From: Anaerolineae bacterium
Lineage (GTDB): Bacteria; Chloroflexota; Anaerolineae; CG2-30-64-16
Reading direction: 5' to 3'
Length of the DNA stretch: 64,000 bases
NCBI GenBank assembly: GCA_034432655.1
Contig: DAOUBP010000038.1
Coordinates: 660 to 64,659, forward strand
Part shown: positions 1-64,000 of the stretch, piece by piece
How the letters are laid out: the number at the start of each line of letters is the position of its first letter
Numbering within the stretch: position 1 is the first letter of the stretch
Position numbers and translations under genes: made by a program
The notes under the pieces: generated by a model
The model's input: the letters and a program-made list of their open reading frames with translations, nothing else
Told to the model about the DNA's origin: nothing
Databases searched by the model: none

Positions 1-8
1 CGCAAGCG

Positions 9-983
9 ATGTGCCTGCGCCTGCTGGTGCTGGTGGGCGACGAGGCGGTCGAGTACGCGCATCATTTCGACCTGGTCGGATCGGTGGCGCGCGTGTCCGG
101 GGAGCAGCCGGGTTTCTACGAAGATGTGGTGTGGCGTGTGGCCACCGCGATCAGCGCCGCAGAGATCGGCAAGCACCAGGTCGTCCCGCCGGCCATCCCG
201 GCCGAGGTGTGGTCCGGCCTGGCGGGTCCGGCCGCCATGCGCCGGGCCAGCCTGGAGTTAGGCCGTCGCAATTTCTTCACCGAGATGGTGCGCATTGCCG
301 ATCTGGTGGCCGTGCCGGCCCTGCAAGACGCGATCGCCAGCCAGTACAGCGAAGGCTGTTTCGGCACCTGGGAGCCCGGTTTGAACGCGTTGTTGGTGAC
401 CGTTACGGGGAGCGCCCGGCCGGTGGACAAGGGCAACCTGACCGACGATGACCTGGCCGTCATCGTCGGCGCGCAGGAAGACGGCCGGGGCGTCCTGGTG
501 CGGCAGGTGGTCGGCCTGCGCAACGATCCCCCCTCCTCGGAGGGGTTCGAGATGTGGGATATAGACGAGGCGTTGCCGCGCGTTGCGCTGGACGGCATCG
601 GCGAGGTGCCGGTGGCGCGTTCGAAGCTGCACGGCCATCGCGGGGTGGCGGCCTATGACCCGGCCTGGGTCGAGTATGTCCCGCTGCCCCCGGCATACTT
701 TGCCTATCCCGTCACCTGCGGCACGTACGCCCAGGCCCAAGGGCTGCGGGCTGCATTTGCTCGTGCGCAGGCGCTGCGCAATCCCGCCGACCCGCGCCAG
801 GTCGTCTTCACCCTCTTGCCCACCCACGGCGTCTTTATCGTCGAGAAGTGGGTCCCCGGCAAAGCACCGTTTCAGGTGATCTGGGAATACATGGACACCG
901 GCCGGCTGCAGATCACGCGCACTGTGCCGCAAGGGCCTGAGGTCTTCGTGCCGCGCGCGTTGGCGGCTGAAGCGGCAGGATAA
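9..983 (+). CDS. hypothetical protein, 5'-truncated by window edge; 8-nt gap to the downstream DUF2344 gene suggests it is the C-terminal part of the partner (TIGR03960-like radical SAM) protein
   Basis: ORF runs off window start; tight coupling to next gene; no nameable motif. Confidence 0.35.
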   Translation: MCLRLLVLVGDEAVEYAHHFDLVGSVARVSGEQPGFYEDVVWRVATAISAAEIGKHQVVPPAIPAEVWSGLAGPAAMRRASLELGRRNFFTEMVRIADLVAVPALQDAIASQYSEGCFGTWEPGLNALLVTVTGSARPVDKGNLTDDDLAVIVGAQEDGRGVLVRQVVGLRNDPPSSEGFEMWDIDEALPRVALDGIGEVPVARSKLHGHRGVAAYDPAWVEYVPLPPAYFAYPVTCGTYAQAQGLRAAFARAQALRNPADPRQVVFTLLPTHGVFIVEKWVPGKAPFQVIWEYMDTGRLQITRTVPQGPEVFVPRALAAEAAG

Positions 984-990
984 AGGGGTT

Positions 991-1647
991 ATGGCCGAGA
1001 CTTATGCGCAACGCATGCGCGTCACCTTCGCCACCGACGACACCGTGAAGTACGTCGGCCACCTGGACATGCACCGCGCCTGGGAACGGGCGATCCGCCG
1101 GGCGCAGCTGCCGCTGGCGTACACCCAGGGCTTCAACCCACAGCCGCGGCTCCAATTTGCGGCCGCGCTGCCGGTGGGGTTCACCGGCGAGGCCGAAGTG
1201 GCCGATGTCTTCTTGAACGAGGCGGTGGCGCCGGACGAGTTCCTGGCGCGCCTGGCCGCGGCGCTGCCGCCCGGCATCCGCCCCTATCGCGCCGAACCGG
1301 TCCCGCGCGAGCTGCCGTCGCTGCAATCGCAGGTGTGTGGGGCCACTTACCGGGTCGAGGTTGAGGCGGACGAGCCGGCTGAGGCTTTTGCCGCGCGCCT
1401 GGCCGCGTTTCTGGCCCGGCCGGAGGCGTGGCGCGCGCGGCGCAAGGGCAAAGAGATGGACCGCTACGACCTGCGGCCGCTGGTGCAAGCGCTGACCTAC
1501 CTGGGGCCGTGCGAGTTGGGCCACGCGTTCGAGGTGGTCATGCGCGCCGAGCCCGGCGCCACCGGCCGGCCCGATGAGTTATTGGCCGAGCTGGGGCTGG
1601 AAACGGCCGCGCGGCGGATCGTGCGGGTGGGGTTGGTGTTCGGGTGA
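991..1647 (+). CDS. DUF2344 / TIGR03936 radical SAM-linked protein
   Basis: N-term VTFATDDTVKYVGHLDMHRAWERAIRRAQLPLAYTQGFNPQPRLQFAAALPVG matches DUF2344 signature (VRFxKxGxxRFISHLD...GFxPxPxxxFxxALP). Confidence 0.75.
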   Translation: MAETYAQRMRVTFATDDTVKYVGHLDMHRAWERAIRRAQLPLAYTQGFNPQPRLQFAAALPVGFTGEAEVADVFLNEAVAPDEFLARLAAALPPGIRPYRAEPVPRELPSLQSQVCGATYRVEVEADEPAEAFAARLAAFLARPEAWRARRKGKEMDRYDLRPLVQALTYLGPCELGHAFEVVMRAEPGATGRPDELLAELGLETAARRIVRVGLVFG

Positions 1648-1649
1648 TG

Positions 1650-1780
1650 GGGAACTGAGGGGACTCAGGGAATTGAGGGAAGGCGGAGAATTGATCGAAG
1701 CCGGAGGGGCAAGCATCCTCAGATGAGACCTTCGGGACGCGGCCGTTCGCATCTGAGCCGCTCGCATCGGAGGATGCGAA
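1650..1780. repeat. purine-rich ~9-mer tandem repeats (GAGGGGACT/CAGGGAATT/GAGGGAAGG) followed by a palindromic element GCATCCTCAGATG...CATC(T/G)GAGGATGC (family also at 8538-8607)
   Basis: direct reading; inverted arms 1713-1726 vs 1761-1777. Confidence 0.6.
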
Positions 1781-1814
1781 CACCGCGGCTTTGCAACGAT
1801 AAGAGGGAGGACTC

Positions 1815-2708
1815 ATGCGTTTACTCACCTTCTTCGCCGACGAGCAGCCCCGGCTGGGGGCCTTGATGGACGGCGACCGGGTGGTGGACCTGGCTGCGGC
1901 GCAGGGGGCGGTGACGGGGCGGCCGCCGGCCATCACAACCATGCGGCAGCTCATCGAGGCGGGGCCGGAGGTCTGGGCGCGGCTGGCGGCGGACCTGGCG
2001 CGAGGGGATGTGGCTGCGTTCAGCCGGCCGCTGGCCGAGGTCCGGCTGGCCGCGCCGGTGCAGCCATCCAAGATCTGCGCAATCGGCCTGAACTACATGG
2101 AACACGTGCTGGAAGGCGGCCGCAAACCGCCGGAGCGGCCGGTGCTGTTCGCCAAGCTGCCCACCAGCGTGATCGGCCCCGGCGACGAGATCCGCTGGGA
2201 GCCAGCGCTGTCGGACAAGATTGACTTCGAGGCGGAGCTGGCGGTGGTGATCGGCCGGACGGCCCGGCGGGTGAAGGCAGCCGACGCCTACGACTACGTG
2301 TTCGGCTATACCTGCGCCAACGACGTGACCGCGCGCGACCTGCAGGAAGCGGACGGCCAATGGGTGCGCGCCAAGTCGTTCGACACCTTTTGCCCGCTGG
2401 GCCCGTGGATCGTCACCCGCGACGAGATCGCGGAGCCACACGGCCTGCCGATCCGCTGCGAGGTCAACGGCGAGGTCATGCAGCAGTCGGCCACCGATAT
2501 GCTGATCTTCCGCATCCCGTTTCTGATCGAATTTCTCTCGCGTGCCTTCACCCTGTTGCCCGGCGACCTGATCCTCACCGGCACGCCGCCGGGGGTGGGC
2601 CACTACCGCAAGCCGCCGCGTTATCTGACAGATGGCGACGTGGTAACCGTGACGGTCGAGGGGATCGGCGCGCTGACCAACACTTGCCGGACGGAAATCC
2701 TGACCTGA
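1815..2708 (+). CDS. fumarylacetoacetate hydrolase (FAH) family protein (2-keto-4-pentenoate hydratase-like)
   Basis: IGLNYMEH...FAKLPTSVIGPGDEI...DFEAELAVVIGR...GYTCANDVTARDLQ...PGDLILTGTPPGVG; RBS agagggagg upstream. Confidence 0.85.
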   Translation: MRLLTFFADEQPRLGALMDGDRVVDLAAAQGAVTGRPPAITTMRQLIEAGPEVWARLAADLARGDVAAFSRPLAEVRLAAPVQPSKICAIGLNYMEHVLEGGRKPPERPVLFAKLPTSVIGPGDEIRWEPALSDKIDFEAELAVVIGRTARRVKAADAYDYVFGYTCANDVTARDLQEADGQWVRAKSFDTFCPLGPWIVTRDEIAEPHGLPIRCEVNGEVMQQSATDMLIFRIPFLIEFLSRAFTLLPGDLILTGTPPGVGHYRKPPRYLTDGDVVTVTVEGIGALTNTCRTEILT

Positions 2709-2746
2709 GGATGATGTGGCCGCCAGTTTTGAAAGGAGAGAGGACC

Positions 2747-4054
2747 ATGCCAGCACAAGTCATCACCCTTCCCTGGGGCAATGAAGAGTTGCGATTGGAG
2801 CTGCCGCCGGCCTGGCAGGTGCAGGGGGTCCTGACCCCGGCCGCCTTGCCCGGGGTGCCTGATCCGATGGCCGAGGTGCAGCGCAGCCTGGCCGCGCCCA
2901 TCGGTGCCCCGCGGCTGAGCCAGCTGGCGCGGCCCGGCGCGCGCGTGGCGCTGGTGGTGGACGACGGCAGCCGGCCCACGCCGGTCTCGCTGATCGCGCC
3001 GGCCGTCATCGCGGAGCTCGAGGCCGCCGGGGTCCGTCGTGAGGATATCACGGTTGTCCCGGCCCTGGGCCTGCATCGCCCCATGACAGAGGCGGAGCTG
3101 GCCGAGCGGCTGGGGTCTGAGGCCTTCGCCGGGCTGCAGTGGGAGAACCACGATTGCGATGACGCCAGCCGTTTGGTCGAACTGGGCACGACGACGCGCG
3201 GGACGCCGGTGCTGCTCAATCGAACCGTGGCCGGGGCCGACCTGGTGGTGTCCATCGGCTGCATCGAGCCGCATATCATCGCCAGCTTCGGCGGCGGTTA
3301 CAAGAACCTGGTGCCAGGGGTGGCCGGCCGCATCACGGTGGCCCATAACCACGGCTTGAACTGCACCCCTGACACTTTCAACAACGTGGGCCAGCCTATC
3401 GAGCGCAACCCCATGCGGCTCGACCTGGAAGAGGCCGGCCGCATGCTCGTGCCGCCGGTGTTCATCGTCAACGCAGTGATCAATGACCGCCGCGAGATCG
3501 TGCAGATGGTGGCCGGGGACGGCGTGGCAGCCCACCGGGAGGGGGTCAGGACCAGCGCTGCGATCTTTGGGGTCAAGGTGCCGGGCGAGGCGGATGTGGT
3601 CATCACCAACTCGCGGCCGATGGACCAGGACTTACGCCAGGGGGTGAAGGCGCTGGCGAACACGGTGCGGGCGATGAAGCCGGGCGGTGTGCTGATCACG
3701 CTGGTGCGCGCGGACGAGGGGGTTGGCGTCTTCGGGCTGGCCAACCGCAAGCTGATGAGCCGGGGGATGCTCAGCGTCGTCGCACCGCTCTTGATCCGGC
3801 TGGTCCCCAAGCTGAAGCTGAAAGGCATGGGGGAGGAAGACCGTTTCTTCCTGTACTTTGCGCTCCAGGCGATGCGCCGCGGCCTGCTGCTGATGTACGC
3901 GCCGACTATCCCGGCTGCCACCAAAGAGAACCTGCCGTTCGTGCTGTTCCGAGACACGCCCGGCGCGGCCGTGGCCGAGGCTGCCAGACGTTTCCCCGCA
4001 AAGGCGGACGTCCTGGTCTTCCCCTACGGCGGCAGCACGTATCCGATCTTGTGA
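2747..4054 (+). CDS. LarA-like nickel-dependent lactate racemase family protein (DUF2088)
   Basis: ORF-track ORF 2360-4054 trimmed to ATG 2747 with RBS gaaaggagagagg (earlier part overlaps FAH gene); motifs VALVVDDGSRPTP, ITVVPALGLHRPMT, HIIASFGGGYKNLVPG. Confidence 0.75.
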   Translation: MPAQVITLPWGNEELRLELPPAWQVQGVLTPAALPGVPDPMAEVQRSLAAPIGAPRLSQLARPGARVALVVDDGSRPTPVSLIAPAVIAELEAAGVRREDITVVPALGLHRPMTEAELAERLGSEAFAGLQWENHDCDDASRLVELGTTTRGTPVLLNRTVAGADLVVSIGCIEPHIIASFGGGYKNLVPGVAGRITVAHNHGLNCTPDTFNNVGQPIERNPMRLDLEEAGRMLVPPVFIVNAVINDRREIVQMVAGDGVAAHREGVRTSAAIFGVKVPGEADVVITNSRPMDQDLRQGVKALANTVRAMKPGGVLITLVRADEGVGVFGLANRKLMSRGMLSVVAPLLIRLVPKLKLKGMGEEDRFFLYFALQAMRRGLLLMYAPTIPAATKENLPFVLFRDTPGAAVAEAARRFPAKADVLVFPYGGSTYPIL

Positions 4055-4090
4055 GTCAGCCCGTGCGCGGCCGAACGACTGAAGCCGTTA

Positions 4091-5239
4091 CTACAAGGGG
4101 CATGTGAGCCGGCGCAGCGCGTCGGCCAGCACCTCGACCCCGCGCAGCCATTCGGCGATTTCCACGTGCTCCTCCGGCGTGTGGTCCAGGCTGCTGTCGC
4201 CGGGGCCATACGCCAGGATGGGGCAGTTCCAGACCGGGCCGACCACGTTCATGTCCGAGGTGCCGGTTTTGAGCAGGAAGTTGGGCGCGCCGCCCTGGCC
4301 CCGCACCGCTGCGACGAAGGCGCGCACCAGGGGCGTATTCTTCTCCGCCCGGTAGGCACGTTCTTCGCCGCTGAACCGGAATGTGCCGTTGCCATCCACG
4401 CTCACCAACAGCCGCTTGAAGGTCTCCGGTGTCACGCTCTCCGGCAAGCGGAACCCCATGCGCATCTCGGCGGTCTCCAACAAACCGTCGTCGCTGGAGG
4501 CAAAGTGTCGCAGCGACGGCTGCACCTGCTCCCAGACCCGTTCCCGGCCGGTATTCAGCTCCTCGACCAGCTCCTGCACCCGCCGCCAGTAGGCGAAGGC
4601 CATCTCCGGCGCGCTGGCGGCCGGCCCGGCTGTGTGGCTCATTAGGCGCTGGAACTCCACATCGGCCAGCAGACGGCCCTTGTAGCCCAGCGCCACACGC
4701 TGCCAGCCGGTCGGCTCGCCGATCACCACCATGTCCGGCTTGCGCCGCCGCGCCAGATGGCGCGCGCCTTTCGAGGTCGCGGCCTCTTCTTCTACCGCGC
4801 CGGCGATCACGATGCGCCAGCCGGGCTGCGGGCCCACCAGCGCCGCGGCCGTGGCGAACGCGGCCAGCGGCCCCTTTGCGTCCACCGCGCCGCGGCCGTA
4901 CAACCGCCCGCCGCGTTCGTGGACACGCGGGAACCCGCGCACCGTGTCAATGTGGCCGAGGAGGAGGAGTTCTTGCGGATTGCGTACTGCATACTGCGTA
5001 TTGCGTACTACGGATTGTGGATTGGGGATTGGTTCAGCTTCCAGCTTCCAGTTTCCAGCGCCCAGCACGCCGACCGCGTTGCCGGCCGCGTCGCGGTGGG
5101 CGGAGAAGCCGTGGTCGCGCAGCCAGGCGACCAGGTGCTCGACGGCCGGCCGTTCCTCGCCGGAGGGGGAGGGGATTTCGAGCAGTTCGCGCAACAGGCG
5201 CAGGCCGCTGGCGATGATGGCTTGGGAGGATTCCCTCAT
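4091..5239 (-). CDS. lysK: M20-family deacylase: [LysW]-lysine hydrolase LysK / acetylornithine deacetylase-like; contains an in-frame 28-aa insertion encoded by 12 tandem heptamers
   Basis: LLLGHIDTV, GRGAVDAKG, context at the end of the LysW-AAA cluster; start at MRESSQ with RBS gaggtg; insertion [27 protein letters not shown] = DNA 4975-5062. Confidence 0.7.
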   Translation of the reverse strand: MRESSQAIIASGLRLLRELLEIPSPSGEERPAVEHLVAWLRDHGFSAHRDAAGNAVGVLGAGNWKLEAEPIPNPQSVVRNTQYAVRNPQELLLLGHIDTVRGFPRVHERGGRLYGRGAVDAKGPLAAFATAAALVGPQPGWRIVIAGAVEEEAATSKGARHLARRRKPDMVVIGEPTGWQRVALGYKGRLLADVEFQRLMSHTAGPAASAPEMAFAYWRRVQELVEELNTGRERVWEQVQPSLRHFASSDDGLLETAEMRMGFRLPESVTPETFKRLLVSVDGNGTFRFSGEERAYRAEKNTPLVRAFVAAVRGQGGAPNFLLKTGTSDMNVVGPVWNCPILAYGPGDSSLDHTPEEHVEIAEWLRGVEVLADALRRLTCPL

Positions 5240-5322
5240 GGTACACCTCAGTTTTGGTCGTTGACTGGAGTCGAGGCTGTGCGAAGCCTCCTTTAGGATT
5301 AGCCGGTCTCTCTGTCCGGGCG

Positions 5323-6399
5323 TCAAAGCGCCTGAAGGCTCGATTCCGTTGTTCTCCTGATGATTTCATCCGTTACCTGATCCGTGCTGGCCCGTCCGCT
5401 CAGGTCGGGTGTGACGATGCCGGCAGCGACCGTGGCTTGCACCGCATGGCGGACGCGCGTCGCGGCCGCGGCCTGTCCCAGGTGATCCAGCAGCAGCGCG
5501 GCCGACAGGATCGCGCCGATCGGGTTGGCGATGCCGCGGCCGGCGATGTCGGGCGCGCTGCCGTGCACCGGCTCGAACACCGCGACCTGTCCTGCGCCCA
5601 CATTGGCCGACGGCGCTACGCCCAGCCCGCCCGCCAGCCCCGCGGCCAGGTCCGACAGGATGTCGCCGAAGAGGTTGGTGGTGACGATGACGTCGAAGCG
5701 GGTCGGGTCCTTCGCCAGCCACATCGCGGCCGCGTCCACCAGCAGCTCCTCGACCTGCACGTCCGGGTAGTCCCGCGCGACGGCCAGGCAGCTTTCCCGG
5801 AACAGGCCGTCGGTGAGTTTGAGGACGTTGGCTTTGTGGATAACGGTAACTTGGGGCCTGGTAGATTGGTAATTTGGTTCCAGAGATTGAACATTTGTGG
5901 TTTGCAGTTTGCGGTTTGCTCGTTGCCGTGCTTGCTCAAACGCCACTCTTGCGATGCGCTCGCTGGCCTGGCGGGTGATAACGCGCTCGACGATGGCGGT
6001 ATCGGGGTCCTCCCAACGCTCGCGGCCGCTGTAGAGGCCCTCGGTGTTTTCGCGCACGATGAGCAGGTCAATCGGCCGGCCGCCCGGCACCAATTGGACG
6101 GTCGGCCGCAGGTTGGCGTAGAGGTCGAAGTGGCGGCGCAGGGCCAGGATGGGGGAGCGGTAGCCTGCCACCTCTCCTGTTGTTGGCGACTGTGTAGCGC
6201 CGAACAGCGTCCCATCGGCCGCGGCCACGGCGCGCAGGGTCTCGTCGGGCAGGGCTGTGCCGCGGCGGAGGAAGCAGTCCCAGCCGGCATCGGCCTCGAC
6301 GAAGCGCACATCCGGCAGCACGGCCGCCAGCACGCGCGCCGCCGCGGGGATCACCTCCCGGCCGACGCCGTCGCCGGGGATCAGACAGATCGTTGGCAT
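5323..6399 (-). CDS. homoisocitrate / 3-isopropylmalate dehydrogenase family (beta-decarboxylating dehydrogenase), with in-frame repeat-encoded insertion
   Basis: [48 protein letters not shown]; ~24-aa insert [23 protein letters not shown] between ARQR and [10 protein letters not shown] encoded by heptamers ~5838-5925. Confidence 0.85.
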
Positions 6400-6466
6400 A
6401 GAGTCTTCGCTTTCAAAATGCTCATAGATTCCGGAACTCACCTGATCACGTATCACGCACCACGCC

Positions 6467-8506
6467 TCACGCCTCACGTCTCAACATCGCCAACAGCCCG
6501 CCCGCGTCCAAGATCGCCGCGACCGACGCGGAGAACGGCGGGAACGGGAATTCGCCGGCCGCGCAGGTCACAACGCCGCGGCCCAGGTCAATGCTGATGT
6601 GTGCACCGGGTTGGATAGCTGCAACCGCCTCGGGGCAGACGATGGGGAGGAGGCCGTTGTTGACAGCGTTTCGGAAGTAGATCCTTGCGAAGGACGCCGC
6701 AATGATAACCCGAATCCCCGCCGCGCGCAAACAGGTGACGGCCTGCTCACGACTGGAGCCGCAGCCGAAGTTGCGGCCGGCTACGATGATGTCGCCCGGT
6801 TGAACATTGGCCGCGAAGGTCGGGTCGAGGTCCTCCAGCGCGTGGCGGGCCATCTCGGCTTCTTCCTTGATGGTGTAGGTGTATTTGCCCGGGAAGATGA
6901 CGTCGGTGTTGACATCGTCGCCGTAGACCCAGGCGCGGCCGGAGAGGATGTTGGATGTTCGATGTTCGATGGACGATGGAGCGCGTTGCGTATTGCGTAT
7001 TGCGTACTTCGTATCTGGGGTAACCTTTTGTTCTGGAATCGAGGCTTTAGCCGGTTTCGTGGGCGAAGCAGTAGACCGGCTCACATCTCGATCCCAGTCG
7101 TCTTGATTCGGAATCGAGGCTTTAGCCGGTTTGGTGGATGAAGCATCTGACCGGCTAAGGCCTCGAGTCCAGTCGCGCAATTCCTCCATGTACGGGATCC
7201 GCCCCAGGGCCGCGCTGGCGGCGACGACCGCAGGGCTGGCCAGGTAGATCCGGGCGTCGGGGTTGCCCATGCGGCCGCGGAAGTTGCGGTTGGCGGTGCT
7301 GATGACGGTCTCGCCCGCGGCGGGGATGCCCAGGTGGTTGCCCATGCACGGGCCGCAGCCGGGCGTGCCGATCAGCGCGCCGGCTTCGAGGAAGGTCTGG
7401 ATGTAGCCCGCGGCCAGCGCATCCTGCAGCACCTGACTCGATGCCGGGACAACCAGCAACCGCGTGCCCGCGGCAACGCGGCGCACCCGTCCGTCCGGCC
7501 CGCGCAGTGCCGCGGCGGCCTCTGCCAGGTCCTCCAGCCGGCCGTTGGTGCAGGTGCCGATGAAGGCCTGGTGGACCGGGGTGCCCGCCACCTCGGACAG
7601 CGGCACGACGTTTGCGGGGTTGTGGGGCACGGCGACGACCGGCTCCAACGCGCTCAGGTCCACGGTATGACGGGCGATGTAGGGCGCGTCCGGGTCGGGG
7701 TAGAGCGCGAGCGCAGCAAGGTTCATAGGGACGACTTCAGTCGTCCCGCCGCGCTCGGAACGGCTGAAGCCGTTACGACGAACTGCCAACCGTTCCGCCA
7801 GCCACGCGAACACCGCCTCGTCCGGTTCCAGGTACGCGCTTTTCGCGCCCGATTCGGCCAGCAGGTTGGGGAGCACCATCCGGCTCTCGATGCTCAGCGC
7901 CCGCAGCCCCGGCCCGCCGATCTCGATGGCCCGGTAGATGCCCGCCTCGGGGCCGAGCAGCTTCAGCAGCCACAGGCCCAGGTCTTTGGCGGTGACTCCG
8001 GGCCGCAGGCTGCCGATCAGGTCCACGCGGATCGTCTCCGGCACGCGCAGCCAGAGCTCGCCGGTGGCCCACAGCGCGGCAACCTCGCTGCGGCCGATGC
8101 CCGCGCCGAACGCGCCCAGCCAGCCGAAGTGCGTGGTGTGGCTGTCTGCGCCCAGGATGAGCTGGCCGGGCAGCACCAGCGCCTCCTCGCTGAGCACCTG
8201 ATGGCAGATGCCCCGGCCGACGTCGAAGAAGTGCGTGATGCCCTGCTCGGCCACAAAGCGGCGCACCTCGGCGTGGTTCTGCGCGTGCTCGGCCGTGGGC
8301 GCGGGCACGGCGTGATCCAGGGTGATGGCCAGCCGCTCCGGGTAGCGCACCCGGTCGCGCCCCAGGCTGCGGAAGAGCCGGGCGATAGCTGCGGTGTTGT
8401 CGTGGCTCAGCACGATGTCGGGCCGGGCGTCCACGATCTGGCCGATGGCCGCGTGCGGCAGCCCCGCCGCGCGGGCCAGGGCTTTTTGGGCAAAAGTTTG
8501 TGACAT
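6467..8506 (-). CDS. homoaconitase / 3-isopropylmalate dehydratase large subunit and small subunit read as one ORF, joined in-frame by a ~80-aa repeat-derived linker
   Basis: N-part [15 protein letters not shown]...SHTTHFG...GTCTNGR...GCGPCMG (large subunit); C-part [19 protein letters not shown]...[11 protein letters not shown] (small subunit); no stop and no ATG/GTG/TTG start between them; linker DNA 6950-7200 = heptamers + two palindromic elements. The 40 codons upstream of ATG 8506 (to 8626) lie in a palindromic repeat and were excluded. Confidence 0.7.
6950..7034. repeat. tandem heptamers (ATGTTGG/ATGTTCG/ATGGACG... then GCGTATT/GCGTACT) inside leuC-leuD linker
   Basis: direct reading, period 7. 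Confidence 0.7.
7035..7169. repeat. two tandem copies of a ~60-bp palindromic MITE/REP-like element GGAATCGAGGCTTTAGCCGGT-N19-ACCGGCTAAGGCCTCGAGTCC (third copy at 62678-62738)
   Basis: 16-bp inverted arms; copy A right arm degenerate; lies in-frame inside the leuCD ORF. Confidence 0.7.
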
Positions 8507-8537
8507 GCAACGCCTTTCTGATTCATGCGCAGGGTCA

Positions 8538-8607
8538 GCATCCTCAGATGCGGTTTTCGGGCAAAGCCGTTCGCATCGGGGGCAAAGCCGTTCGCATCTG
8601 AGGATGC
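8538..8607. repeat. palindromic element: GCATCCTCAGATGCG ... CGCATCTGAGGATGC with internal direct repeat GCAAAGCCGTTCGCATC x2
   Basis: perfect 15-nt inverted arms; same family as 1713-1777. Confidence 0.65.
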
Positions 8608-8643
8608 TCACTCCACAATCTACCAATTTACCAGGTTACCAAC

Positions 8644-9792
8644 CTACCCATGTATCCCGTTCGCCCAATTTCGCAACAGGTTATCCACGTCGTCCAAGGT
8701 CAGGGCGCGTTCGTCGGCCAAAGCCTTGATATGCTGCGTCAGCTTCTTGACCTTGGCGTCGGTCAGCTCCAGGCCGAGCTGGTCGGCGCGGGCTTTCACC
8801 GCGTTCCAGCCGGTGAGCCGGTGTGCGATGGAGATGTAGCGGGTCAGGCCGAAGTCGTGCGGGTCCAGCGCCTCGTAGGTCTCCGGTGCGTTGAGCAGCG
8901 CCTTGGCGTGGATGCCGGCCTTGTGGGTGAACGCGCTGTAGCCGGTGATCTGGTTGTTGAACGGGATGTCCACGTTCACCATCTCGGCCACCATCATCTC
9001 CAGCGCCCGCAGCCGCTCGAGCCGGTACTTGCGCCGGGTAGCCTCCCGGTCGTAGGTGTACATGCGGGCCACGAAGCCACCCAGCGACGGGATGCCGTTG
9101 CGCTCGCCGATGCCCAGCACCGAGGTGTCAATGTGCGTGGCGCCGGCCTCCAGCGCGGTGAACGCGTTGGCGATCGCGCAGCCGGAGTCGTTGTGGCCGT
9201 GGAACTCGATGTCGCAGCGGGTCAACCGGCGTAGCGTGCCCACCAGCCGGGCGACCTGGGTCGGCGTGGCGATCCCCACCGTGTCGGCGATGCCCAGCCG
9301 GTTCACCACCCCCAGCCTGTCCACCGCCAGGTAGACCCGCAACAGCTCGGCCTCGTCGCTGCGGAAGGAATCCTCGGTGCTGAAGCGCAGTTCGATGTCG
9401 GGCGCCTGCTGGCGGATCCACGGCAGCACGTCCGCGGCCAGATCAATGATCTCGTCAATGCTCTTGCCGTGGCTGAACTGGCGCAGCTTCGACGATGTGC
9501 CGATGACCACATCCACGCCGTCCACGCCGGCATCCAACGCGACCGCGGCGTCCTCCTTGTGGCAGCGGATGTGGGTCAGGACGCGGGCGCGCAGCCCCAA
9601 CCGGGCGACCGTGCGCAGGTCGGCCAGGCTGCCCGGCGACGCCTGCGGCGAGGTCAGTTCCAGGTATTCCACCCCGAACTCGTCCAGCGCCCGCGCGATG
9701 CGGATCTTCTGCTCGGTGGTGAACGCCGCGTTGATGAACTGTTCCCCTTCGCGAAGGGTAGAGTCTATGATGGCGTAGTTGTCCAGGGACAT
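8644..9792 (-). CDS. homocitrate synthase (LeuA/NifV-type; first step of the AAA lysine pathway)
   Basis: [42 protein letters not shown]; cluster context. Confidence 0.85.
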
Positions 9793-9799
9793 GGGTTGC

Positions 9800-9993
9800 T
9801 CCGTGATGCGTATTGCGTACTGCGTACTGCGTATTGCGTACTGCGTACTACGTATTGCGTATTGCGTACTGCGTGATGCATGATGCGTTAATTCGCTGAT
9901 TCGTCATTCGTCCTTCGTCCTTCGTCCTTCGTCCTTCGTCCTTCGTCATTCGTCCTTCGTCATTCGTCCTTCGTCCTTCGTCATTCGTCCTTC
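9800..9993. repeat. intergenic tandem arrays: CGTATTG/CGTACTG heptamers (9805-9885) then CGTCCTT/CGTCATT heptamers (9895-9993)
   Basis: direct reading, period 7, two families. Confidence 0.8.
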
Positions 9994-9994
9994 G

Positions 9995-11212
9995 TCAAGT
10001 AAGTGCAGTTTCGATCGCCTCTGCCACCCGCTCCAAATCCTCCTCCTCGATCACCAGCGGCGGGAGGAGGCGGAGGACGGTGGCGCCGGCGGGGAGGGCG
10101 AGGACGCCCAGGGCTTGCAGCCGCTGCAGGATGGGCGTGACTTTGACCTTCAGCTCGATGCCGATCAGCAGGCCCAGGCCACGCACCTCGCGGATGAGCG
10201 GCGAGTTGATGGCGCGCAGGCGGGCTTGCATGTGCTCGCCCAGCCGCGCGGCGCGTTGGGGGAGGATTTCGGTTGTAATCGTATCAATCGCCGCCAGCGC
10301 GGCCGCGCAGGCCAGCGGGTTGCCGCCGAAGGTGCTGCCGTGGGTCATGGGGCGAATGCCGGCGACACGCGGCCCGATCAGGCAGGCGCCCATCGGCAGG
10401 CCGCCAGCCATGGACTTGGCGACCGTCATCAGATCGGGAGCCAGGCCATAGTGCTCGCAGGCGAACAGCCGGCCCGTGCGACCGAAGCCGGTTTGGATCT
10501 CGTCCAGGATCAGCAGCGCGCCCCGCTCCCAGCAGACGCGCTGCGCCGTCTCCAGGAACCCGGGCGTCGCCGGGTGGACCCCGCCTTCGCCCTGCACGAC
10601 TTCCAGCAGCACCGCGGCCGTCTGGTCGGTCACCGCCCGTTCCAGCGCCGCACTGTCGTTGAACGGGATGTGGCTGAAGCCGGGCACCAGCGGCTCGAAG
10701 GGCTGGCGGTACTCGCGGTTCCACGTCGCCGACAGCGCGCCCAGAGTGCGACCGTGGAAGCCGCGCATGGCCGCCACGATCCCGCTGCGGCCGGTGCTCA
10801 GCCGGGCGAACTTGATGGCCGCCTCCACCGCCTCCGCACCGGAGTTGCACAGGAACGCGCGCTCCAGCCCGGCCGGCGCGATCGCGGTCAGGCGGGCCAG
10901 CAGCTCGGCGCGGCGGTCGTTGTAGAAGATCTCCGGGCAGGAGATGAGGGTGGCTGCCTGCCCGGCGATGGCCGCGACCACTGCCGGGTGCGCGTGGCCC
11001 AGGTTGGCCGCGCCCTGCCCGCCCACGCAGTCAATGTACTCCCGGCCCTCCGCGTCCCAGACCCGCGCGCCCTGTCCTCGCACGATCGCCAGCGGCCGCT
11101 TGGGGTAAACGCCGGAGGTGTGGCGCGATTCGAGGGAGAGGATGGTAGATTGGTAGGTTGGTAGATTGGTAGATTGGTAGGTTGGTGGGTGGATGGGACG
11201 AGTGTCAGTCAT
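9995..11212 (-). CDS. lysJ: class-III aminotransferase: [LysW]-aminoadipate semialdehyde / acetylornithine aminotransferase
   Basis: [45 protein letters not shown]; N-terminal ~30 aa ([22 protein letters not shown]) is encoded by the GGTAGRTT octamer array so the true start is uncertain. Confidence 0.8.
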
Positions 11213-11310
11213 GGGAGACCTCCCCCAATTCACCAAGTCCCAATCTACCAGTTCCTACTTTACCAACCCCCAATTTACCAACTTCCACTGTGCCAATCAC
11301 AGTCCCCTCC
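11140..11310. repeat. octamer array GGTAGATT/GGTAGGTT (11140-11195) and an inverted copy (11225-11310) spanning the lysZ stop / lysJ start junction
   Basis: direct reading; the two arrays are reverse complements and can pair. Confidence 0.65.
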
Positions 11311-12098
11311 CCGGCCAGCGCGGCGCGCACCGGGTGCGGGCGACGGGAGTCGGCCAGGATGACGGCGGGGACGCCGCCGGCCAGGGCCTCGCGGGCGGCC
11401 AGCAGCTTCTTCTTCATGCGGCCCTGGGCCAGGCCTTCGACCGCGTCCAGGTGAGAGGGCGCCACGTGGCGCACCAGGCTGCTTTCGTCCGGGAAGTTCG
11501 CCAGCAGGCCGGGCACGTTGCTGAGGATGATCAGCGCGCCGGCCCCTAGCGCGACCGCCAGCGCCGCCGCGGCCCGGTCGCCGTCCACGTTGAGCCGCTC
11601 GCCCTGCGCGCCCAACGCCAGCGGCGCGATGACCGGGGTGTAGCCGGCGCCCAGCATCAGCCGCAGCAGGTCGCCGTTGGCCGTTTCGAGCTGGCCGGTG
11701 TAGTCGTCACGGATGATCCGCTGCCGGCCGTTTTCCACCGCGCGCACCGCGTCCTTCCGCCGGGCCACCAGCAGCCGGCCGTCCACGCCCGACAGCCCGA
11801 CCGCGTTGCAGCCCAGCGCCTGGAGCCGGGCCACCAGCGCCTTGTTCACCTGCCCGGCCGCGGCCGCCACGTAGAGCTCCAGCATCTCCGGGTCGGTGTA
11901 GCGGCTGACGTGGCCCGAGGGCGAGGTGATGTGCCGCACCGGCACGCCCGCTCGCGCGGCCAGCGCATCGGCCGCGGCCGACGTGCCGTGCACCAGCACG
12001 ACCGGCCAACCCTCGGCCGCCAGCCCCGCGCTATCTGCCAGCACGGCGTCGGCATCCACCCCCGCCGCGCCGCCGAGTTTGATGATGATGGGATACAT
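11205..12098 (-). CDS. lysZ: [LysW]-aminoadipate kinase / acetylglutamate kinase family
   Basis: MYPIIIKLGG...VLVHGTSAA...; C-terminal tail [26 protein letters not shown] is repeat-encoded and overlaps lysJ start. Confidence 0.8.
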   Translation of the reverse strand: MYPIIIKLGGAAGVDADAVLADSAGLAAEGWPVVLVHGTSAAADALAARAGVPVRHITSPSGHVSRYTDPEMLELYVAAAAGQVNKALVARLQALGCNAVGLSGVDGRLLVARRKDAVRAVENGRQRIIRDDYTGQLETANGDLLRLMLGAGYTPVIAPLALGAQGERLNVDGDRAAAALAVALGAGALIILSNVPGLLANFPDESSLVRHVAPSHLDAVEGLAQGRMKKKLLAAREALAGGVPAVILADSRRPHPVRAALAGEGTVIGTVEVGKLGVGKVGTGRLGLGELGEVSHD

Positions 12099-12197
12099 GA
12101 GTGCTCCTGTTGCGTATTGCGTACTGCGTATTGCGTACTGCGTATCTTCTCCAGGCGGTACGCAGTACGAAGTACGAAGTACGAAGTACGGAGTATG
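12099..12197. repeat. inverted heptamer arrays (GCGTATTGCGTACTG... vs GTACGCAGTACGAAGTACG...) forming a long hairpin between lysY stop and lysZ start
   Basis: direct reading. Confidence 0.7.
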
Positions 12198-13253
12198 CTA
12201 TATCGGGTGCAGTCCTGTAGACTTCAACCCAGCCGTTTCGTCCAGCCCGCACATCAGGTTCATGCACTGCACCGCGCTGCCGGCCGCGCCTTTGCCCAGG
12301 TTATCAATGGCGGCCAGGGCCACCAGGCGGCCGGTGGCCGGCTCCAGCTCCCAGCCGACGTCGGCCAGGTTCGTGCCGGCCAGCAGCTTCGGCTCCGGGT
12401 GGCGGTAGATGCCGCCCCGCTCGTGGACGATGCGCACGAACGGCTCCTGGCCGTAGGCCGCGCGGTAGGCCCGCCAGAGGTCTTTGTCGCTCAGGCCGGG
12501 CTGCACCCACGCGTGCGCGGTCGCCAGCACCCCGCGCACCAGCTCGATCGAGGTCACCGACAGATGCACATCTCCGATCCCCAACACCTGCCGCACCTCG
12601 GCCTGGTGGCGGTGGCCGGTGGGCGCGAAGGAGCGCACCGCGCCGGCCCGCTCCGGATGATGCGACGCCGCGTTCGCGGCCGCGCCCCCCTCGGACGACC
12701 CTGCCTTCACGTCCACGATCACCGGTCGGTCGGCCCGCAGCAGCCCGGCCCGGACCAGCGGCAGCAGCGCCAGGACGGCGGCGGTCGCGTTGCAGCCGAC
12801 GCCGGAAGCATATTGCGTACTGCGTATTGCGTCGCGGTTGGCTTCGGGGAGGCCGTAGGTGAAGCGTGAGAGCCAGTCGGGGGCGGCGTGGGGTTCGCCG
12901 TAGGTGGCTTGATAGGTTTGCGGGTCGGAGAGGCGGAAGTCGGCGGAGAGGTCAATGATGCGGGGGGCGAGGCGGGCAAAGTGCTCGATGCGGCGCTGGG
13001 CCTGGCCGTGGGGCAGCGCCAGGAACAGCACGTCGCACGGGGCCAGCTCGCTGAGGGCCGTGAAGCGTATGGGCGGGATCCGGCCGCCCACGGGCCGCAG
13101 GTTGGGGTGCAGGCTGTGCACGTACTCGCCCGCGTGCGACTCGGAGGTCACCTGCGCCAGCTCGACGGCCGGGTGGCCCAACAGCAGCCGGATCAGCTCG
13201 CCCCCGCCGTAGCCGGAGCCGCCGACGATGGAGACGCGGAGGGGGGCGGTCAT
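12198..13253 (-). CDS. lysY: N-acetyl-gamma-glutamyl-phosphate reductase family: [LysW]-aminoadipyl-phosphate reductase
   Basis: [32 protein letters not shown] (active-site Cys region), NLGKGAAG; in-frame RSTQYA insertion from heptamers at ~12805-12840. Confidence 0.85.
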
Positions 13254-14212
13254 GGGCGGGCCTCCGGGGTGGTATTGCGTATTGCGTATTGCGTACTGCT
13301 TGCCGTTGAATGAGCAGTTCTCTCATGGTCTACGCAGTATGCAGTACGCAGTACGTACTCTGCCACCCGCGCCGGGATATCCACCCCCGTCGTGTGAATG
13401 CTGTTGCGGAACTCCATGGTGTGGTTCACCTCGTTGACCAGGAAGCCGCGATCGGGGTCTTCCAGCACGTCAATCGCGAGGACGCCGCCGCCCACGGCTG
13501 CCGCGGCCCGGCGGCAGAGGTCGTCCAGCTCCGGCGTCACCGGGCAGTTGGAGGCCTGGCCCCCGCGCGCGGTGTTGGTGATCCAGTGCGTCGAGCCCCG
13601 GTAGATCGCCGCGATGGTCTCGTCGCCCACGACGAAGGCGCGGATGTCGCGGCCGGGCTTGCGGATGTATTCCTGGATGTAGAAGATGCTGTGCAGGTAG
13701 TTGCCCAGCACCTCCTTGTGTTCCAGGATCGCCTCGGCCGCGTCCCGGTCGTTGATGCGGGCCAGCAGTCGGCCCCACGAGCCGACCAGCGGCTTGAGCA
13801 CGACCGGGTAGCCCAGTTCTTCGATGGCTTGCAAGGCCGCTTCGGGGGTGAAGGCCACGCGCGTGCGAGGCTGCGGGATGCCGGCCTCGGCCAGCGCCGC
13901 GCTGGTCAGCAGCTTGTCCCAGCACGTGGCCGCGGTGCGATAGGTGTTGACCGTGGGGATCCCGGCCGCCTGGAGCAGCCGCAGCGCATAGATGCCGCGT
14001 GCCGCGCTGACGGAGCGCTCGAGGACGATGTCGGCGCGGATGTTGTAGGGCGAGATTCCATCTCGCCCCACCGGCAGCACCAGCTCATCATCGTTTACCA
14101 GCTGCACCGTCGCGCCGGTGGCTTCCAGCGCGGCCAGCAGCAGCTTCTCCTCCACGCGGATGCGGGAGACGATCATCGCGACGGTGATCTGGGAGTGACC
14201 GTTCTTGCTCAT
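13250..14212 (-). CDS. lysX: RimK-type ATP-grasp ligase: alpha-aminoadipate--LysW ligase
   Basis: ATP-grasp motifs ([27 protein letters not shown]); start MSKNGHS 4 nt overlapped with lysW stop; C-terminal ~30 aa ([27 protein letters not shown]) repeat-encoded. Confidence 0.8.
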
Positions 14213-14379
14213 TCGCCCCAATCCTCCGCCTCTTCCGGCGCCAGGTCGAGGACCAGTGGGTCCAGCGACACCACCTCCAGCTCCGCGCCGCACGCCGGGC
14301 ACGGCACGATCTCCCCCTGCAACGGGTCGCGCAGGGTCACAGGACCTTCACATTCTGGACAGAGTGCTTCGCGTGACAT
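14209..14379 (-). CDS. lysW: LysW amino-group carrier protein (zinc-ribbon, C-terminal EDWGE)
   Basis: [16 protein letters not shown]...[10 protein letters not shown]...EEAEDWGE; perfect RBS aggagg 8 nt upstream; ORF-track ORF (to 14517) extended upstream through repeats by a TTG start. Confidence 0.85.
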
Positions 14380-14394
14380 GAGTGCCTCCTGATG

Positions 14395-14510
14395 ATGTGG
14401 GTTCGTACTGCGTATTGCGTACTGCGTATTGCGTGATTCGCCATTCGTTGATTCGTTGATTCGCTGATTCGCTGATTCGCCATTCGCTGATTCGTTGATT
14501 CGCCATTTCG
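14395..14510. repeat. 5' UTR of lysW built from heptamers (CGTACTG/CGTATTG) and ~12 octamers TGATTCG(C/T)
   Basis: direct reading. Confidence 0.75.
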
Positions 14511-14511
14511 C

Positions 14512-14556
14512 CCCCAAACAAAAAGCCCCCTCCCGCCAGACTGGTCGGGAAGGGGC
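14512..14556 (-). terminator. intrinsic terminator 2 (11-bp GC stem, 10-nt loop, UUUUUGUUUGGGGG) immediately upstream of lysW
   Basis: minus strand: GCCCCUUCCCG-accagucugg-CGGGAGGGGGC-UUUUUGUUUG. Confidence 0.6.
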
Positions 14557-14580
14557 CTGCGATGGGCTTCAGGGTGCGCG

Positions 14581-14652
14581 CTAGCGGCCTATCCAGACAC
14601 AGTCTGGCAAGCTGGTGACCTGCTTCTTAGCGCGCTTGAAGTTGAGATTCAT
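14581..14652 (-). CDS. candidate leader peptide 2: MNLNFKRAKKQVTSLPDCVWIGR (3 AAG Lys codons in 5)
   Basis: ATG with GGTGA 4 nt upstream; stop 22 nt before terminator 2; not in ORF track (below length cutoff). Confidence 0.3.
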   Translation of the reverse strand: MNLNFKRAKKQVTSLPDCVWIGR

Positions 14653-14662
14653 GGTTTCACCG

Positions 14663-14704
14663 CAAACAAAAAGCCCTGCCTGGCATCTTGGGCCTGGCAG
14701 GGCT
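14663..14704 (-). terminator. intrinsic terminator 1 (AGCCCUGCCAGGC-ccaagau-GCCAGGCAGGGCU + UUUUUGUUUG)
   Basis: 12/13 paired stem followed by U-tract on minus strand. Confidence 0.6.
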
Positions 14705-14727
14705 GCTGTGCTGAGTTGCGTCGCTTC

Positions 14728-14811
14728 TTACCCCAAGCACAAACGACCGTCCCTGCAGGCCAGGGCGGGCTTCTTGGACTTGGAGCACTTGGAGAGCGAC
14801 ATAGAGTTCAT
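14728..14811 (-). CDS. candidate leader peptide 1: MNSMSLSKCSKSKKPALACRDGRLCLG (4 AAG Lys codons in 7)
   Basis: small ORF downstream of consensus promoter, stop ~25 nt before terminator 1. Confidence 0.3.
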   Translation of the reverse strand: MNSMSLSKCSKSKKPALACRDGRLCLG

Positions 14812-14841
14812 CAAGGTTGTCTTTGCCTCACGCTGGGCGGT

Positions 14842-14869
14842 AGTATAACTAAAGTGCGCGATCTGTCAA
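14842..14869 (-). promoter_or_regulatory. sigma-70-type promoter TTGACA-N16-TATACT driving the leader/terminator region and lys operon
   Basis: minus strand TTGACAgatcgcgcactttagtTATACT. Confidence 0.5.
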
Positions 14870-14907
14870 ATTTCAAGTGTGGCCAACAAGACGATCAAAA
14901 CATCAGG

Positions 14908-15003
14908 CGGGGGCGGATGGGAGTCGAACCCACCTTGGACGCTTCCTAGGCGCCCATCACCGGTTTTGAAGACCGGGGCCGCCACCGGACGACAACCACC
15001 CCC
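14908..15003 (-). tRNA. selC: tRNA-Sec (selenocysteine), anticodon UCA, 96 nt, 8/5 acceptor/T-stem architecture with long variable arm
   Basis: GGGGGTGG-TT-GTCGTCCGGTGGCGGC-C-CCGGT-CUUCAAA-ACCGG-[26-nt variable arm]-GTGGG-TTCGACT-CCCAT-CCGCCCCC-G; aligns block-for-block with E. coli selC (TCGTCTCCGGTG..., CTTCAAA, TTCGACTCC). Confidence 0.85.
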
Positions 15004-15010
15004 ACACATG

Positions 15011-15039
15011 ATGATACACGACTTCGGTCAGATGGTCAA
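15011..15039 (-). promoter_or_regulatory. promoter for tRNA-Sec: TTGACC-N17-TATCAT, TSS ~7 nt upstream of tRNA 5' end
   Basis: minus strand TTGACCatctgaccgaagtcgtgTATCATcatgtgtG(+1). Confidence 0.55.
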
Positions 15040-15069
15040 AATGGTTGAAGTCGGCGCGTGTTCGTGGTA

Positions 15070-15222
15070 GAATAAATAAAATACTGCGTACTACTTACTG
15101 CGTATTGAGTGCTTCATGCGATCGCTCGCGCAATGTTTGTACGGAGTATGCAGTACGGAGTATGCAGTACGGAGTATGTAGTACGGAGTATGCAATACGG
15201 AGTATGTAGTACGGAGTTCGCC
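15070..15222. repeat. tandem GTACGGAGTATGCA(G/A) 14-mer (2x7) repeats upstream of AmrS gene
   Basis: direct reading. Confidence 0.75.
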
Positions 15223-16245
15223 ATGTCCCACCCCGCCATTCTCTGGGAACGACTGGGGCCCGACGACCTGCGGGTCCGCTGCAATCTGTGCGCGCACCAT
15301 TGTGTGATCGCGCCGGGCAAATTGGGGGTCTGCTGTGTGCGGGAGAACGTGGACGGCGAGTTGGTGACGCTGGTCTACGGTCGGGCGATTTCGCAACATG
15401 TAGATCCCATCGAGAAGAAACCGCTGTTCCATTTCCAGCCGGGCAGCAAGTCATACTCCATCGCCACGGTCGGCTGTAACTTTCAGTGTGCCTTCTGTCA
15501 GAACTGGGAGATCTCGCAGATGCCGCGTGAGGAGGGCGCCGTCATGGGGCGCTTCGTTGCCCCGGCTGAGGTCGCGCGCGCGGCCCGGCAGGCCGGCTGC
15601 GCTTCGGTGGCCTACACCTACACGGAGCCGACTATCTACGCCGAGTACGCGCTGGACTGTGCGCGGGAGGCGCAGAAATTGGGGCTGCGTAACGTGTTCG
15701 TCAGCAACGGCTATATGACGCCGGCGTTACTTGAGTTGATGGCGGGCCTGATTGACGGCATCAATGTTGACCTGAAGGCCGGCCGGGGCGAGTTCTACCG
15801 CAAGATATCGGGCGCGGGGTTGAAGGCCGTGTTGGAGAACCTGGTGCGCATCCACAAGTTGGGCATCTGGCTGGAGGTGACGACCCTGGTGATCCCCGGC
15901 CTCAATGACTCAGATGAGGAGCTGCGTTGGGCCGCGCGTTATCTGTACGACAACCTGGGGCCTGATGTGCCGTGGCATATCAGCCGCTTTTACCCGCACT
16001 ACAAGATGAGCGATGTGCCGCCCACCCCTGCCAAGACGCTCGAGCGTGCCTGGCAGATCGGCCGGGACGTGGGCCTGCACTACGTCTATGTGGGCAACCT
16101 GCCCGGCCATCACGCCGAGAGCACCTTCTGCCCTGGCTGCGGCGGCCTGGTCATCGAGCGCAGCGGCTACTGGCTCGGCCGGCGCAACCTGCGGGACGGC
16201 AAGTGCACTGCGTGCGGGACGGTCATCGCCGGCGTGGAGATGTGA
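15223..16245 (+). CDS. AmmeMemoRadiSam-system radical SAM enzyme (PflA-like)
   Basis: CNLCAHHCVI...CxxxC..C; VGCNFQCAFCQNWEIS; C-terminal CPGCGG...CTACG; adjacent AMMECR1 gene. Confidence 0.8.
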   Translation: MSHPAILWERLGPDDLRVRCNLCAHHCVIAPGKLGVCCVRENVDGELVTLVYGRAISQHVDPIEKKPLFHFQPGSKSYSIATVGCNFQCAFCQNWEISQMPREEGAVMGRFVAPAEVARAARQAGCASVAYTYTEPTIYAEYALDCAREAQKLGLRNVFVSNGYMTPALLELMAGLIDGINVDLKAGRGEFYRKISGAGLKAVLENLVRIHKLGIWLEVTTLVIPGLNDSDEELRWAARYLYDNLGPDVPWHISRFYPHYKMSDVPPTPAKTLERAWQIGRDVGLHYVYVGNLPGHHAESTFCPGCGGLVIERSGYWLGRRNLRDGKCTACGTVIAGVEM

Positions 16246-16294
16246 GGGCGCGTGGCAAAATACGCAATGCGCAATACGGAGTGCGCAGCACTCG

Positions 16295-16825
16295 CTACTC
16301 GTATTTCTCAACCCGAAACCGGAACATCTCCACCGGCTCATCATCCCGCAGCCCGGCCTTGCGCCGCGCATACCACAGCTGGGTCTTCACATCGTCTATG
16401 CCCTCGATGTCCGGCAGCAGCAGGCCGCGCTGCCAGCCCCGCTGCACGATCACGCCGTAGCGCTTGGGGTCGAGTTCTGTTTCCGAAGTGATCCGCTCCG
16501 GCGGGTAAAGCACGCTTACGTCAATTTTGAGATCGTCCAGCTCTTCAGGCCGCACCGGCGGGAAGCGCGGATCGCGCGTGGCCGCGGCGATGGCGTTGTT
16601 GATCACCTCCTGCGCCAGCGATTTCTCGGTCGCGGTGATGGTGCCGATGCAACCGCGCAGCTCGCCGGTGCTTTTGGTGTGCAAAGTGACGAAGACCCCG
16701 GCCGGCTCGCCTTCGATGGGCGCCGGGGCCTCTGCTGGCTTCAGTTTTCTGCCCTCGCGCACGTAACGCTCGATGGCCGCGCGGGCCAGTTGGACGAGAG
16801 GGTGATGGGTGGGTTGGGTGGACAT
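16295..16825 (-). CDS. AMMECR1-domain protein (AmmeMemoRadiSam system protein A)
   Basis: GVFVTLHTKSTGELRGCIGTI...LLLPDIEGIDD pattern typical of AMMECR1. Confidence 0.75.
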   Translation of the reverse strand: MSTQPTHHPLVQLARAAIERYVREGRKLKPAEAPAPIEGEPAGVFVTLHTKSTGELRGCIGTITATEKSLAQEVINNAIAAATRDPRFPPVRPEELDDLKIDVSVLYPPERITSETELDPKRYGVIVQRGWQRGLLLPDIEGIDDVKTQLWYARRKAGLRDDEPVEMFRFRVEKYE

Positions 16826-16939
16826 GGGTAGCTCCTGGCGTGGTCGGATGCCGTACTTCGTAGTCCGCGTGTAGCGCTTGACGGCCAGCCGCCTCCTCGC
16901 AGCAAAACGGAAGCCGCAGCACGCAATACGTGTAATCCT

Positions 16940-18061
16940 TCAAGCAATCGTGCGCGCGATTATCAACCGCTGCATCTCGCTCGTTCCCTCGCCGATGGTC
17001 ATCAGCCGGGCGTCGCGGTAGATGCGCTCCACCGGGTACTCGCTGCTGTAGCCGTAGCCGCCGTGGATCTGGATCGCGTCCCGGGCCACGCGTTCGGCCA
17101 TCTCGGTGGCCACCAGCTTGGCGATGGAGGCCTCTTTGGTGTGTGGTCGGCCCTGGTCGCGCAGCCACGCAGCATGATAGGTCAGCCAGCGCGCCGACTC
17201 GATCTCGGCCGCCATATCCGCCAGCATGAACGCGACCGCCTGGTGCTCGACCAGCGGCTGGCCGAAGGTGTGCCGCGTTTTGGCATAGGCGGCCGCAGCG
17301 TCAAACGCGGCCTCGGCCAACCCCAGGCTGAGCGCGGCGATGCCGATGCGGCCGCCGTCCAGCACCTGCAGGGTCTGCGCCAGGCCGCGGCCCTCGACCC
17401 CCAGCAGGTGATCGGCCGGCACGCGCACGTCCTCCAGGCTGACCGCGTAAGTGTGCGAACCGTGGAGCCCCATCTTCTTCTCCGGCGGGCCAAAGGTGAG
17501 GCCGGGCGCATCGGTGGGGACCAGGAAGTGGCTGAATTTGTCGCCCGTGCGGGCCAGCAGGATGGCGATCCCGGCCTCGGCGCCGTTAGTGAGCCACATC
17601 TTGCTGCCGTTGATGACCCAGTCGTCTCCATCTCGAACGGCGGTCGTGCGGATGCCCCGCAGGTCGGAGCCGGCACCCGGTTCGGTCAGCCCCAGGCAGC
17701 CGAGCATCTTCCCCTGGGCCAGCGGGACGAGCCAGCGCCGTTTCTGTGCCTCAGTGCCGAAGAGCGTCAGCGGCCCGCACGCCAGTCCCAGGTGGGCAGC
17801 TACGATCAGCCCGGTGGAGCCGCAGCCCTTGCCGATCTCCTCCAGCATCAGCGCAACGCTCAGGTAGTCAGCGCCGGAGCCGCCGTATTCCTCCGGCACG
17901 TTCAGGCCCAGCAGCCCCAGCTTGCCCATCGCCTTCAGCGTCGGCCACGGGAACTCGCCCGTCTCGTCTGTGTGCCGGGCGCGGGGGGTTACTTCTTTGG
18001 CCACGAACTCGCGGACGGTCTCCTGCAACATGCGGTGTTCTTCGGACAGGTCGAAGTCCAT
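16940..18061 (-). CDS. acyl-CoA dehydrogenase
   Basis: GLLGLNVPEEYGG, LTEPGAGSDL, IYEGTSEMQRLIIAR-like C-term (IGEGTSEMQRLIIARTI); start MDFDL with RBS ggagg; ORF-track N-term extension is heptamer-encoded. Confidence 0.85.
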   Translation of the reverse strand: MDFDLSEEHRMLQETVREFVAKEVTPRARHTDETGEFPWPTLKAMGKLGLLGLNVPEEYGGSGADYLSVALMLEEIGKGCGSTGLIVAAHLGLACGPLTLFGTEAQKRRWLVPLAQGKMLGCLGLTEPGAGSDLRGIRTTAVRDGDDWVINGSKMWLTNGAEAGIAILLARTGDKFSHFLVPTDAPGLTFGPPEKKMGLHGSHTYAVSLEDVRVPADHLLGVEGRGLAQTLQVLDGGRIGIAALSLGLAEAAFDAAAAYAKTRHTFGQPLVEHQAVAFMLADMAAEIESARWLTYHAAWLRDQGRPHTKEASIAKLVATEMAERVARDAIQIHGGYGYSSEYPVERIYRDARLMTIGEGTSEMQRLIIARTIA

Positions 18062-18258
18062 GAGAACCTCCGTACCTTTACTGAATACTGCGTATTGCGT
18101 ACTGCGTATTGCGTACTGCGTATTGCGTACTAAGTATTCCAAACTGCGTGCTGTTATGCAGCTTACCTCGCAACTGCGCCATACGGAGTACGGAGCACGG
18201 ACTACGAAGTACGGACTACGGAGTACGAAGTACGGACTACGGAGTACGCAATGCGTCG
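18062..18258. repeat. heptamer arrays in both orientations between acyl-CoA DH start and CoA-transferase B stop
   Basis: direct reading. Confidence 0.7.
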
Positions 18259-19338
18259 TTATCTGATGAGCAATCCCGTCGGATCAATTTCCCTCAAGAT
18301 CCTTCGTTCCTCCTCCGTCGGCGCGGCGGTGACGGCCAGCGGCTCGGCCACCGGGATCGGGAAGCTGCTGTTGGCCTGGATCTCCTCCACGGTGACGCCG
18401 GGGTGAACGGCCAATAGATACATGGTCCTGGTCGCTTCGTCGAAGCCGTAGACGCCCAGCTGCGTGATCACCCGATAGGGGCCGGTGTTCGCCGGCAGCC
18501 CTGCGCGCTCACGTGCGCCCGGACCGGTCAGATAGCCTGGGGTGGTGATAAAGTCCAGCTTCTCGGCGAACTTACGGCGGTCCTGGCGCATGATGATGAT
18601 GGTGCGATGGCAGGCCGAGCCTACGTCATTTGCCCCGCCGCTGCCGGGCAATCGGACCGTAGGGTGCTCCCAATCGCCGATCACGGTGGTGTTGATGTTG
18701 CCGTACGGGTCAATCTGCGCGGCGCCCAGGAAGCCGTAGTCCAGATGGCCGGCCTGGGCCATGGACATCACGTCGTGCATGCTCGAGGCGGCCACAGCCT
18801 GATGGAAGGTGCGCGAATCGCCCACGGAGATGGGCAGCACCGGGATGTGGGGGCCGATGCCGCCGGCTTCGAAGATAATCAACAGGCCCGGCGCGTGGGT
18901 GCGCTGCGCCAGCATGGCGGCGATCATAGGCAGCCCTGTGCCGACGAACACTGATTTACGGTCTTCCAGCAGGTGTGCCGCGACACAGGCGAGCAGCTCG
19001 GTGGAGGAATAAGGAGACGTGGAAGCAGGGAGACGCGAAGATTCTCCGCGTCCCCGCGTCTCCGCCTCCCCGTGTCCCCGCGTCCCCGCGTCCCCGCGTC
19101 CCCACGTCTCCGCCTCCCCGTGTCCCCGCGTCTCCGCGTCCCCGTGTCCCCGCGTCTCCGCGTCCCCGTGTCCCCGCGTCCCCGCGTCCCCGTGTCCCCG
19201 CGTCTTCGCGTCTCCGCGTCCCCGCATCCCCGCGTCCCCGTGTCCCCGCGTCTCCGCCTCCCCGCGTCCCCGCGTCTCCGCCTCCCCGCGTCCCCGCGTC
19301 TCCGCGTCCCCGCGCGCCTGCATCATCGGATCCTCCAT
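18259..19338 (-). CDS. CoA-transferase subunit B (glutaconate/3-oxoacid CoA-transferase beta-like) with ~80-aa N-terminal extension encoded by the TCCCCGCG octamer array
   Basis: VFVGTGLPMIAAMLAQRTHAPGLLIIFEAGG, AQIDPYGNINTTVIGD, GSGGANDVGS; no in-frame ATG/GTG/TTG between the repeat and the conserved domain. Confidence 0.7.
   Translation of the reverse strand: MEDPMMQARGDAETRGRGEAETRGRGEAETRGHGDAGMRGRGDAKTRGHGDAGTRGHGDAETRGHGDAETRGHGEAETWGRGDAGTRGHGEAETRGRGESSRLPASTSPYSSTELLACVAAHLLEDRKSVFVGTGLPMIAAMLAQRTHAPGLLIIFEAGGIGPHIPVLPISVGDSRTFHQAVAASSMHDVMSMAQAGHLDYGFLGAAQIDPYGNINTTVIGDWEHPTVRLPGSGGANDVGSACHRTIIIMRQDRRKFAEKLDFITTPGYLTGPGARERAGLPANTGPYRVITQLGVYGFDEATRTMYLLAVHPGVTVEEIQANSSFPIPVAEPLAVTAAPTEEERRILREIDPTGLLIR
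19016..19320. repeat. ~37 tandem octamers TC(C/T)CCG(C/T)G
   Basis: direct reading, period 8; translates as (R/G)GDAETRG in CoA-transferase B frame. Confidence 0.85.
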
Positions 19339-19700
19339 TGCTCAGAGTGGCTGATCATGTTCACCAGTTTGCCCAGCACGTTGTCGTATGCGGCCGATAT
19401 TTCATTGCCCACGGAGGGAGCCAGATAGCTACACTTGACGGAAAACTCCAGCCAGACCTGGGTTTCAGCAGCCTCTGCTTCGGAATCGCTGAGCTTGCTG
19501 CTGAAAGCGTTGGGATATCGTCGTTTCCGCCAGGCCTCAGCTATGTTTGCGCAGACGGACCGTGAGGATCGTCGAATCTGGTCAGTTAGCGAGTAACGTT
19601 CTTCCTTCGGGAAGTCTTTTGTCAACTCAAAGATCCGCATCGCCAGCTCCATCGCCAGCTTGTACACATCCAACTCACGAAAATCCCGAATATTGCTCAT
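19323..19700 (-). CDS. four-helix-bundle protein (TIGR02436 / 23S rRNA intervening-sequence protein family)
   Basis: MSNIRDFRELDVYKLAMELAMRIFELTKDFPKEERYSLTDQIRRSSRSVCANIAEAWRKR...; start with RBS ggaggg; ORF-track N-extension (to 19844) is octamer-encoded. Confidence 0.8.
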   Translation of the reverse strand: MSNIRDFRELDVYKLAMELAMRIFELTKDFPKEERYSLTDQIRRSSRSVCANIAEAWRKRRYPNAFSSKLSDSEAEAAETQVWLEFSVKCSYLAPSVGNEISAAYDNVLGKLVNMISHSEQWRIR

Positions 19701-19703
19701 ACT

Positions 19704-19912
19704 CCCTCCTCTCCGCGTCCCCGCGTCTCCGCGTCCCCGCGTCTCCGCGTCCCCGCGTCCCCGCGTCCCCGCGTCTCCGCGTCCCCGCGTCTCCGCGTCC
19801 CCGCGTCCCCGCGTCCCCGCGTCTCCGCGTCTCCGCGTCTCCACGTCCCCGCGTCTCCGCGTCTCCGCGTCCCCGCGTCCCCGTGTCTCCGCGTCTCCGC
19901 GTCTCCGCGTCT
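19704..19912. repeat. ~26 tandem octamers TC(C/T)CCGCG (same family and orientation as 19016-19320)
   Basis: direct reading. Confidence 0.85.
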
Positions 19913-19914
19913 CC

Positions 19915-20901
19915 TCACGCCCTGAGCGCCTCGACCTCTCGCAGATAATCCAGCCGTTCCCGACCTCCTATCTTCTCCAGGTATGCCTCGAAGTCGGGCA
20001 CCCCGAAGACGAACTCCTCGAAATACTCGGCTGCGCCTGCCGCAGTTTTTGAGCGCTGCATCCAGGAGCGAATATGGTCTTCGTCGAAGTAGTAAAGCCG
20101 TGGCATCTGACAGGGATGGCTGCCGAAGGGCACTTCCACCACTGCGTCCACCAGATGGTAAGGGATGACCGTGCGCCAGGGTGTTTCCCGGATCTGTGCT
20201 TCGGGGATGATCTGCTCGGTGGTGAGGATCAGACGGCGGGCCGCGCGCGCCAGCTCGAAGTCCTCGATGATGGTGCCGTCAATCTGCGCGTTGCCGTACA
20301 TATCGCACCGGGTCACGTGGATGAAAGCGACGTCGGGGTAACAGGCGGGCAGCAGGCAGATCGGCTTGCCGCTCCACGGATCGCGCACCACCTTGGCCGA
20401 GCTGTGGGCCAGGGTGTCGGTGCCCAGCAAGCTGCGGGTAGGGATGAAGGGCAGGCCCATGGCCGCGGCCAGGAAGCGCCACTGGTAACCGGCGTTGCTG
20501 GTCTCGGCCACCACGCGGCAGTGGCCCTCTTCCACCATGCGCCGCGAGGCAGGGGAGAGGCCGCGCAGCTCGTGTCCGAAGGTGTACGCCACCTCGACCC
20601 GATCCACGCAGCCGGACGCAATGAGGATGTCGCCGTCGTGCACGGCCGTCTTGCCGGCCAGTGTCAGATGACGCTTGCGCTGGCGGATGATCTCGTAGAT
20701 GACGGCCATGCTCACGCGCACATGGCCGAAGCCGCCGGAGGCGATCAAGGCACCGTCGGGCACAAAACGCGCCACCGCCTCGGCCACCGTCATGCGCTTG
20801 TCACGCAGGTCCCGGGATTTGTTCTTCAGCACCCATTCCCGGTTCTCATCCGGGTCGTGCCAGCCGATCAGCTCGCCGTGGCCTTCTTGCAAGAGCTCCA
20901 T
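19915..20901 (-). CDS. CoA-transferase subunit A (glutaconate CoA-transferase alpha-like)
   Basis: family-level similarity over whole length; strong RBS ggaggtg upstream of ATG 20901. Confidence 0.7.
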   Translation of the reverse strand: MELLQEGHGELIGWHDPDENREWVLKNKSRDLRDKRMTVAEAVARFVPDGALIASGGFGHVRVSMAVIYEIIRQRKRHLTLAGKTAVHDGDILIASGCVDRVEVAYTFGHELRGLSPASRRMVEEGHCRVVAETSNAGYQWRFLAAAMGLPFIPTRSLLGTDTLAHSSAKVVRDPWSGKPICLLPACYPDVAFIHVTRCDMYGNAQIDGTIIEDFELARAARRLILTTEQIIPEAQIRETPWRTVIPYHLVDAVVEVPFGSHPCQMPRLYYFDEDHIRSWMQRSKTAAGAAEYFEEFVFGVPDFEAYLEKIGGRERLDYLREVEALRA

Positions 20902-21031
20902 TGCTCACCTCCGGAGAGACTACGGCGTACTCCGTGTTCCGTGCTACGTACTACGTAGTGCTTCAACCATCGAGGGATCGCGATTCAAGGAATACGCAGT
21001 ACGCAGTACGCGACACGCAATACGCAATACG

Positions 21032-21664
21032 CTATACTTCCAGCCCCACCAACTCCGGTTCCCCCCACACGGCCCAGGCCCATTGGTGTTCGCCCAAGCC
21101 GTCGGTGGCGAAGGCCAGGCGCAGGATACTTCCGGCCTGGAAGGGCAACGCCACTTCGAACGGGTCCCAGGCCCGTGGGTAGGCGGCCCGACTCCACACC
21201 TGCCAGCCGTCCACTTTGATGCGAAAGGCGACCAGCTGCTCTGCGCCCTGCGCGCCATCGCGGATGCCGATGCTGAAACGCAGGCGCAGGTCTTGCAGGC
21301 CGGCCGGGACGGGCACGTGGAACTCGACCAGCGCCTCGCCGCTGACCGGGGGATGCTGCCAAAGCGCGGGCCGACGTTGACCGCCTACGCTGGCCTCGCC
21401 GATCTTAACTTCCATCCCTGCCGCGTCCTCGCGGCCGCCAGAACGGCTGGCCACAGCGCGCACGTCGGCCTCCGCAAAGTGTTCCAGGAAATTGAAGCAC
21501 CAGGGCCGGCCTGCTTTTGCGCCCTCTGCCGGGTTGCGGTGTCCGGCTCGCCAGCGCAGAAAAGCGATGTACTCGGCCACCCGCTCCTGATCTGGTGGCG
21601 AAAGGGTGGTAAGGTCACGCAGGATCGTTTCTAGGGGAGTCATCATGATGTCGTCACCGGCCAT
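21032..21664 (-). CDS. hypothetical protein
   Basis: ORF only; no recognisable motif. Confidence 0.4.
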   Translation of the reverse strand: MAGDDIMMTPLETILRDLTTLSPPDQERVAEYIAFLRWRAGHRNPAEGAKAGRPWCFNFLEHFAEADVRAVASRSGGREDAAGMEVKIGEASVGGQRRPALWQHPPVSGEALVEFHVPVPAGLQDLRLRFSIGIRDGAQGAEQLVAFRIKVDGWQVWSRAAYPRAWDPFEVALPFQAGSILRLAFATDGLGEHQWAWAVWGEPELVGLEV

Positions 21665-21847
21665 CTACGGATGCACCTCTTGCGGAAGCATCTCGATGAT
21701 GAACGCGTAAATCTCTTCTGCATCGCGCATTGCTTGCTCAAGTGCGAATGGTTCAGGCTCCAGTACGTCGCCAGGATAGCGGAACAAAGTGGCATACGGC
21801 GTTAATCGCTCGGCTGCACCCTACAGGCCTTTGAATTCCGGCCGCAT

Positions 21848-22417
21848 CTACATCGCTTCTTTCGCCTCCAACGGATAGAAATATACATCCGTCGGTTTGA
21901 ACTTGCTGTTTCTGCGAAAGCGCAAGCCGACGCGCATCCCGATCCAATCCAGCGTGGGCGCGTGGGGGTCTACGCCCAGCAGCCGGCCCAGGAACAGGGT
22001 ATTCGCGCCCTCAAACTCGATCAACGCCAGCACAAACGGGCATTCGGGCAAAAACTCTTCGGAGCCGAAGTAGCACACGGTGAACGCGTGCACGCGGGCC
22101 GGCCGGCGGGTGAGGTCAACCCAGTTCGTCTCCGCACCGGTGTACATGTCGTGCCCGCGCGGGTTTGCATAGGTGTAGCCCGTGGTCGGCTCCATGCAGC
22201 CCAACAGGCGACCATTGGCCAGCCCGGCGAAGAAGGGGCTGTCCTGACCGTAAGAATGGATGTAATCAATCGCATAGGGCTGCTTGATGATGATCGGCGC
22301 CATCGCCTTCAGCGCAGCCAGCGTCTCGTCGTTCAGCTCAGTTGGGAACGGCACATTGAACAGGATGGTGCCGTCGTCGGTCTCGGCGATGCGGGTGGGG
22401 AAAGCAGCTTCTGACAT
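21848..22417 (-). CDS. DUF35 OB-fold/Zn-ribbon protein (thiolase partner)
   Basis: position immediately downstream of thiolase-like gene; C-x-x-C...C-x-x-C pattern absent/degenerate, assignment by context and family-like length. Confidence 0.5.
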   Translation of the reverse strand: MSEAAFPTRIAETDDGTILFNVPFPTELNDETLAALKAMAPIIIKQPYAIDYIHSYGQDSPFFAGLANGRLLGCMEPTTGYTYANPRGHDMYTGAETNWVDLTRRPARVHAFTVCYFGSEEFLPECPFVLALIEFEGANTLFLGRLLGVDPHAPTLDWIGMRVGLRFRRNSKFKPTDVYFYPLEAKEAM

Positions 22418-22526
22418 GGAACAGGCTCCTTGTATGGCAAAGCAAATGGACGAATCAGCAAATCACGCATCACGAGTTACGCAATACGCAGTACGCAGTA
22501 CGCAATACGCAGTACGCAATACGTCC

Positions 22527-23894
22527 TTATGCCTCTTTCTCTAAAATACTCACCGTCACATACGTCCCCGTGCCGGCATGGCTGTGGATTGCCCCGCGGC
22601 GGGCGTTCGCTATCTGTAGCCTGTCGTCGCGAAAGTGTTTGCCGATAGTGCCCTGCAACTGCCACAGGGCGAAAACCCCTTGCATCAGTCCGGTGGCGCC
22701 CACGGGATGGCCGCAGGCGATCAGGCCGCCGCTGGGATTTACCGGGCAGGCGCCGACACGCTCCGGCTGGGTGAAGGTCAACCCGTAGTCCACCCCGGGC
22801 ATGAATGCCTGGCCAGAGACGGCAAACGGCCCGCCTTCGCCGTATCGGCACAGCCCCATGTCTTCATAGGTCTGGATTTCGGAGGAAGTATAGGCGTCAT
22901 GGAGCTCTACGAAGTCAATCTCATGCAACGGGTCGGTGATGCCAGCATGGGCATAGGCCTGTTTGCTGGCCATGCGGCCGGCGCGGAAGGAGTGAATGCC
23001 CGGATAGCGAAAACCATGATCCCAGAGGTTCTTGTAGTAAGCGCGCGTCTCGGCAGTGTCCTCGTGAGGCAACAGGTTATATTTCAAGAACTCTTCGTAG
23101 GACTGATGGGGCCGGTCCGCCATGCGCATGGCATCGGTGCCGCGGCCGATCCCTGTTACCTTGATCCGCGGGAAGCGCCGGCCGGCCGCTTTTTCCAGTT
23201 TGGCCAGGCCTTCCTCGCTGGCCAGCACCACTGCGGCCGCGCCGTCCGACATCACACAGATGTCCAGGCGGGTGAGGGGCCAGGCGACCATCGGCGCGGA
23301 ACGCACGTCGGCCACCGTGAGGCGTTCGTGTTTCTGGCTATAGGGGTTATGGTATGCGTTGCGATGGTTCTTCACCGACACGTACGCCATCTGCTCCACG
23401 GTGGTGCCGAACTCCTTCATGTGTCGCGTCACCATGATGGCATAGTAGCCGGAGTAGAAACCGCCGACAGGGTAGTCGAAGCTGACATCGGACGCCAGCG
23501 CGATGAACTCGTTGCCTTTCCAGGTGTTGACGTGGCTCATGGTCTCAAAGCCATAGGCCAGGCAGATGTCCATGTGGCCAGACGCGACCGACTTCCAGGC
23601 CTCCTGGAAACAGATGCCTCCGGTAGCGCCGCCGCCCTCCACCCGATGCCCGGGCTTCGGACAGAGGCCCAGGTAATCTTGCACCATGATGCCGGCCATG
23701 AGCTGGCGGGTGAAGTGGTCGGAGAAGTAAGACGCTACGGAGCCATCCACCAGTTCGATGAACTGACGGTGCTCCAGTCCCATATCGGCGATGGCGTAAT
23801 CGTAGGCTTCTTTGACCAGAGCCTGGAAGGTTTTGTCGGGGCGGGCTTTGGCGAACTTGCTGACGCCGCCTGAAACGACGTAAACGTTGCGCAT
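22527..23894 (-). CDS. thiolase-like protein (SCP-x / non-specific lipid-transfer protein-type acetyl-CoA acyltransferase)
   Basis: MRNVYVVSGGVSKF, MSDGAAAVVLASEE, NPSGGLIACGHPVGATG; start with RBS aggagg. Confidence 0.8.
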   Translation of the reverse strand: MRNVYVVSGGVSKFAKARPDKTFQALVKEAYDYAIADMGLEHRQFIELVDGSVASYFSDHFTRQLMAGIMVQDYLGLCPKPGHRVEGGGATGGICFQEAWKSVASGHMDICLAYGFETMSHVNTWKGNEFIALASDVSFDYPVGGFYSGYYAIMVTRHMKEFGTTVEQMAYVSVKNHRNAYHNPYSQKHERLTVADVRSAPMVAWPLTRLDICVMSDGAAAVVLASEEGLAKLEKAAGRRFPRIKVTGIGRGTDAMRMADRPHQSYEEFLKYNLLPHEDTAETRAYYKNLWDHGFRYPGIHSFRAGRMASKQAYAHAGITDPLHEIDFVELHDAYTSSEIQTYEDMGLCRYGEGGPFAVSGQAFMPGVDYGLTFTQPERVGACPVNPSGGLIACGHPVGATGLMQGVFALWQLQGTIGKHFRDDRLQIANARRGAIHSHAGTGTYVTVSILEKEA

Positions 23895-24056
23895 GGTGCC
23901 TCCTTGCACGGATAGCGGGGTGTAACTGGCAACACGCCGGTGCCGATCAGACGATGCGCCTCTCGGCACCGGCTATCTTAACACAACAACGGGCGTCAAG
24001 TCAATTGTGCAACAGCAGTTTCAGGCGTGCCAGGCTCGAAATTCCCTGCCAGCAGC

Positions 24057-25373
24057 TTATCCCAACTTCTGTTTCAGCACATCTTCCAGGGTTGGTTGGC
24101 CGATCACCTGCAGCTCATAGCGCACCCGCTGGACAGGATGGTAGATCCTGGCCACCCGCGTCAGGTCAATGGGCGTGGCCGAGATGACCAGGTCGCACGG
24201 CACCCGGCGGATGGTCTCTTCCAGGTCTTTGATCTGCTGGCCGCCGTAACCCATGGCCGGCAACAAGGTCCCGATCTCCGGGTATTGCTTGAAGGTTTCG
24301 GTGATGGTGCCCACCGTGTAAGGCCGCGGGTCAATGATCTCGGCCGCGCCAAAGCGCCGCGCGGCCACGATGCCCGCGCCGTATTTCATCTCGCCGTGGG
24401 TCAGGGTAGGGCCGTCTTCGATCACCAGCACCCGTTTGCCGCGGATCGCAGCGGGGTCGGGCACGAAGATGGGAGAGGCCGCCTCGATCACGATGGCGTT
24501 CGGGTTCACCGCGCTAGCGCTTTCCCGCACCGCGCTGATGGGGGCCAGGTCGGCCGTGTCCACTTTGTTGATTACGATCACATCGGCCATGCGGAAGTTG
24601 GCCGAGCCCGGCCAGTAGGTTAGCTCATGCCCGGGGCGGTGCGGATCGGCCACCACAATGTGGAGGTCGGGCTTGAAGAAAGGCAGGTCGTTGTTGCCGC
24701 CGTCCCATAGCACCACGTCGGCCTCCTGCTCCGCCTGGCGTAAGATGGCCTCGTAATCCACCCCGGCATAGACCACCACCCCGCGATCCAGGTGCGGCTC
24801 ATACTCCTCACGTTCTTCAATGGTGCAATTGTACCTGTCCAGATCGGCGTAGGTGGCGAAGCGCTGCACCTTTTGCGCCACCAGGTCGCCGTAGGGCATG
24901 GGATGGCGCACGGCAACGACCTTCTTACCCATGCGCTGCAACGCGTTGGCCACATAGCGCGTGGTCTGCGATTTGCCGCTGCCCGTGCGCACCGCGCACA
25001 CCGCCACCACCGGCTTGCTGGAGGTCAGCATCGTCTCTTTGGGGCCGATCAGCCGGAAATCGGCACCGGCCGCGATCGCCATAGCCGCCTTGGTCATGAC
25101 GTATTGGTGGCTGATGTCCGAGTAGGCGAAGACCACCTGGTCCACGTCCAGGGTCCGGATCAGGGTGGTCAGCTCACTTTCCGGGTAGATCGGGATGCCC
25201 TGCGGATAGCGTTCTCCCGCCAGCTCGGGCGGGTAACGCCGGCCTTCGATGTTGGGGATCTGGGTGGCGGTGAAGGCCACAACTTCGTAGTTATCGTCCG
25301 CGCGGAAGACCGTGTTGAAGTTGTGAAAATCACGCCCTGCGGCGCCCATGATAAGGATTCTCTGCTTCGCCAT
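24057..25373 (-). CDS. cyclic 2,3-diphosphoglycerate synthetase-like protein
   Basis: MAKQRILIMGAAGRDFHNFN N-terminus and ~440-aa length resemble the methanogen cPGS family; recollection-based. Confidence 0.45.
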   Translation of the reverse strand: MAKQRILIMGAAGRDFHNFNTVFRADDNYEVVAFTATQIPNIEGRRYPPELAGERYPQGIPIYPESELTTLIRTLDVDQVVFAYSDISHQYVMTKAAMAIAAGADFRLIGPKETMLTSSKPVVAVCAVRTGSGKSQTTRYVANALQRMGKKVVAVRHPMPYGDLVAQKVQRFATYADLDRYNCTIEEREEYEPHLDRGVVVYAGVDYEAILRQAEQEADVVLWDGGNNDLPFFKPDLHIVVADPHRPGHELTYWPGSANFRMADVIVINKVDTADLAPISAVRESASAVNPNAIVIEAASPIFVPDPAAIRGKRVLVIEDGPTLTHGEMKYGAGIVAARRFGAAEIIDPRPYTVGTITETFKQYPEIGTLLPAMGYGGQQIKDLEETIRRVPCDLVISATPIDLTRVARIYHPVQRVRYELQVIGQPTLEDVLKQKLG

Positions 25374-25401
25374 TGATCTTGATCACTCCTGACAAGGTTT
25401 T

Positions 25402-26328
25402 TTATGGTCGTGGGCGGTAAACAGCCCGCGCCATCAATACGCCCAGCGCATACAACGCCAGCAACGGCCCCAGCACCAGGGTCATGTTGACCGGGTCCAC
25501 TGTGGGCGTGATGGCCGCCGCTACGAACGCCATGCCGACGATAGCGTAACGCCATTGGCGGGCCAAGGCCTGCGGTGAGACGAGGCCCAACCTGGCCAGC
25601 AACGCCATGATCAGCGGGGTCTCAAAAGCCGCGCCGATCCACAGCAGCACGGCCAACACAAAGGAGTAATACGGCCGGATGTCCCAGTTGGGCCTGGCGA
25701 TATCACTGCCGGTGCCTAACAAGAAGGGCAGCATGGCCGGCAATAACACGAAATAGGCGAAGAGCAGGCCAGCAATGAAGAAAAGGATCACCAGCGGCGC
25801 GCCCACCAGGGCGATCATACGGAACACCCGGATCTCGTGGGGGTTTTCCAGCGCCGGTCGGATGAACATCAGGGTTTGATAGAGAAGCATGGGCAACGCC
25901 AGTACCAACGCCGCGCTGAAGATGATCTCCATGCGCACCCAGATCATGTCGGTGGGCCGCAGGAAGATCCACACGGCATCCCCGGCCGGCGCCTGCAGGA
26001 GGCGCAAGATGCGGTCCACGAAGAAAGCGCACGCGATGGCGCCGACCAGCATGGTGCCGAGGATCACGAAAATGCGCCGCCGCAGCTCCACCAGGTGCTC
26101 GACGGCCGCGTAAAGGATCTGGATCAAGTCGTACAGCGGGCTGTCGCTGGATTGCCATGAACGCCGCGCCTGCTCCAGGGTGAGCGGCTCCAGGTCGGCC
26201 TGGGAGCGCCGGATGTTAGTGATCATGAGCCAGAGCTGCTCGAGGCCGCGCGGCAGTTTGCTGGGTCCCAAGAGGGCAATGGCGACGATCGCCAGGATGA
26301 CCAGGCCGAAAACGCCGGTGAACGACAT
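25402..26328 (-). CDS. tatC: Sec-independent translocase TatC with an extra N-terminal TatA/B-like TM + amphipathic helix
   Basis: TatC core (HLVELRRRIFVILGTMLVGAIACAFF..., 6 TM); first 35 aa MSFTGVFGLVILAIVAIALLGPSKLPRGLEQL mimic the TatA FGPxKLP signature; ATG 1 nt after tatA stop. Confidence 0.75.
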   Translation of the reverse strand: MSFTGVFGLVILAIVAIALLGPSKLPRGLEQLWLMITNIRRSQADLEPLTLEQARRSWQSSDSPLYDLIQILYAAVEHLVELRRRIFVILGTMLVGAIACAFFVDRILRLLQAPAGDAVWIFLRPTDMIWVRMEIIFSAALVLALPMLLYQTLMFIRPALENPHEIRVFRMIALVGAPLVILFFIAGLLFAYFVLLPAMLPFLLGTGSDIARPNWDIRPYYSFVLAVLLWIGAAFETPLIMALLARLGLVSPQALARQWRYAIVGMAFVAAAITPTVDPVNMTLVLGPLLALYALGVLMARAVYRPRP

Positions 26329-26331
26329 GGG

Positions 26332-26931
26332 CTAGTCCTCCCGGCCGGGCAAAGGATCTTCACCTGGGTGCGGCGTCACTCCACTTTCATCCCGGCCGTC
26401 GGGGCTGGCCCCGGAACCCGGCTCCGCACCAGGGGGCGACATCTGCCCGCTTTCATCCAGGGCGTCGGGGCTTGCCCCAACCTCCTCGACCCCGGGGCTG
26501 GCCCCGGAACCCGGCTCCGCACCAGGGGGCGACATCCGCCCGCTTTCATTCAGGGCGTCAGGGCTTGCCCCAACCTCCTGGACCTCGCGGCTGGCCCCGG
26601 AACCCGGCTCCGCACCAGGGGGGGTCGTCAATTCGCGCATGACCGAATCGCGGATCGCCCGGCCGGGGTCGCGGGCGGCCATGGCCAGCGCGGTGGCATC
26701 TTTGGCAACTTCCTTGATCTCTTCCAGCGGGCGGCTGATCTCCTGGTCAGGGTCCAGCGCCTGGCGCGCCTTCTCCAGCTCGCGCGAGAACTCGCGCGTC
26801 GCTTTGCGCATCTGCCGCATGCTCCTGCCAAGCTTCGCGCCGATTTCCGGCAGCTTATCGGGGCCAAAAACGGCTAGCGCCAGGATCAGGATGATGATCA
26901 GTTCAAACGGCCCGATTCCGAGAATTTCCAC
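26332..26931 (-). CDS. tatA: Sec-independent translocase TatA/TatB with long acidic/Pro-rich repeat tail
   Basis: MEILGIGPFELIIILILALAVFGPDKLPEIGAKLGRSMRQMRKA. Confidence 0.85.
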   Translation of the reverse strand: MEILGIGPFELIIILILALAVFGPDKLPEIGAKLGRSMRQMRKATREFSRELEKARQALDPDQEISRPLEEIKEVAKDATALAMAARDPGRAIRDSVMRELTTPPGAEPGSGASREVQEVGASPDALNESGRMSPPGAEPGSGASPGVEEVGASPDALDESGQMSPPGAEPGSGASPDGRDESGVTPHPGEDPLPGRED

Positions 26932-26939
26932 GCTAAATC

Positions 26940-27386
26940 CTACGCTCCGGCAAAGGTCAACTCTTCCCTGGCAGCTATCACAGCGCCCAGCACGCCGTTC
27001 ACAAACCGTGAGCTATTATCGCTCCCGAATATCTTCGCCAGATCAACCGCTTCGTTGATCGCTACCTTGGGCGGCGTGCCTATCGCGTCGCTGATCTCCA
27101 GCAGCGCCATGCGCAGGATGTTGCGGTCAATCACCGCGATCTGCTCCACGGGCCACGCAGGCGCGTGCTTCTGGATGAGCGCATCCAACGCCTGGCGGTG
27201 GCATAACACACCGCTCACCAGCTGGCGTAGGAAAGCCTCGCCCTCCGGCGGTAACGGCTGCTCCTCCAGCCGGTACTTGATGACGTCACCGGCCTGGTGG
27301 TGCGTGGTATCCAGTTCGTAAAGCGCTTGAAGTGCACAAATACGTGCCTGGCGACGGATGTGCACGGGTAACCCTACCTGCGGCAC
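26940..27386 (-). CDS. nusB: transcription antitermination factor NusB
   Basis: RRQARICALQALYELD..., AVIDRNILRMALLEI, INEAVDLAKIFG. Confidence 0.85.
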   Translation of the reverse strand: MPQVGLPVHIRRQARICALQALYELDTTHHQAGDVIKYRLEEQPLPPEGEAFLRQLVSGVLCHRQALDALIQKHAPAWPVEQIAVIDRNILRMALLEISDAIGTPPKVAINEAVDLAKIFGSDNSSRFVNGVLGAVIAAREELTFAGA

Positions 27387-27435
27387 AGGGCCGCAAACCT
27401 ATGGTCAAAAGTGTTGTCGGCAGAACGACCGGGCC

Positions 27436-27786
27436 TTAGTCTCCCTTGGTCGGCACTACCACATCATCAATGAACACATCTACGGTCGTGACCGGCATGC
27501 CCACCATCACCTCCAGCGCCTGCCGCACGCTGTTCTGCAGCGTCTCGCCCAGCTTCAACATGTTGGTGTTGGCGGAGGCGACGACGTGGAGCTCCACCTG
27601 GACCCCTTCATCGGTTACCACCACCAGGATGCCGTTGTCCACCGCGCTGCCGGCCAGCAATCCGCGCACCTTAGGCGGCGTCGGCGCCAGCCGCGCAACT
27701 CCCTTCTGTTCCAGCGCAGTCTGGCGGACGATGGTCGTCAACACCCCCGGCGCAATGGTAACTTTGCCGCGTACTTCAGTGTCCAT
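27436..27786 (-). CDS. Asp23/Gls24 family stress protein
   Basis: family-typical ~115 aa, IAPGVLTTIV..., downstream of nusB as in many Firmicutes/Chloroflexi. Confidence 0.7.
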   Translation of the reverse strand: MDTEVRGKVTIAPGVLTTIVRQTALEQKGVARLAPTPPKVRGLLAGSAVDNGILVVVTDEGVQVELHVVASANTNMLKLGETLQNSVRQALEVMVGMPVTTVDVFIDDVVVPTKGD

Positions 27787-27797
27787 CTGTTCCCTCC

Positions 27798-28541
27798 CTA
27801 TTGCATCACCAGGCCGCCGTCCACGCTGAGCACCTGGCCCGTGATAAACGCTGCCCGGTCGCTGGCCAGAAAAGCCACGGCATACGCGATCTCTTCCGGC
27901 CGGGCGAAACGGCCCAACGGCGTCATGTTGATGGCCAGTTGTTTCTGCTCTTCGGTCAGGACGCTGGTGAGCGCCGTGGGCACAAAGCCGGGTGCCACCG
28001 CGTTGACGGTGATCCCACGCGGGCCCACCTCCTTGGCCAGCGCTTTGGTGAAGCCGATGAGGCCGGCCTTAGAGGCCGCGTAGTTGGTCTGGCCCGCCTG
28101 ACCCGCCAGCCCCACCACCGAGGTGATGTTGACGATCCGGCCGTAACGTTGCTTGAACATCGGCCGGAGCACGGCTTTGCAGCAGTTGTAGGCGCTCTTC
28201 AGGTTGGTACGGATGACGGTGTCCCAGTCGTCCTCGCTCATCATCATCAACAACATGTCCCGGGTGGTGCCGGCGTTGTTGACCAGGATGTCAATCCGGC
28301 CAAAGCGGTCGGTGGTCTCCTTGACCAGCCGCTGAGCATCGGCAAAGACGCTCACATCGGCCTGGATCACCACCGCTTCACCGCCAGCGGCCGTAATGCC
28401 CGCCGCGACCTCTTCGGCCTGCGCGGCGCTGTCCCGGTGGTTGATCACCACCCGGGCGCCTTGAGCGGCCAGCTCACACGCAATGGCAGCGCCGATCCCG
28501 CGCGATGCACCGGTCACAACGGCGATTTTCCCTTCCAACAT
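27798..28541 (-). CDS. fabG: 3-oxoacyl-[ACP] reductase
   Basis: GKIAVVTGASRGIGAAIA, NNAG, YAASKAG; start MLEGK with RBS aggag (alternative ATG at 28562). Confidence 0.85.
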   Translation of the reverse strand: MLEGKIAVVTGASRGIGAAIACELAAQGARVVINHRDSAAQAEEVAAGITAAGGEAVVIQADVSVFADAQRLVKETTDRFGRIDILVNNAGTTRDMLLMMMSEDDWDTVIRTNLKSAYNCCKAVLRPMFKQRYGRIVNITSVVGLAGQAGQTNYAASKAGLIGFTKALAKEVGPRGITVNAVAPGFVPTALTSVLTEEQKQLAINMTPLGRFARPEEIAYAVAFLASDRAAFITGQVLSVDGGLVMQ

Positions 28542-28558
28542 GTGGATGGCTCCTGTGC

Positions 28559-29497
28559 TCATGGGTTAAAAGCGGCGATATCCTCGGGCGTGCGGATGTT
28601 AGCCGTCTCCGGCTCCGGCAGGATGCGTTTGATCAGGCCCGTCAGGACGTCGCCCGGCCCGACTTCGACAAAACGGCTGGCGCCCAGCCCGGCCATCTGG
28701 CGCACCGACTCGGTCCACTGCACCGAAGCAGTCAGCTGGGCCACCAGTTCCTCCCGGATCTCATCGGGTGTAGTCAGCGGCCGGGCGTGGATGTTGCCGA
28801 TGACCGGGACCTGCGGTTTTCTAAATGGGGTGTCGGCTACTGCCCGGGCAAAACGCTGGACGGCCGGCGCCATGAGCGCGGAGTGGGCAGCGATGCTGAC
28901 CGCCAGCGGCCGCGGCCGGCCACCCGCCGCGCGCGCCAGCTCCATTGCGGCTGCCACGCCTGCCGGTCCGCCGGAGATGACCACCTGACCGGGCGCGTTG
29001 TAGTTGGCCACCTGCACCACGTCGCCGGACTGAGCCGCGGCCTGCTGACAGAGCGCGGCCACCTGTTCGTCTTCCAGCTTCAGAATGGCCGCCATGCTGC
29101 CGGGATGTTCCGCGCCGGCCGCAGCCATCAACTCCCCGCGCACCCGGGTCAACCGCACCGCGTCCGTGAAATCCAACGCGCCGGCCGCTACCAACGCGCT
29201 GTACTCGCCCAGGCTGTGGCCGGCCACACAACACGGCGCGGCCAGGTCCGGATACGCCGCGTGCAGCGCCCGCCAGGCCGCGATGCTGGTCGTCAGGATG
29301 GCCGGTTGCGCGTTGGAGGTGTCGGTGAGCTGTTCGGCCGGGCCTGCGAAGCAAAGCGCAGACAACGGGAAGCCCAGGATGGCGTCCGCAGCCGCAAAGG
29401 TTTCGCGCGCGACCGGGAAGGCTTCGGCCAGCGCCTGCCCCATACCGACGCTTTGTGAGCCCTGACCCGGAAAGACGTAAGCAGTTAGATCGCTCAT
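28559..29497 (-). CDS. fabD: malonyl CoA-ACP transacylase
   Basis: FPGQGSQSVGMG, GHSLGEYSALVAAGAL. Confidence 0.85.
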   Translation of the reverse strand: MSDLTAYVFPGQGSQSVGMGQALAEAFPVARETFAAADAILGFPLSALCFAGPAEQLTDTSNAQPAILTTSIAAWRALHAAYPDLAAPCCVAGHSLGEYSALVAAGALDFTDAVRLTRVRGELMAAAGAEHPGSMAAILKLEDEQVAALCQQAAAQSGDVVQVANYNAPGQVVISGGPAGVAAAMELARAAGGRPRPLAVSIAAHSALMAPAVQRFARAVADTPFRKPQVPVIGNIHARPLTTPDEIREELVAQLTASVQWTESVRQMAGLGASRFVEVGPGDVLTGLIKRILPEPETANIRTPEDIAAFNP

Positions 29498-29600
29498 AGG
29501 ACTCCCATAGACAAGAGCGGGGACGTGGGAGGGCCCCCAGTCCCCGCTCACGCCTCAGCGGGCCAACAATTGCAAAGGGACGACAGCAAGCCGATCAGCT

Positions 29601-29792
29601 TTACTTCTTTTCGCTTTCAACTTCGAAGACCGTTTCGCCTTTGTAGCTGCCGCAGTCCGGGCATGCATGATGGGGCAGGCGCAGGGCGCCGCACTGCGGG
29701 CATTTGACCAGATGGACAGGCGGCAGAGCGTCCTGCGAGCGCCGGCGATCGCGGCGGCCTTTGGACAGTTTTCGTTTTGGATGAGGTGGCAC
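29601..29792 (-). CDS. rpmF: 50S ribosomal protein L32
   Basis: MPPHPKRKLSKGRRDRRRS...KCPQCGALRLPHHACPDCGSYKG. Confidence 0.9.
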   Translation of the reverse strand: MPPHPKRKLSKGRRDRRRSQDALPPVHLVKCPQCGALRLPHHACPDCGSYKGETVFEVESEKK

Positions 29793-29810
29793 GGTAAAAA
29801 CTCCTTTTTC

Positions 29811-30367
29811 CTACGGATTCAAGTCTTTCAACAGATCTGCCAGGGCGGCCCAACGCGGGTCGGTCTCGCTCTGGCAGGTACATGGCCCTTCGTTCAAGTT
29901 CTGGCCGCACGTGGGACACAGCCCCTTGCAGTCCGGCCGGCACAACACGTGCAGCGGCATCGCGATCAACGCGTCCTGGCGCAACACCTCGGCCAGGTCC
30001 AGGATGTGATGATCATCAATCCAAAGCGCCTGATCCTCTTCATCAGGGACCAGCGCCTTGCCGGTGATGATGTCTACGGTCGGCGCGTAGACCTCTTCCA
30101 GGTCGAAGTCCAAGGCGATCTGGACCGGCTCCAGGCAACGGGCACAGGCTGCGGTCACAGTGGCCGACATGTGCCCCCGGGCCAGGATGCCGGTGTTGGT
30201 GTGCACCAGGCGGACAGAGCCTGCCAGGACGGCCTCGGGCACTGTCTCCAATCCGACGGCCAGCTCAGGAGCCAGCTGATACAGGTCCACCTCGAACGCA
30301 GCAGTGCGTGAAGCGCCCAGCGGGTCTCGCAGCAGCCCTGCGACGTTAAATCTCAGTTGGTCAAACA
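29811..30367 (-). CDS. YceD/DUF177 protein (upstream partner of rpmF)
   Basis: C-terminal CRPDCKGLCPTCGQNLNEGPCTC; start uncertain - chosen GTG at 30367 because ORF-track start 30458 would swallow a terminator-like hairpin. Confidence 0.6.
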
Positions 30368-30385
30368 CGATTGATATCTTTGTCC

Positions 30386-30418
30386 TGAAAATACAGGCGC
30401 CCGGGCTTGCCCGGGAGA
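30386..30418 (-). terminator. putative intrinsic terminator (CCCGGG-caag-CCCGGG + UGUAUUUUC) after coiled-coil gene
   Basis: direct reading minus strand. Confidence 0.35.
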
Positions 30419-30471
30419 GCACCGGGCGCGCGAGTGCCAAGCGGCCATTATAGGCCACAGGAAAATCCCTG

Positions 30472-30942
30472 TCAAGAACGGGGCTTTGTGTCTGTTGGCT
30501 CGTCAGCGTTGTGCGTCAGCGCCCTTTGGCCGGCCTGAACTTCACGCAGGATGCGGAGCAGCCGCGCTTCCAATGCGCTGAGCTGGTTGATAACGTACTG
30601 GTCGGTCTCGGCCCGCAGCGCAGCCGCTTTGCGTTCGGCCTCTTGCTGGATGTCGCGTGCCCGCTGGCGGGCAGCCTGCACCATCCCTTGTTCGTCCAGG
30701 CGCGCGTTGACCTGGGCTTGGGCATCTTCGATGATGCGCCGGGCCTGGGCCCGGGCTTCGGCCAGGATGCGATCGCGCTCGCCGGCGATGCGCTGGCCCA
30801 TGCGCAGTTCGTCGGGGACCGCAGCGCGCATCTCTTCGATCAACCGCCGGAGTGCAGCTTCGTCCATCAGGATTTTGTTGCCGACCGGCATGCGGATGGC
30901 ATTCTCCGTCAGTCGCTCCAATTCATCAATTAACGCTTGCAT
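30472..30942 (-). CDS. coiled-coil protein (ATP synthase b / DivIVA-like heptad pattern), function unknown
   Basis: Ala/Arg/Gln-rich heptads; no catalytic motif. Confidence 0.5.
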   Translation of the reverse strand: MQALIDELERLTENAIRMPVGNKILMDEAALRRLIEEMRAAVPDELRMGQRIAGERDRILAEARAQARRIIEDAQAQVNARLDEQGMVQAARQRARDIQQEAERKAAALRAETDQYVINQLSALEARLLRILREVQAGQRALTHNADEPTDTKPRS

Positions 30943-30978
30943 GTTTCCTCCCCGGCCGGGCGCAGGTAAACGGGAAAT

Positions 30979-31500
30979 TCAATCGCGTGACGTACGAATA
31001 GGCACCGCCGTGGTCTCCGTAATGCCGTCGAAACGGGCCTGCAAGGCGTCCAATACCGCTTGCGGGGCCAGATGCGACACATCTCCGCCCAGCAAAGCGA
31101 TCTCCTTGAGAATCGAAGAGCTGAGGTACGCGTGTTCCAGGCTGGTCATCAGGCAAACGAATTCGATATCGGGCGCCAGTTTTTTGTTGGTCAGAGCCAT
31201 CTGGAACTCGAACTCAAAGTCCGAGATGGCGCGCAGGCCGCGCACCAATACCCGCGCGCCTATCTCCCGGGCACATGTCACCGTCAGCCCGCGATACGGG
31301 ATCACCCGGACATTAGGCAGATGATGCAGGGCTTGCTGTGCCAACGCCACGCGTTGGGCAGTATCGAACGTCAAGGTCTTAGGGGGGCTATCATACACGC
31401 CGATAACCAGCTCGTCGAACAGGCTGGCCGCGCGCGTGGCGATATCCACGTGGCCGTTGTGGATCGGGTCAAACGTGCCGGGATAAAGTGCTCGGATCAT
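30979..31500 (-). CDS. coaD: phosphopantetheine adenylyltransferase
   Basis: [25 protein letters not shown]. Confidence 0.9.
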
Positions 31501-31517
31501 CTTGTCTCTCGGCGTCC

Positions 31518-34130
31518 TCAACTGATATCTCCTGCGCCTTGCCAGAATTCGGCTACGCGCGCTGCCAGGTTGTGATGCTCCGGCCGCACCAGGCCGGGAT
31601 CAGCAGCAAACAGCTTCTGGGCCGCGTTGCGGGCTTCTTCCAGGGTGCGCAGGTCGCTGAGCTGGGCTGTGCGCAGGGGGGGCAGGCCGCTTTGTCGGGT
31701 GCCGAAGAAATCGCCGGGGCCGCGCAGCTCCAGGTCAATTTGTGCCAGGGCAAAACCGTCGGTCGTGTTTTCCAACGCCTGTAACCGTCTGCGGCTATCG
31801 CCTTCGGCTGCATCTGAGATCAGGATGCAGTATGACGGGTGTTCCCCGCGGCCCACCCGGCCCCGAAACTGGTGGAGCTGGGCCAGGCCGAAACGTTCGG
31901 CGCTTTCGATCAGGATCACGGTGGCATTGGGCACGTCAATCCCCACCTCGACCACGGCCGTGGCGACCAGGATGTCGCTTTCGCCGGCGGCAAATGCCCG
32001 CATGACCCGATCCTTTTCGTCGGCTTTCAGGCGGCCGTGCAGCAGGGCCACCCGTAAGTCCGGGAAGATCACCTGTTGCAGCCGGGTGTATTCCTCCACC
32101 GCGGCTTTAGCATCGGTGGTCTCCGACTCCTCGACCAGGGGATAGATGATGAACGCCTGGTGCCCCGCCTGCACCTGACGGCGGATGAACCCGTAGGCAC
32201 GCTCCCGCTCGGTAGAGGTAAGCCATTTGGTCTTGACGGGGGTGCGCCCCGCAGGCATTTCATCAATGACCGAGATATCCAGGTCGCCGTAGATGGTCAG
32301 CGCCAACGAGCGCGGGATGGGGGTGGCGCTCATCACCAGCATGTGCGGCTGGATGGGGCGGCTGCTGCCCGCGAAGTTGCGCTGGCGCAAGGCCGCGCGC
32401 TGTTCCACGCCGAAACGATGTTGTTCGTCCACCACCGCCACCGCCAGGTTACGGAAGGTGACCCCGCGCTGGATCAGGGCGTGCGTGCCCACCACGATAT
32501 CGGCCTCGCCGGTGGCAATGGCAGCCAGGGCCTCCTCACGCTCCGCCGTGCGCAGGCCGCCGGTGAGCAAGACCACCCGGACCGGCCGGTTTTTCAACGG
32601 ATGTTTCAGCCGCTCGAAAAGGCGGGCAAAGGAGCGGGCATGTTGTTCCGCCAGGATCTCTGTGGGCGCCATAATGGCGCCTTGTTTGCCGTCGGCCACG
32701 GCGAACCACAGCGCGGCCGCGGCCACCACCGTCTTGCCCGAGCCCACATCCCCTTGCAGCAGCCGGCTCATGGGCCTGTCTTTGCGCAGGTCATCGGCGA
32801 TCTGCGCCAGGGCGCGACGTTGGGCTTGGGTGAGCGAGAACGGCAACGCGGCCAGGAAGGCAGCCTCGGCGGCGGGATCGGCCGGCAACGGCGCAGCGGG
32901 AGTGCCGCGGAAGTGCTGGCGGGCCGAGAGGAAGCCGAGTTGCAACAGCAGGAATTCATCGAAGCTCAGCCGGCGATGGGCAGCGGCCAGCATCTCGCGG
33001 CTGTCGGGGAAGTGGATTTGGGTCAGCGCCTGGGCCAACGGCAACAACTGGTACTCGCGGCGCACGGCCTCGGGCAAAAAGTCGGGAACTTCAGCGGCCC
33101 ACGTTTTCACCGCCCGATCCATCACCCGGCGCAGCCACGGCGCGGAAAGCCCCTCGGTCAGCGGATATACCGGCACCAACCGGCCCGTGCTCACCTGGTT
33201 GCGGTCCAACGGCTCGAAGGACGGGTGGCGCATGGTGGGCACGCCCCGGTAGCTGTCCACTTTGCCGCTGAACGCGTAAGCGTGGCCGATGTGCAACTGG
33301 CGTTCGATGAAGGGTGCGAACCACGTCATCTCCATCTCGCCCGTGCCGTCGCCGACGCGAGCCGTGACCAGACGGCGCTCCTCACCGATGGGCCGGCTCT
33401 TGATCTCCCACACCGTGCCGATGACCGTTACCTCTTCGCCCCAGCGCAGCTGCGCGATGGTACGCAGGTTGCTGTAATCCTCATAGCGGCGCGGTAGCAG
33501 GTAGAGCAGATCGCGCACGGTGCGAACGCCCAGCTTGCCCAGTTTTTGGGCAAAGCCGGGACCGACGCCGGGCAAACGCGTCACCGGCGCGTCGAGCCCC
33601 GTGCCGGGTGCAGTGGGACGCGGCGTCAATACCGGCCGGGCCACGGCTTCCGGCTCCGGTGGTGGGGGTTCAACCGGTTGGGGGGCCGGAGGCGGCTCAC
33701 CAGGGGCCACGCTGACCGGCTTGCTCAGGGCCGGGCCGAACCCCTCCCGGCCGCGGGAGGGTGGCTTTTCTGCGAGTGCTCCAGAAGGCGGCCGGGGCGC
33801 AGCCTCCGCGGGCGGAAGCGACGGTTCCGGCGCCGGAGGGGCCGGCGCCTCGGCGGCCGGGGCCGGCCCGCTGCTCAGGTCACGGGCCCGGCGCTCCACT
33901 TCTTCAATGATCCTCTCGCGCGCAGCCGGCTCCTCAATCACCGCGTAGCCAAGCAACAGAGCCACGATCTGGCTGACGGCTTCTGGGTTGCCCAGCTCGG
34001 CGCGCGCGTCCGTCTCCCATCGGCTGACGAATTTGTCTAACCCGCCGATGACAGCTTTGTTGCGATAACCCTGCTTTTTCTCCAGGGCCAGGATCTTCAG
34101 GAGACGGGCAAGTACGCTCTCTGTGTTCAT
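31518..34130 (-). CDS. recG: ATP-dependent DNA helicase RecG (with ~100-aa Pro/Ala-rich insertion)
   Basis: [15 protein letters not shown] (Walker A), [10 protein letters not shown] (DEQH), [12 protein letters not shown]. Confidence 0.9.
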
Positions 34131-34149
34131 GCGCTGGCAGATTTGCGGT

Positions 34150-34998
34150 TCAGGATGTGCCTTCGTAGACCATGATACCCAAGGCCCGGGGGCCGATGTG
34201 CACGGCCAGCGAAGGCGTATAGCCGATCACCGGGAAATCCCGGTTGGGATAGGTGGCCTCCAGGCGCTCCAGCAGTTGGGCAGCTTCGGCATTGAAGTCG
34301 TTTTGCACGATGTAAAGTTGCTTGATGCGCGAGAATTCTATGATGAAGTCATAGAACTTGTCAATGGCGAACGAATAGCTGCGCGTCTTTTCAATCGGGA
34401 TCAGCTCGCCGTCTTCCATCGTTGAGATGGGCCGCAGGCCCAACATCGTGCCCAACAGGGTCTGCGCGGGGCCCAGGCGCCCCCAATCCTCCAGGTACTT
34501 CAAGCTGTCGGACAGGAAAAGCGCGTAGATGCGCGGGATCATGCTGCGTACGATCTTCACGATCTCGGTTTGTGAGGCGCCGTCTGAAGCAGCCTTGGCC
34601 GCAGCTTCCACGATAAGCCCCAGGCCGATGGAGGTGGTCAGGCTGTCTATGACGATGATGCGCTGCCGGCCCATGAAGCTGCGGGCGGCGCGCTCTGCAA
34701 CCTCGACTACGTCGTGCAAGGCCCGGGAGGTGTGGATGCACACCACGCTGTCGGTGGTTTGGCCCAGCCGGCTGAAGACTGCCTGCATCTGGCTCAACGT
34801 CGGCGGCCTGACGGCGACCTGGCTGCTGTCCTGGACCATATGACGGAAGAACGTCTCATCAGTCCGGTTGATCTGCTCCAGGTAGGTCCGGTTGCCCACC
34901 TGGAGGTTCATCGGGACCACCTCGATCTTATAACGCGTGATCAGGACGGGATCGGGCAGATACGCGCCGCTGTCGGTAACGATTCTGACTTTCGCCAA
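34150..34998 (-). CDS. DegV family fatty-acid-binding protein
   Basis: MAKVRIVTDSGAYLP...; family-typical length. Confidence 0.8.
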   Translation of the reverse strand: MAKVRIVTDSGAYLPDPVLITRYKIEVVPMNLQVGNRTYLEQINRTDETFFRHMVQDSSQVAVRPPTLSQMQAVFSRLGQTTDSVVCIHTSRALHDVVEVAERAARSFMGRQRIIVIDSLTTSIGLGLIVEAAAKAASDGASQTEIVKIVRSMIPRIYALFLSDSLKYLEDWGRLGPAQTLLGTMLGLRPISTMEDGELIPIEKTRSYSFAIDKFYDFIIEFSRIKQLYIVQNDFNAEAAQLLERLEATYPNRDFPVIGYTPSLAVHIGPRALGIMVYEGTS

Positions 34999-35055
34999 TG
35001 TCGGCCTCGCAATCTCAAGGATAGTGTTGTCGGCGAGTATGCGATTGCAGATCGG

Positions 35056-36831
35056 CTATTCCACCGAGATGATGTAATGATAGTACGGCTGGCCGCCTTC
35101 GACACACTCGATCTCTTGATCGGGATAGAGCTCGCGCAGCTCAGCCTGGAGTGCCTGGGCCTGGGCCGCCGTCACCGGTTCCCCGTAGTACAGGGTGATC
35201 ACCTCCAGCTCGTCCGCGTGCATTTGCTCCAGCAAGGTTTTCACCACGGCTTCGGGGGTGGGCCCTGTGGCGGTGAGCTGATCGTTCAAGAGGCCGATCA
35301 CATCCCCGGCGTGTACCTCGATGCCGTCAAACCGGGCGTCGTGCACGGCGATGGTCACTTCGCCCGTCTGGACGTTATCCAACGCCGAGGTCATCATCGC
35401 GGCATTTTGCTGCAAGTCGGCATGGGGGTTATAGGCCAGCAGCGCGCTGATGCCCTGGGGGATGCTCTTGCTGGGGATGACGGTGACAGTCTTGCCCTCG
35501 GCGGCGGCCAGCACCTGGGCTTGTTGGGCCGCCATGAGAATGTTGCCGTTGTTGGGCAGCAAAAGCACCTCGGACATCGGCAGGCGGTTGATGGCATCCA
35601 GCAGGTCTTGGGTGCTGGGATTCATGGTCTGTCCGCCCGGCACAACGCAATGAGTGCCCAGGCTCAGGAACACCTGGGCCAGGCCGTTGCCGGGCACTAC
35701 GGCGACGATGCCGGGGCCTTCGCCGGCCCCTTCAGTGTTGCACAGCGGTTGTGGCTCACTCTCGGCGACGGCTGGCGCGGCCGACGGGGCCTCTGCCGTC
35801 GCAAAGCGAGGTGGCAGCGGATCATACCCGGCCGGCATCTCGGGGATGTGCATGTCATCCATATTCTCGACCACGACATCGGTCACGAAGCCCAAGCTGA
35901 CGGCGTAGGAGAGCACTTTGCCGGGATCGGGCACATGGACGTGGACCTTGACCAGATTCTGGTCCCCTTCGACCAGGGGACAATCCCCCATCGCGGTGAT
36001 CTGTTCGCGGATGGCAGCCACATCCAGCCGTTCCCCTTCGACCAGGAACTGCACATCGAAGCCATAGACCAGGGGCGGCAACGGACGGCGGCCCTTTACC
36101 GCCGCGCGTGGGGGCGCGGCCGGGACAGCCACGGCCGGCGCGGCCGCTTTTTCGCCGGTGAGCGCGCGGTACATCCCCTCCAGGATGAAGAAGAGGCCCT
36201 TGCCGCCGCTGTCTACCTTACCGGCCTGCTTGAGCACGGGCAGGAGGTTGGGAGTGTTGATGACCGCTTCATCGGCGGCGCGCACGACGCGCTCCAAGAT
36301 GAACCGGATGTCGTCCTCCAGTTGGGCAGCGCTCTCCGCAGCCGCAGCCGCTTCTTTGATCACGGTCAGGATGGTGCCTTCGACCGGCCGGTTTACACCT
36401 TTGTACGCCACCCGGCTCCCTTCGCTCAGGGCCGCGGCCAGGGCCGGACCGGTCAGGGTAACCTGGTCCCCCAGGCTGCGCGCGATGCCGCGCAGGATCT
36501 GCGACAGGATCACGCCAGAGTTGCCGCGCGCACCCATGAGCGCGCCATGGGCGACCGCCCTGGCAACCTCGCTCACGCTGTGGAGGTGTTCATCGGTGAT
36601 CTCCCGACACGCCGACTTCATGGTCAACAGCATATTGGTCCCCGTGTCCCCATCGGGCACGGGGAAGACGTTAAGCGCGTTGACGATTTCGTGATGTTGA
36701 TCCAGCCAGTCCAGTCCGGCCAGGAGCAAATCACGCCACTGGGTGCCGGTCAGGCTCAGGATCGGCCCACCGGCGGGCGCGGGCTGTGGGTTCATAGTAG
36801 TAGAGCCGGTTCGACTTTCTACTGCAGTCAA
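35056..36831 (-). CDS. DAK2 domain fusion protein YloV
   Basis: EIVNALNVFPVPDGDTGTNM, GARGNSGVILSQI; C-terminal DegV-like half. Confidence 0.85.
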   Translation of the reverse strand: MTAVESRTGSTTMNPQPAPAGGPILSLTGTQWRDLLLAGLDWLDQHHEIVNALNVFPVPDGDTGTNMLLTMKSACREITDEHLHSVSEVARAVAHGALMGARGNSGVILSQILRGIARSLGDQVTLTGPALAAALSEGSRVAYKGVNRPVEGTILTVIKEAAAAAESAAQLEDDIRFILERVVRAADEAVINTPNLLPVLKQAGKVDSGGKGLFFILEGMYRALTGEKAAAPAVAVPAAPPRAAVKGRRPLPPLVYGFDVQFLVEGERLDVAAIREQITAMGDCPLVEGDQNLVKVHVHVPDPGKVLSYAVSLGFVTDVVVENMDDMHIPEMPAGYDPLPPRFATAEAPSAAPAVAESEPQPLCNTEGAGEGPGIVAVVPGNGLAQVFLSLGTHCVVPGGQTMNPSTQDLLDAINRLPMSEVLLLPNNGNILMAAQQAQVLAAAEGKTVTVIPSKSIPQGISALLAYNPHADLQQNAAMMTSALDNVQTGEVTIAVHDARFDGIEVHAGDVIGLLNDQLTATGPTPEAVVKTLLEQMHADELEVITLYYGEPVTAAQAQALQAELRELYPDQEIECVEGGQPYYHYIISVE

Positions 36832-36865
36832 CGTTACTTTCCTCCGCTAACAAAACTTCGTCTCT

Positions 36866-37228
36866 TCATTCCTTGTCACCGTTGGGCATTCGCAATCCCT
36901 GGACGTGGACGTTGACCTCAGCGACCGGCAGGCCCAGCGTCTGCTCCAGCGCGTACTTCACGCCGTTCATCACGCCATGCGCCACCTCGGAGATACGCGT
37001 GCCGTACTGGATAATCACATAGAGGTCCACAATCACCTGACCATCCCGCACCTGGACATCTATCCCGCGATGCCATTTGTCGGGCTGCAGCAGGTCGGCC
37101 AGGCCGTCAATCAGGTTCTTGTTGGCCATGCCGACGACGCCGTAACACCGCAGGACCGCTTCGCCCGCGATGGCGGCGATGGCATGGGGTGAGATCTCGA
37201 TTCGCCCTGCTTTCTTCTCTTCAACCAT
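36866..37228 (-). CDS. Asp23/Gls24 family protein
   Basis: RIEISPHAIAAIAGEAVLRCYGVVGM; RBS ggaggag. Confidence 0.75.
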   Translation of the reverse strand: MVEEKKAGRIEISPHAIAAIAGEAVLRCYGVVGMANKNLIDGLADLLQPDKWHRGIDVQVRDGQVIVDLYVIIQYGTRISEVAHGVMNGVKYALEQTLGLPVAEVNVHVQGLRMPNGDKE

Positions 37229-37295
37229 AAAACGACTCCTCCGCAAGGGTACACGGGCCATCACCAACGATGACGTGCTGTTTGCGTCTTTTGGC

Positions 37296-37330
37296 CGGTT
37301 GTGGTATGATCAGTTCCGCTGTGGCCGGGC
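37296..37330 (+). promoter_or_regulatory. sigma-70-type promoter for rpmB: TTGCGT-N17-TGgTATGAT (extended -10)
   Basis: ttgcgtcttttggccggttgtggtatgat ~60 nt upstream of rpmB ATG. Confidence 0.4.
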
Positions 37331-37391
37331 CTGTGAGGCTCGGTCGCCATTTGTCTGATGACTTTGAGCACTCACAAGGGAGAATGTACTG

Positions 37392-37574
37392 ATGGCTAAA
37401 TGTCAAATCTGCGGTAAGGGGCCACAGTTCGGGCATAATGTCAGCCACTCAATGCGCCACACCAAGCGCCGCTGGAATGTGAACATCCAGCATATGCGTC
37501 TGTCGGTGGACGGCCGAGAGCAGCGGATTTATGTCTGTGCCAAGTGCATCAAAACGATGCAGAAGGCCGGTTGA
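37392..37574 (+). CDS. rpmB: 50S ribosomal protein L28
   Basis: MAKCQICGKGPQFGHNVSHSMRHTKRRWNVNIQHMRL. Confidence 0.9.
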   Translation: MAKCQICGKGPQFGHNVSHSMRHTKRRWNVNIQHMRLSVDGREQRIYVCAKCIKTMQKAG

Positions 37575-37627
37575 AACGCTCCTGTCCATCCAGGCAGGCG
37601 GCCGGCGGCAACGCCGGCTGTTTGCTT

Positions 37628-38290
37628 TTAAAGGCCCTGTACTGCCTTGCGCAAGGCAGCGATGCCCGCTGCGATCCCCTCAGGATGGCCGAATACCGCA
37701 GTGCCGGCCACCAGTACACGCGCGCCGGCGGCCACAATGGCCGGCGCCGTGTGTGACTCGATCCCCCCATCTACTTCGATTTCTACCGCCAGTCCGGCCT
37801 CCCGGATCATCTCTGCCAGCCGCGCCACCTTGGCCGTCATGCTGGGGATGAAGGTCTGCCCGCCGAAGCCGGGATTAACGGTCATCACCAATACCTGTTC
37901 CACATACGGCAGCGCCTCGCGCAACGTTTCCAGCGAGGTGGCTGGGTTCAGTGTCACCCCGGGCCGCGCACCCAATTCCCGGATGGATTGCAAGGTGCGA
38001 TGCAGATGGGGACAGGTCTCTACATGCACGGTGATGATGCTGGCGCCGGCCTGCGCAAAGTCATCCAGGTAGCGCTCGGGCTGCTCGATCATCAAGTGCA
38101 CGTCCAACGGCAAGGTTGTAACACGGCGCAGCGCCGCGACCACCGGCGGCCCGACGGTAATGTTGGGGACAAAATGACCGTCCATCACATCCACATGGAT
38201 GTAATCGGCGCCGGCAGCCTCGGCGGCCTGCACGGCCGCGCCCAACGCTGCGAAATCGGCGGCCAGGATGGATGGCGCGATCTTGATCAC
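37628..38290 (-). CDS. rpe: ribulose-phosphate 3-epimerase
   Basis: KIAPSILAADF, HVDVMDGHFVPN, MTVNPGFGGQ. Confidence 0.9.
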   Translation of the reverse strand: MIKIAPSILAADFAALGAAVQAAEAAGADYIHVDVMDGHFVPNITVGPPVVAALRRVTTLPLDVHLMIEQPERYLDDFAQAGASIITVHVETCPHLHRTLQSIRELGARPGVTLNPATSLETLREALPYVEQVLVMTVNPGFGGQTFIPSMTAKVARLAEMIREAGLAVEIEVDGGIESHTAPAIVAAGARVLVAGTAVFGHPEGIAAGIAALRKAVQGL

Positions 38291-38408
38291 CCGCTAACCT
38301 CCAGGAATTCCGGTCATGACACAGCAGAGCCGAACACACACGGTCCGGCTCTCGAATGCGCCCAATCATACAACGGAATGAGGGATTTGGCAAAGCGGAA
38401 AACGCCGT

Positions 38409-39575
38409 TTATGCGTGGCCGGCAATGGGAAAGGTAACGTGAAAGGTGCTGCCCTGGGCCGGCGCGCTCTCAAACCACAGGCGCCCCCCCTGGAGCTCGG
38501 CCAGGGCGCGGGCGATGTAAAGGCCCAGCCCGATGCCGCCGCTCCCCGTCCGGCCCACGTTGCGCGCGCGGAAAAAGGGGTCGAAGACCTGCTTGCGATC
38601 CTCTTCGGCGATGCCGATCCCTTCATCGGTCACGGCCACCTCCAGGAAACCGTCTTCGGCGGCCTTCTTGACTTCGACAATGATGTTTGAACCGGCCGGG
38701 GAGTACTTGCTGGCGTTGCTAAGCAGGTTGCCCACCACCTGACCGGCACGCGCCGGGTCGCAAAGCGCCAGGGGGAGGCCGGTCGGCGCACGCAGGGAGA
38801 GCTGTTGCGCCCGGGCTTCCAGTTGCGGGACCTGTTCGGCGATCACCTCTTCCACCAGCGCGATCAGGTTGGCCGGCTTCAGGGTCACCTCCATGCGGCC
38901 GATTTCGATGCGCGTCAGGTCCAACAGGTCACGGGTGATCTGCAACAGACGATGTGCACTGTTCTCGACGATGCGCAGGTATTCGCGTTGCCGGTCGGTC
39001 AAGGGGCCCGCATCCCCGTCCAACAACATTTCGATGTAGCCGCTGATCGAAGCCAAAGGGGTGCGCAGCTCATGGGCAGCGATGGATACGAAGATGGATT
39101 TGACCTCGTCCAGCCGTTGCAACTCGGCGTTGGCGGCCTCTAACGCCATGTTCTGACGATGAAGTTCATCGCGCAACAGGCGCAACTCGTTGCGCTGCTG
39201 TGTCAGGCGTTGTTCCAGCTCCCCCACCTCGGTGACATCCTGCACCACATGGATCAGCCCGGTGATGTGGCCGGTCTCATCGGTATAGGGCAGGTCAATC
39301 ATGGTGAGATACGCAGTTCTGCCCCCGGGCAAGTCGCGGTTGATGTAAGAAAGCTGGAAGCGGGGCAGCTCGCCGGTCAACAGGTCGGCCAGCACTTCCT
39401 CGTTGCCGATCAGTTCGGGCACGACCTCAGTCAACGGGCGGCCCATCCAACTTTTGAGCCAGGTTTGCAGGCCGTTGCTGGCTCCACTGACCTCGATGAC
39501 ATTCAGATCCCGATCGGTGATGGCATAAGAGATGCGACGATCGTGCAGGATGGTTTGGGCGACCCGTTGCTTCAT
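38409..39575 (-). CDS. PAS-domain sensor histidine kinase
   Basis: HELRTPLASISGYIEML (H-box), HATPase GGIGLGLYIA. Confidence 0.85.
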   Translation of the reverse strand: MKQRVAQTILHDRRISYAITDRDLNVIEVSGASNGLQTWLKSWMGRPLTEVVPELIGNEEVLADLLTGELPRFQLSYINRDLPGGRTAYLTMIDLPYTDETGHITGLIHVVQDVTEVGELEQRLTQQRNELRLLRDELHRQNMALEAANAELQRLDEVKSIFVSIAAHELRTPLASISGYIEMLLDGDAGPLTDRQREYLRIVENSAHRLLQITRDLLDLTRIEIGRMEVTLKPANLIALVEEVIAEQVPQLEARAQQLSLRAPTGLPLALCDPARAGQVVGNLLSNASKYSPAGSNIIVEVKKAAEDGFLEVAVTDEGIGIAEEDRKQVFDPFFRARNVGRTGSGGIGLGLYIARALAELQGGRLWFESAPAQGSTFHVTFPIAGHA

Positions 39576-39603
39576 GAGCGCGCTCCAGGTAAGGCGACCG
39601 TAG

Positions 39604-40119
39604 TCAAAGGATCAGGAGCTGGCCGAGATGGCGAAAGACAGCTTCTACGTTGGCTCCTGTTTTGGCGCTGGTAAGATAGTAGGGTGCGTGGAGCGCTGCT
39701 GCCCGGCCGGCGATCTCTTCGTCCGCCACCTGACGTTGCTCTCGCAGGTCTTCTTTGTTGCCGGCGATAATCAGCCGGGCGCCGGGGTTGATCCGCTGCA
39801 GTTCGGCCGCGTAGCACGGGACACTGTCCAGGCTGGCCGGCCGGGTCAAATCGCACACGATAATAGCGCCGGCTGCTCCGCGCAGATAGCTGGCCCGTAT
39901 CACGTCATATTCCTCACTGCCTGCCAGGTCCCACAAGATCAGCGTGAGTTCCACCAGGTCACCGTTGCGCGGGAGGACGATCACTTTGCGACTGACCTTA
40001 ACCCCGATCGTGCTGAGGTATTTGTCGTCGAACAGATTGTAGACGAAGCGACGCACCAGGCTGGTTTTGCCCACCGCGTAATCGCCCAATAAGCAGACTT
40101 TCTTGCTTAGCGAGATCAA
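39604..40119 (-). CDS. Ras-superfamily small GTPase (MglA/Rup-like)
   Basis: G1 GDYAVGKT, G3 WDLAGSEEY, G4 AGNKEDL, G5 TSAK. Confidence 0.8.
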   Translation of the reverse strand: MISLSKKVCLLGDYAVGKTSLVRRFVYNLFDDKYLSTIGVKVSRKVIVLPRNGDLVELTLILWDLAGSEEYDVIRASYLRGAAGAIIVCDLTRPASLDSVPCYAAELQRINPGARLIIAGNKEDLREQRQVADEEIAGRAAALHAPYYLTSAKTGANVEAVFRHLGQLLIL

Positions 40120-40156
40120 AGTTGTGCGTCCCTTCTTGTCTGGCCGGCCGCCACCG

Positions 40157-41590
40157 TCACGGTGCAGGGACGACCGGCACGCTCAGGAGGTCTCCCTCCA
40201 GGCCGACTAACATCGCCGCCACCCAGCCGATCCTGCCATCCTGCGTGCAACACACTTGCCACCAGCCGCCCGTTGCGTTGCGGCCGACAACGGTCAGGAC
40301 CCGGCCGCTCTCCGCCACTTCCCACACCGGATAGTTCAGCCCTGGCCCGGCCCGGATGTTGACGCCCCGCTCCCCCACCCTGACAATGGGTGTCGGGGCC
40401 GGAGTGACGGTGGCCGTCACGGTGACCGTCGGCGTCGGGGTGGCGGTCGGCGTCGGGGTGGGCGTGGCCGTCGCTGTTGCGGTGGCCGTCGGCGTCGCAG
40501 TCGTGGTGGCCGTCGCTGTTGCGGTGGCCGTCGGCCCTGGGGTCGCAGTGACAACAACCAGGATAGTGGTCACCGGCCGGTTCAGCGCGTTGCGCAGCGC
40601 CAATGTCCCGCCGATGCACGCGGCCAACAGGCACAGGACCAACAGGCCACCGAGTGCCGCCACAATGCGCCGCTGGCCGGGGCTCAACCCCTTGTCCGGC
40701 GCGCTGGCCCGGTCCGGAGAGAGTGCCAGCAAAGCAGATAGATCGCGCTGCGCGTCTGCGAAACGGGTCGCGTCGCCGTCGAAGCGCACCAGCGCGGTGT
40801 GATAGCCATTTTCGATGGCGATGATGCGCTCGCGCATGGCCGCCCGGAAGCCCGGCGGCTCGATCCCATCCACCACGACCGCGAGATAGGCATGTCGGGT
40901 CGCTTCGATCAGGATGCGCCGGGTGCCGTACTGGATCTCGTCCAGCTGGCCCTCCTTGCCCCGACCGAAAGCGTCCTGGGCAAAATCGCGGATCGCGGTC
41001 AGCATGCCGCTGATCAGATCGGCCTGATCGGCAATTTCTGGTTCGTTGGAAAGGTGCAACAGCAGCAGGCCGGTCTCACGGTGGATCAGGAACAGCTCCG
41101 CCACCCGGAACGGCAGCGCCTCGCGCAGGGCCAATGCCTCATCCGGGATGCCGGCCAGCCGGCCCCGCAGCCGCCGCCAGACCGACTTCAGGTCCAGGGA
41201 GGTGCGCATCCGGGTGTCAATGGCCCGGGCCAGGTCGCGGATCGCCTCGGCGACCGCGCGGCCGATGAGCTGGCCGATGATCGGGTAGAGCGCCTCGATC
41301 ATCTCATCGCGGCCTTCCTGGATTTTGTGCCGGATGATGTCACCCATCAAGGGCGAAATGGCGGCCACCAGGCGCTGTGGGTCACCGGTGCGATGCTCCA
41401 GCTCGGTCACCCGCGCGGCGAGCTGGTCGGCGCGCGCGCGGTCCGGCGCCGCGAGAATGCGGCGTAACTCCTCCAGGGCCGGGTCAACTCCCTGGGCGTT
41501 CGCCACGGCCTCGCCCTGGCCAGGCAACAGCCCAGGCCCCATCGGCGCCCGCGATTCGGCGCAGTCCGCCGAGGCCGGTTGATCGTCCAT
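40157..41590 (-). CDS. membrane protein: cytoplasmic roadblock/LC7-like domain, one TM, Thr/Pro/Ala-rich linker, C-terminal SH3b domain
   Basis: LFLIHRETGLLLLHLS...RRILIEATRHAYLAVVVDG (roadblock-like strands); TM IVAALGGLLVLCLLAACIGGTLAL; (TA)n(TP)n linker; SH3b VRVGERGVNIRAGPGLNYPVWEV...GWWQV. Confidence 0.6.
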   Translation of the reverse strand: MDDQPASADCAESRAPMGPGLLPGQGEAVANAQGVDPALEELRRILAAPDRARADQLAARVTELEHRTGDPQRLVAAISPLMGDIIRHKIQEGRDEMIEALYPIIGQLIGRAVAEAIRDLARAIDTRMRTSLDLKSVWRRLRGRLAGIPDEALALREALPFRVAELFLIHRETGLLLLHLSNEPEIADQADLISGMLTAIRDFAQDAFGRGKEGQLDEIQYGTRRILIEATRHAYLAVVVDGIEPPGFRAAMRERIIAIENGYHTALVRFDGDATRFADAQRDLSALLALSPDRASAPDKGLSPGQRRIVAALGGLLVLCLLAACIGGTLALRNALNRPVTTILVVVTATPGPTATATATATTTATPTATATATATPTPTPTATPTPTVTVTATVTPAPTPIVRVGERGVNIRAGPGLNYPVWEVAESGRVLTVVGRNATGGWWQVCCTQDGRIGWVAAMLVGLEGDLLSVPVVPAP

Positions 41591-41598
41591 AGCTGTGA

Positions 41599-42222
41599 TC
41601 AGCCGGGCTGGTCCAGGCCCTGCAGCAGGTCCGCCAGGGAGCCGCCGGCCTTCACATGGTTGCCCAGCTCAATGAACAGGTCGCCCAGCATGGTCCGATC
41701 GGCCTTTTCGTCGGTGAGCCGTTGGGCGATCATCCGCAGTTCGTCGCGCAGCTCAGCGTCCGCTTTGCGCAGTTCCAGGCGCAGGTTTTGCAGCGCGGTC
41801 TCGTGGGCGGCTGCCTGGTCCGTCAGCCCGGTGTCCAGACGGCCGATCTCGGCCTTCAGCGCTGCCTGCAGCTCGCTGTCCGCCTGTTGCAACTCCTGGC
41901 GCAGGTTCTTCATGCCGGTGGTGTGGGCGGCATCCTGCTCGGCCAGTTGGGCGGTCAGCCGGCCGGTTTCTGCTTTCAGAGCGGTTTTCAATTCATCATC
42001 GGCCTGGCGCAGCTCCTGGCGCAGGGCTTGCAGATTGCGGCTTTGGGCAGCGTCCCGAGCGGTGAGCTGTTCGCTCAGGCGGTCCAGTTCTTGTTGGAGC
42101 CGGCCGATGTCGCGCATGACCGCCTCAAAGCGTTGCTCGTAATCGCGCATCTTCGGGCCAAAGATGATGTCGCGAATCCGCTCGACCGATTCCGTGCCTG
42201 TGATTTGCTCTTTGTCCGCCAT
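41599..42222 (-). CDS. coiled-coil repeat protein (4 x ~30-aa LQxLRQELxxADxELxxALKAE repeats)
   Basis: internal direct protein repeats visible. Confidence 0.55.
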   Translation of the reverse strand: MADKEQITGTESVERIRDIIFGPKMRDYEQRFEAVMRDIGRLQQELDRLSEQLTARDAAQSRNLQALRQELRQADDELKTALKAETGRLTAQLAEQDAAHTTGMKNLRQELQQADSELQAALKAEIGRLDTGLTDQAAAHETALQNLRLELRKADAELRDELRMIAQRLTDEKADRTMLGDLFIELGNHVKAGGSLADLLQGLDQPG

Positions 42223-42291
42223 TCAACCCTCCTGAAGGATAGCGCTAAAGGATTACAGTGATGATTACAAGACAAAAAGGCCAGGGCGCGA

Positions 42292-43017
42292 TCAGCGCCT
42301 GGCCGGGAAGCTATAGCCCAGCCCGCGTTCAGTGAGGATATAAACCGGCTGGGCGGGGATCGGCTCGATCTTCTGGCGCAGCCGGTGCACGTGGACGCGC
42401 AGGGTGTCCTCGAACACCTCTTCCATCGGCCACAGCCGACGAAGCAAGAAGTCGGTGGTGACGGTGCGTCCGGCGTTGCGCATCAACAGATAGAGCAGCT
42501 TGGTCTCGGTGGGGGTGAGCGACACCGGCTGGCCTGCGACGAACACCCGTTGGTGGGGGAAGTCCACCGTCAGGCGGTCGTCCACTTTGATCAGCACATC
42601 CAGGGTGTAGGCGAAGTCTCCGATGCGCCGGAGCACACGCTGCACGCGGGCCACCAGCTCGCGCGGGCTGAACGGCTTGACCACATAGTCCTCGGCATAG
42701 CGGTTGATGCCCTGGATGATCGTCTCTTCTTCATCCACCGCGCTCAGCATGATGATGGGCAGGTCGCTGAACTGCTGGACCGCCTGGCAGAACTCGAAAC
42801 CGGACATCCCGGGCAGGTTGATGTCCACGATGGCCAGGTGGGGCATGCCGCGACGCTGGATGATATCCAGCGCCTGGGGGCCGCTGCCGGCGGTGAACAC
42901 CTCGTAGCCGGCGTTTTCCAGCTTGTCTTTCACCAGGCGCTGGATGGCGGGGTCATCGTCAACCACCAGGATGCGTTGCGCTGCCGGCGCAGTGCCGGGC
43001 AGAGGGGCATCGGACAT
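42292..43017 (-). CDS. OmpR-family response regulator
   Basis: ILVVDDDPAIQ, receiver Asp, winged-helix C-term LGYSF. Confidence 0.85.
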   Translation of the reverse strand: MSDAPLPGTAPAAQRILVVDDDPAIQRLVKDKLENAGYEVFTAGSGPQALDIIQRRGMPHLAIVDINLPGMSGFEFCQAVQQFSDLPIIMLSAVDEEETIIQGINRYAEDYVVKPFSPRELVARVQRVLRRIGDFAYTLDVLIKVDDRLTVDFPHQRVFVAGQPVSLTPTETKLLYLLMRNAGRTVTTDFLLRRLWPMEEVFEDTLRVHVHRLRQKIEPIPAQPVYILTERGLGYSFPARR

Positions 43018-43020
43018 GGC

Positions 43021-43623
43021 TTATCCTGCTTTTGCCAGATTGGCGGCCACGAAATCCCAGTTGACCAGGTGATCCAGAAACGCCTGGACGAAATCGGGCC
43101 GTCGGTTCTGGTAATCCAGATAATAAGCGTGCTCCCACACATCCACGGTGAGCAAGGCGACTTTGCCCTGGGTCATGGGGGTCTCGGCGTTGGGCGTGCT
43201 CATGATGCTGAGCCGGTCGCCGTCCAGCACCAGCCAGCCCCAGCCGCTGCCGAAGCGCCCCACCGCAGCGGCCTTAAACTGCTCGGCGAACTTCTCGTAG
43301 CTCCCGAAAGCGGCTTCAATCCTGGCCGCCAGTTCGCCCGTGGGCCGGCCACCGCCGCCCGGCTTCATGCAGTGCCAGAAGAAGGTGTGGTTCCACACCT
43401 GGGCCGCGTTGTTGAAGAAGCCGGCTTTTGTCGGATCGCCGGCCGTGGCCAGGATGATTTCCTCCAGGGTCGCATGTTCGTAGGGGCTGCCGGGCAGCAG
43501 CTTATTCAGGTTGTCCACGTAGGCCTTGTGATGCTTGCCGTGATGAAAGCTGAAGGTGCGGGCCGTGTAGTACGGCTCCAACGCGTCGTCGGAATACGGC
43601 AGAGGGGGTAGCTCGAAAGCCAT
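43021..43623 (-). CDS. Fe/Mn superoxide dismutase
   Basis: FHHGKHH, DVWEHAYYLDYQNRR; RBS aaaggag. Confidence 0.9.
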   Translation of the reverse strand: MAFELPPLPYSDDALEPYYTARTFSFHHGKHHKAYVDNLNKLLPGSPYEHATLEEIILATAGDPTKAGFFNNAAQVWNHTFFWHCMKPGGGGRPTGELAARIEAAFGSYEKFAEQFKAAAVGRFGSGWGWLVLDGDRLSIMSTPNAETPMTQGKVALLTVDVWEHAYYLDYQNRRPDFVQAFLDHLVNWDFVAANLAKAG

Positions 43624-43701
43624 GGCAGTCTGCTCCTTTCTTCTTATAGAAGTGAGATATCGAACGGTGCCGCAGCGCACGTCGGTCAAAACCTGTGAGC
43701 T

Positions 43702-43730
43702 ATTCTACACTTTTGCGTTTCACGAAGCAA
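43702..43730 (-). promoter_or_regulatory. putative promoter for SOD gene TTGCTT-N17-TGTAGAAT
   Basis: minus strand reading. Confidence 0.3.
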
Positions 43731-43827
43731 ATGTGATGTCCAGCTTGTCGTGTCCGGCAGACTGCGAGATCATGCCCGGCTCGGAGAAGCGGTAGCGGCT
43801 TCTCGGGCGAACTTCCCTGCCAGCGGC

Positions 43828-43856
43828 TTGTCGAACGGCAGCGCTCACGCTATAAT
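43828..43856 (+). promoter_or_regulatory. putative promoter for comM TTGTCG-N17-TATAAT
   Basis: ttgtcgaacggcagcgctcacgctataat ~70 nt upstream of ATG. Confidence 0.4.
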
Positions 43857-43927
43857 TCGTACAGCCTCGTGTGGGGTAGCTGATCCGATCGCAACCTTCC
43901 CCATATGACCGAGTGGGAGGTAATCTC

Positions 43928-45448
43928 ATGCTTGCCAAAGTCTACAGCTGTGCCCTGGTCGGCCTGGAAGGCGCGCTGGTGGAGGTGGAAGCAGATCTGA
44001 ACACCCGCTCTCTGCCCTCGGTGACCCTGGTCGGCCTGCCTGACACAGCCGTGAAGGAATCCACCGAGCGGGTGCGCGCTGCGATCTTCAACTCGGGCCT
44101 GACCTATCCCCGCGGCCGGCTGACCATCAACCTGGCGCCGGCCGACCTGCGCAAAGAGGGGCCGGCTTACGACCTGCCCATCGCCGTGGCGCTGCTGATT
44201 GTGGCCGAGCAGATCCCGGCCGACCTGGAGGGGGTCGTTTTCCTGGGCGAGCTTTCGCTGGACGGCTCGGTGCGGCATGTGGAAGGGGTCTTGCCCATGA
44301 CCCATGCAGTGAAGGAGCTGGGCTACAAGGCCATCTTCGTGCCTCAGGTTGACGCGCCCGAGGCTGCGCTGGTGGAAGGGATTGATGTTTACCCCGTCGA
44401 GTCGCTGGGCCGGCTGGCTGCGCACTTCAGAGATTATCATCCCATCGAGCCGTATCGCACCGACCTGCGCCTGGACGATGAGCCGCCCCCTTATGCCGCC
44501 GACTTTCAGGACATCAAGGGCCAGGAGCACGTCAAGCGGGCGTTAGAGGTGGCGGCCGCCGGCGGGCACAACGTCCTGATGTCCGGTCCGCCCGGCTCCG
44601 GCAAGACGCTGCTGGCCCGCTCCCTGCCCTCGATCCTGCCGCGCATGACCCCGTCCGAGGCGTTGGATGTGACCCGCATCTACTCGGTGGCCGGCATGCT
44701 GCCCTCGGACATGCCGTTGATCCGCCACCGGCCCTTCCGCGCGCCGCACCACACCATCTCGCACGCCGGCCTGGTAGGGGGTGGCCAGTGGCCGCGGCCA
44801 GGGGAGATCAGCCTGGCGCATCGCGGCGTGCTGTTCCTGGACGAGCTGCCGGAGTTCGGACAACACGGCCTGGAGGTACTGCGGCAGCCGCTGGAAGATA
44901 AGGTGGTCACCATCAGTCGGGCGCAAGGCAGCCTGACCTTCCCGGCCAATTTTATGCTGGTGGGTGCGATGAACCCATGTCCCTGCGGCTACTACGGCGA
45001 CCCGGAGCACCAATGCACGTGCAGCCCCATGCTCATCAGCCGCTACCAGAAGCGCCTCTCCGGCCCGCTGCTGGACCGCATTGACATCCACGTGGAGGTC
45101 CCGCGCGTCCCATTCCAGAAGCTGAGCGATGATCGCCGCGGTGAGCCCTCGGTGGCGGTACGGGCGCGGGTGGAAGCGGCGCGGGCGCGGCAGGCGGCGC
45201 GTTTTGCCGGCACCCCGCTGACCACCAACGCGGACATGGGGCCGACGCATATCCGGGAATTCTGTCAGGTAGATGAGACGGGGCGCCAGCTTCTAGCCGC
45301 GGCCATGCGGCAGTTGAACCTGAGCGCGCGGGCTTATCACCGGGTGCTGAAGCTGGCGCGCACCATCGCCGACCTGGCCGGAAGCGAGCGCATCCAGCCG
45401 GCACATATCGCGGAGGCGATCCAGTATCGGCCGCGACGGATGGAGTGA
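43928..45448 (+). CDS. comM: YifB/ComM family Mg-chelatase-like AAA+ ATPase
   Basis: MLAKVYSCALVGLEGALVEVE, GPPGSGKT, RAYHRVLKLARTIADLAG. Confidence 0.9.
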   Translation: MLAKVYSCALVGLEGALVEVEADLNTRSLPSVTLVGLPDTAVKESTERVRAAIFNSGLTYPRGRLTINLAPADLRKEGPAYDLPIAVALLIVAEQIPADLEGVVFLGELSLDGSVRHVEGVLPMTHAVKELGYKAIFVPQVDAPEAALVEGIDVYPVESLGRLAAHFRDYHPIEPYRTDLRLDDEPPPYAADFQDIKGQEHVKRALEVAAAGGHNVLMSGPPGSGKTLLARSLPSILPRMTPSEALDVTRIYSVAGMLPSDMPLIRHRPFRAPHHTISHAGLVGGGQWPRPGEISLAHRGVLFLDELPEFGQHGLEVLRQPLEDKVVTISRAQGSLTFPANFMLVGAMNPCPCGYYGDPEHQCTCSPMLISRYQKRLSGPLLDRIDIHVEVPRVPFQKLSDDRRGEPSVAVRARVEAARARQAARFAGTPLTTNADMGPTHIREFCQVDETGRQLLAAAMRQLNLSARAYHRVLKLARTIADLAGSERIQPAHIAEAIQYRPRRME

Positions 45449-45667
45449 GTGCCCGTTGAAAATCGCTGGCATGGTGAAGCTGAGTGACCATGCAATCGCG
45501 CCCGCTTGACCCCCGGTTGTGGTCTGTGTAAAACGGCTATCAAGATGGCTATTTGGAGGCTGTGATGATACCCAGATACTCTGCAAATTTGACCTGGCGA
45601 AAGAGGGAATCGAACCATCGGTCTTCGAGGGCTTGCGAGACCGATCTCCGGGCCGGGAGATGAGCTG

Positions 45668-46127
45668 GTGACTCTCCGCTTTCTCCTTGACACCAATGTC
45701 ATCTCCGAACCACTGCGCCCTGTCCCTAACCAGGCGGTGCTGGAACGCCTGCGTGAGCACCAGGCAGAGATCGCCATTGCAGCCGTTGTCTGGCATGAGT
45801 TATGGTATGGCTGCTATCGGCTGCCCGAATCGAACAAGCGCACCGTGATCGAGGCCTATCTCAAAGAGGTGGTCGCGCGTGCGATCCCGATCCTGTCGTA
45901 TGATCCGCGGGCAGCATTATGGCACACAGTGCGCAGCCTCCCCTAAGGGGATCGCGGCGGCGATCCACCTTCGGCCGGCCGCGACGGATGGCGTCATGTA
46001 TGGTATGATATTTACAGCAATACTTCGCAGAGGCGGCATGGCGGTTCGTGATGCTGATACCGAGTGGTTGCGCGTGCAGGCTTACCGGCGCATCGGCGCC
46101 AGCCGGGCGCGTTCTTCTACCGGCTAG
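45668..46127 (+). pseudogene. degraded PIN-domain (VapC-like) toxin gene: GTG start, frameshift after ~85 codons; no antitoxin ORF upstream
   Basis: LLDTNVISEP...AVVWHELWYG (PIN N-half) in frame 45668-45946; C-half-like residues (AAAIHLRPAATDG...) in a different frame 45879-46127. Confidence 0.5.
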
Positions 46128-46954
46128 AACTCCTTCTCGCTGATGAACGCGCCGTGCCAGGTGTGATACCACACCTGCCCGGTGTAGGCGTTGACGCTGA
46201 GCATGCCGGCCGGCTTACCGTTCTGCAGGAAGTCCATGGTGTAGTAGCCGGGAAACTGCATCTCGTCGTCGGCCAGGGTGGCGCCGGGGAGGTTGGCGTC
46301 GAGCCACCCCTGTCCCGCGGCCCGCGCCTGCGCCACGGTGATGGCCGTGGGGCCGGCCGGACGATTCCACCAGCCCATCATGCCGCCGAAGCCGGCCATA
46401 TGGCCGTACTTCGTGTTCCACATCATGTTGGGGCCGGGCTCGGGGATCACGGAGCCGGTGTAGCGGTTGACCAGCAGCTCGAAGGCGCCCATGCCCGTGC
46501 TCTGCTCCTTGACCATGGCGTAGAAGTTGTTCTCGAACTCCATCACCTCGGCCAGGGTCAGGTCGCCGTTGCCATAGCGCTTCAGGTATTCCTGCACGGC
46601 TGCCGCGGCCTGATCGAGGGTGATCGGCTGGCCGCTTGCCTGGCCCGGCGCGGCGCCGAGCATCGGGCAGCCGGCCGACCAGGGGTCGGTGATGGGGTTG
46701 CCGAATCCCATCATGCCGCCGGGGCCATAGCTGCCCATCATGCTGCCGGGGCCATAGTTGCCCATCATGCCAGGGCCATAGTTGCCCATCATGCCGGGGC
46801 CATAGTTGCCCATCATGCCGGGGCCATAGCCCTGGCGGCCCCAGCCGCCCCACGCGCCGCCCGGCCCTTGGGCGAAGGCAGTCGCCGCGAAGACAGCCAT
46901 CAGCAACAGGACGGCCAATCCCAGGCCGACCACGAGTCTGGTACGCTTGTTCAT
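46124..46954 (-). CDS. secreted Met/Gly-rich repeat protein (signal peptide; 6x YGPGMMGN; PepSY-like C-terminal half)
   Basis: MNKRTRLVVGLGLAVLLLMAVFAATAFA signal; Met-rich repeats suggest Cu(I) binding; RBS aggag. Confidence 0.6.
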   Translation of the reverse strand: MNKRTRLVVGLGLAVLLLMAVFAATAFAQGPGGAWGGWGRQGYGPGMMGNYGPGMMGNYGPGMMGNYGPGSMMGSYGPGGMMGFGNPITDPWSAGCPMLGAAPGQASGQPITLDQAAAAVQEYLKRYGNGDLTLAEVMEFENNFYAMVKEQSTGMGAFELLVNRYTGSVIPEPGPNMMWNTKYGHMAGFGGMMGWWNRPAGPTAITVAQARAAGQGWLDANLPGATLADDEMQFPGYYTMDFLQNGKPAGMLSVNAYTGQVWYHTWHGAFISEKEF

Positions 46955-47117
46955 CTTTGCTTCTCCTGCTGTGAGATGGAAGACGCGGGGGCGATCGCTG
47001 TCGCCCTCCACGCGCTTCAGGAGCCAGTATAGAGCGGTTCCGGGCTGTCGGTAAGCGCCGATTGTCGCATTGTCCCCGCGCCGTTTGGCCTATGCGGGGA
47101 GCAGGGGCAAGCAGGGG

Positions 47118-48836
47118 TTACGGCCGGTCGGCCTTATGCAGGGGCAGGCGCGCCGTGAGGGTCGTGCCCTGGCCGGGCGCGGAGGCGATGGTGAGCCGGC
47201 CGCCGTAGAGGAGGGCGCGTTCGCGCATCCCCATCAACCCGAAGTGGCCCTGCCGCGCCAGGTCGGCCGGCTGCTCCGGCGGGACGAAGCCGACGCCGTC
47301 GTCCCGCACGGTCAGGGTGAGGGCATCGGCCGCGAAGACGATCTTGATCCATGCGTTGGTCGCGCGGGCGTGCGCGGCCACGTTGTCCAGCGCCTGCTGG
47401 ACGATGCGGTAGGCAGCCAGTTCCAGGTCGGGGGCCAGTCGAACGACTTCCCCCTCGACGGCGAAATGGACGCGCAGGCCGTGGCGCTCCTCGACCTGCC
47501 GGGCCAGCATCTCCAGGCCGGGCACGAAGCCGAGGTCCTCCAGGTAGATCGGCCGCAGGTCGCCGATGATGCGACGCAGGCCGGCGATCTCCTCGTCAAT
47601 CAGGGCGTTCAGCTCTTGCAGCCGCGCGGCTGCGCGAGCGGGGTCATGCGCCAGGGCCTTCAACGCCATCTGGCCGCGCTGTTTGAGCGCGATGAGGCCC
47701 TGGATGGTCACGTCGTGCAGCTCGTGCGCCAGGCGATGGCGCTCGGCTTCCTGGCCCTGGGTGATGGCGCTCAGGTAATCGCGCATGCCGCTCTGGTACG
47801 AGCGGATGCGTTCGGCCATCTGGGCCAGGGTGACGCGCAGATCGTCTATCTCCTGCACGCCATCCACCGGTGCTTCGATGGCGTCGAAGTCGCCCCAGGC
47901 GACGCGCGCCGCGCGGCGCGCCAGCTCTTGCAGCGGCCGCACCACATTGAGCATCCCCAGCGAGACGGCCAGCAGCGCCACGACCGCGACGAAGAGCAGC
48001 ACCAGCGGCAACACCTCCACCTCGCTCATCCCCATCGAGACGATCCCGCGCACGTCCTCGGCCATGATCAGCGTCCAGCCGGGCGGCTCGATGCGGGCGT
48101 AGGAGGCCAGCAGCTCGCGGCCGTCGCGGTCGCGCAGGTAGCTCGAGCCGGAATCGGCCGCGGGCAGGTCGGCGAAGATGCCGATGTCCTGGATGAGGCC
48201 GGCCGGGTCGAAATGGCGGACGCGCCGGCCGGTCTGGTCGAGGATCACCAGCGCCGCGTGCAGCGCGCCATCGGCCGCCAGGTTGTCTTCGTTGAGGCTC
48301 AGCGTCTCCACAGGGAGGGCCGTGATCAGCGCGCGCTGGCCGGCCGCCGGCGCGGCGATCAACAGCCGCGGGGACGCCGGATCGGCCAGGTCGGTCTCAT
48401 ACTGCGGCTGGCCGAGCGCTGCGGCGCGCGCGGCCGCGATGCGCGCGGCATCGCCAGCGGCCCAGGGGGTCGCCGCGGGCGATGCGGCCAGGAGCGCGCC
48501 GGAGGCATCCAGCAGCGCCAGGCCGCCGGCGTCGAACGGTTCATCGGGCAGGGGGGAAGCGGGAGCGGCCGACAAGGGGGCGGCCAGCCGCGTCAGGGTG
48601 GCGATCTGTTGCGCGATCTCGCGGCCCAGGCGGTTGGCCTCGGCCGTCGTCCAGCTGCGGTCGCGCTCCTCGACCAGGCGGGTCATGGCCTGACGATGGC
48701 GCGCAATGCCGATCAGCGACAGCGCCACGAGCACGATGGCCAGCGGCAGGATCGTCCAGAGCAGCAGTTGGGCGCGCAGGCCGCGCAGGAGCCGGGCGCC
48801 GCGCGGCGGCCGTCGTTCGCTCGCCTCACGCGTCAT
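47118..48836 (-). CDS. NarX-type sensor histidine kinase (HisKA_3)
   Basis: ERHRLAHELHDVTIQGLIAL (H-box), 2 TM flanking periplasmic domain, HATPase C-term. Confidence 0.85.
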   Translation of the reverse strand: MTREASERRPPRGARLLRGLRAQLLLWTILPLAIVLVALSLIGIARHRQAMTRLVEERDRSWTTAEANRLGREIAQQIATLTRLAAPLSAAPASPLPDEPFDAGGLALLDASGALLAASPAATPWAAGDAARIAAARAAALGQPQYETDLADPASPRLLIAAPAAGQRALITALPVETLSLNEDNLAADGALHAALVILDQTGRRVRHFDPAGLIQDIGIFADLPAADSGSSYLRDRDGRELLASYARIEPPGWTLIMAEDVRGIVSMGMSEVEVLPLVLLFVAVVALLAVSLGMLNVVRPLQELARRAARVAWGDFDAIEAPVDGVQEIDDLRVTLAQMAERIRSYQSGMRDYLSAITQGQEAERHRLAHELHDVTIQGLIALKQRGQMALKALAHDPARAAARLQELNALIDEEIAGLRRIIGDLRPIYLEDLGFVPGLEMLARQVEERHGLRVHFAVEGEVVRLAPDLELAAYRIVQQALDNVAAHARATNAWIKIVFAADALTLTVRDDGVGFVPPEQPADLARQGHFGLMGMRERALLYGGRLTIASAPGQGTTLTARLPLHKADRP

Positions 48837-49500
48837 CGAGCACCAGCCAGCCCAGTTTGAGCGCCTTGGTCACCGCCTCGGTGCGACTGGCCACGGCAAG
48901 CTTGCCGTAGATGTTGGCCAGGTGGCCCTGCACCGTACGGTCGCTGAGGCCCAGCTCGGCCGCGATGGCTTTGTTCGTCAGGCCTTGCGCGGCCAGGCGC
49001 AACACAGCGAGCTCGCGCTCGGTCAACGGCTCCACCTGCCCGGCCGCGGCCGCCGGCTTGCCGGTGGTCATCTGGGCGATCACCTTTGCCGCGACGTCGG
49101 GGGCCAGCACCTTGCCGCCGGCCGCCACCGTCTTCACCGCGGCCACCAGGTCGTCGGGATCGGCGTTTTTCAGGATGTAGCCGTCGGCGCCGGCGCGCAG
49201 CAGGGCGAAGACGTAGGGGTCCTCGTCGTAGGCGGTGAGGATGAGCACGCGCACTTCGGGACAGGCGGCCTTGATCTGCCGCGTGGCCTCGATGCCGTTG
49301 ACGCGGGGCATCTGCACGTCGAGTAGGGCGACGGCCGGCCGCAGCTCGCCGACCAGGCGCACGGCCTCGGCGCCGTCGGCAGCCTCGGCCACCACCGTGA
49401 CCCCGCCGTCCTCTTCCAGGAACTCGCGGATGCCCTTGCGCACCACGGCATGGTCGTCGGCCAGCAAGACCCGAATCGGGTCAGATGAAGCAGTCGTCAT
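48826..49500 (-). CDS. NarL/LuxR-family response regulator
   Basis: IRVLLADDHAVVR, LDVQMP, LTERELAVLRLAAQGLTNKAIA; ORF-track N-extension (to 49800) lacks features. Confidence 0.85.
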   Translation of the reverse strand: MTTASSDPIRVLLADDHAVVRKGIREFLEEDGGVTVVAEAADGAEAVRLVGELRPAVALLDVQMPRVNGIEATRQIKAACPEVRVLILTAYDEDPYVFALLRAGADGYILKNADPDDLVAAVKTVAAGGKVLAPDVAAKVIAQMTTGKPAAAAGQVEPLTERELAVLRLAAQGLTNKAIAAELGLSDRTVQGHLANIYGKLAVASRTEAVTKALKLGWLVLDDA

Positions 49501-49571
49501 GATTATGCCATTCTCCGTGTCAGGCGGCGGGAACCCCTGTCGCCAACGCTTGCCCGCGTCGGCGCGCCGTT

Positions 49572-51371
49572 TTACTTGCCGAAGCGTACCCCCAGCAGGT
49601 TCGCCAATTCCTGTACCTCCTGGGAGCCGCTGATCAGAATGCCCGCGTTCGCGGCATAATCCAGCGCCGAGGCCTTGAAACCGCTGCTGGAGATCATCCA
49701 TAGGGTCGGCGCGCCGGTCAGTTTGAGATGTTCGGCCGCGGCGCGAGCTTTCTGGACGAAGGCGGCCAGATCGGCCCGATCTGCTGGCCGGTTGCGCCAT
49801 TTGACTTCCACCAGCCAGGGCGAAGGGCCTTCGGCCACCGCATCCAGCTCGATCTGGCCGTCCGGGCTTTGATAAGCGGCGACGCGCGTAAAGGCCGGCA
49901 GTGTCAGGGTTTCGGCCTCTTCTGCCGACCGGCCGAAGAGACGTCCCGGCACCTGACGACCGTCGAAAGCCGCCAGCAACTCGCGCACCTGGCTTTCCCT
50001 GGCCAGGCCCAATTCGCTGCTGAGGCGCTGATAGCGTTGGCTCATGTCGGCGACCAATCCCTCCAGGATCTCGCGGCGTGGGACAGTCAGCAGCTCGATG
50101 CCGGCATGGAAGTAAGCCAGCCAGATCTTGAGCACCGGATCGGGCAGGTCGTAGGCCCCGTCCGTCTGGAGCACCAGATCCACTTCGGCCAGACGGTTTA
50201 GCAGGGCGCGCGTGGCACCGGCCGGCCGGCGTAATCTTTGCGCAAGCTCGGTCAAAGTCAAGGGGTGTTCCGACTCGGCCAGGATCTGCAGGAGCAGGCG
50301 CAGGAGCGCCTGGCCGCGGGCATGGCCCATGGACTCCTCGATCACGTAACGACAGAGGTTGTAGATTCTGCCGGTAGTAGAGAGGGTCTCCAACACAAAG
50401 GCTTCCCGCACCAGTTGCGCATCCACCGTGCGACCGGAGAGCAGGATCAGCTCGCGCATGCGCTCGGCGACCGCATAGATGTAGAACGGATGGCCGCGCG
50501 TCCAGACATAAAGGGTATGGGCCGCGTCGGAGGGCAATGTCTCGCCGGCCAACGCCTTGCGCGCCAGCTCCTCGCTCTCGGCGCGGCCGAACGGGCCGAC
50601 GCGCTCGGTGCGAAAGTGGACGAAAAGGGGCGAACGCGCCTGGTGGAAGATCCCTTCCATGAGGCTGATCGCCGACCCGGCTGCCACGTAGGCCACTGCC
50701 GACTGAGTCTGCAATACCGAACGAAAGAGGTCCAGCACGTCGCCAACCTGCGGAAAGTTGGATAGCAGGCCGAGATCCTGAAACTCATCAATGCAAATCA
50801 GGAAGCGGACGCCCTGTTCGCGCGCCAACACCTCTGGAAAGCTAAACGCCAATTCCAACAGGCGTCGTTGCGGAATGGCTTGTTGGCGCAGGTCGCGGTC
50901 CAACTCCAGTACGATGTCCAGCACATGCGGATTGGCCAGTGCGCTCGCAGCTCGAAGGAGGGTTGGCAAGCGCGCATATTCATCCCAGCGGCCTTCGCCC
51001 TTCTCAAGAAACCAGTAGAGCACGGAGCCAATGTATTCCACGGCAAACGATTCTGGCGATAAGCCCAGGCGCTTGAGGTCCAGATAGACCGGCAGGACGC
51101 GCGGAACATCGGCTGCCGCGGGGCGCTGGAGCCAGCGCAAAATGAATTCCTTGAGGATGAGGGTCTTGCCGATACGACGCAATCCCAGGAGCGCCAGGTG
51201 TTTGCGACGGCCCTGCTGGAGCTCGATGCCACACATCTCAAGCAGCCCCAAGTGGTAGTCGCGGTCGGTGAATAACGCGCGTTCATCAACCGGATAAAGA
51301 TAATCTAGCACGACCGATGCTCCTGGCGCAAGGCGATTGCGCGGCGAGACTGAGAGGCACTGAAATCGCAA
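49572..51371 (-). CDS. ATP-binding protein, archaeal-type ATPase (PF01637-like) with C-terminal DUF234/nuclease-like domain
   Basis: LLGLRRIGKTLILKEF (Walker A), ICIDEFQDL (Walker B), C-term DAVAEGPSPWLVEVKW. Confidence 0.6.
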   Translation of the reverse strand: MRFQCLSVSPRNRLAPGASVVLDYLYPVDERALFTDRDYHLGLLEMCGIELQQGRRKHLALLGLRRIGKTLILKEFILRWLQRPAAADVPRVLPVYLDLKRLGLSPESFAVEYIGSVLYWFLEKGEGRWDEYARLPTLLRAASALANPHVLDIVLELDRDLRQQAIPQRRLLELAFSFPEVLAREQGVRFLICIDEFQDLGLLSNFPQVGDVLDLFRSVLQTQSAVAYVAAGSAISLMEGIFHQARSPLFVHFRTERVGPFGRAESEELARKALAGETLPSDAAHTLYVWTRGHPFYIYAVAERMRELILLSGRTVDAQLVREAFVLETLSTTGRIYNLCRYVIEESMGHARGQALLRLLLQILAESEHPLTLTELAQRLRRPAGATRALLNRLAEVDLVLQTDGAYDLPDPVLKIWLAYFHAGIELLTVPRREILEGLVADMSQRYQRLSSELGLARESQVRELLAAFDGRQVPGRLFGRSAEEAETLTLPAFTRVAAYQSPDGQIELDAVAEGPSPWLVEVKWRNRPADRADLAAFVQKARAAAEHLKLTGAPTLWMISSSGFKASALDYAANAGILISGSQEVQELANLLGVRFGK

Positions 51372-51469
51372 TGCTTATACCATGTGGTTACTATACCAGA
51401 TGGTATAGGCAATAGTCAAATCTGGCCCCGCGACTCTACGATCAATCGCGCGGCCAGACGACTCCGTGC

Positions 51470-51709
51470 TCACATGCCCAGCTTCCGCCGCAAGTCATCG
51501 TACTCCTGCGGCGTGATCTCGCCGGCCGCCAGCCGACGGCGCAGGATCTCTGCCGCGGTGTCGGGCGCCGCGCTTCGGCCCGCGCCGCCCTGGCTCAGCC
51601 GCGTCAGCGTGACGATCAGCCAGATCACCAGGCCGATGATCAACCCCCAGAAGAGGAGCATGCCCAGGCCGCCCAGCAGGCCCATGCCCCAACCCCAACC
51701 GTGCATCAT
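51470..51709 (-). CDS. SHOCT-domain small membrane protein
   Basis: TM then ILRRRLAAGEITPQEYDDLRRKL. Confidence 0.7.
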   Translation of the reverse strand: MMHGWGWGMGLLGGLGMLLFWGLIIGLVIWLIVTLTRLSQGGAGRSAAPDTAAEILRRRLAAGEITPQEYDDLRRKLGM

Positions 51710-51986
51710 GTCCGTACCCTCGCTTTCTCTTGTACTCCATGTATTCTCGCGCTGCCTGAGCTGCGCGGCAAGGGTGTTTCGGCGGGCGAGACCACCCGCC
51801 GTTTGGCGCGGTGTAGGGCAACTGCTGCGCAGTTGCCCTACACCATGGTCGCCGCGCCAAATGGCGCGTGATCCTCGCGCCGGATTGCGCTTTCCGGCGC
51901 AGGCAAGAGGGGATACACTGACTCACGTGTCAAGCGCCTGTGAGGCGCCTGGCCTGTGACCAACCGCCTATGACAGAGGACATCCG

Positions 51987-52421
51987 ATGTCGCAACGATC
52001 TATTCTCGCTCTTGCCCTCGCCCTGCTCGGCGCCCTGCTGTTGGCCGCTTGCGCCGGCCGCGGGCAAGCCGACAGCACGGTGAAGCTGGCCCCGGTTTCA
52101 ACATTGCCCGGAGAAATCCAGCGCGCGCCGGCCGCGGTCCGCACGGCCTATCAGTTCGCTCTGGCCAACCCGGACGCACTGGCGAACGTGCCGTGCTACT
52201 GCGGCTGCGGCGCGATCGGGCACCGGAGCAACCTGGCCTGCTACGTCAAGGAGTTCGGCCCCGACGGGCGGCCGGTCTTCGACGACCACGCGCTGGGGTG
52301 CAGCATCTGCGTGGACATCGCCACCGATGTCATGAAGATGAGCGGCGAGGGCAAGGCGCCGGCCGAGATCCGCCAGCGGATCGTGGACGCCTACAGCAAG
52401 TTCGGGCCGGGGAACCAGTGA
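51987..52421 (+). CDS. PCYCGC-motif lipoprotein
   Basis: lipobox LLLAAC; NVPCYCGCGAIGH...LGCSICVDI. Confidence 0.75.
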   Translation: MSQRSILALALALLGALLLAACAGRGQADSTVKLAPVSTLPGEIQRAPAAVRTAYQFALANPDALANVPCYCGCGAIGHRSNLACYVKEFGPDGRPVFDDHALGCSICVDIATDVMKMSGEGKAPAEIRQRIVDAYSKFGPGNQ

Positions 52422-52442
52422 CCGGGCGACAAGGTGACAAGG

Positions 52443-52611
52443 TGACAAGGTGTATCTGCAGACGCCCGTGCTGTTGATCGGCCTGGTCGCGGCGATGGCC
52501 CTGGCGCTGCGCACAGCGCGGCAGCACGATCAGCCGCCGCGCGCGGCCCTGCCCGTCGCGTTCTTCTGTGTCGCGGCGACGTTGGGGCTGCTGGGCCTGT
52601 ATCTGGGATAA
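52443..52611 (+). CDS. possible small two-TM membrane protein (GTG start)
   Basis: hydrophobic 54-codon ORF between PCYCGC and cupredoxin genes, preceded by GACAAGGT x2.5 repeat. Confidence 0.2.
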
Positions 52612-52663
52612 GGACGTGCCAGGCACTTGGGAAGTGCCTGGCACGCAAGATCTCGCTTGAGCC

Positions 52664-53692
52664 ATGAACCGCAACGCTGAGCATTTCGCTCTCGCACTTC
52701 TGCTGCTGGCGCTCGCGGCCCTGCCGATCGGCATCTTCGGCTATCGGGCATGGCGGCTGGGGCCGGCCGCGGCCGGCGTCCGGGTGATCGAGATCACGGC
52801 GCGCGCGCCGGAACAGGGCGGCTTCCATCCCGACCGGCTGACCTTTCGGGCCGGCGAGACGGTGCGGCTGCGCATCACTTCGCCCGATGTCGTGCATGGA
52901 CTGGTCATCCCCGGCCTGGGGATCGAGATCAACGAAATCTACCCCGGCAAGGTCGTCGAGGTGGATGTGACGCCGACCCGGCCGGGCCGCTACGCCTTCG
53001 CCTGCACGCGCTGGTGCGGCGCGGATCACTGGCGCATGCGCGGGGTGATCGAGGTGGTGGACCCGACCCCCCGGCCCCCTTCCCTTTCAGGGGAGGACTC
53101 GGGGGAGAGGTCGTCGGAGGCGCCACTCTACCAACAGCTCGGCCTCGACCTGGACGCCATGCGCCACGCGGCGGCCACGACGCCCGCGGCCCGGCCCTCG
53201 GCAGCGGCCGCCGCGACATGGTCCGGCCGCCTCCCGGCCGATCTGGCCGATCCGCGCGCGCGGCGCGCCATCGCCCCGGCCGACGCGTTTCGCCGCCTGC
53301 GGGCCGATCCGGCCAACGCCGACCTGAGCGACGCCGACTTGTGGGATCTGGTTGCCTGGGCGTGGTTCAAGGATGTGGACGAGAAGGCGCTGACGCGTGC
53401 GGCCGCGCTCTACGCCCGCGATTGCGCGGCGTGTCATGGCGAGGGCGGCGCCGGGGACGGCCCGGCCGGGGCGAATCTGCCGGGCATGGCCAAGATGGAT
53501 CCCATGATGCCCCGCGGCCCGGCCGACTTCACCGACGCCAGGGCCATGCTGACAGCCAGCGACGCGCTGCTCCAGGGCAAGCTCTTGCGCGGGGGCGTGG
53601 GCACCGGCATGCCGGAGTTCGGCTCGCTCTACACCGACGCGGAGCTATGGGCGATGGTCGCCTATCTCAGGGCCTTCCTGTTTGGGAAGTAG
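52664..53692 (+). CDS. cupredoxin (CuA, cytochrome oxidase subunit II-like) fused to C-terminal cytochrome c
   Basis: TM; HGLVIPGLGIEINEIYPGK; CuA-like CTRWCGADHWRM; heme site CAACHGEGG. Confidence 0.7.
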   Translation: MNRNAEHFALALLLLALAALPIGIFGYRAWRLGPAAAGVRVIEITARAPEQGGFHPDRLTFRAGETVRLRITSPDVVHGLVIPGLGIEINEIYPGKVVEVDVTPTRPGRYAFACTRWCGADHWRMRGVIEVVDPTPRPPSLSGEDSGERSSEAPLYQQLGLDLDAMRHAAATTPAARPSAAAAATWSGRLPADLADPRARRAIAPADAFRRLRADPANADLSDADLWDLVAWAWFKDVDEKALTRAAALYARDCAACHGEGGAGDGPAGANLPGMAKMDPMMPRGPADFTDARAMLTASDALLQGKLLRGGVGTGMPEFGSLYTDAELWAMVAYLRAFLFGK

Positions 53693-53856
53693 ATCCGTCG
53701 CCACCCCCCTCGCCCCCGCAAGGCGAGGGCGAAGGGGGAGAAAAAAAGTCGGTTGGGGTTTGGGGCGGCAGCTTCGCCGCCGCCCCAAACCCCAATTTGA
53801 GGGGCTTCCCCCTCCCCAAGCCGCACAGCTCTCATCATTTCTGTAAGGAGGAACCG

Positions 53857-54033
53857 ATGCCTTCAAGGGCCAATCAACTGCCAAAAGACGCCAAAGCCGG
53901 CGCTGCGCCCACGACGACGCGTCGGCTGCTGCCGATCGTTGCCCTCGTCGCGGCGGTGCTGCTCATCGCCGCGGGGATCGTGTTGGCGCGCTGTCAACAT
54001 GCCGCGGCTGGCCGTGGACCGCACGCGGATTGA
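53857..54033 (+). CDS. small membrane-anchor ORF (58 aa) in frame 0, probably the N-terminal TM anchor of the DUF1573 gene separated by a -1 frame shift
   Basis: excellent RBS taaggagg; TM LLPIVALVAAVLLIAAGIVLA; overlaps start of next ORF. Confidence 0.45.
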   Translation: MPSRANQLPKDAKAGAAPTTTRRLLPIVALVAAVLLIAAGIVLARCQHAAAGRGPHAD

Positions 54034-54331
54034 TTTCGGCAAGGTGCCGCTCGACGTGCCGGTGCGGGCCACCTTCCGGCTGAGCAATATCGGCGATCGG
54101 CCGCTCAAGCTCCTCAACCAGCCGGTCGTCGAAGTCAAGCAGGGCTGCTGACCGCCCCGGCCGGTCGTCGGTGCGACGACCTTGCAGCCCGGACAGAGCA
54201 CGCAGCTCGCGATGGAATTCATGATGCACAAAGGCATGGAAGGCCCGCACGACTTTCGGGTGCGGCTCAAGACGAACGATCCCGTGACGCCGGAGGTGGA
54301 GCTGGTGGTGCTCTCGGATTGGGGGAAGTGA
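53999..54331 (+). CDS. DUF1573-domain protein with in-frame UGA (54149-54151) - candidate selenoprotein, or recent pseudogene
   Basis: RIDFGKVPLDVPVRATFRLSNIGDRPLKLL...KQGC-UGA-...PGQSTQL...FRVRLKTNDPVTPEVELVV matches DUF1573 on both sides of UGA; 7-bp stem-loop 54163-54181 exactly 11 nt 3' of UGA. Confidence 0.4.
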
Positions 54332-54564
54332 TCGCCCCTTACTTGCCGTTTCGCGGCCGTCGAAGGGGCGATGATGTACGCCGACTTCTTCCTGGCGGGC
54401 CAGCGCCTCGCCATCGGCGAGAGCGCCCTTCGGCGTTTGTGACGATCGGCTCGATGGGCTGCGGCGGATCGAGTGTGGTATAATGGCAGGGCCCACCTGT
54501 GGTGGCGTGTTGCTGAAGTCCGGTGAGCAACATGCAAAGAAGTCCAACCTTTGGAGGGGTCAAC

Positions 54565-56166
<1,602 letters not shown>

Positions 56167-56302
56167 GATGCCACATGCGGCGGTCGGCCGCACCAGGGCG
56201 GAGGAAAAAGCTCACACAAAGACACAAAGGCACAAAGAGATATAATTTTTTGGGCGTCTTTGTGGCTTTGTGTGAGACCAGGAGGGCGCTTTCAGGGCAG
56301 GG

Positions 56303-59300
56303 ATGAGAATTGGTCTTCTGATTTCCCGGTTGGATCGGGGCTTCCACCGTACGGCCTGGCTGAGCGTTGCGGAGACGGCCCGGCGCCATGGTGTGGACGC
56401 GATCTGCTTCGACGGCGGCGTGCTGGCGCCCGATGACGAACTGGCGCGCAAGAGCAACGCGCTCTATGACCTGATCAGCGCCGAAACGATGGACGGGCTG
56501 CTGGTCTGGTCGAGCTGCCTGGATTGGTCGGTGCAGCCGGGCGCGATGCAGGCGTTCTGTGAGCGGTTTCGTCCCCTGCCGCTGGTGAGCATCGGCCGCG
56601 CGCTGGCCGGCTTTCCCTCGGTCCTGGTGGACAATTACCAGGGGATGCGGGAAGCGGTCTGCCACCTCATCGAAGTGCACGGCTATCGGCGCATCGCCTT
56701 TCTGCGTGGGCCGGTCGGTAACGCCGAGGAGGTACTGCGCTATCGGGCTTACGTTGACGCGCTGGACGAGCACGGCATTCCCCTGGACCCGTTGTTGATC
56801 TCCACGCACACAAGCTGGGAGCGCTCAGACGGCACGGCAATGGTCCAGTTATTGGTGGACGAGCGTGGCCTGCGGCCAGGCCGCGATTTCCAGGCGCTGG
56901 TTTCCGTGGGCGACGATATGGCCTGTGGCGCGATGGAGGCATTGATCGCGCGCGGGGTGCGCATCCCTGATGACGTGGCGATCGTGGGCTTCAACGACGA
57001 CCAGGAGGGACAGTCCATCGTGCCTTCGCTGACGACGGTGCGCCAGCCGGTGGCGCGCATCGGCGCCTGCGCGACAGAAACGCTCCTGGCCCTGCTGCGC
57101 GGTGAACCGGTCGCCGAACAAACGGTGCTGCCGTTGACGACAGTGATCCGGCAATCGTGCGGTTGCCTGTCGCCAGCGGTGCTGCAGGCGGTTGCTGTGC
57201 CCGTGCCTGCGCTGCCGCCGCACGCTGATTTGAAAATGGAACGCGCGCAAGCGCAGGGTGCCAGCAGTGAGAGCCTGGATCGCAACTGGGTCGCCCAAGT
57301 CAACGCCGCTTTCTGGCGGAATGTGCAGACCGATGCCTGTGCCGACGTGCGGCGCACCGGGCGTGGGGCGTTCATAACTGCGCTCAACGAGGCGCTGCAC
57401 CACACCGTCGCGGTCGGGGCCGATGTTCTGGCCTGGCAAGGGGCGCTGGCGGCATTGCGTCGCCAAGTCTTGGAACAGACGCTTACGATGGATCAACTGC
57501 GGTGTGCGGAGGATCTGTTCCAGCAAGCGCAGGTGTTGATCGCGGAGACGGCCGTGCAGGCCGAACGTTATCGGAGTTATCAGGTCGAGTGGGATGCGCA
57601 TCAGTTGAGCCAGGCGAGCCAGAGCCTGGCCACTGCCGCCGACCTGCGCAGCGCGGTTACCATGATGGCGCAAGAATTGCCTCGCGCCGGGGTCAAAAGC
57701 TGCTATCTGTCGTTGTACGCCGACCCCAACGCGCCGGACGGCTGGGCGCGGCTGGTGTTGGCGTACAATCAGGCCGGCCGGATCAGCCTGCCGGAAGGCG
57801 GCATCCGGTTCCCGGCCCTTGCGCTGATCCCGCCTGACTTGTGGCCGGCGCATGGTATGCCGCCTTTGCTGGCGTTGCCGCTGTACTTCCGCGAACGCGC
57901 GTTGGGATTCGGGCTCTTCGAATTGAAAGAAAGCGCCCTGGCAGGCAGCGAGACGCTGCGCCAGCAGATCAGCAGCGCGCTGGAAGGCGCTCTGTTACGT
58001 GAGGATCTCGCCCGCGCCTGGCGGCAGGCCGAAGATGCTAACCAACTGAAAAGCCGCTTTCTGGCCATGGTCAGCCATGAACTGCGCACACCCCTCAGCC
58101 TGATCGTGGGCACCATCGAGATGCTGCAACGCGAGGGCGCTGGCGCGAGGGCCGAACACAGCGACACGTATCGCCGGGACCTGGCCCGCATTCACACCAG
58201 CGCCCAGCACCTCAGCCGGCTGATCGGCGATGTGCTCGACCTGGCCAGCAGCCAGGTCGGCGAGCTGCGCCTGGCCTGCCAACCGCTACGCCTCGACACC
58301 CTGATCAGCGAGGTGGCCGTCTTGGGTGAATGCATGGCGACAGAGAAGGGCCTTGTCTGGGCGTGCGAGGCGCCAGCCGACCTGCCGCGCGTCTGGGGCG
58401 ATCGCCGGCGGCTGCAGCAGGTGATCCTTAACCTGATCAGCAACGCCGTGAAGTTCACCAACCAGGGCTTCATCACCCTCTGGGTTGAACGGGGCCGAAA
58501 TCAGGTGATGGTGGCGGTCAGCGACACAGGCATAGGCATCCCGTTGGCCGAGCAAGAGTTCATCTTTGACGAGTTCCGCCAGACGGAGCGCAGCGCGCAA
58601 CGTGGATACGGCGGCATGGGGTTGGGGCTTGCCATCAGCAAGCGCCTGATCGAGCTGCACGGCGGCCAGATTGGCGTCATTTCATCGGGCTCGGACGGCA
58701 CAGGTTCCACCTTTTTCTTCACGCTGCCGATCTTGCAGCAGGACGAGGGGGTGCTGTCGCCGGCAAAGAGTCGCGCCGGGGTCGTCCTCGTGTTGACCGA
58801 GCAGGCTGCCTCCGGCGCGCGCGTGCGCCAACATCTGGTCCGCCGGGGCTACGAGGTAGAGGTGCTGGTTGTTGACCCGGCCTCTGACTGGCTGGCCCAG
58901 GTGCTGATGGCTCCGCCCGGCGCCATTGTGCTGGACGCCGAACCGGCTGCAGAGCAAGGCTGGCAGTTGATGCAGGCGCTCAAGCAAAGCTCAACGACCT
59001 GCGACATCCCGGTGATCTTCTACAGCCTCTCGGCTGAGCGGGACGCCGGCAGCTTGTTGATGGTGGACTACCTGGGCAAGCCGGTCACCGAGGAAGCCTT
59101 GACGCAGGCGTTGGCGCGCCAGGGGGTGAGCACAGGCCCCGGCAAACGACCGACGATCCTGGTCGTGGAGGATGATCCGGGCATCCAGGAACTGCACGCG
59201 CGCATCGTGCGCGCCCATATTCCTGGCAGCCGGATCATGCGTGCCAGCAACGGCGCCGAAGCATTGGCCATCATGGCAACCACAACACCGGACCTGGTGT

Positions 59301-59881
59301 TGCTTGATCTGATGATGCCGCAGGTGGACGGGTTCGCCGTGTTGGAACAGATGCGGCAGGACCGCCGGACGCGGGGCGTGCCGGTCATCGTGCTTACGGC
59401 CCAGATGCTCACCGGCGCCGAGATGGCGCGGCTGCAGCGCGGGGTGGTTGCCGTGCTGCGCAAGGAATTGTTCTCGGAAGCCGAAGTCCTGGCCCAGGTA
59501 GAGGCCGCGCTGGCCCATAGCAAACGTTTAGGAGACGAGGCGCAGCGGATCGCGCGCCTGGCCATGGCCTATATTCACGAGCATTACGCCGAACCCGTTT
59601 CCCGGGAGGCCCTGGCGGCCGCGGTGGGCGTCAGCGAGCGTTACCTGACCCGCTGCTTCAAACAGGAGACCGGCATCACGCCGGTCGTCTATCTCAACCG
59701 CTATCGCATCCGGCAGGCATGCCATCTTCTCGAAATCGGCGAACGCAACGTGACCGAAGTGGCGCTGGCCTGCGGCTTCGATGATAGCAACTACTTCGGC
59801 AAGGTCTTCCGGGCCGAGATGGGCGTGTCCCCGCGCGCCTACCAGCGCGGGCTGCGCGCTCCCACCACCTCCCGGACATAG
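56303..59881 (+). CDS. cytoplasmic hybrid sensor/regulator: LacI-type sugar-binding domain + histidine kinase + pseudo-receiver + receiver + AraC-type HTH
   Basis: Peripla_BP_3-like N-term (no HTH, no signal peptide); HELRTPLSLIVGTIEML; HATPase GYGGMGLGLAI; REC ILVVEDDPGIQ...LLDLMMP; C-term AraC HTH GFDDSNYFGKVFRAEMGVSPRAY. Confidence 0.8.
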   Translation: MRIGLLISRLDRGFHRTAWLSVAETARRHGVDAICFDGGVLAPDDELARKSNALYDLISAETMDGLLVWSSCLDWSVQPGAMQAFCERFRPLPLVSIGRALAGFPSVLVDNYQGMREAVCHLIEVHGYRRIAFLRGPVGNAEEVLRYRAYVDALDEHGIPLDPLLISTHTSWERSDGTAMVQLLVDERGLRPGRDFQALVSVGDDMACGAMEALIARGVRIPDDVAIVGFNDDQEGQSIVPSLTTVRQPVARIGACATETLLALLRGEPVAEQTVLPLTTVIRQSCGCLSPAVLQAVAVPVPALPPHADLKMERAQAQGASSESLDRNWVAQVNAAFWRNVQTDACADVRRTGRGAFITALNEALHHTVAVGADVLAWQGALAALRRQVLEQTLTMDQLRCAEDLFQQAQVLIAETAVQAERYRSYQVEWDAHQLSQASQSLATAADLRSAVTMMAQELPRAGVKSCYLSLYADPNAPDGWARLVLAYNQAGRISLPEGGIRFPALALIPPDLWPAHGMPPLLALPLYFRERALGFGLFELKESALAGSETLRQQISSALEGALLREDLARAWRQAEDANQLKSRFLAMVSHELRTPLSLIVGTIEMLQREGAGARAEHSDTYRRDLARIHTSAQHLSRLIGDVLDLASSQVGELRLACQPLRLDTLISEVAVLGECMATEKGLVWACEAPADLPRVWGDRRRLQQVILNLISNAVKFTNQGFITLWVERGRNQVMVAVSDTGIGIPLAEQEFIFDEFRQTERSAQRGYGGMGLGLAISKRLIELHGGQIGVISSGSDGTGSTFFFTLPILQQDEGVLSPAKSRAGVVLVLTEQAASGARVRQHLVRRGYEVEVLVVDPASDWLAQVLMAPPGAIVLDAEPAAEQGWQLMQALKQSSTTCDIPVIFYSLSAERDAGSLLMVDYLGKPVTEEALTQALARQGVSTGPGKRPTILVVEDDPGIQELHARIVRAHIPGSRIMRASNGAEALAIMATTTPDLVLLDLMMPQVDGFAVLEQMRQDRRTRGVPVIVLTAQMLTGAEMARLQRGVVAVLRKELFSEAEVLAQVEAALAHSKRLGDEAQRIARLAMAYIHEHYAEPVSREALAAAVGVSERYLTRCFKQETGITPVVYLNRYRIRQACHLLEIGERNVTEVALACGFDDSNYFGKVFRAEMGVSPRAYQRGLRAPTTSRT

Positions 59882-60003
59882 CGTCCATTTGAATCCAATC
59901 CGACGATTTCGCGCTCCAATTTTACGAGAAAAAATCCCCCCTTTGCGCGACAATAGCCCCTGGTAATAATCTGATTCACAAGATCATCTGACCCTCTATC
60001 TTC

Positions 60004-60456
60004 ATGGTCGCTTACTGTCTCATCGGCGAGGCCGATTCCTTTATCAGCATGTTGCTGGCGCGCTTTGCCCAGGCGTACGGCCTGCAACCGGTGCAGGCGG
60101 GCGTGGGTGAAGATGTCTGCGCGTTGGCCCGACAACTGCGGCCGGCCGTCATCTTGCTGGATGGCGAGTTGCCGGGCGCCCTGCGCGGCTGGGAAGCAGC
60201 GCGGCAGCTGCGGACCGACGCCGAGCTGCGGCAGATCCCCATCGTTTCCTGTTCGTGGTTGAATGAGCCTGACGCGCGTGCCCTGATAACGGATGCCATT
60301 GCCTATCTACAGAAGCCGGAGCTGCACTACGATGACTTTGCCGCAGCCTTGCAGCTGGCAACAGAAACAACGCGTTTGACTGGGACGGGACGCGACCTTG
60401 CTGATGCGCCCGGCCCGGGATCCCCACTTATCGAAGGAGAACCCCATGCCCGATAA
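60004..60456 (+). CDS. stand-alone receiver-like (REC) domain protein, degenerate
   Basis: VILLDGELPG with acidic pocket partly conserved; 150 aa. Confidence 0.4.
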   Translation: MVAYCLIGEADSFISMLLARFAQAYGLQPVQAGVGEDVCALARQLRPAVILLDGELPGALRGWEAARQLRTDAELRQIPIVSCSWLNEPDARALITDAIAYLQKPELHYDDFAAALQLATETTRLTGTGRDLADAPGPGSPLIEGEPHAR

Positions 60457-61456
60457 CACTGCCGAACGGCAAAACAACCGTGTGCGCACAGGCGCCTGGC
60501 TCGGCGTCTTCCGCGCCCGCGAGATGAGCGTTTTCGTTGCATTAGTCGCCCTGGTCGTGATCATGTCGTTCGCCAGCCCATATTTCCTGGATGCACAGAA
60601 CATCTTCAACGTGCTGCGCAACATGTCCACCATCAGCATCGTGGCGATCGGCATGACTATGGTGATCATCACCGGAGGGATTGACCTGTCGGTCGGTTCT
60701 GTCCTGGCGGTGTCAGCCATGTTAACGGCGCGCCTGATGGTGCAATACGGGCTCAATCCGTGGCTGGCCTTTGCGCTCGGCTTGCTGATGGGCGCCCTGG
60801 CCGGCGGCATTAACGGGCTGATCATCACCAAGGTGCAAGTGAATCCCTTCATCACAACGATGGGCATGATGAGCATCGGTCGTGGGCTGACCTATTTGTT
60901 TGCCAGCGGTCTCAAGGGCACTGTGGCCAGCAACATCCCCATGCGGGATCAGGCGTTGAACTTCCTCGGCGCCGGTTACATTGGACCGGTGCCCTTCCCG
61001 GTTATTGAGATGATCATCCTGGTCACGCTGGCCAGCCTGTTCCTGGCAAACACCGTCCTGGGGCGGCAGATCTACGGCGTGGGGAGCAATGAGCAGGCCT
61101 CGCGCCTGTCGGGCGTGGACGTGGACCGCGTGCGCCTGTTCTGTTACACCCTGACCGGCCTGCTGGCGGCCTACGCAGGCGTGATGACCGCAGGGTTGCT
61201 CTCCACTGCGGCCACCAATGCCGGGATCGGCACTGAGCTCGATGTGATCGCGGCGGCGGTCATCGGCGGCGCCAGCCTCGCGGGCGGCGAGGGAACAGTG
61301 TACGGCGCAGTGATCGGGGCCGCCATCATGGCCGTGCTACGCAACGCGTTCGTGCTGTTGGGCCTGCCTGTCTACTTGCAGACGGTGAGCATCGGGGTTG
61401 TGATCATCCTGGCGGTGGCGCTCGATCGCTTGCGGCGCCGGGGCCAGACGGTTTGA
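60446..61456 (+). CDS. ABC sugar transporter permease (ribose/xylose type)
   Basis: 10 TM pattern, GGIDLSVGS motif; RBS gaaggaga. Confidence 0.85.
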   Translation: MPDNTAERQNNRVRTGAWLGVFRAREMSVFVALVALVVIMSFASPYFLDAQNIFNVLRNMSTISIVAIGMTMVIITGGIDLSVGSVLAVSAMLTARLMVQYGLNPWLAFALGLLMGALAGGINGLIITKVQVNPFITTMGMMSIGRGLTYLFASGLKGTVASNIPMRDQALNFLGAGYIGPVPFPVIEMIILVTLASLFLANTVLGRQIYGVGSNEQASRLSGVDVDRVRLFCYTLTGLLAAYAGVMTAGLLSTAATNAGIGTELDVIAAAVIGGASLAGGEGTVYGAVIGAAIMAVLRNAFVLLGLPVYLQTVSIGVVIILAVALDRLRRRGQTV

Positions 61457-61547
61457 AAAGGAGGTGCAGTGCTGGTGTGAAAAGCTCAGGTCAATCCAGG
61501 TTCATGTTCAAACATATCTTGCATTCCGATTCACTCAAGGAGGAAAA

Positions 61548-62645
61548 ATGAAAGTCTATCGTGTGTTCTCTGCATTGGTGGTGCTGGCGATGTTGCTCGG
61601 CGCCTGCGCTGCGCCTGCCGCGCCCACCCAGGCGCCCGCCCAACCGGCCGCGCCGACAATGGCGCCTGCTGCGCCGGCCGAAGCCACCCAGGCGCCGGCT
61701 GCGGCCGCGCCGAAGGAAATGTGTACGCCGGCGGACGAGGCGACGGTGAAGCCGGTGGCTCAGAAGCCGGCGAAGCCGATGAAGATTGCGGTGTTGGGGT
61801 TGGAGAACAACCCGTTCTGGATTCCGGTGAAGGAAGGTGCGCTGAAGGCGGCCGAGGAGTTGGCGCCGTACGGCGTGACGGTCGAGTGGATCGTGCCTGG
61901 GGATCAGCACACCAGCGAGGTGTTTGGCCAGGCGGTCGAGTCGGCGATCGTGAAGAAGTACGATGCGATTGCGACGGTGGCCGGTGATGCGGGCATGGTG
62001 CCGTTCATCAACAAGGCGGTAGATGCGGGCATTCCGGTGGCGACCTTCAACTCGGAGACGGCGGAGCCGAACAAGCGGCTGTTCTTTGTAGGGGCCGACC
62101 TGTACCTGCAAGGACAGACGGCGGGCAAGGCGATGGCCGAGGCGATCGGCGGCAAGGGCAAGGTGGCGATCATCACCGGCTTCTTTGCGGTCGAGGCGCA
62201 CGAGTTGCGGCGCAAGGGCTTTGAGGATGTGATCAAGCAGAACTATCCGGACATCACCATCCTGCCGCCGGTGGAGAACCAGGACAAGGCCGACATCGCC
62301 TTTGCCCAGGCCAAGGACTTCATGACGGCGAATCCGGACCTGGCTGGCATCTACGTGACGGCGGGTGGGCCGTTCGGTGCGGCGAAGGCGGTGGAAGAAG
62401 CGGGGATGACGGGCAAGGTCAAGGTGATCTCGTTCGACTTCGTGGATGAGACGATGGAGTTCGTGCAGAAGGGCGTCATCTCGGCCACCATCGGCCAGGA
62501 CCCCTTCGCCCAGGGCCATGACCCGGCCATCCGGCTCTACAACTACCTGGTGGGCAATGTGCAGCCGGAGTGCGTCAAGCTCGTCACTCGCGCTGACCTG
62601 GTCACCAAGGATAACATTGACCAGTTCTGGAAACCGAGCAAGTAA
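61548..62645 (+). CDS. ABC sugar transporter substrate-binding lipoprotein
   Basis: lipobox LLGAC, Ala/Pro-rich linker, periplasmic-binding fold (KIAVLGLEN..., VVAGDAG). Confidence 0.85.
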   Translation: MKVYRVFSALVVLAMLLGACAAPAAPTQAPAQPAAPTMAPAAPAEATQAPAAAAPKEMCTPADEATVKPVAQKPAKPMKIAVLGLENNPFWIPVKEGALKAAEELAPYGVTVEWIVPGDQHTSEVFGQAVESAIVKKYDAIATVAGDAGMVPFINKAVDAGIPVATFNSETAEPNKRLFFVGADLYLQGQTAGKAMAEAIGGKGKVAIITGFFAVEAHELRRKGFEDVIKQNYPDITILPPVENQDKADIAFAQAKDFMTANPDLAGIYVTAGGPFGAAKAVEEAGMTGKVKVISFDFVDETMEFVQKGVISATIGQDPFAQGHDPAIRLYNYLVGNVQPECVKLVTRADLVTKDNIDQFWKPSK

Positions 62646-62677
62646 TTTCAGTGCGACCATAGGCGCAAAAGGTCTCC

Positions 62678-62738
62678 GGAATAGAGGCTTTAGCCGGTCA
62701 GCTTGTCAACATCAGAAACCGGCTAAAGCCTCGAATCC
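62678..62738. repeat. palindromic MITE/REP-like element GGAATAGAGGCTTTAGCCGGT-N19-ACCGGCTAAAGCCTCGAATCC (same family as 7035-7169)
   Basis: 21-bp inverted arms. Confidence 0.75.
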
Positions 62739-62779
62739 AGAACAGCGAAACAAGTTCTACATGAAGCACGGCGGCCCAT

Positions 62780-64000
62780 ATGACAGACAACCCTGAACCC
62801 ATGCTGCAGGTCATCGGCGTCTCCAAGCGCTACGGAGGCGTGCAGGCCCTGCGCGATGTGCAGTTGGACGTGAGGCCCGGCGAGGTACATGCGCTGGTGG
62901 GCGAAAACGGTGCAGGCAAGACTACGCTGATCAACATCCTGGGCGGCATCGTCCCGCGCGATAGCGGTCGCGTGATCTTCCGCGGCAAGGAGGTGGTGTT
63001 CGAGACCCCTGCTGAGTCGCAACGGGCCGGCATCGCCATCATCCACCAGGAGCTGGCGACCATCCCCGCGCTCAGCGTGATGGAAAATGTCTACATGGGC
63101 CGCATGGAAGCGCGCGGCGGGTGGATCAACTGGCGCAGCATGGAGGCGGCCACCCGCAAAGTGACGGACCTGGTGGGACTGGATGTCTCCCCGCGCACCA
63201 CCGTCAGCAGCCTGACCATTTCCCAACGGCAACTGGTGGAGATCGCCAAGGCGCTGGCGGCTGATGCGCGATTGATCATTATGGACGAGCCGAACTCCTC
63301 CCTGACCGAACGCGAGACCGAACGGCTTTTCGATGTGATTGCGCTCTTGAAACAGCAAGGGGTCGCGGTCATCTATGTGTCACACCGTATCGAAGAAGTG
63401 CTGCGCATCGCCGATCGCATCACCGCCTTTCGGGATGGCCGGTACGTGGGCACTATTGACCGCGCCGAGGCCAGCGTCAACAAGATCATCAGCATGATGG
63501 TTGGCCGGGAGCTGGCCAGTGCGGCGCGCCGGTCTTCCACGAACATCGGCGCGCCCTTGCTGGAGGTGCGGAACCTCTCGCGGCGGGGCAAGCCCAACCT
63601 GCAAAACATCAGCTTCACCTTACATCGAGGCGAGATCCTGGGGTTCGCCGGCCTGGTCGGCGCGGGGCGCAGTGAGACCGCACGCGCGATCTTCGGCGCC
63701 GATCGTTTTGAGGCCGGTGAGATTCTGCTCGATGGCCGGCCCGTGCGGTTTCGCTCGCCCAAAGAAGCGGTCGCTCAGGGCATCGGCATGGTGCCCGAGG
63801 AGCGCAAGCGACAGGCGTTGTTCATGAACATGTCGGTTCTCTACAATATCGGACTGGCGAGCCTCCCGGCGCGCTCACCGGGCGGGATCGTGCGCCATGC
63901 CGGGCAGCGGCAGCTAGCTCAGGAGTTCGTTCAAAAGCTCTCCATCAAGCTCAGCTCCATAGACGCGCCCGTCAAGAGCCTGAGCGGCGGCAACCAGCAA
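62780..64000 (+). CDS. ABC sugar transporter ATP-binding protein (two NBDs), 3'-truncated by window end
   Basis: GENGAGKTTL (Walker A), LSGGNQQ start of second signature; not in ORF track because it has no stop in window. Confidence 0.85.
   Translation, partial: MTDNPEPMLQVIGVSKRYGGVQALRDVQLDVRPGEVHALVGENGAGKTTLINILGGIVPRDSGRVIFRGKEVVFETPAESQRAGIAIIHQELATIPALSVMENVYMGRMEARGGWINWRSMEAATRKVTDLVGLDVSPRTTVSSLTISQRQLVEIAKALAADARLIIMDEPNSSLTERETERLFDVIALLKQQGVAVIYVSHRIEEVLRIADRITAFRDGRYVGTIDRAEASVNKIISMMVGRELASAARRSSTNIGAPLLEVRNLSRRGKPNLQNISFTLHRGEILGFAGLVGAGRSETARAIFGADRFEAGEILLDGRPVRFRSPKEAVAQGIGMVPEERKRQALFMNMSVLYNIGLASLPARSPGGIVRHAGQRQLAQEFVQKLSIKLSSIDAPVKSLSGGNQQ

Follow-up and report, generated by a model that had tools for sequence, protein, structure and literature searches.

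Tandem lysine-codon leader ORFs and terminators as putative attenuators of a Chloroflexota lysW operon

Upstream of lysW lies a leader that most plausibly consists of two ribosome-mediated leader-peptide attenuators in series, which would sense charged Lys-tRNA and control the 10-kb lysine operon behind them. A ribosome-mediated mechanism had already been proposed in a sequence-only reading of this DNA, and the conserved Lys codons and covarying alternative helices described below support it; we put its probability at about 75%. On the minus strand of the window (the whole stretch of 64,000 nucleotides analysed), the elements follow one another as promoter, ORF1 (27 codons), terminator T1, ORF2 (23 codons), terminator T2, a repeat-filled UTR and lysW. 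The elements and their order had been described in these terms before, and every detail checked is correct.

The leader and the operon that it precedes

The leader begins at a sigma-70-type promoter (14842..14869, minus strand), with TTGACA at 14869-14864 and, after 16 nt, TATACT at 14847-14842; the previously noted TTGACA-N16-TATACT arrangement is thus present, matching the consensus at 11 of 12 positions. Just three promoter-like sites were found in 12 kb, the lysW-leader promoter among them, and TTGAC[A/T] together with TATAAT or TATACT stands at an equal distance from ORF1 in nine of the ten relatives for which upstream sequence is available. We infer that transcription starts near 14835 (14836-14834), about 7 nt past the -10 element, which is likelier than the start at 14841 suggested earlier. 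Folding of the entire leader (337 nt) gives z = -3.6.

At its other end the leader runs into the lysW 5' UTR (14380..14514, minus strand), where an 8-mer (TGATTCGC) and a 7-mer (CGTACTG) are repeated in tandem at 14404-14511, ahead of the Shine-Dalgarno sequence AGGAGG at 14390-14385. In relatives T2 is separated from lysW by 33–74 nt that hold no repeats. The repeat-built UTR is real, as had been claimed, but the comparison with relatives indicates that the repeats do not belong to the attenuator.

The operon itself (4091..14379, minus strand) encodes a complete AAA/LysW pathway in nine genes running from lysW to lysK. LysW (14379-14209) scores 70 bits with TIGR01206 against a cut-off of 53, and is followed on the same strand by lysX (14212-13250), lysY(argC) (13253-12198), lysZ (12098-11205), lysJ (about 11164-9995), homocitrate synthase (9792-8644), a fused homoaconitase large and small gene (8626-6467), homoisocitrate dehydrogenase (6477-5323) and lysK, the [LysW]-lysine hydrolase gene (5326-4091). 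The LysX, argC, LysZ, HCS, hacA-family and LysK assignments all lie above the curated NCBIfam cut-offs. LysZ scores as the Lys-specific [LysW]-aminoadipate kinase, at 351 bits, with the bifunctional models below cut-off.

Two units with mutually exclusive helices

In unit 1, ORF1 (14728..14811, minus strand) comprises 27 codons and a stop (MNSMSLSKCSKSKKPALACRDGRLCLG), with a second in-frame ATG at 14802 as an alternative start. The four AAG codons previously counted in it were found at 14790, 14781, 14775 and 14772, and form a K-x-x-K-x-K-K cluster (14770..14790, minus strand). In the alignment of orthologues (A3) these are invariant or near-invariant columns, whereas the intervening codons carry non-synonymous differences (C/R/S; S/T/P/F/C/A). 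All 16 ORF1 orthologues have an in-frame ATG or GTG 3–15 codons ahead of the Lys cluster.

The MFE fold and a comparative helix define a protector (anti-antiterminator) hairpin in this unit (14731..14787, minus strand), in which the Lys-codon region CUCCAAGUCCAAG pairs with GUGCUUGGGG and an inner hairpin CCCUGG...CAGGG is formed. Across 16 sequences this helix is 82% paired and shows compensatory changes, such as CCAAGUGC/GUGCUUGG to CCAAGCGC/GCGCUUGG. Terminator T1 (14663..14703, minus strand) has its stem at 14703-14673 (GCCCTGCCAGGC / GCCAGGCAGGGC) with the loop CCAAGAU, followed by TTTTTGTTTG, the U-tract UUUUUGUUUG occupying 14672-14663; among orthologues its helix is 88% paired and six pairs have changed on both sides. 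The segment GGCCUGCAGGG (14751..14761, minus strand) is the 5' strand of an antiterminator whose partner at 14702-14691 is the T1 5' arm itself (CCCUGCCAGGCC), and the calculated duplex energy is -22.6 kcal/mol against -24.8 kcal/mol for the T1 terminator arms. In each of the 16 orthologues no other upstream segment pairs better with the T1 arm than this strand, which always begins 7–11 nt past the last Lys codon and forms a helix that is 87% paired with three compensatory pairs. The sequence-only reading did not describe an antiterminator for unit 1.

In unit 2, ORF2 (14581..14652, minus strand) has 23 codons and a stop (MNLNFKRAKKQVTSLPDCVWIGR), with GGUGA 5 nt ahead of its ATG, and the three AAG codons attributed to it are indeed there, at 14637, 14628 and 14625; with the Arg codon CGC at 14634 they give K-R-A-K-K (14623..14637, minus strand). 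All sequences in the ORF2 alignment (A4) share the first and the last AAG as well as the CG of the Arg codon. The protector hairpin (14576..14635, minus strand), again from the MFE fold and comparative helices, has the base GCGCGCU/AGCGCGC and the tip CCAGAC-ugu-GUCUGG, and the stop codon lies inside the 3' arm of this tip in most relatives. Its helices are 82–94% paired, columns 39:51 changing from AU to GC in three sequences. Terminator T2 (14515..14556, minus strand) has its stem at 14556-14525, then TTTTTGTTTG, with the U-tract UUUUUGUUUG at 14524-14515. Both terminators had been judged strong, in agreement with energies of -21.7 kcal/mol for T1 and -26.8 kcal/mol for T2 (each hairpin alone, RNAfold) and a U-tract after each. 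The mini-ORFs had been placed about 22–25 nt before the stems, and the stop-to-stem distance is 24 nt in each unit.

The antiterminator of unit 2 uses the segment CUUGCCAGACUG (14600..14611, minus strand), and its partner at 14543-14532 (CAGUCUGGCGGG) comprises the T2 loop and the first part of the T2 3' arm, with a duplex energy of -21.2 kcal/mol. That the inverted repeat in ORF2 could supply alternative pairings had been anticipated: both the repeat CCAGAC-tgt-GTCTGG and the T2 loop sequence CCAGTCTGG are present, and the pairing of CCAGAC with the GTCTGG of the T2 loop is the best available to T2 from upstream in 13 of 15 orthologues and co-varies. The helix is 91% paired, with AU changed to GC in four sequences and UA to CG in three. 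The ORF2 arm and the T2 loop change together, both sites reading GTCCGG in L009 and GTTCGG in L025 and L094. Three sites covary here: the arm in ORF2, the segment with which it pairs locally, and the loop of T2.

Folding tests bear on the switch in part. When transcripts of the window RNA were truncated and a ribosome mask was placed on the Lys codons, the protector gave way to the antiterminator in both units, as expected. The MFE fold of RNA that includes the full terminator always contains the terminator, whatever the ribosome mask, and the switch must therefore be kinetic. Equilibrium pair probabilities were 0.45 (free), 0.81 (stall at the first Lys codon), 0.54 (stall at the last Lys codon) and 0.69 (ribosome at the stop) for unit 1, and 0.70 (free), 0.73 (stall) and 0.43 (stop) for unit 2; over the orthologues such values separate the ribosome states only partly, the method being unable to penalise pairings that span a bound ribosome. 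Equilibrium folding alone thus does not prove the switch. The energies of Shine-Dalgarno pairing before the two ORFs average -4.7 and -4.3 kcal/mol, only modestly better than a background of -3.1 kcal/mol, with an automatic choice of start codon that is imperfect; SD-like motifs precede most, not all, leader ORF copies, and most ORF2 orthologues have GAGG or AGGAG 5–9 nt ahead of the ATG.

We suggest that the leader works as follows. Transcription would begin about 7 nt past the -10 element, which ends at 14842. When Lys-tRNA is plentiful, a ribosome translating either ORF would reach the stop codon, 24 nt ahead of the terminator stem, and the segment 3' of the Lys codons would be covered or held in the protector hairpin; with that segment sequestered the terminator could form, and RNA polymerase would halt at 14663 (T1) or 14515 (T2). 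When Lys-tRNA is scarce, a ribosome stalled on the Lys codons would melt the protector and free the downstream segment, so that GGCCUGCAGGG could pair with the T1 5' arm in unit 1, and CUUGCCAGACUG with the T2 loop and 3' arm in unit 2. Since this pairing would be made ahead of completion of the terminator, transcription would read through. A transcript would have to pass both checkpoints, and repression would therefore multiply, giving a steeper response to lysine than one attenuator could.

Conservation, specificity and other readings of the leader

Some 16 distinct relatives among the Chloroflexota carry the two-unit leader, and 16 distinct copies of each unit were collected from Chloroflexota genomes and metagenomes. 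The bacterium itself is a Chloroflexota relative of MAGs labelled Anaerolineae, Chloroflexia or Caldilineales. Whether the mini-ORFs and their Lys codons persist in related genomes had been named beforehand as the point on which the proposal could fail, and they do persist, in 16 orthologues per unit. No unit copy has lost the promoter, the in-frame start, the Lys codons, the position of the stop or the terminator. The N-terminal parts of the ORFs differ in length and sequence, with the in-frame start always kept; from the last Lys codon to the stop there are 36–42 nt in most copies, and from the stop to the terminator stem 22–34 nt across copies. The antiterminator strand is always immediately 3' of the Lys codons in both units, with pairing energies of -14 to -27 kcal/mol, as compared to medians of -3 to -10 kcal/mol for other windows. 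Compensatory changes are present in the protector, terminator and antiterminator helices; the number of such events is small, and they trace to only a few lineages (L025/L094, L009 and L003/L007).

Further searches also identified leaders that have no nucleotide similarity to this one and share only the design of a Lys cluster and a terminator, with the clusters FKKAKKF and FKKSKKP in L130, IKKSKKP and IKKNKKG in L062, and VKKAKK in L053. Altogether the putative Lys leader family extends to about 25 loci, comprising tandem, single and sequence-unrelated tandem architectures. The leader had been taken for a tandem duplication. Two units do stand in series, but their conserved sequences differ, their similarity is weak without the shared GGGCTTTTTGTTTG tail (z = 2.8, alignment versus shuffles), and reciprocal cross-matches of the covariance models reach only 15–30 bits; the likeness lies mostly in the terminator tail and does not establish duplication.

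The association of Lys mini-ORFs and terminators with lysW is not due to chance. A count over the 64-kb window, both strands included, gave 12 strong terminators and three small ORFs with three or more Lys within 5 codons; only two units combine a Lys-cluster ORF with a terminator, both of them before lysW. Related loci totalling 820 kb contain 41 such units, of which 36 are found no more than 500 nt upstream of lysW, and Lys-cluster ORFs precede lysW on the sense strand in 29 of the 133 loci, compared to 6 of 133 for the antisense strand. Lys makes up 15% of ORF1 (4/27) and 13% of ORF2 (3/23), compared to 2.5% of neighbouring proteins. A simple consensus terminator scan, which looks for a perfect short stem and a loop of at most 8 nt, overlooked T1 and T2, whose loops and stems fall outside these rules, and the miss is therefore no evidence against either.

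These counts bear on another account, in which T1 and T2 are ordinary terminators of tRNA-Sec or small RNA genes and the Lys-rich ORFs arose by chance. A tRNA-Sec gene that has no obvious terminator of its own does lie on the same strand, 37 nt upstream of the -35 element. A conserved, near-consensus promoter separates this tRNA from ORF1, however, orthologous loci carry the leader with no tRNA upstream, and the ORFs and their Lys codons are conserved in units tightly tied to lysW, all of which makes this account highly improbable. Because relatives show no synteny between the tRNA and the leader, we rejected the idea that T1 and T2 serve the tRNA-Sec gene.

A further alternative, which we rate as more probable than this one, is that the leader acts through RNA only, as a riboswitch-like attenuator that responds to a protein or a small ligand, the AAG stretches being RNA motifs and the ORFs incidental and untranslated. 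Nucleotide conservation in the leader is very high, as expected for an RNA element, and extends to synonymous positions, as in the invariant CCCTGGCCTGCAGGGACGG; the AAG triplets are themselves paired in the protector helices, and since synonymous sites too are conserved, part of the Lys-codon conservation could reflect pairing (CCAAG/CUUGG). Consistent with such a role are also the weak SD signals, the distant leaders L134 and L061, in which a unit-1-like fold accompanies an ORF with a single Lys codon, and the loci L006 and L086, which lack ORF2 and yet keep T2, as all orthologues do. On the other hand, AAG is fixed while the codons between change amino acid, the start codons stay in frame throughout despite upstream length changes, and the placement of the antiterminator strand with respect to the Lys codons fits a ribosome footprint. 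The unrelated leaders L130, L062, L053 and L114, moreover, have just a start, a Lys cluster, a stop and a terminator in common. Three mutually exclusive helices fully account for the conserved sequence of the leader, which holds no large conserved ligand-binding core.

Searches of Rfam point the same way. No riboswitch, T-box or known leader family was found in 14200-15300 with E values up to 10, tRNA-Sec was the only match at gathering score in the whole 64-kb window, and the lysine riboswitch (RF00168) matched neither in the window nor at 16 other Chloroflexota lysW loci. Known riboswitches, T-boxes and leader families were ruled out on this basis. The L-box (RF00168) likewise acts on lysine biosynthesis genes through premature termination in a 5' leader, but with an aptamer-sized conserved core, of which the lysW leader has none; the T-box model, with its specifier loop and T-box sequence, had no match at the lysW leader either. 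Taken together, we consider control by RNA only to be unlikely and favor control by a translating ribosome.

Within ribosome-mediated attenuation the two units need not be redundant. It is conceivable, though we doubt it, that unit 1 senses Lys only, while unit 2, through its Lys-Arg codon pair, senses Arg-tRNA as well; this would be a sub-variant of the main explanation, not exclusive of it. AAG-CGN is invariant in 16 of 16 unit-2 copies, the Arg codon being kept through a CGC to CGG change in L091 and L114, and also in the low-GC L116. A single Arg codon would nonetheless be a weak sensor, the CGC also belongs to the GCGCGC/GCGCGC protector stem, no Arg is conserved in the sequence-unrelated tandems L130 and L062, and the kinase is Lys-specific by its match to the LysZ model. 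The enzymes of the LysW pathway are homologous to those of the arginine pathway, and in some archaea they are shared. Sensing of both Lys and Arg, if true, would mean that the LysW operon is gated by two amino acids, and would fit a LysW pathway that in these Chloroflexota also feeds ornithine and arginine synthesis, as in some archaea.

Comparison with known attenuators and significance

The closest functional counterpart is the leader of the Thermus hcs gene, in which Lys-dependent leader-peptide attenuation has reportedly been demonstrated by experiment in Thermus thermophilus; to our knowledge, no genus other than Thermus has been shown to attenuate lysine synthesis through a leader peptide. 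The layout of this precedent, which the sequence-only reading had invoked, is real: at two Thermus loci (L162 and L164) a 14-codon ORF (MLAREKKLGRRGLG) with KK and one terminator lies upstream of hcs. The two systems share pathway, signal and logic. In both, a short ORF containing adjacent Lys codons comes after a sigma-70-type promoter, the segment after the Lys codons (CUCGGUCGCCGGGGG in Thermus) can pair with the 5' arm of a GC-rich terminator (CCGGCCCGAG-uu-CGGGCCGG-UUUUCGUUU in Thermus), and the first biosynthetic gene follows the terminator. They differ in that Thermus has one unit rather than two, placed ahead of hcs rather than lysW, with 14 codons and 2 Lys (AAA AAA) rather than 21–27 codons and 3–4 Lys (AAG), and without a protector hairpin of the kind seen here. 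The covariance models of the two units (R1 and R2) had no match in the Thermus loci L161, L162 and L164. By these comparisons the Thermus and lysW leaders appear to be functional analogues and not demonstrable homologues.

The four-segment design, with a 1:2 protector, 2:3 antiterminator and 3:4 terminator, is that of the proteobacterial trpL, hisL, leuL, thrL, pheL and ilvL attenuators, as are the regulatory codons in segment 1, the U-tract and a stop at a fixed short distance before the terminator. The lysW leader differs from these in its amino acid, in its phylum (Chloroflexota) and in having two complete attenuators in series, and the antiterminator of unit 2 takes the terminator loop and 3' arm, not the 5' arm alone.

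More than one leader peptide in a single leader has a precedent in Salmonella, where the mgtCBR leader contains the short ORFs mgtM and mgtP, whose translation selects alternative stem-loops and thereby governs whether transcription enters the coding region (Lee & Groisman 2012, PMC3641672). As is proposed for the lysW leader, two short ORFs in one leader each govern alternative stem-loops before the coding region. The mgtCBR ORFs sense different signals (ATP, and proline/charged tRNA-Pro) and belong to a virulence and Mg2+ transport operon, whereas both ORFs of the lysW leader have Lys clusters and an intrinsic terminator each, and the target is an operon making the amino acid that would be sensed. 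Serial switches for the same signal are found in tandem TPP and glycine aptamers and in the triple T-box of B. subtilis thrZ, and are thought to be tighter and more switch-like; those switches sense by an aptamer or a tRNA-binding RNA, while the lysW leader would do so by a translating ribosome. A literature search returned no report of a Chloroflexota Lys leader, and for tandem leader peptides only the Salmonella mgtCBR attenuators.

We conclude that the leader is most probably a ribosome-mediated Lys attenuator in a tandem, phylum-specific version. It would be a doubled form of a well-known control device, and it changes no general principle. If functional, it would represent a second, independent and much better sampled family of Lys leaders, and a natural case of two ribosome-mediated attenuators for the same signal in series, which would allow serial attenuation to be tested for a sharper response, as proposed for tandem riboswitches. 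In practice, it could then be used to annotate this regulatory region and to recognize Lys-regulated operons in Chloroflexota MAGs. A functional leader of this kind would also provide indirect evidence for transcription-translation coupling in the largely uncultured Chloroflexota.

Architecture of the leader and the operon it precedes

Read on the minus strand, the region upstream of lysW opens with a promoter-like site, TTGACA-16-TATACT (14869-14842), with 11 of its 12 positions matching; a promoter scan over 12 kb picked out only two others. This site is followed by a first Lys-codon-rich ORF (ORF1, 14811-14728; product MNSMSLSKCSKSKKPALACRDGRLCLG), an intrinsic terminator (T1, stem 14703-14673, U-tract UUUUUGUUUG to 14663), a second such ORF (ORF2, 14652-14581; product MNLNFKRAKKQVTSLPDCVWIGR), a second terminator (T2, stem 14556-14525, the same U-tract to 14515), an untranslated region built of 7- and 8-nt tandem repeats (14404-14511), a Shine-Dalgarno (SD) sequence, AGGAGG, and the lysW start at 14379. 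The stop codon ends 24 nt ahead of the terminator stem both in unit 1 (ORF1 and T1) and in unit 2 (ORF2 and T2). An earlier sequence-only reading, which proposed tandem Lys leader-peptide attenuators, had described the promoter, ORFs, Lys codons, terminators, repeat-built region and lysW correctly.

The operon, with genes assigned by NCBIfam, continues on the leader strand from 14379 to 4091 and comprises lysW, lysX, lysY/argC, lysZ ([LysW]-aminoadipate kinase), lysK ([LysW]-lysine hydrolase) and genes for a LysJ-type transaminase, homocitrate synthase, homoisocitrate dehydrogenase and homoaconitase. As all nine genes share its strand, the leader heads a complete alpha-aminoadipate/LysW pathway. 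The homoaconitase is a single fused ORF of 719 residues (6467-8626, minus strand; large-subunit domain at residues 43-477, small-subunit domain at 560-717), whereas Thermus has two separate genes.

The arrangement is unusual within the window. Its two strands hold three small ORFs with at least three Lys in five codons and 12 strong hairpin-plus-U-tract sites, and the two features combine twice, exactly at units 1 and 2. Lys makes up 15% of ORF1 and 13% of ORF2 versus 2.5% of residues in neighbouring proteins, and the folding of the 337-nt leader is 3.6 sd more stable than that of dinucleotide-shuffled controls.

A tRNA-Sec gene (15003-14906, minus strand; Rfam RF01852, 71.9 bits; ARAGORN anticodon TCA), the sole Rfam match in the 64-kb window, is the immediate upstream neighbour of the leader promoter and shares its strand. 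The gene comes with a promoter-like site of its own, TTGACC-17-TATCAT (15039-15011); in relatives the two, tRNA gene and leader, are not syntenic. Adjoining the tRNA gene are convergent genes for an AmmeMemoRadiSam radical SAM enzyme (15109-16245, plus strand) and AmmeMemoRadiSam system protein A (16295-16825, minus strand), both flanked by heptamer repeat arrays. In all, 21 tandem arrays fill nearly every intergenic spacer between 4981 and 22523 (for example 9807-9996, 11143-11186, 12110-12195, 13272-13355, 14404-14511, 15139-15217 and 18089-18248), among them all those within the lys operon and also the 5' UTR of lysW, and are absent from orthologous loci. Their 7- or 8-nt units (the TGCGTAC/TACGCAG family, TTCGTCC, GTACGAA, TACGGAG and TGATTCGC) recall the cyanobacterial STRR heptamer repeats. 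The arrays lengthen mechanical ORF calls, as in a 14-letter N-terminal stretch of the lysJ ORF. Two long 8-nt arrays occur at 19046-19314 (CCGCGTCC, 33.6 copies) and 19710-19914 (TCTCCGCG, 25.6 copies); the former overlaps the 5' end of ORF 18259-19338 (minus strand), so that its product gains a 'GDAETRGH' repeat at the N terminus, an extension unlikely to be genuinely coding.

Conservation of the leader and its Lys codons

Relatives were collected with a LysX probe against one genome per species and metagenomes, giving 160 loci, every one of them from a Chloroflexota-like MAG; the best LysX matches are 75-85% identical, and the window's own species is absent from the set. A search of both strands of these loci (820 kb) found 41 units in which a Lys-cluster ORF is joined to a terminator, 36 of them on the sense strand within 500 nt upstream of lysW and one further unit (L053) just before lysX. 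Comparison of orthologous leaders, a check named in the sequence-only reading, bore the proposal out: in the closest clade (L001-L005, L007-L009, L025, L082, L084, L085, L087, L091, L093 and L094) the two-unit leader and its Lys codons are kept across 16 distinct sequences per unit, and the promoter hexamers are retained at a fixed distance from ORF1. Covariance models built from the two units (R1 and R2) detected no further strong copies of either in the window or the remaining loci, and Rfam detected no known RNA families in 16 other Chloroflexota lysW loci.

In the alignment of unit 1 orthologues the four ORF1 AAG codons show little or no variation, while the amino acids encoded between them differ (C/R/S and S/T/P/F/C/A). 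N-terminal portions vary in length and sequence, with an in-frame ATG or GTG always 3-15 codons before the Lys codons; SD signals before the leader ORFs are modest. Three ORF2 codons do not vary in the unit 2 alignment: the first AAG, the Arg codon that follows it and the final AAG. Beyond the Lys codons the reading frame is under looser constraint, and in the window and L001 a 2-nt difference in the ORF2 hairpin loop moves the ORF2 stop by two codons, suggesting that the C-terminal peptide matters less than the RNA.

Leaders of unrelated sequence also bear on what is conserved. L130 (about 1020-1320) carries a tandem Lys leader with MITLGSMFKKAKKF (FKKAKKF) and MMTLFVVEFKKSKKP (FKKSKKP), and L062 (about 3440-3770) one with IKKSKKP and MFGCSIKKNKKG (IKKNKKG), each ORF with a terminator. 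Their Lys clusters resemble those of the window units with no nucleotide similarity, so the tandem design may have emerged repeatedly, or repeatedly diverged to the point where similarity is lost. Only the start, Lys cluster, stop and terminator are common to these leaders and that of the window. The Lys stretches could instead be a pure RNA motif, and the AAG triplets do also pair inside the helices of the hairpins that hold them, so that codon and RNA constraints are entangled. Nevertheless, AAG invariance amid varying codons, the in-frame starts and the unrelated leaders favour Lys codons that would be read by a ribosome.

Some relatives have reduced or altered leaders. Unit 1 occurs alone in L096 and probably L088, and with T2 but without ORF2 in L006 (1-311) and L086 (1-318). 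Upstream of lysW in these two near-identical relatives, unit 1 is intact and an unrelated GC-rich hairpin replaces ORF2 and its Lys-codon hairpin, which would leave T2 unregulated or under some other control. The low-GC relatives L134 (1115-1254), L135 (1116-1255) and L061 (447-586) have a unit-1-like leader scoring about 30 bits with R2, with a co-varying antiterminator (GGAAGGAUGGG/CCCUCCUUCC) and an ORF, MLTLFAKPFAPRPNSPSPGRMGCVVLRV, of one Lys and five Pro codons; here the sensed signal may have changed, or codon sensing been lost.

Alternative RNA structures

Folding of the free RNA places each Lys-codon region inside a long hairpin (the protector), with the terminator formed. In unit 1 the segment GGCCUGCAGGG (14761-14751), 11 nt past the last Lys codon, can pair with the T1 5' arm CCCUGCCAGGCC over 11 bp with one bulge, at -22.6 kcal/mol versus -24.8 for the terminator arms. 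The unit 2 segment CUUGCCAGACUG (14611-14600) has two alternative partners: a local GUCUGG, giving a hairpin that holds the stop codon in most relatives, and the distal CAGUCUGGCGGG, in the loop and 3' arm of T2 (-21.2 kcal/mol). This duplex and the joint changes in relatives uphold the earlier suggestion that an inverted repeat in ORF2 overlaps T2 loop sequence and supplies material for alternative pairing: the ORF2 arm, local partner and T2 loop read CCAGAC/GUCUGG/GUCUGG in most copies, CCGGAC/GUCCGG/GUCCGG in L009 and CCGGAC/GUUCGG/GUUCGG in L025 and L094.

When all windows within the 150-170 nt upstream are compared, the T1 5' arm pairs most strongly with the antiterminator segment in each of the 16 orthologues, and this segment begins 7-11 nt past the last Lys codon in every one; the corresponding unit 2 segment, 25-29 nt past the first Lys codon, is the strongest partner of T2 in 13 of 15. 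In MAFFT alignments 87% (unit 1) and 91% (unit 2) of cells in the core antiterminator helices are paired, versus 25-48% in slid controls, and several pairs have changed on both sides. Protector and terminator helices show compensatory changes as well; the compensatory events come from few lineages.

The mutually exclusive structures anticipated by the sequence-only reading are predicted for truncated RNA: when the transcript stops short of a complete terminator and a 30-nt stretch around one Lys codon is masked as ribosome-covered, the window RNA of either unit is predicted to exchange the protector for the antiterminator. With the full terminator included, however, the MFE structure contains it in all cases; as with every attenuator of this type, the outcome must be decided by kinetics. 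Averaged over orthologues, the equilibrium probability of upstream engagement of the terminator 5' arm only partly separates the ribosome states, helices closing around the bound ribosome being unpenalised.

Precedents, doubling and likely mechanism

The T. thermophilus homocitrate synthase sequence (PDB 2ZTJ) was used to locate its gene cluster and take the Thermus loci. Upstream of hcs these have TTGACA-N15-TATATC/TATACC, a leader ORF (ATG CTG GCC CGT/CTT GAG AAA AAA CTC GG. CGC CGG GGG ... TAG; peptide MLAREKKLGRRGLG in L162) and a terminator (CCGGCCCGAG-TT-CGGGCCGG-TTTTC), so that the precedent invoked earlier was recovered. Tsubouchi and colleagues reportedly characterised experimentally, in 2005, a 14-residue Thermus leader with tandem lysines, which we take to agree with this one. 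The Thermus leader is a single compact unit before hcs, whereas that of the window is doubled and precedes lysW, and neither R1 nor R2 matched the Thermus loci; the window leader would thus be a functional counterpart, not a demonstrable homologue. The Thermus loci also carry two adjacent LysW-type zinc-ribbon genes before lysX (L161, 3999-4479; L162 and L164, about 5812-6131), encoding proteins of about 100 and 54 aa, and some strains, not L161, have a HicA/HicB toxin-antitoxin pair between the hcs and homoaconitase genes.

Two complete units stand in series, an arrangement that the sequence-only reading called a tandem duplication. The alignment of the window units gives z = 6.3 with an identical 14-nt tail but only z = 2.8 without it, and each covariance model matches the other unit only weakly (15-30 bits); a common origin is no more than possible. 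The unit-2 type is the more widespread, a unit-2-like leader with fewer Lys codons standing alone in L114, L116 and L151. Riboswitches and T-boxes provide known cases of switches in series that answer to a single signal. Two leader ORFs share one leader in Salmonella mgtCBR (PMC3641672). The literature searched yielded no account of two leader-peptide attenuators for the same amino acid arranged one after the other, or of a Lys leader in Chloroflexota.

Conserved Lys codons, antiterminator position and compensatory changes support the original reading of ribosome-mediated attenuation. At odds of about three to one, the most likely mechanism is a two-step, ribosome-mediated, Lys-tRNA-dependent transcription attenuation that would govern the whole lysine operon. 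Since the comparisons already point to the nucleotides that mutagenesis should target, this leader is well suited to experimental test.

Follow-up and report, generated by a model that had tools for sequence, protein, structure and literature searches.

The 64-kb stretch of DNA analysed here (the window), from an uncultured member of the Anaerolineales (Chloroflexota), carries what is very probably a functional bacterial selC gene encoding a tRNA-Sec of the 8/5 type, a reading to which we give a probability of roughly 0.9. The gene is an ordinary, intact member of a known family. Its presence in Anaerolineales is expected and not surprising, since roughly 21.5% of bacteria with sequenced genomes use selenocysteine (Sec) (PMC5029168), and earlier work on Chloroflexi had described both selenoproteins (PMC1794560) and formate dehydrogenases that contain Sec (PMC5736913). 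The earlier note on this DNA had called Sec decoding uncommon, which is not borne out by these surveys. Its suggestion that the gene made a selenoprotein hunt worthwhile proved sound, as the same window contains a conserved gene with an in-frame TGA, a cysteine (Cys) homologue and a SECIS-like hairpin. We consider the tRNA routine, and the conserved gap between its -10 box and its first nucleotide the more interesting point.

The tRNA gene and its anticodon are located as follows.

14908..15003, minus strand: tRNA-Sec gene (selC), identified by ARAGORN, Rfam RF01852 (71.9 bits), a minimum free energy (MFE) cloverleaf and covariation in 22 sequences
14967..14969, minus strand: anticodon UCA (tRNA positions 35-37), which reads UGA; reported by ARAGORN as tca at position 35, within the loop CUUCAAA

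The gene is 96 nt long and runs from G1 at 15003 to the discriminator base G73 at 14908. The earlier note had given the same length and UCA anticodon, but had left the minus strand unstated. It had also named two checks on the identity of the tRNA, and both came out in favour of tRNA-Sec. ARAGORN, run over the whole window, identified a single tRNA, at 14906-15003 of the minus strand, and typed it as tRNA-SeC (anticodon TCA) and not as a tRNA-Ser or tRNA-Leu. The Rfam covariance model for tRNA-Sec (RF01852) matched positions 14909-15003 of the minus strand with E = 9.4e-13; its score of 71.9 bits exceeds the gathering score of 47. This match is full-length (model positions 1-91) and was also recovered in a sensitive local scan.

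The unconstrained MFE structure of the 96 nt is a cloverleaf (-47.2 kcal/mol). Its acceptor stem is 8 bp long (GGGGGUGG/CCGCCCCC, with one U:G pair) and is followed by a linker of 2 nt. The D stem has 6 bp (GUCGUC/GGCGGC) and closes a 4-nt loop (CGGU). Beyond it lie a 5-bp anticodon stem with a 7-nt loop, a variable-arm stem of 7 bp (6 bp in the consensus fold) and a 5-bp T stem in which the first pair is G:U. In both the MFE and the consensus fold, the acceptor and T stems form a 13-bp domain in the 8/5 arrangement. G73, which is an identity element for seryl-tRNA synthetase (SerRS), is kept in 22 of 22 aligned sequences. The bases that follow it (14907-14906) are CC and the next base is T, so the terminal A of the CCA end is not encoded. 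A scan of the region for an intrinsic terminator 3' of selC found none. The window gene has all of the sequence-level features of a bacterial tRNA-Sec.

Comparative data support this assignment. Five species-representative MAGs (L002-L006), each labelled as Anaerolineales or Anaerolineae, contain the 5' 44 nt of the gene without a mismatch; none of them has flanks identical to those of the window. A looser metagenome scan, in which the D-arm and anticodon loop served as the query, yielded 33 further loci, and ARAGORN called tRNA-SeC in all 32 of these with a complete tRNA (the copy in L031 is cut by the end of the locus). The total set comprises 38 selC-bearing loci (33 metagenome and five genome loci), and 38/38 D-arm-matched matches with a complete tRNA were called SeC. 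We aligned the 21 unique tRNA sequences with Escherichia coli selC, giving 22 sequences in all, and RNAalifold returned the same 8/5 cloverleaf as the consensus. Double compensatory changes were present in 21 of 30 pairs, where a pair was counted if at least one sequence had both sides changed with pairing kept; they include acceptor pairs 3, 4, 6, 7 and 8 and pairs of the T stem. The stem lengths and long variable arm that had been read from the letters alone therefore agree with both the fold and the covariation. In three loci from other lineages (L025, L028 and L052) selC adjoins selA-selB, and in L028 selD as well, which independently ties this tRNA family to the Sec machinery. The window tRNA differs from its nearest relatives at one base, which lies in the unpaired linker joining the anticodon stem to the variable arm; L042 and L043 have the same variant.

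The elements that surround selC are listed below.

15011..15016, minus strand: -10 hexamer TATCAT, ending 7 nt before G1 (promoter scan; conservation)
15034..15039, minus strand: -35 hexamer TTGACC, with a 17-nt spacer (promoter scan; conservation)
15045..15073, plus strand: divergent promoter-like site TTGAAG-17-(TG)TAGAAT, facing amrS (promoter scan; conservation)
15223..16245, plus strand: amrS, AmmeMemoRadiSam radical SAM enzyme (TIGR04337, 372 bits)
14209..14379, minus strand: lysW, an open reading frame (ORF) ending in EDWGE (ORF; Pfam hits for neighbours)

The promoter that the earlier note had proposed, TTGACC-17-TATCAT (15039..15011, minus strand), was recovered by our scan with 10/12 matches, in a 2-kb region with three promoter-like sites against 0.8 expected. 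Its boxes are conserved in five other Anaerolineales species in which the surrounding flanks diverge. A TAT(C/A/G)AT box lies 6-7 nt upstream of G1 in all six species (the window and L002-L006), and four of them (the window, L003, L005 and L006) also have TTGACC, separated from this box by 17-18 nt. The hexamers, a spacing within 16-18 nt and conservation in relatives are as in sigma-70-type promoters. On this evidence selC is a stand-alone transcription unit with its own predicted sigma-70-type promoter, and it would be transcribed alone, back-to-back with the divergent promoter of amrS.

An invariant 10-nt block, ATTCTACCAC on the selC strand and GTGGTAGAAT on the plus strand (15060-15069), forms the extended -10 element facing amrS. 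This block is kept in 6/6 species (the window and its equivalents in L002-L006), while the other intergenic sequence beyond the selC boxes is unalignable. The partner gene of amrS, AMMECR1, follows it. Divergent pairing of amrS and selC is found in all five related species (L002-L006), where AmrS is 74-88% identical by tblastn; the 3' flank of selC differs in each of the related species. The linkage to selC raised the idea that amrS might itself encode a selenoprotein, which we rejected because its 340-aa ORF is uninterrupted and has Cys throughout.

Downstream of selC, on the same strand, lysW is the first gene of a LysW/X/Y/Z/J operon for lysine synthesis by the AAA pathway, in the order lysW-lysX-lysY-lysZ-lysJ / homocitrate synthase / homoaconitase / homoisocitrate dehydrogenase / LysK. 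A separate promoter close to consensus, TTGACA-16-TATACT (14869..14842, minus strand, 11/12 matches), precedes lysW. It follows selC after 39 nt, and ~460 nt separate it from lysW, leaving a long leader with tandem repeats. A sensitive Rfam pass found no riboswitch in the leader, even at E<=1, and only sub-threshold chance matches over the flanks of selC.

Repeats are a wider characteristic of the window. Many intergenic regions contain short tandem arrays with a 7-nt unit, for example (TGCGTAC)n, (TTCGTCC)n, (TACGGAG)n and (GTACGGAGTATGCA)n, at 9807-9996, 12110-12195, 14404-14511, 15139-15217, 18079-18248, 20991-21037 and 22465-22523. One array is located between selC and amrS, and the related MAG L003 has GATTGCG repeats at the equivalent place. 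The arrays resemble the STRR heptamer repeats of cyanobacteria and appear to be a feature of the lineage. Two long arrays with an 8-nt unit, (CCGCGTCC) x 33 and (TCTCCGCG) x 25, at 19046-19314 and 19710-19914, flank or enter the N-terminal part of a CoA-transferase gene (18259-19338), where they give a spurious repeat-type Pfam match. Elsewhere in the window, a gene at 39604-40119 (minus strand) encodes a 171-aa protein with a strong match to the eukaryote-type Ras family (PF00071, E 1e-37); it adjoins genes for a PAS histidine kinase and an SH3_3-domain protein.

The TGA-containing gene sits in an unannotated stretch between a cupredoxin/cytochrome c gene (52664-53692) and an FGGY kinase gene (54523 onwards). 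A permissive read-through rescan found no other TGA candidates in the window outside the accepted genes. Its parts are as follows.

53999..54331, plus strand: candidate DUF1573-domain selenoprotein, from an internal ATG to the true stop (translation; Pfam; homologues)
54149..54151, plus strand: in-frame TGA, predicted to be read as Sec, aligned with the TGC (Cys) codon of P0001/L012
54163..54181, plus strand: SECIS-like hairpin GGUCGUCG-GUG-CGACGACC, 11-12 nt after the UGA (fold; conservation; synonymous sites)
53857..54033, plus strand: membrane-anchor N-terminal part, now in another frame (DNA alignment with L009; P0003 sequence)

The plus-strand frame reads ...IDFGKVPLDVPVRATFRLSNIGDRPLKLLNQPVVEVKQGC, then the TGA at 54149-54151, then PPRPVVGATTLQPGQS...KTNDPVTPEVELVVLSDWGK, and closes at a TGA stop (54329-54331). 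The motif around the predicted Sec residue is VEVKQGC-U-PPRPVVGATT. When U is written as C, the protein scores 33.7 bits against Pfam DUF1573 (PF07610), above the gathering score of 26.1. The best NCBIfam match is to the OS_HP2 family (seleno)protein and is weak (23.6 bits against a cutoff of 100). We rejected membership of this family (NF041425) on that score and because the motif is GC-U and not U-G-C.

A search of protein databases returned 66 homologues, 62 of them confined to the first 45% of the query. Almost all of these 62 are 110-116 aa long, and the 14 that we retrieved all end at VEVK(Q/A)GC; public records give the 'GC-U' homologue as a hypothetical protein of ~112 aa. In one full-length homologue, P0001, the sequence is GCCPPEAVVGATTL and the residue aligned with the TGA is Cys. 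In seven independent relatives checked at the DNA level (L009, L013, L015, L017, L018, L019 and L020), the called stop is TGA in 7/7, and the frame beyond it runs for ~59 conserved codons to the true stop in all seven. Counting the window, TGA is present in 8/8 Sec forms.

The hairpin core of the relatives, GUCGUCG-GU(G/U)-CGACGAC, starts 12-13 nt after the UGA. The window stem is one bp longer, and the 7-bp core is invariant in 8/8 Sec forms. In so GC-rich a sequence its folding energy does not differ significantly from background (z = -0.26), and the hairpin also encodes the conserved VVG(A/S)TT, so we tested synonymous sites instead, counting positions with an invariant, degenerate amino acid. 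Synonymous variation was found at 1/14 positions in codons -10 to +12 but at 18/24 further downstream (Fisher p = 1e-4), and at 0/5 within the hairpin (p = 0.004). Such frozen synonymous sites are what a constraint on the RNA itself, for instance a SECIS element, would be expected to leave.

Together, these data point to a lineage-wide DUF1573 'GC-U' selenoprotein that has been mis-annotated as truncated and of which the window holds a disrupted copy. We regard it as a modest addition to the known selenoproteins. If read correctly, a conserved protein has been cut at its Sec codon by gene callers in dozens of public Anaerolineae records. The practical value of the finding is in annotation, since the presence of selC justifies re-annotating DUF1573 and other UGA-containing genes.

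Two homologues with another residue at the Sec position were also observed. The Cys form P0001 (L012:3395-3907) keeps the SECIS-like hairpin, in which a compensatory synonymous pair of changes (GTC to GTT and ACG to ACA) preserves pairing. Retention of the hairpin suggests that Sec was replaced by Cys only recently or that the hairpin has a further role. P0002 (146 aa, NCBI) has Trp (GCW) at this position followed by diverging sequence, probably because TGA has changed to TGG or because the record contains a sequencing or frameshift error.

The DUF1573 gene is the last of a conserved Anaerolineae operon (PCYCGC, COX2-like, Fer4_5, cupredoxin-cytochrome c, DUF1573). The window copy keeps the Sec-TGA, the hairpin and the C-terminal part, but differs from its closest relative, L009 (~97% DNA identity), by a 44-nt deletion (~53987/53988) between GCGCGC direct repeats. 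As a result of this deletion the membrane anchor (ATG 53857) is split from, and out of frame with, the domain. The deletion could be real decay to a pseudogene, a population variant or an assembly artefact. The copper-related operon is also shorter in the window (51987-53692) than in L012, L013, L015 and L019. Genes for a COX2-like protein (~150 aa) and a Fer4_5 / NosR-NapH-like protein (~450 aa), which in relatives lie between the PCYCGC and cupredoxin-cytochrome c genes, are absent. The PCYCGC protein is a member of the CYCXC (OS_HP4) family, in which selenoproteins are known, and the window copy is a Cys form.

We searched for the remainder of the Sec machinery in the window by comparing its ~55 genes against Pfam and by tblastn with E. 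coli SelA, SelB and SelD, and found no selA, selB or selD in the 64 kb. The tblastn searches likewise returned nothing from five related selC loci or from 124 kb of related selenoprotein loci. These genes presumably lie elsewhere in the source genome. In the established pathway, tRNA-Sec is charged with serine by SerRS, SelA converts Ser-tRNA-Sec to Sec-tRNA-Sec using selenophosphate from SelD, and SelB delivers the product to UGA codons followed by a SECIS hairpin. The window tRNA would be charged and converted in the same way, and the DUF1573 gene provides the lineage with at least one gene that has an in-frame UGA, a Cys homologue and a downstream SECIS-like hairpin. On this reading, selC places the genome among the approximately one-fifth of bacteria that decode UGA as selenocysteine.

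Two other accounts of the gene's function were weighed against this one. A genome that is losing Sec use might retain an intact tRNA gene with no selenoprotein left to serve. Such a relic would fit the frameshift in the window's only Sec gene, the operon's lack of the COX2-small and Fer4_5 genes of relatives, and the failure to find Sec machinery in the window. It would fit less well with a tRNA that is one unpaired-linker base away from its relatives, in a variant that is itself shared, and that retains an intact promoter; moreover, 64 kb is a small fraction of a genome, and a deletion between direct repeats could be an artefact of assembly or of the population. We consider a relic improbable. 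We give far less credence still to a tRNA-Sec-like UGA decoder that does not insert Sec, whether an allo-tRNA or a selC-like tRNA that carries Ser or Cys, although tRNAs of this kind turned up in metagenome searches for tRNA-Sec according to PMC5389517. Allo-tRNAs as described there have a 12-bp acceptor branch (8/4 or 9/3) in which the T stem is shortened, whereas the 8-bp acceptor stem and 5-bp T stem of the window tRNA sum to 13 bp. The 6-bp D stem, G73 and UCA anticodon also argue against such a decoder, and the client gene has the Cys homologue and hairpin that are expected for SelB-dependent decoding. A functional selC that supports Sec insertion is the preferred reading.

How the 5' end of the tRNA is formed is a separate question, which bears on processing and not on the identity of the gene. 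The earlier note had placed the transcription start site (TSS) ~7 nt upstream of the tRNA, but that distance is the one between G1 and the end of the -10 box. Bacterial RNA polymerase favours initiation 7-8 nt downstream of the -10 box, at a purine (+1) preceded by a pyrimidine (-1). We took 24 non-redundant upstream regions from all selC loci, which are phylogenetically non-independent, and located the best -10-like hexamer within 40 nt of each gene. It ends 6-7 nt before G1 in 16/24, against a mean of 1.1 and a maximum of 6 in 2000 shuffles, and in 14 of these 16 genes a TTG is also found at -35, across a spacer of 16-18 nt. Position -1 is a pyrimidine in 23/24, and +1 is G in all 24. From the position of the -10 box, the pyrimidine at -1 and the G at +1, we infer that the selC TSS is at G1 or 1-2 nt upstream. 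As a control, we located the -10 box of a tRNA-Gln gene in L017, an Anaerolineae relative, and it lies 31 nt upstream; this gene is the sole informative one of only three usable non-Sec control tRNAs in the loci analysed, too few to establish that the short gap is specific to selC. A near-leaderless selC transcript in several lineages is thus a well-defined hypothesis about predicted promoter geometry.

The alternative is that selC has a conventional precursor, started a few nt upstream of G1 or at a distant promoter, with RNase P making the 8-bp stem and the close -10 box signifying only a very short leader. RNase P does make this stem in E. coli, by atypical cleavage (Burkard & Soll 1988, as cited in PMC13449736). 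A canonical start 7 nt after the -10 box would fall on the base before G1, and in 8/24 genes the best -10 is not at an offset of 6-7 nt. Set against these points, the offset recurs across lineages with unrelated flanks far beyond the shuffled expectation, and the bases at -1 and +1 favour initiation at G1. We judge the odds of a conventional precursor to be about even. The combined proposal, in which selC genes sharing this D-arm in Anaerolineales and several other bacterial lineages initiate at the mature G1 and the Anaerolineae 'GC-U' DUF1573 proteins are an unrecognised selenoprotein subfamily recorded as truncated, is advanced only tentatively, and we lean somewhat against both halves holding.

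DUF1573 selenoproteins have already been catalogued, with the motif 'UGC' (PMC9312934, PMC13188914), and OS_HP2 was first reported in PMC1976440. The window gene resembles the DUF1573/OS_HP2 selenoproteins (PF07610) in scoring above the DUF1573 gathering score and in having OS_HP2 as its best NCBIfam match. It differs in that the predicted Sec follows the Cys ('GC-U-PP') where the catalogued proteins have it in 'UGC', and, unlike the catalogued kind, it is membrane-anchored and last in a PCYCGC/cupredoxin-cytochrome c operon. For selC, the tRNAs of selC-selA-selB clusters (in mycobacteria, PMC13449736, and in L025, L028 and L052) belong to the same family and have an identical D-arm. In contrast to those clusters, the Anaerolineales-type gene is unlinked to sel genes and is divergently paired with amrS.

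E. coli selC (b3658) and the window gene agree in the UCA anticodon, the 8/5 arrangement of acceptor and T stems, the 6-bp D stem and its 4-nt loop, the long variable arm, G73 and a G:U pair at the start of the T stem, and their D-arms, anticodon loops and T-loops are nearly identical. The block-level identity to E. coli selC claimed in the earlier note is fair for those regions, but generous for the gene as a whole. In a direct alignment with the K-12 gene, 69/96 positions are identical (~70%), and exact blocks are confined to the D-arm (GTCGTC, TCCGGTG, GGCGGC), the anticodon loop (CTTCAAA) and the T-loop (GGTTCGACTCC); a blastn search of the window tRNA against 5,426 E. coli genomes gave no match. 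The E. coli gene encodes its CCA end, where the window has G-CC-T, and its TATAAT box is 32 nt upstream with a leader of ~25 nt, compared with a gap of 7 nt in the window.

If the 6-7 nt gap does reflect initiation at G1, it would represent a second bacterial route to the unusual 8-bp acceptor stem, with the stem set by initiation, a 5'-triphosphate, no leader and no atypical RNase P cleavage. Work by Lee et al. in 1987 is said to have shown that eukaryotic tRNA-Sec genes are transcribed from +1 without a 5' leader. The eukaryotic genes differ in using Pol III upstream elements and a 9/4 fold, where the window has a bacterial sigma-70-type promoter, as predicted, and an 8/5 fold. In eukaryotes the 5' end of tRNA-Sec is set by initiation and not by RNase P; the same would hold here if the predicted TSS at G1 is right, and the Anaerolineales gene would then be a bacterial parallel to leaderless eukaryotic tRNA-Sec transcription.

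Follow-up and report, generated by a model that had tools for sequence, protein, structure and literature searches.

The closest described counterpart of the locus reported here is the intervening sequence (IVS) found in the 23S rRNA of Coxiella burnetii and Leptospira (PMC4990558, citing Ralph & McClelland 1993). In the Coxiella IVS an S23p ORF lies in the loop of a 28-bp terminal stem that is cleaved by RNase III; ahead of the ORF stand tandem GACAGAT heptamers, two or three in number depending on the strain (PMC4990558). XCC0516 (2gsc), to which the bundle protein of the present locus is related in sequence, has been solved as a four-helix bundle and described as a homopentamer (PMC4990558). 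Short intergenic repeats have been reported as GGGAATC in Xanthomonas and GGGGAYT in Nostoc (PMC4692102), and as paired octanucleotide sites in Geobacter (PMC2700814). REP/REPIN sequences with their RAYT genes offer a further comparison, as there, like in the DNA studied here, hairpin repeats are found across operon spacers together with a gene that is flanked by them. RAYT is an HUH transposase and usually single-copy, and it was the occurrence of repeats both flanking the gene and dispersed without it that originally revealed the connection between RAYTs and REPs. To our knowledge no function has been assigned to the S23p/IVS family in thirty years, and the 7- and 8-nt intergenic repeats known from cyanobacteria, Xanthomonas, Geobacter and others are, as far as we know, equally unexplained.

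We analysed a stretch of 64,000 nucleotides from an Anaerolineae bacterium, referred to as the window. Its 904-bp segment 19012-19915 is probably one copy of a widespread cassette with 23S rRNA IVS architecture. The original prediction described a TIGR02436 four-helix-bundle gene flanked by two octamer arrays of the same orientation and splitting the genes for CoA-transferase subunits A and B. These parts were confirmed: the bundle protein scored above the curated cutoffs of both PF05635 and TIGR02436, the two arrays were recovered by Tandem Repeats Finder and by a unit census, and PF01144 was found on both sides of the bundle gene, with A and B lying 40-120 nt apart in insert-free relatives. 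The features are collected in Table 1.

Table 1. Features of the cassette and its flanking genes, in window coordinates.
Feature	Position	Strand	Remarks
CoA-transferase subunit B, conserved body	18259..19011	-	PF01144, E 6e-33
Short C-rich inverted arm	19012..19045	-	~4 units, GCGTCTCC CTGCTTCC ACGTCTCC on coding strand
Downstream G-rich array	19046..19314	-	33.6 units GGGGACGC and variants; higher-order period 48 (16 codons)
Putative coupled start of subunit B	19321..19336	-	SD GGAGGA 19331-19336, then ATGATG
Four-helix-bundle gene, 125 aa, S23p / 23S_rRNA_IVP family	19323..19700	-	PF05635, TIGR02436
Upstream G-rich array	19710..19914	-	25.6 units GGAGACGC/GGGGACGC on coding strand; higher-order period 16
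Outer end of upstream array, terminal inverted arm	19886..19915	.	best complement of 19012-19041
CoA-transferase subunit A, 328 aa	19915..20901	-	PF01144, E 3e-36

The PF05635 match covered residues 9-113 of the bundle protein with an E-value of 7.6e-31 and 106.9 bits (cutoff 33.8), and TIGR02436 was matched with 98.9 bits (cutoff 24). Using phmmer, the PDB entries 2gsc_A (E 7.3e-12) and 2rld_A (E 5e-8) were found to match, and a database protein (P0001) was 100% identical. The suggestion that the right array forms an in-frame upstream part of this protein did not hold. Homologues start at the ATG at 19700, giving 125 aa, and the upstream array is untranslated and ends in a Shine-Dalgarno (SD) motif, GGAGG, 6 nt before this ATG; the frame is open across the array because T is scarce on that strand. 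The protein is distantly related to Avd of diversity-generating retroelements (DGR), a four-helix bundle of the same fold family (PF22296, E 9e-6; NF033474, E 6e-6). Avd itself was rejected as an identification, as NF033474 gave 26.5 bits against a cutoff of 80, and no reverse transcriptase was present among the flanking genes scanned within ~3 kb. The neighbours within 3 kb encode an acyl-CoA dehydrogenase, CoA-transferase subunits A and B, an OB-fold protein and a hypothetical protein. The stop codon of subunit A adjoins the first octamer, and an NCBI protein 96% identical to this subunit is named CoA transferase subunit A (Anaerolineae bacterium). The sole Rfam match in the window was a tRNA-Sec, located elsewhere, with no rRNA match anywhere in the window, and a scan of the coding strand at the locus yielded neither a promoter-like nor a terminator-like site.

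On the coding (minus) strand both arrays consist of the unit GGRGACRC. The right array scored 312 at period 8 in Tandem Repeats Finder, its 25.6 copies agreeing with the ~26 octamers predicted, and 348 at period 16; the left array scored 384 at period 8 and 429 at its period of 48. The earlier count of 37 octamers on the left was lowered to ~34, because 19016-19045 runs in the opposite orientation and represents a short complementary arm. Across the window TCCCCGCG was counted 34 times and TCTCCGCG 18 times; all but 8 of these 52 copies fall within the two arrays, a concentration far beyond chance. Three canonical G-quadruplex motifs are present on the sense strand of the downstream array. A CRISPR array was ruled out, the units being arranged head to tail at period 8 with no spacers.

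The C-rich arm is complementary to both G arrays (inverted repeats I1-I11) and abuts the conserved SPYSSTELL N-terminus of subunit B with no gap. In the inverted-repeat search 19012-19041 paired with 19886-19915 over 30 nt at 80% complementarity, with 844 nt between the arms, and as this best complement forms the outer extreme of the right array, inverted arms bound the 904-bp unit. The C arm of the window is weak (30 nt, 72-80% complementary), and its predicted minimum free energy structure is local pairing, not pairing around the ORF. The local hairpin at this arm had an energy of -55.5 kcal/mol (z = -3.65), and sub-threshold Rfam matches to miRNA precursors fell on the terminal hairpin. In the RNA fold of the whole cassette (z = -4.6) most of the structure came from the arrays pairing with themselves through CGCG, and no stem enclosing the ORF was present in the window; this self-pairing is a point against an IVS-like reading.

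Near the conserved N-terminus of subunit B in the window no ATG, GTG or TTG was found, and subunit B of relatives starts with M..YSSTELLACV. The first ATG of the ATGATG (19324-19326) overlaps the bundle stop TGA (19323-19325). This CGATGA junction, in frame with B, is common to the window and the relatives L001 and L223, where the overlapping ATG stays in frame with B over 315, 426 and 144 nt, respectively, and in none of the three is another start codon present near B's conserved N-terminus. The left array had been described as continuous with the frame of subunit B, and the frame was indeed open in all three lineages; in the window (ORF 18259-19338) the array encodes (R/H)GDA(E/G)TRG repeats. 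The higher-order period of this in-frame array is 48 nt, against 16 nt in the untranslated right array. Array lengths beyond the read length may be inaccurate in metagenome assemblies, which weakens the in-frame argument for B. Subunit B appears to be without its own start and to be translated from the ATG at the bundle stop through the left array. As in contingency loci, the repeat unit in B's apparent frame is not a multiple of three, and unit-wise slippage is documented at a homologous cassette (L005-L009); unlike contingency genes, subunit B is a housekeeping catabolic enzyme and not one with a surface or restriction function.

The same site was compared among relatives. The order A-bundle-B was found in L001, L003 and L004, with bundle proteins 84-88% identical to that of the window. 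These three also carry GGGGACGC arrays, whose copy numbers differ from the window; upstream of the gene there are 25.6 copies in the window, 9.6 in L001 and fewer in L003 and L004. L223 has kept only the 3' half of the bundle gene, plus arrays, and five relatives (L231, L233, L225, L228 and L229) have a plain A-B spacer and a subunit B with its own ATG. In a tree of A and B the cassette carriers fall in both sub-clades of an ingroup with 97% support, and in four lineages the A-B cassette locus is orthologous, with a divergence equal to that of host genes. Read from sequence, these comparisons show that the cassette entered the 40-120-nt A-B spacer in the ancestor of a small Anaerolineae clade and was vertically inherited after entry, with one sister lineage having truncated it and another being without it. 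By the same reading the insertion at the window site is old and not recently mobile. In the window the G arms have expanded to 26 and 34 units and the C arm is down to 30 nt. A target-site duplication, for which the original prediction proposed a check, was not seen on comparing filled and empty A-B sites; the array starts at the stop of A, and the C arm merges into B. In L231 a possible deletion scar, CCGATGAAGAGGGGGA, resembles the bundle stop and first unit of L004 and is too short to rely on.

Sixty-four relatives of the bundle gene were collected from at least nine phyla (Chloroflexota, Cyanobacteria, Acidobacteriota, Planctomycetota, Ignavibacteria, Cloacimonadota, Nitrospirota, Desulfobacterota and Gemmatimonadota). 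Most of these loci have a G-rich 7-8-mer array upstream of the gene and its reverse complement downstream, and a C-rich array upstream of the bundle gene was never found in the loci examined. The same architecture is present in cultured strains, at NPUN_RS36250 on pNPUN02 of Nostoc punctiforme PCC 73102 and at OSC7112_RS32210 on a plasmid of Oscillatoria nigro-viridis PCC 7112. At L005-L009 a bundle gene 74% identical lies in an unrelated histidine-kinase context with the same kind of arrays. One arm there differs by 24 and 32 nt among five samples of the same locus, and sequence comparison shows the arms changing length by whole-unit slippage. Both neighbours were co-directional with the bundle gene at 35 of 55 loci. 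Predicted duplex energies of the flanks (RNAduplex) were set aside, because long G/C-rich sequences always give low energies and discriminate poorly, and were replaced by tests of k-mer complementarity and unit covariation. At 61 of the 64 loci the 150 nt upstream and the 300 nt downstream of the gene had three or more complementary 7-mers in common, with a median of 13 compared with 4 for 246 other genes of the same loci (p = 5e-21). Within a locus, the unit of the upstream array and the complemented downstream unit differed by 1.2 mismatches on average, compared with 2.46 between loci (p = 3e-8). As judged from these sequences, the repeat unit is copy-specific yet co-varies between the two arms. 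A literature search found no paper tying PF05635 genes to flanking tandem arrays, and the association is apparently undescribed.

In the explanation that we prefer, the cassette would comprise a PF05635 (S23p) ORF with its own Shine-Dalgarno motif, enclosed by complementary arms of tandem 7-8-nt purine-rich units. The operon transcript would include the cassette and the arms would pair in the RNA, which would be possible in any register because both arms are repeats. By analogy with the rRNA IVS the resulting stem may be a substrate of RNase III, or else act as a structural punctuation mark; with a stem processed or punctuating in this way, the cassette could reside in any transcription unit without harm. 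In the sub-clade of the window the insertion would have removed B's own start codon. Subunit B would then be translated by coupling to the bundle ORF, through the GGAGGA and the ATG overlapping the bundle TGA, and would gain an array-encoded N-terminal tail of ~105 aa. Dependence of B on this coupled start would lock the 3' end of the cassette in place.

Several likenesses to the 23S rRNA IVS were found. The loop holds a member of the same protein family, the inverted repeats at the ends are able to enclose the ORF in a stem, tandem purine-rich 7-8-mers are found immediately before the ORF in numbers that differ between strains, and the distribution is patchy and horizontally spread. The ORF has decayed in both, here in L223 and in Coxiella by the AuQ01 deletion. 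The differences are also clear. The window insert lies in the spacer of a protein-coding operon and not in helix 25 or 45 of 23S rRNA, its arms have 26 and 34 units instead of 2-3, and its stem is weaker than the 28-bp Coxiella stem. Its ORF differs from the ORF of the rRNA IVS in its strong SD and high conservation, and one of its arrays seems now to encode part of the downstream protein. The Coxiella IVS is cleaved by RNase III, whereas for the window cassette such cleavage is a conjecture.

Arrays lacking the gene, which the original prediction named as evidence against its reading, are common outside the window. At 112 of 120 metagenome loci and in 13 of 13 viral contigs GGRGACRC arrays stood without a bundle gene, those of the metagenomes as G-then-C hairpins. 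Where a complementary C arm lay within 200 nt of the G array, it followed the array in 26 cases and preceded it in only 2. In a Pfam scan of 90 ORFs no family was enriched next to gene-less arrays, the neighbours being ordinary genes. L143, from the same metagenome assembly as L001, has octamers and no bundle gene in the fetched locus and shares some of the window's other repeat families. Within the window, spacers at 4-23 kb carry heptamer or octamer arrays with no gene, several of them as inverted pairs. These arrays consist of 7-8-nt tandem units, often in convergent pairs, as in intergenic tandem-repeat hairpins of the STRR type. Like the cyanobacterial STRR and the Xanthomonas, Nostoc and Geobacter repeats, the window has G-rich 7-8-nt tandem units within spacers, with frequent convergent pairs, length differences between strains and G-quadruplex potential; the published STRR-type repeats are gene-less and have no link to PF05635, whereas here the arms enclose a conserved ORF. 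Because arrays are mostly gene-less, the arms may have been in the genome beforehand and not belong to the element. The gene-less loci, their ordinary neighbours, L143 and the window's other spacers speak for arrays as generic filler: in this lineage tandem 7-8-mer hairpins would occupy nearly every operon spacer, and the bundle gene, unrelated to them, would have an array on each side just through having two spacers. We nevertheless regard this reading as unlikely. The only two GGRGACRC arrays in the 64-kb window both touch the gene, ~15 other spacers using different units, and L005 has octamers only around the gene within 10 kb. In the same loci G/C-rich arrays are ~8 times more frequent beside bundle genes than in other spacers, and the complementarity of bundle flanks far exceeds that of other genes, as given above. 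Furthermore, a GGRGA-type unit accompanies the gene across phyla and GC contents, and tandem heptamers occur in the Coxiella rRNA IVS as well.

The original prediction viewed the locus as a mobile cassette with direct arrays as terminal repeats. That gene and arrays travel together was borne out by the histidine-kinase context of L005-L009 and by most of the 64 multi-phylum loci. The direct terminal repeats were not, as the general order is G-rich arm, gene, C-rich arm and hence inverted, and neither a target-site duplication nor a transposase was found. An active DNA element, possibly excised as a circle by array recombination and re-inserted into other arrays, would fit the identity of up to 32 bases between the two arrays in direct orientation and the recurrence of the layout G-array, gene, G-array, C-array at L038, L040, L047, L049, L058 and L235. 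Gene-less G-then-C hairpins would be the expected product of array-array deletion and possible landing pads, and the bundle protein is 60-75% identical across phyla, which points to horizontal spread. We consider such an element improbable, since the 64 kb contain no recombinase or second copy and the orthologous locus has diverged to the same degree as its host genes in four lineages. Direct repeats are also absent from the most frequent layout (27 of 62 loci), and the one partial loss seen, in L223, is not an array-to-array deletion. A DNA transposon or MITE was likewise rejected, with no target-site duplication, no transposase and a single copy in 64 kb. Alternatively, a pentameric bundle protein might have the G-rich arrays as its binding partner or substrate, in the form of RNA, single-stranded DNA or G-quadruplex, and would then be encoded beside that substrate, by analogy with RAYT and REP/REPIN or with Avd and DGR RNA. 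Repeats of the kind that flank the gene are also scattered without it, 8 bundle genes were present in 120 array-ascertained loci, some of them not adjoining the ascertained array, the family is weakly similar to Avd, and the GGRGA core of the units is conserved despite variable 3' bases. Such a functional pair is in our estimate quite unlikely. Units differ within one genome (in L068, GAGAAGAG and GGTGAGGG, with proteins ~65% identical to the query), and we know of no catalytic motif in the bundle family. Unlike RAYT, the bundle protein is not known to be catalytic and is encoded in multiple copies, and the window repeats are tandem arrays where REP/REPIN are fixed palindromes. Creation or inflation of the arrays by the assembler is extremely unlikely. 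The 205- and 270-nt arrays do exceed a typical short-read length, leaving exact copy numbers uncertain, but the same architecture was found in independent NCBI, ENA, JGI and Logan assemblies and in finished plasmids of cultured cyanobacteria.

As a speculative extension of the preferred IVS-like cassette, doubtful in our own judgement, PF05635 genes and G-then-C hairpins in at least nine phyla might form one self-propagating system, with gene-carrying masters beside far more gene-less hairpins, like RAYT and REPIN. It might spread by array recombination or through RNA released by RNase III, with the bundle protein acting on the repeats, and the array fused to subunit B might serve as a slippage on/off switch.

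The complementary arms, their co-varying units and the rRNA IVS layout tie the puzzle of the S23p protein to that of the intergenic repeats, and both become testable in cultured strains. The published association of 23S_rRNA_IVP with CRISPR or cas loci may reflect cassettes wedging into operons. Gene callers extend ORFs into such arrays, and at this locus one array apparently now makes up the N-terminus of a metabolic enzyme.

Absorbing both the repeat search and the protein models, the locus analysis confirmed that two octamer arrays flank a four-helix-bundle gene (PF05635/TIGR02436) between the genes of CoA-transferase subunits A and B. We regarded this observation as secure, since the octamer words were essentially restricted to these two arrays and a single bundle gene was found within the 64-kb window. 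All genes of this region are carried by the minus strand. The upstream array begins directly after the stop codon of subunit A, and GGAGG is located 6 nt ahead of the bundle gene ATG. The bundle protein matched the structure of XCC0516 (2gsc), described as a homopentamer of four-helix bundles (PMC4990558). The original prediction had taken the left array as direct octamers throughout; this held for 19046-19314, but 19016-19045 turned out to be their complement. A scan of 18000-21200 detected a promoter-like site and four terminator-like sites, none of them on the coding strand, and no Rfam family matched the arrays.

Features of the bundle gene locus, listed in the direction of the coding strand
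Feature	Position	Strand	Evidence
CoA-transferase subunit A	20901-19915	-	PF01144
Upstream octamer array, 25.6 units GGAGACGC/GGGGACGC	19914-19710	-	TRF scores 312-348
Bundle ORF, 125 aa	19700-19323	-	PF05635 106.9 bits; TIGR02436 98.9 bits
Downstream octamer array, 33.6 units of GGGGACGC type	19314-19046	-	TRF scores 384-429
Short arm, opposite orientation	19045-19012		complement of the octamer arrays
CoA-transferase subunit B, conserved body	19011-18259	-	PF01144

The arm at 19012-19041 could be aligned with many registers of both arrays at 72-80% complementarity. It matched best (30 nt, 80%) with the outer extremity of the far array, 19886-19915, at a spacing of 844 nt, and the unit 19012-19915 is bounded by inverted arms. 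A local hairpin between the short arm and the last G-rich units reached -55.5 kcal/mol (z = -3.65). The same architecture is found in miniature in Coxiella burnetii's 23S rRNA intervening sequence (IVS), which is 428 nt long and has an S23p ORF in its loop, terminal inverted repeats that form a 28-bp stem cut internally by RNase III, and 2-3 tandem GACAGAT heptamers right before the ORF, their number depending on the strain (PMC4990558). PF05635 genes have also been reported wedged within cas operons (PMC3936711). For Xanthomonas and Nostoc, G-rich heptamer repeats that in part form convergent pairs were described (PMC4692102), and for Geobacter paired octanucleotide sites (PMC2700814); in the literature searched, no report tied such repeats to the PF05635 gene family.

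The gene and the arrays were expected to travel together, and this was borne out in many phyla. In five samples (L005-L009) a 74%-identical bundle gene lies between histidine-kinase genes, with GGGGACAC/GGAGACGC arrays and their complements on each side, the sole such repeats in 10 kb; one arm varies by 24 and 32 nt among the samples and the remainder is identical. A genome scan gave 412 or more relatives, 59-75% identical, in Chloroflexota, Cyanobacteria, Acidobacteriota, Planctomycetota, Ignavibacteria, Cloacimonadota, Nitrospirota, Desulfobacterota, Gemmatimonadota and other groups; the PF05635-type family overall comprised 11,356 cluster representatives (50% identity, E <= 1e-3). Across the 80 loci examined, the usual layout had a purine-rich 7-8-mer array (G arm) 40-130 nt upstream of the gene and, 10-100 nt downstream, its reverse complement (C arm), with upstream/downstream units such as GACGCGGG/CCGCGTCT, GGCAGGG/CCCCCTG, TGAAGGGG/TTCACCCC, GACAAGGT/TTGTCACC and GAAACGGG/TTCCCCGA. 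At least three complementary 7-mers linked the bundle gene flanks in 61 of 64 loci, the median being 13 compared to 4 for 246 other genes of the same loci (Mann-Whitney p = 5e-21). The upstream unit differed from the complement of the downstream unit by a mean of 1.2 mismatches within a locus and 2.46 between loci (p = 3e-8). Among 62 loci the layout was G-gene-C in 27, G-gene-GC as in the window in 5 and a single arm in 16; no array passed TRF thresholds in 11, and an upstream C arm occurred in none. In 35 of 55 loci the bundle gene had both neighbours running in its own direction. Finished plasmids of Nostoc punctiforme PCC 73102 and Oscillatoria nigro-viridis PCC 7112 showed the same architecture, the latter in a G-gene-G-C layout like that of the window. 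Many family entries (P0010, P0033 and P0036 among them) are annotated at 140-190 aa, since gene callers carry the ORF on upstream, into a G-rich array devoid of stops.

Under the main rival explanation, the arms would be generic hairpins that already existed in spacers, with the bundle gene as an occasional occupant. The arrays had been expected not to occur on their own; outside the window, 112 of 120 metagenome loci, each carrying five or more perfect GGRGACRC units, and 13 of 13 viral contigs with such arrays lacked the gene. A bundle-family ORF was present in just 8 of the 120, in about 6 of these within 400 nt of the array. The link is thus strong when read from the gene to its arrays but weak in reverse, with an enrichment that we estimate at 5-10-fold in either direction. 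A complementary arm within 200 nt lay downstream in 26 and upstream in 2 of the 58 arrays with enough flank. These are gene-less hairpins of strict G-then-C polarity, which was identical whichever strand was read (L103-L222). Their neighbours were ordinary genes with no family enriched, and at one locus they were tRNA genes. L143, from the same metagenome assembly as the cassette-bearing relative L001, has some other repeat families in common with the window and carries GGGGACRC arrays, with no bundle gene within the locus examined. Recombination between the two direct G arrays could give rise to gene-less hairpins and could also allow movement. On a 391-kb metagenome contig (L131, 3100-3560), GGAGACAC/GGGGACAC arrays and complementary arms surround tRNA genes.

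An A-bundle-B context was common to the closest bundle proteins (84-90% identical). In L001 the upstream array has 9.6 units and the downstream array 33, followed by 17 complementary units; in L003 and L004 the arrays are short and degenerate. L223 and L224, with a subunit A 91% identical to that of the window, retain the 3' half of the bundle gene only, 2 upstream units, about 14 downstream units and the C arm. A plain A-B spacer of 40-120 nt was found in L231, L232 and L233 (85-86%) and in the more distant L225, L228 and L229; in all six, B has its own ATG, a few residues and then YS(S/P)TELLACV. The A+B neighbour-joining tree grouped ((L223, window), L001) and ((L231, L233), (L003, L004)), with the ingroup in 193 of 200 bootstraps. 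From this tree and the distribution of the cassette, the simplest history would be one insertion at the clade base, vertical descent, one loss and one partial deletion; vertical descent is indicated by a divergence of the bundle proteins close to that of the host genes. No target-site duplication was visible at the A-B junction of the window or of relatives with and without the insert. The proposed mobile element with direct terminal repeats therefore found no support at this locus, given the inverted arms, the vertical descent and the lack of such a duplication. A second small insert in this gene cluster, absent from the window, is a PF01909 and PF05168 nucleotidyltransferase/HEPN pair wedged between OB-fold and NAD-binding genes of the same operon (L003 355-675, L004 1589-2309, L233 448-1183).

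Near the conserved N-terminus of B no ATG, GTG or TTG was present in the window, L001 or L223. In each of the three, the bundle stop shares bases with an ATG (CGATGA). Ahead of this ATG lies GGAGGA, within the last codons of the bundle gene, in the window and in L001, and GGAGGATCC in L223. This ATG is in frame with B over 315 (window), 426 (L001) and 144 nt (L223), lengths that may be mis-sized in the assemblies where arrays exceed the read length. The stop-free array itself says little, since the strand is almost without T; the in-frame length in three of three lineages, together with the missing alternative start, favours translation of the array. The predicted product would carry an N-terminal tail of (R/H)GDA(E/G)TRG repeats, so that the proposed extension of B is favoured, at about 105 aa instead of 80. 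The higher-order period was 48 nt (16 codons) in the apparently translated array compared to 16 nt in the untranslated one. B has kept its own ATG in L004, and in L003 a GTG lies within the C arm.

Our conclusion is that an S23p cassette of the IVS type occupies the operon spacer at 19012-19915. It is old at the A-B site, slippage has expanded its arms, and its 3' end has probably been taken over to start the translation of subunit B. By analogy with the IVS, and given that the arms covary, the arms would pair in the transcript, RNase III would process, or at least recognise, the predicted stem, and tolerance of the stem could allow the cassette to reside in any transcription unit.

Most spacers from 4 to 23 kb of the window carry arrays of heptamers or octamers, several of which are paired in inverted orientation (18091-18152/18194-18255; 12113-12144/12159-12190), and such arrays are rare past about 23 kb. 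Between 4900 and 22600 nearly every spacer of the lysine (LysW/AAA-type) biosynthesis and acyl-CoA clusters holds tandem repeats, either heptamers of the GTACGCA, GTACTCC and GACGAAG families or the octamers TTGGTAGA and GCGAATCA. At 11139-11287 an inverted octamer pair (TTGGTAGA/TCTACCAA) spans the junction of amino-acid kinase and aminotransferase genes, its arms apparently within the C-terminal and N-terminal coding ends; this could be another example of arrays lying within reading frames. A palindromic element of about 75 nt (GGAATCGAGGCTTTAGCCGGTTT...AAACCGGCTAAAGCCTCGATTCC), which looks MITE-like, occurs in two tandem copies at 7035-7175 and also in L233 spacers (3490-3560 and 4380-4640), including the cassette-free A-B spacer. 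A selenocysteine tRNA gene lies at 14909-15003 on the minus strand (Rfam RF01852, 71.9 bits). Further repeats were a 93-nt unit (x2.4, 95% identical) at 26400-26622, a 24-nt unit (x4.5) at 46718-46829 and GTCGGC-type 18/42-nt repeats at 40392-40535, the latter two probably coding.

Follow-up and report, generated by a model that had tools for sequence, protein, structure and literature searches.

Five minus-strand open reading frames of an Anaerolineae bacterium contig (38409-43017 of the 64,000-nt stretch analysed, hereafter the window) encode, in transcription order, an OmpR-family response regulator (RR), a coiled-coil protein, a membrane protein, a small GTPase and a histidine kinase (HK). 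We consider this locus to represent, with good probability, the four-component module known as Group 1 Rup, in a Chloroflexota (Anaerolineae-type) copy with a complete two-component output, and we infer a mechanism for it. The Group 1 Rup neighbourhood was described by Wuichet & Søgaard-Andersen (Genome Biol Evol 2014/2015; PMC4316618) as a coiled-coil protein, DUFY; a protein, DUFX, combining an unknown domain, a transmembrane (TM) helix and a peptidoglycan-binding C-terminus, often OmpA; a GTPase lacking the G3 Gln; and an output protein, either an HK or a GGDEF/EAL (c-di-GMP) protein, with a common N-domain carrying an invariant Gln. The Chloroflexi members listed there include proteins of Chloroflexus and Roseiflexus (Caur_1236, Cagg_2203, Rcas_3601). 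The initial annotation had taken the arrangement to be undescribed; the published neighbourhood matches it.

All four components have their counterpart here (Table 1). The GTPase is a single-domain member of the Ras superfamily whose G1-G5 motifs resemble those of eukaryotes, the G3 Asp among them, but the catalytic Gln of G3 is absent. Adjoining genes encode a cytoplasmic coiled-coil protein and a protein in which a conserved domain is followed by a TM helix and an end that presumably binds the cell wall, and near-invariant glutamines (Gln122 and Gln126) stand in the N-terminal region of the output protein. The locus differs from the published set in that the DUFX ectodomain is an SH3b domain on a Thr/Pro linker rather than OmpA, and in having an OmpR regulator next to it. 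Its genes run DUFY>DUFX>Rup, an order shared with cyanobacteria, whereas Chloroflexus has Rup>DUFY>DUFX; among the related loci we collected, those of Roseiflexus and Chloroflexaceae (L070 and L079) run GTPase, coiled-coil, membrane protein, which is the order of Table S2 of PMC4316618. The SH3b domain, the adjacent regulator and a fold assignment for DUFX are not explicit in that paper.

Table 1. Features of the locus; positions are those of the window.
Feature	Position	Strand	Length	Description
Fe/Mn superoxide-dismutase-like gene	43021-43626	-		Stop 3 nt upstream of the RR start
RR, OmpR family	42292-43017	-	241 aa	Receiver and winged-helix DNA-binding domain
Coiled-coil protein (DUFY)	41599-42222	-	207 aa	Cytoplasmic
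Membrane protein (DUFX)	40157-41590	-	477 aa	Single-pass
DUFX residues 37-130	41201-41482	-		Two long, highly conserved cytoplasmic helices, EALYPIIGQLI.RAV.EAIRDLAR.ID.RMR
DUFX residues ~148-296	40703-41149	-		Alpha-beta-beta-alpha-beta-beta-beta-alpha(-alpha) domain, predicted longin/roadblock superfamily
DUFX TM helix, residues ~304-337	40580-40681	-		Model helix; hydrophobic core IVAALGGLLVLCLLAACIGGTLAL, read from sequence
DUFX Thr/Pro/Ala-rich linker	40391-40573	-		Disordered, extracytoplasmic; pLDDT <50 for residues 344-393
DUFX SH3b domain	40196-40387	-		Extracytoplasmic; Pfam SH3_3; pLDDT 92-96
Ras-superfamily GTPase	39604-40119	-	171 aa	Rab-like, Group 1 Rup type
HK	38409-39575	-	388 aa	PAS-like N-domain, signalling helix, HisKA, HATPase_c; soluble
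HK residues 1-146	39138-39575	-		Rup-associated input domain (PAS_4-like) and linker; motif D113-V-T ... Q122 ... Q126-x-R-N-E-L

Pfam and sequence agree with the gene content first proposed (OmpR regulator, coiled-coil protein, SH3b membrane protein, GTPase and PAS kinase), and the placement of five genes on one strand stood with its coordinates; the gaps, given earlier as 9-70 nt, are 69, 8, 37 and 28 nt from RR to HK. A promoter/terminator scan, which gave no guide to the operon ends, showed the coding strand of these gaps to be free of terminator-like sites and located one promoter-like site past the HK gene. Because the superoxide-dismutase-like gene ends so close to the RR start, the transcription unit may comprise six genes if that gene is co-transcribed; the same scan detected neither a minus-strand promoter-like site nor a credible terminator-like site in the interval. 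This adjacency is retained in the nine closest loci only. We rejected the gene as a module part, as it neighbours the module in the closest relatives only, and its membership is doubtful. Repeat and Rfam scans of the region revealed no RNA element and no mobile-element signature. The window holds no second copy of the module.

The neighbourhood is conserved well beyond this contig. DUFY, DUFX, the GTPase and an N-domain protein are all encoded within 4.5 kb in 61 of 79 Chloroflexota (GTDB) loci; hundreds of genomes encode DUFY, DUFX, a Gln-less Rab-like GTPase and an N-domain output protein together, and the same four parts recur in OmpA/BON-type loci of different composition. The DUFY gene adjoins the DUFX gene in about 70 of the 79 loci, and an HK-type gene adjoins the GTPase gene in most of them. 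In 34 loci the gene immediately upstream of DUFY encodes an RR homolog (48-83% identity). The arrangement goes far beyond what chance would give; it recurs in 61 of the 79 related loci, and this conserved synteny bears out the functional coupling that had been proposed for the genes. An ordinary two-component system that merely happens to lie beside an unrelated pair of GTPase and membrane-protein genes would account for the absence of the regulator next to the module in over half of the related loci, and two-component genes are plentiful in these genomes, with others in the window outside the module. The idea is nevertheless hardly credible given that the HK N-domain co-occurs with the other three components in those 61 loci, is found in Rup context with six output types, distant OmpA-type loci included, and that gaps of 8-69 nt without a coding-strand terminator-like site separate the genes here.

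The GTPase matches Pfam Ras (9.8e-38) and carries G1 GDYAVGKT, G2 T37, G3 WDLAGSE, G4 NKED and G5 SAK; GDYAVGKT, T37, WDLAG, NKED and SAK are conserved across 72 homologs. The initial annotation credited it with all of G1-G5. This holds for G1, G2, G4 and G5, which are canonical, but G3 retains its Asp (DLAG) and lacks the catalytic Gln, Ser68 occupying the position equivalent to Gln61. That position is Ser in 48 homologs, Gly in 16, Glu in 5 and Thr in 2 (71/72), and Phe or Tyr occupies the equivalent of Ras G12 in 69 of the 72. Since Phe or Tyr replaces G12 and Gln61 is lacking, the protein may be barely capable of GTP hydrolysis, and classical switch cycling is in doubt. All of the best 60 solved (PDB) relatives listed belong to the Rab type and nearly all come from eukaryotes, with Ypt6/Rab6 (7e-27) at their head; no MglA is among them. 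By sequence, then, the GTPase is Rab-like and not MglA-like. It carries no lipid-anchor motif and would therefore need a partner for membrane localisation.

DUFX is the membrane protein that could supply this. Its sole Pfam match is SH3_3 (1.5e-8, residues 409-459), and the SH3b domain has structural matches to those of endolysins and muramidases (e.g. 4krt, 8b2g, 2krs), so that it is presumed to bind the cell wall. The TP-rich stalk and SH3b domain named at the outset are present, as a low-pLDDT linker followed by SH3_3; the linker DNA contains 12- and 18-nt periodic repeats at 40389-40550. As there is no N-terminal signal peptide and QRR precedes the TM helix, we infer an N-in, C-out topology. 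On the cytoplasmic side of the AlphaFold model (mean pLDDT 75.8), DSSP places helices at 37-68 and 71-130, and P80, R87, E99, P103, R111, E115, L120, R122 and D125 are invariant in 45 homologs. These helices are followed by a domain whose five-stranded antiparallel sheet with flanking helices conforms, in this one model, to the longin/roadblock pattern (beta-beta-alpha-beta-beta-beta-alpha-alpha or alpha-beta-beta-alpha-beta-beta-beta). The longin/roadblock fold is that of the small-GTPase platforms MglB, Ragulator, Mon1-Ccz1 and TRAPP. We accordingly describe the conserved cytoplasmic domain as predicted to adopt it, with longin domains outscoring roadblock domains in the structural comparison. 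At the sequence level DUFX has no Pfam Robl_LC7 (PF03259) or Longin match, and its profile finds nothing relevant among PDB sequences at E<=10. The roadblock/LC7-like domain of the initial annotation therefore survives as a modelled fold and not as a Pfam match; it was also misplaced, at residues 60-230 in place of about 148-296.

The family is very large. More than 766 DUFX homologs were found, mostly in Chloroflexota MAGs, and a profile of the cytoplasmic part recovers 5,666 50%-identity clusters at E<=1e-3; the family is without a Pfam model. Among 82 strong profile matches, 25 carry SH3_3, 24 OmpA and 14 BON, the profile of the domain reaching OmpA-bearing proteins at E<1e-70. Residues invariant in the wide family are mostly Gly, Pro and hydrophobic, plus one Glu, with no obvious catalytic Arg, Gln or Asn. 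DUFY accompanies this wider family: its profile matches short proteins upstream of OmpA-type DUFX relatives (E 1e-16 to 1e-21), and it has no Pfam family above cut-off. Self-comparison shows a repeat with a period of 40 residues in ~3.5 copies; the fourfold repeat reported earlier is thus real as a 40-aa unit, but amounts to three full copies and a partial one. A conserved N-end (RDIIFG..M..YE.RF) and a conserved C-end flank the repeat, and homolog lengths group near 133, 207 and 247 aa.

A small GTPase beside a protein of (predicted) roadblock-superfamily fold, with links to two-component proteins, recalls MglA-MglB of Myxococcus xanthus and Thermus thermophilus, and the locus had been read as such a switch: a polarity or motility device in which a roadblock-like GAP acts on an MglA-like GTPase, the two-component system being an add-on. 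We regard this as very improbable. At G3, MglA has TVPGQ or GTPGQ, without the Asp but with an intrinsic Gln, and a stretch is inserted between its G1 and G2 (PMC4316618), whereas DLAGSE keeps the Asp and has no Gln, and the best 60 solved relatives listed are of Rab type. The locus encodes no stand-alone MglB (Roadblock/LC7, PF03259); the partner sits in the membrane, is more longin-like and has no detectable sequence similarity to Robl_LC7. The conserved fourth gene encodes an output with exchangeable catalytic domains, and nothing ties the locus to motility.

The HK (Pfam PAS_4 4.5e-6, HisKA 6e-21, HATPase_c 3e-28) has no hydrophobic segment in its sequence. Y17, G45, E54, G57, R80, Y89, D113, Q122, Q126 and N129 of its N-domain are near-invariant in 80 sequences, Gln122 and Gln126 each occurring in 77; both appear, from the sequence, to lie in the PAS-to-DHp helix. 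In 34 sampled fusions the N-domain is joined to class III nucleotide cyclases (16), HKs (13), GGDEF (2), SpoIIE (2) and HD_5 (1). It also matches sigma54 activators (E 1e-31), which have no receiver domain and retain both glutamines. The class III cyclase, SpoIIE, HD_5 and sigma54-activator outputs extend the published types. Such a spread over varied outputs is typical of an input domain, and its occurrence on six or more output types makes it, with its conserved Gln residues, the likely docking site of the GTPase. The RR (Response_reg 1.1e-28, Trans_reg_C 3.5e-24) falls under all NCBIfam equivalog cut-offs (best RpaB, 191 bits vs 330) and is presumed to be the partner of the HK.

Conservon-like signal flow in the opposite direction seems unlikely to us, though somewhat less so than a polarity switch. 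Here the PAS kinase would sense a cytoplasmic cue and control the GTPase, which together with DUFX and DUFY would act on the envelope as the output, e.g. by positioning cell-wall enzymes. The actinobacterial conservon (CvnA-D) and the mycobacterial Mfp system likewise combine an HK, a roadblock-fold protein (predicted in our case) and a small GTPase in one operon, whose products have been suggested to assemble into a G-protein-like signalling complex associated with the membrane, with the conservon GTPase as the proposed output of the kinase/roadblock/GTPase complex (PMC4316618). PAS domains commonly bind small ligands, and DUFX presumably contacts the cell wall through SH3b, OmpA or BON. However, cyclases, GGDEF proteins, SpoIIE, HD_5 and receiver-less sigma54 activators bearing the N-domain make sense as outputs and not as shared regulators of a single GTPase, and an OmpR-type regulator lies beside the module in those 34 of 79 loci. 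The conservon has a membrane sensor kinase with a C-terminal LPxR, a soluble Robl_LC7 protein, a DUF742 protein and an MglA Group 2 GTPase, and it lacks a response regulator. In the present locus the HK, a soluble protein, ends in ...FPIAGHA, the fold-bearing protein is in the membrane, a coiled-coil partner and an adjacent RR are present, Robl_LC7 and DUF742 matches are absent, and the GTPase is Rab-like.

The mechanism that we favour runs from the envelope inwards. The SH3b domain would anchor DUFX to the cell wall, its helical stalk would pair with the coiled-coil protein, and its longin-like domain, probably dimeric, would bind the GTPase at the membrane and, in response to envelope state, determine the availability or nucleotide state of the GTPase; DUFX may act as an exchange factor, a GAP-like positioner or a plain anchor. 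In one nucleotide state the GTPase would dock on the HK at Q122/Q126, where it would meet the PAS-like N-domain and the signalling helix, and switch kinase activity, and the phosphorylated OmpR-type regulator would then alter transcription. That DUFX is a membrane-anchored bacterial longin-type platform directly controlling a Rab-like GTPase is a tentative proposal built on the modelled fold, to which we give rather less than an even chance. Its likeness to eukaryotic Mon1-Ccz1, TRAPP, DENN and Ragulator-Rag and to their Asgard archaeal counterparts is in predicted fold only, at 6-13% identity; unlike these, the domain in bacteria shares its chain with a TM helix and an ectodomain that presumably binds the cell wall, and it would signal to bacterial output domains.

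Among bacterial proteins, Rup GTPases come closest to eukaryotic Rab, Ras, Rho and Ran. The family had no experimentally studied member when it was described (PMC4316618), and no characterisation appears to have followed since 2014: in the open-access literature we found no experimental study of any Group 1 Rup member and no paper on the published locus tags, searches for 'Rup1' or 'Rup family' returned only plant UVR8/RUP papers, and we found none that gives DUFX a fold. As an arrangement the locus adds little, being one among thousands of copies, and the predicted longin/roadblock fold of its membrane partner, a domain of unknown function in the original description, is possibly its sole new point. 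A platform fold would name a candidate GTPase regulator in a family of ~5,700 50%-identity clusters. If the platform reading is true, Group 1 Rup, for which PMC4316618 counted 0 genes coupled to MglB-like proteins, also has a longin/roadblock partner. The Rab/longin partnership of eukaryotic trafficking would then extend to a very large family in bacteria, where it would serve as a one-pass transmembrane relay that carries signals from the wall to kinases, cyclases, c-di-GMP enzymes and sigma54 activators. Since Group 1 Rup has been proposed as the bacterial source of eukaryotic Rab/Ras/Rho/Ran (PMC4316618), the partner fold could then have travelled with the GTPase. If the interactions hold, bacteria would have, besides MglAB and the conservon, a third and widespread type of G-protein signalling, through which the cell wall is linked to transcription as well as to second messengers.

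The initial annotation had described a same-strand five-gene set at 38409-43017; its ORFs were confirmed, all on the minus strand, with intergenic gaps of 69, 8, 37 and 28 nt. A promoter/terminator scan found no terminator-like sites on the coding strand between the five genes, and one promoter-like site (38393-38365) lies after the kinase gene and before the next gene, rpe. At the other end, the stop codon of a Fe/Mn superoxide-dismutase (SOD)-like ORF lies 3 nt upstream of the response regulator start codon, with a divergent intergenic region beyond it. The transcription unit may therefore start with the SOD gene, which would then be co-transcribed with the regulator and the module. The module has an unremarkable G+C content (61–67%), the plus-strand ORFs across it are shadow frames of G+C-rich sequence, and Rfam and repeat scans of the region found nothing besides periodic DNA coding for a Thr/Pro linker. 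Further downstream, past rpe and still on the minus strand (35056-37267), Asp23-like and FakA/Dak2-like genes, with DegV next in the matching contig L080, form an ordinary fatty-acid kinase cluster whose adjacency to the module is not kept in relatives. The sole RNA gene found in the window is a selenocysteine tRNA (14906-15003, -; ARAGORN; Rfam tRNA-Sec, 71.9 bits).

Features of the module and of its membrane protein (nucleotide positions in the window, or residues of the 477-aa protein)
Feature	Position	Strand	Source
Fe/Mn superoxide-dismutase-like ORF	43021-43689; likely start Met22 at 43626	-	ORF
Response regulator, 241 aa	42292-43017	-	ORF
Coiled-coil protein (DUFY), 207 aa	41599-42222	-	ORF
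Membrane protein (DUFX), 477 aa	40157-41590	-	ORF
GTPase, 171 aa	39604-40119	-	ORF
Histidine kinase, 388 aa	38409-39575	-	ORF
DUFX, two long helices	residues 37-130		AlphaFold model
DUFX, alpha-beta-beta-alpha-beta-beta-beta-alpha-alpha domain	about residues 148-296		AlphaFold model
DUFX, transmembrane helix	residues 304-337		AlphaFold model
DUFX, disordered Thr/Pro linker	after transmembrane helix		AlphaFold model
DUFX, SH3 barrel	residues 402-465		AlphaFold model

At least 303 loci with a gene for a relative emerged when one genome was scanned for each GTDB species; we retained 79, every one from Chloroflexota (Anaerolineae, Caldilineae and Chloroflexia, with Roseiflexus and Ca. Amarolinea among them). 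Genes for the coiled-coil protein, the membrane protein, the GTPase and the kinase N-domain lie together within 4.5 kb in 61 of the 79, and most exceptions are loci cut by contig ends. Such synteny rules out chance adjacency and bears out the proposed coupling of the genes. The commonest orders are regulator, coiled-coil protein, membrane protein, GTPase, kinase (21 loci, plus 8 with the SOD gene ahead) and the same without the regulator (17 loci), while about ten loci, including those of Roseiflexus (L070) and Chloroflexaceae (L079), have GTPase, coiled-coil protein, membrane protein, output. The regulator is directly upstream of the module in 34 of the 79 loci, and the SOD–regulator adjacency is restricted to the nine closest Anaerolineae loci.

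This arrangement, which the initial annotation took to be undescribed, matches a published one. Prokaryotic small Ras-like GTPases have been divided into the MglA and Rup families, and Group 1 Rup has a conserved neighbourhood with three further genes, for DUFY, a cytoplasmic coiled-coil protein, for DUFX, which joins an unknown domain, a membrane helix and a peptidoglycan-binding domain, and for an output protein (PMC4316618). This output is usually either a histidine kinase or a GGDEF/EAL protein, with an invariant Gln in its N-terminal region that the authors emphasised in view of the missing G3 Gln of Group 1 Rup (PMC4316618). In their Table S2, Chloroflexus and Roseiflexus members have the order Rup, DUFY, DUFX, in agreement with loci L070 and L079 above, and cyanobacterial and proteobacterial members have DUFY, DUFX:OmpA, Rup (PMC4316618). 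Tractable hosts carrying the module include Nostoc punctiforme (Npun_F1891), Anabaena (alr3030), Pseudoalteromonas atlantica (Patl_3989) and a Flavobacterium. On gene content, motifs and homology the window locus is thus a member of the Group 1 Rup module, and its SH3b ectodomain, its adjacent response regulator and the extra output types found in relatives are variations on it. As of 2014 no Rup protein had been characterised (PMC4316618); we found no later characterisation in the open-access literature, and a Thiomargarita preprint mentions in passing a probably identical gene set.

The GTPase (Pfam Ras, 1e-37) was said to carry all G1–G5 motifs. G1, G2, G4 and G5 are indeed canonical, but G3 reads WDLAGSE, with Ser replacing the catalytic Gln. 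Among 72 GTPases of related loci the Gln61-equivalent residue is Ser in 48, Gly in 16, Glu in 5 and Thr in 2, and the G3 Asp is invariant. Residue 14, the equivalent of Ras Gly12, is a Tyr in this GTPase; 69 of the 72 have Phe or Tyr at the position, mostly Phe. Arguing from Ras biochemistry, this residue together with the absent Gln61 may make both intrinsic and arginine-finger-dependent GTP hydrolysis very slow. The nearest solved relatives are Rab-type: Ypt6/Rab6 (7e-27), Rab22, Rab21, Sec4, Rab1 and a Thorarchaeota Rab, and MglA is absent among the 60 best listed. The first reading, an MglA/MglB-like polarity switch wired to a two-component system, drew on the Ras-like GTPase and a supposed roadblock partner, and is contradicted on three counts: the GTPase is of the wrong family (MglA has TVPGQ or GTPGQ at G3; PMC4316618), there is no Robl_LC7 signature, and the outputs are signalling proteins.

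The Rup partner DUFX has one Pfam match (SH3_3, residues 409–459), and nothing in Pfam or NCBIfam scores above cut-off over its first 400 residues. When its cytoplasmic part was searched as a profile (alignment A3) against 1.84 billion cluster representatives, 5,666 proteins matched at E<=1e-3, of which 1,988 reached E<=1e-30. The 82 matches with E<1e-70 include 24 OmpA, 25 SH3_3 and 14 BON ectodomains; since OmpA-bearing proteins are among the top matches, the window protein and the published DUFX:OmpA proteins form one family, the window protein having an SH3b ectodomain. The cytoplasmic domain also occurs in two very long proteins, one of 2171 aa (P0250) and one of 1159 aa (P0265), the latter matching the profile in 12 stretches. 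One close homolog, P0064, is labelled 'Nitrososphaerales archaeon' in its source, probably a binning error since all other named matches are from Chloroflexota. A profile search of PDB sequences gave no match to a solved chain. In the AlphaFold model (45 homologs; mean pLDDT 75.8, with large parts of the folded domains above 90) the best structural matches of the domain are longin. The model thus supports the roadblock-type fold claimed earlier at superfamily level, but places it at about residues 148–296 rather than 60–230 and closest to longin. No Rup gene was coupled to an MglB homolog in the 2014 count (PMC4316618); the predicted fold suggests that a roadblock-superfamily partner was present but too divergent to be detected by sequence. 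Residues invariant across the wide family are mainly structural, so we see no sign of a catalytic contribution from DUFX.

The 207-aa coiled-coil protein likewise has no Pfam or NCBIfam assignment above cut-off. It contains a 40-residue repeat, in three full copies and one partial, flanked by conserved ends. Homologs in the 79 loci cluster around lengths of 133, 207 and 247 aa and keep the conserved ends; repeat number appears to vary as in an adjustable-length spacer.

Pfam assigns Response_reg and Trans_reg_C to the regulator and PAS_4, HisKA and HATPase_c to the kinase. Aligning kinase residues 1–146 with 79 module neighbours revealed a PAS-like domain with near-invariant Y17, G45, E54, G57, R80, Y89, D113, Q122, Q126 and N129. 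The usual D-V-T motif closes the domain, and LEQ...QxRNEL comes next, within the helix running to the phospho-accepting His. In more distant loci matching is confined to these 146 residues, and the outputs carried by the shared domain (34 sampled) are class III nucleotide cyclases (16), HisKA/HATPase (13), GGDEF (2), SpoIIE (2) and HD_5 (1). Two OmpA/BON-type relatives from unrelated metagenomes, L081 and L083, encode a short coiled-coil protein matching the DUFY profile, then DUFX:BON:OmpA, a Ras GTPase and a sigma54 activator (L081 8315-9697, L083 8327-9706; AAA+ plus HTH_8, without receiver domain). The first 140 residues of the activator match the kinase N-domain profile (E 1e-31) with both Gln kept; this output is absent from the 2014 description (PMC4316618). 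Their GTPases (L081 7774-8310, L083 7820-8323) have WDIAHIE or WDLAQIE at G3, with His or Gln in place of the DxxG glycine and Ile at the Gln61 position, a switch II unusual for a Ras-like protein. One input domain on so many outputs argues that the GTPase module signals to the output and not the other way round. Conservon-like reverse flow, with the kinase regulating the GTPase, is less likely and fits poorly with the versions of the N-domain on cyclases, GGDEF proteins and sigma54 activators. Output genes with the Rup-associated N-domain stand in tandem, two or three together, in L017, L022, L052, L055, L073, L074, L077 and L078, so one GTPase module may serve several outputs.

Beyond the observed gene content, homology, synteny and exchangeable outputs and the computed fold and topology, we propose the following mechanism. 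DUFX would lie N-in, C-out, as it lacks a signal peptide and has QRR ahead of the hydrophobic helix; its SH3b would be outside, where the ectodomain would bind the wall. The longin-like domain, probably dimeric as in other members of the fold, would hold and regulate the GTPase, which has no lipid-anchor motif, at the membrane, and the coiled-coil protein would pair with the conserved DUFX helical stalk. One nucleotide state of the GTPase would bind the kinase at its PAS-like N-domain or its signalling helix, altering phosphorylation of the OmpR-type regulator. Wuichet's proposal that the output N-domain provides a Gln in trans (PMC4316618) is possible, with Q122 and Q126 as candidates. With a Group 1 Rup module already described, the locus retains moderate interest because the family is so large, its DUFX is predicted to adopt a longin-like fold and experimental work is absent.
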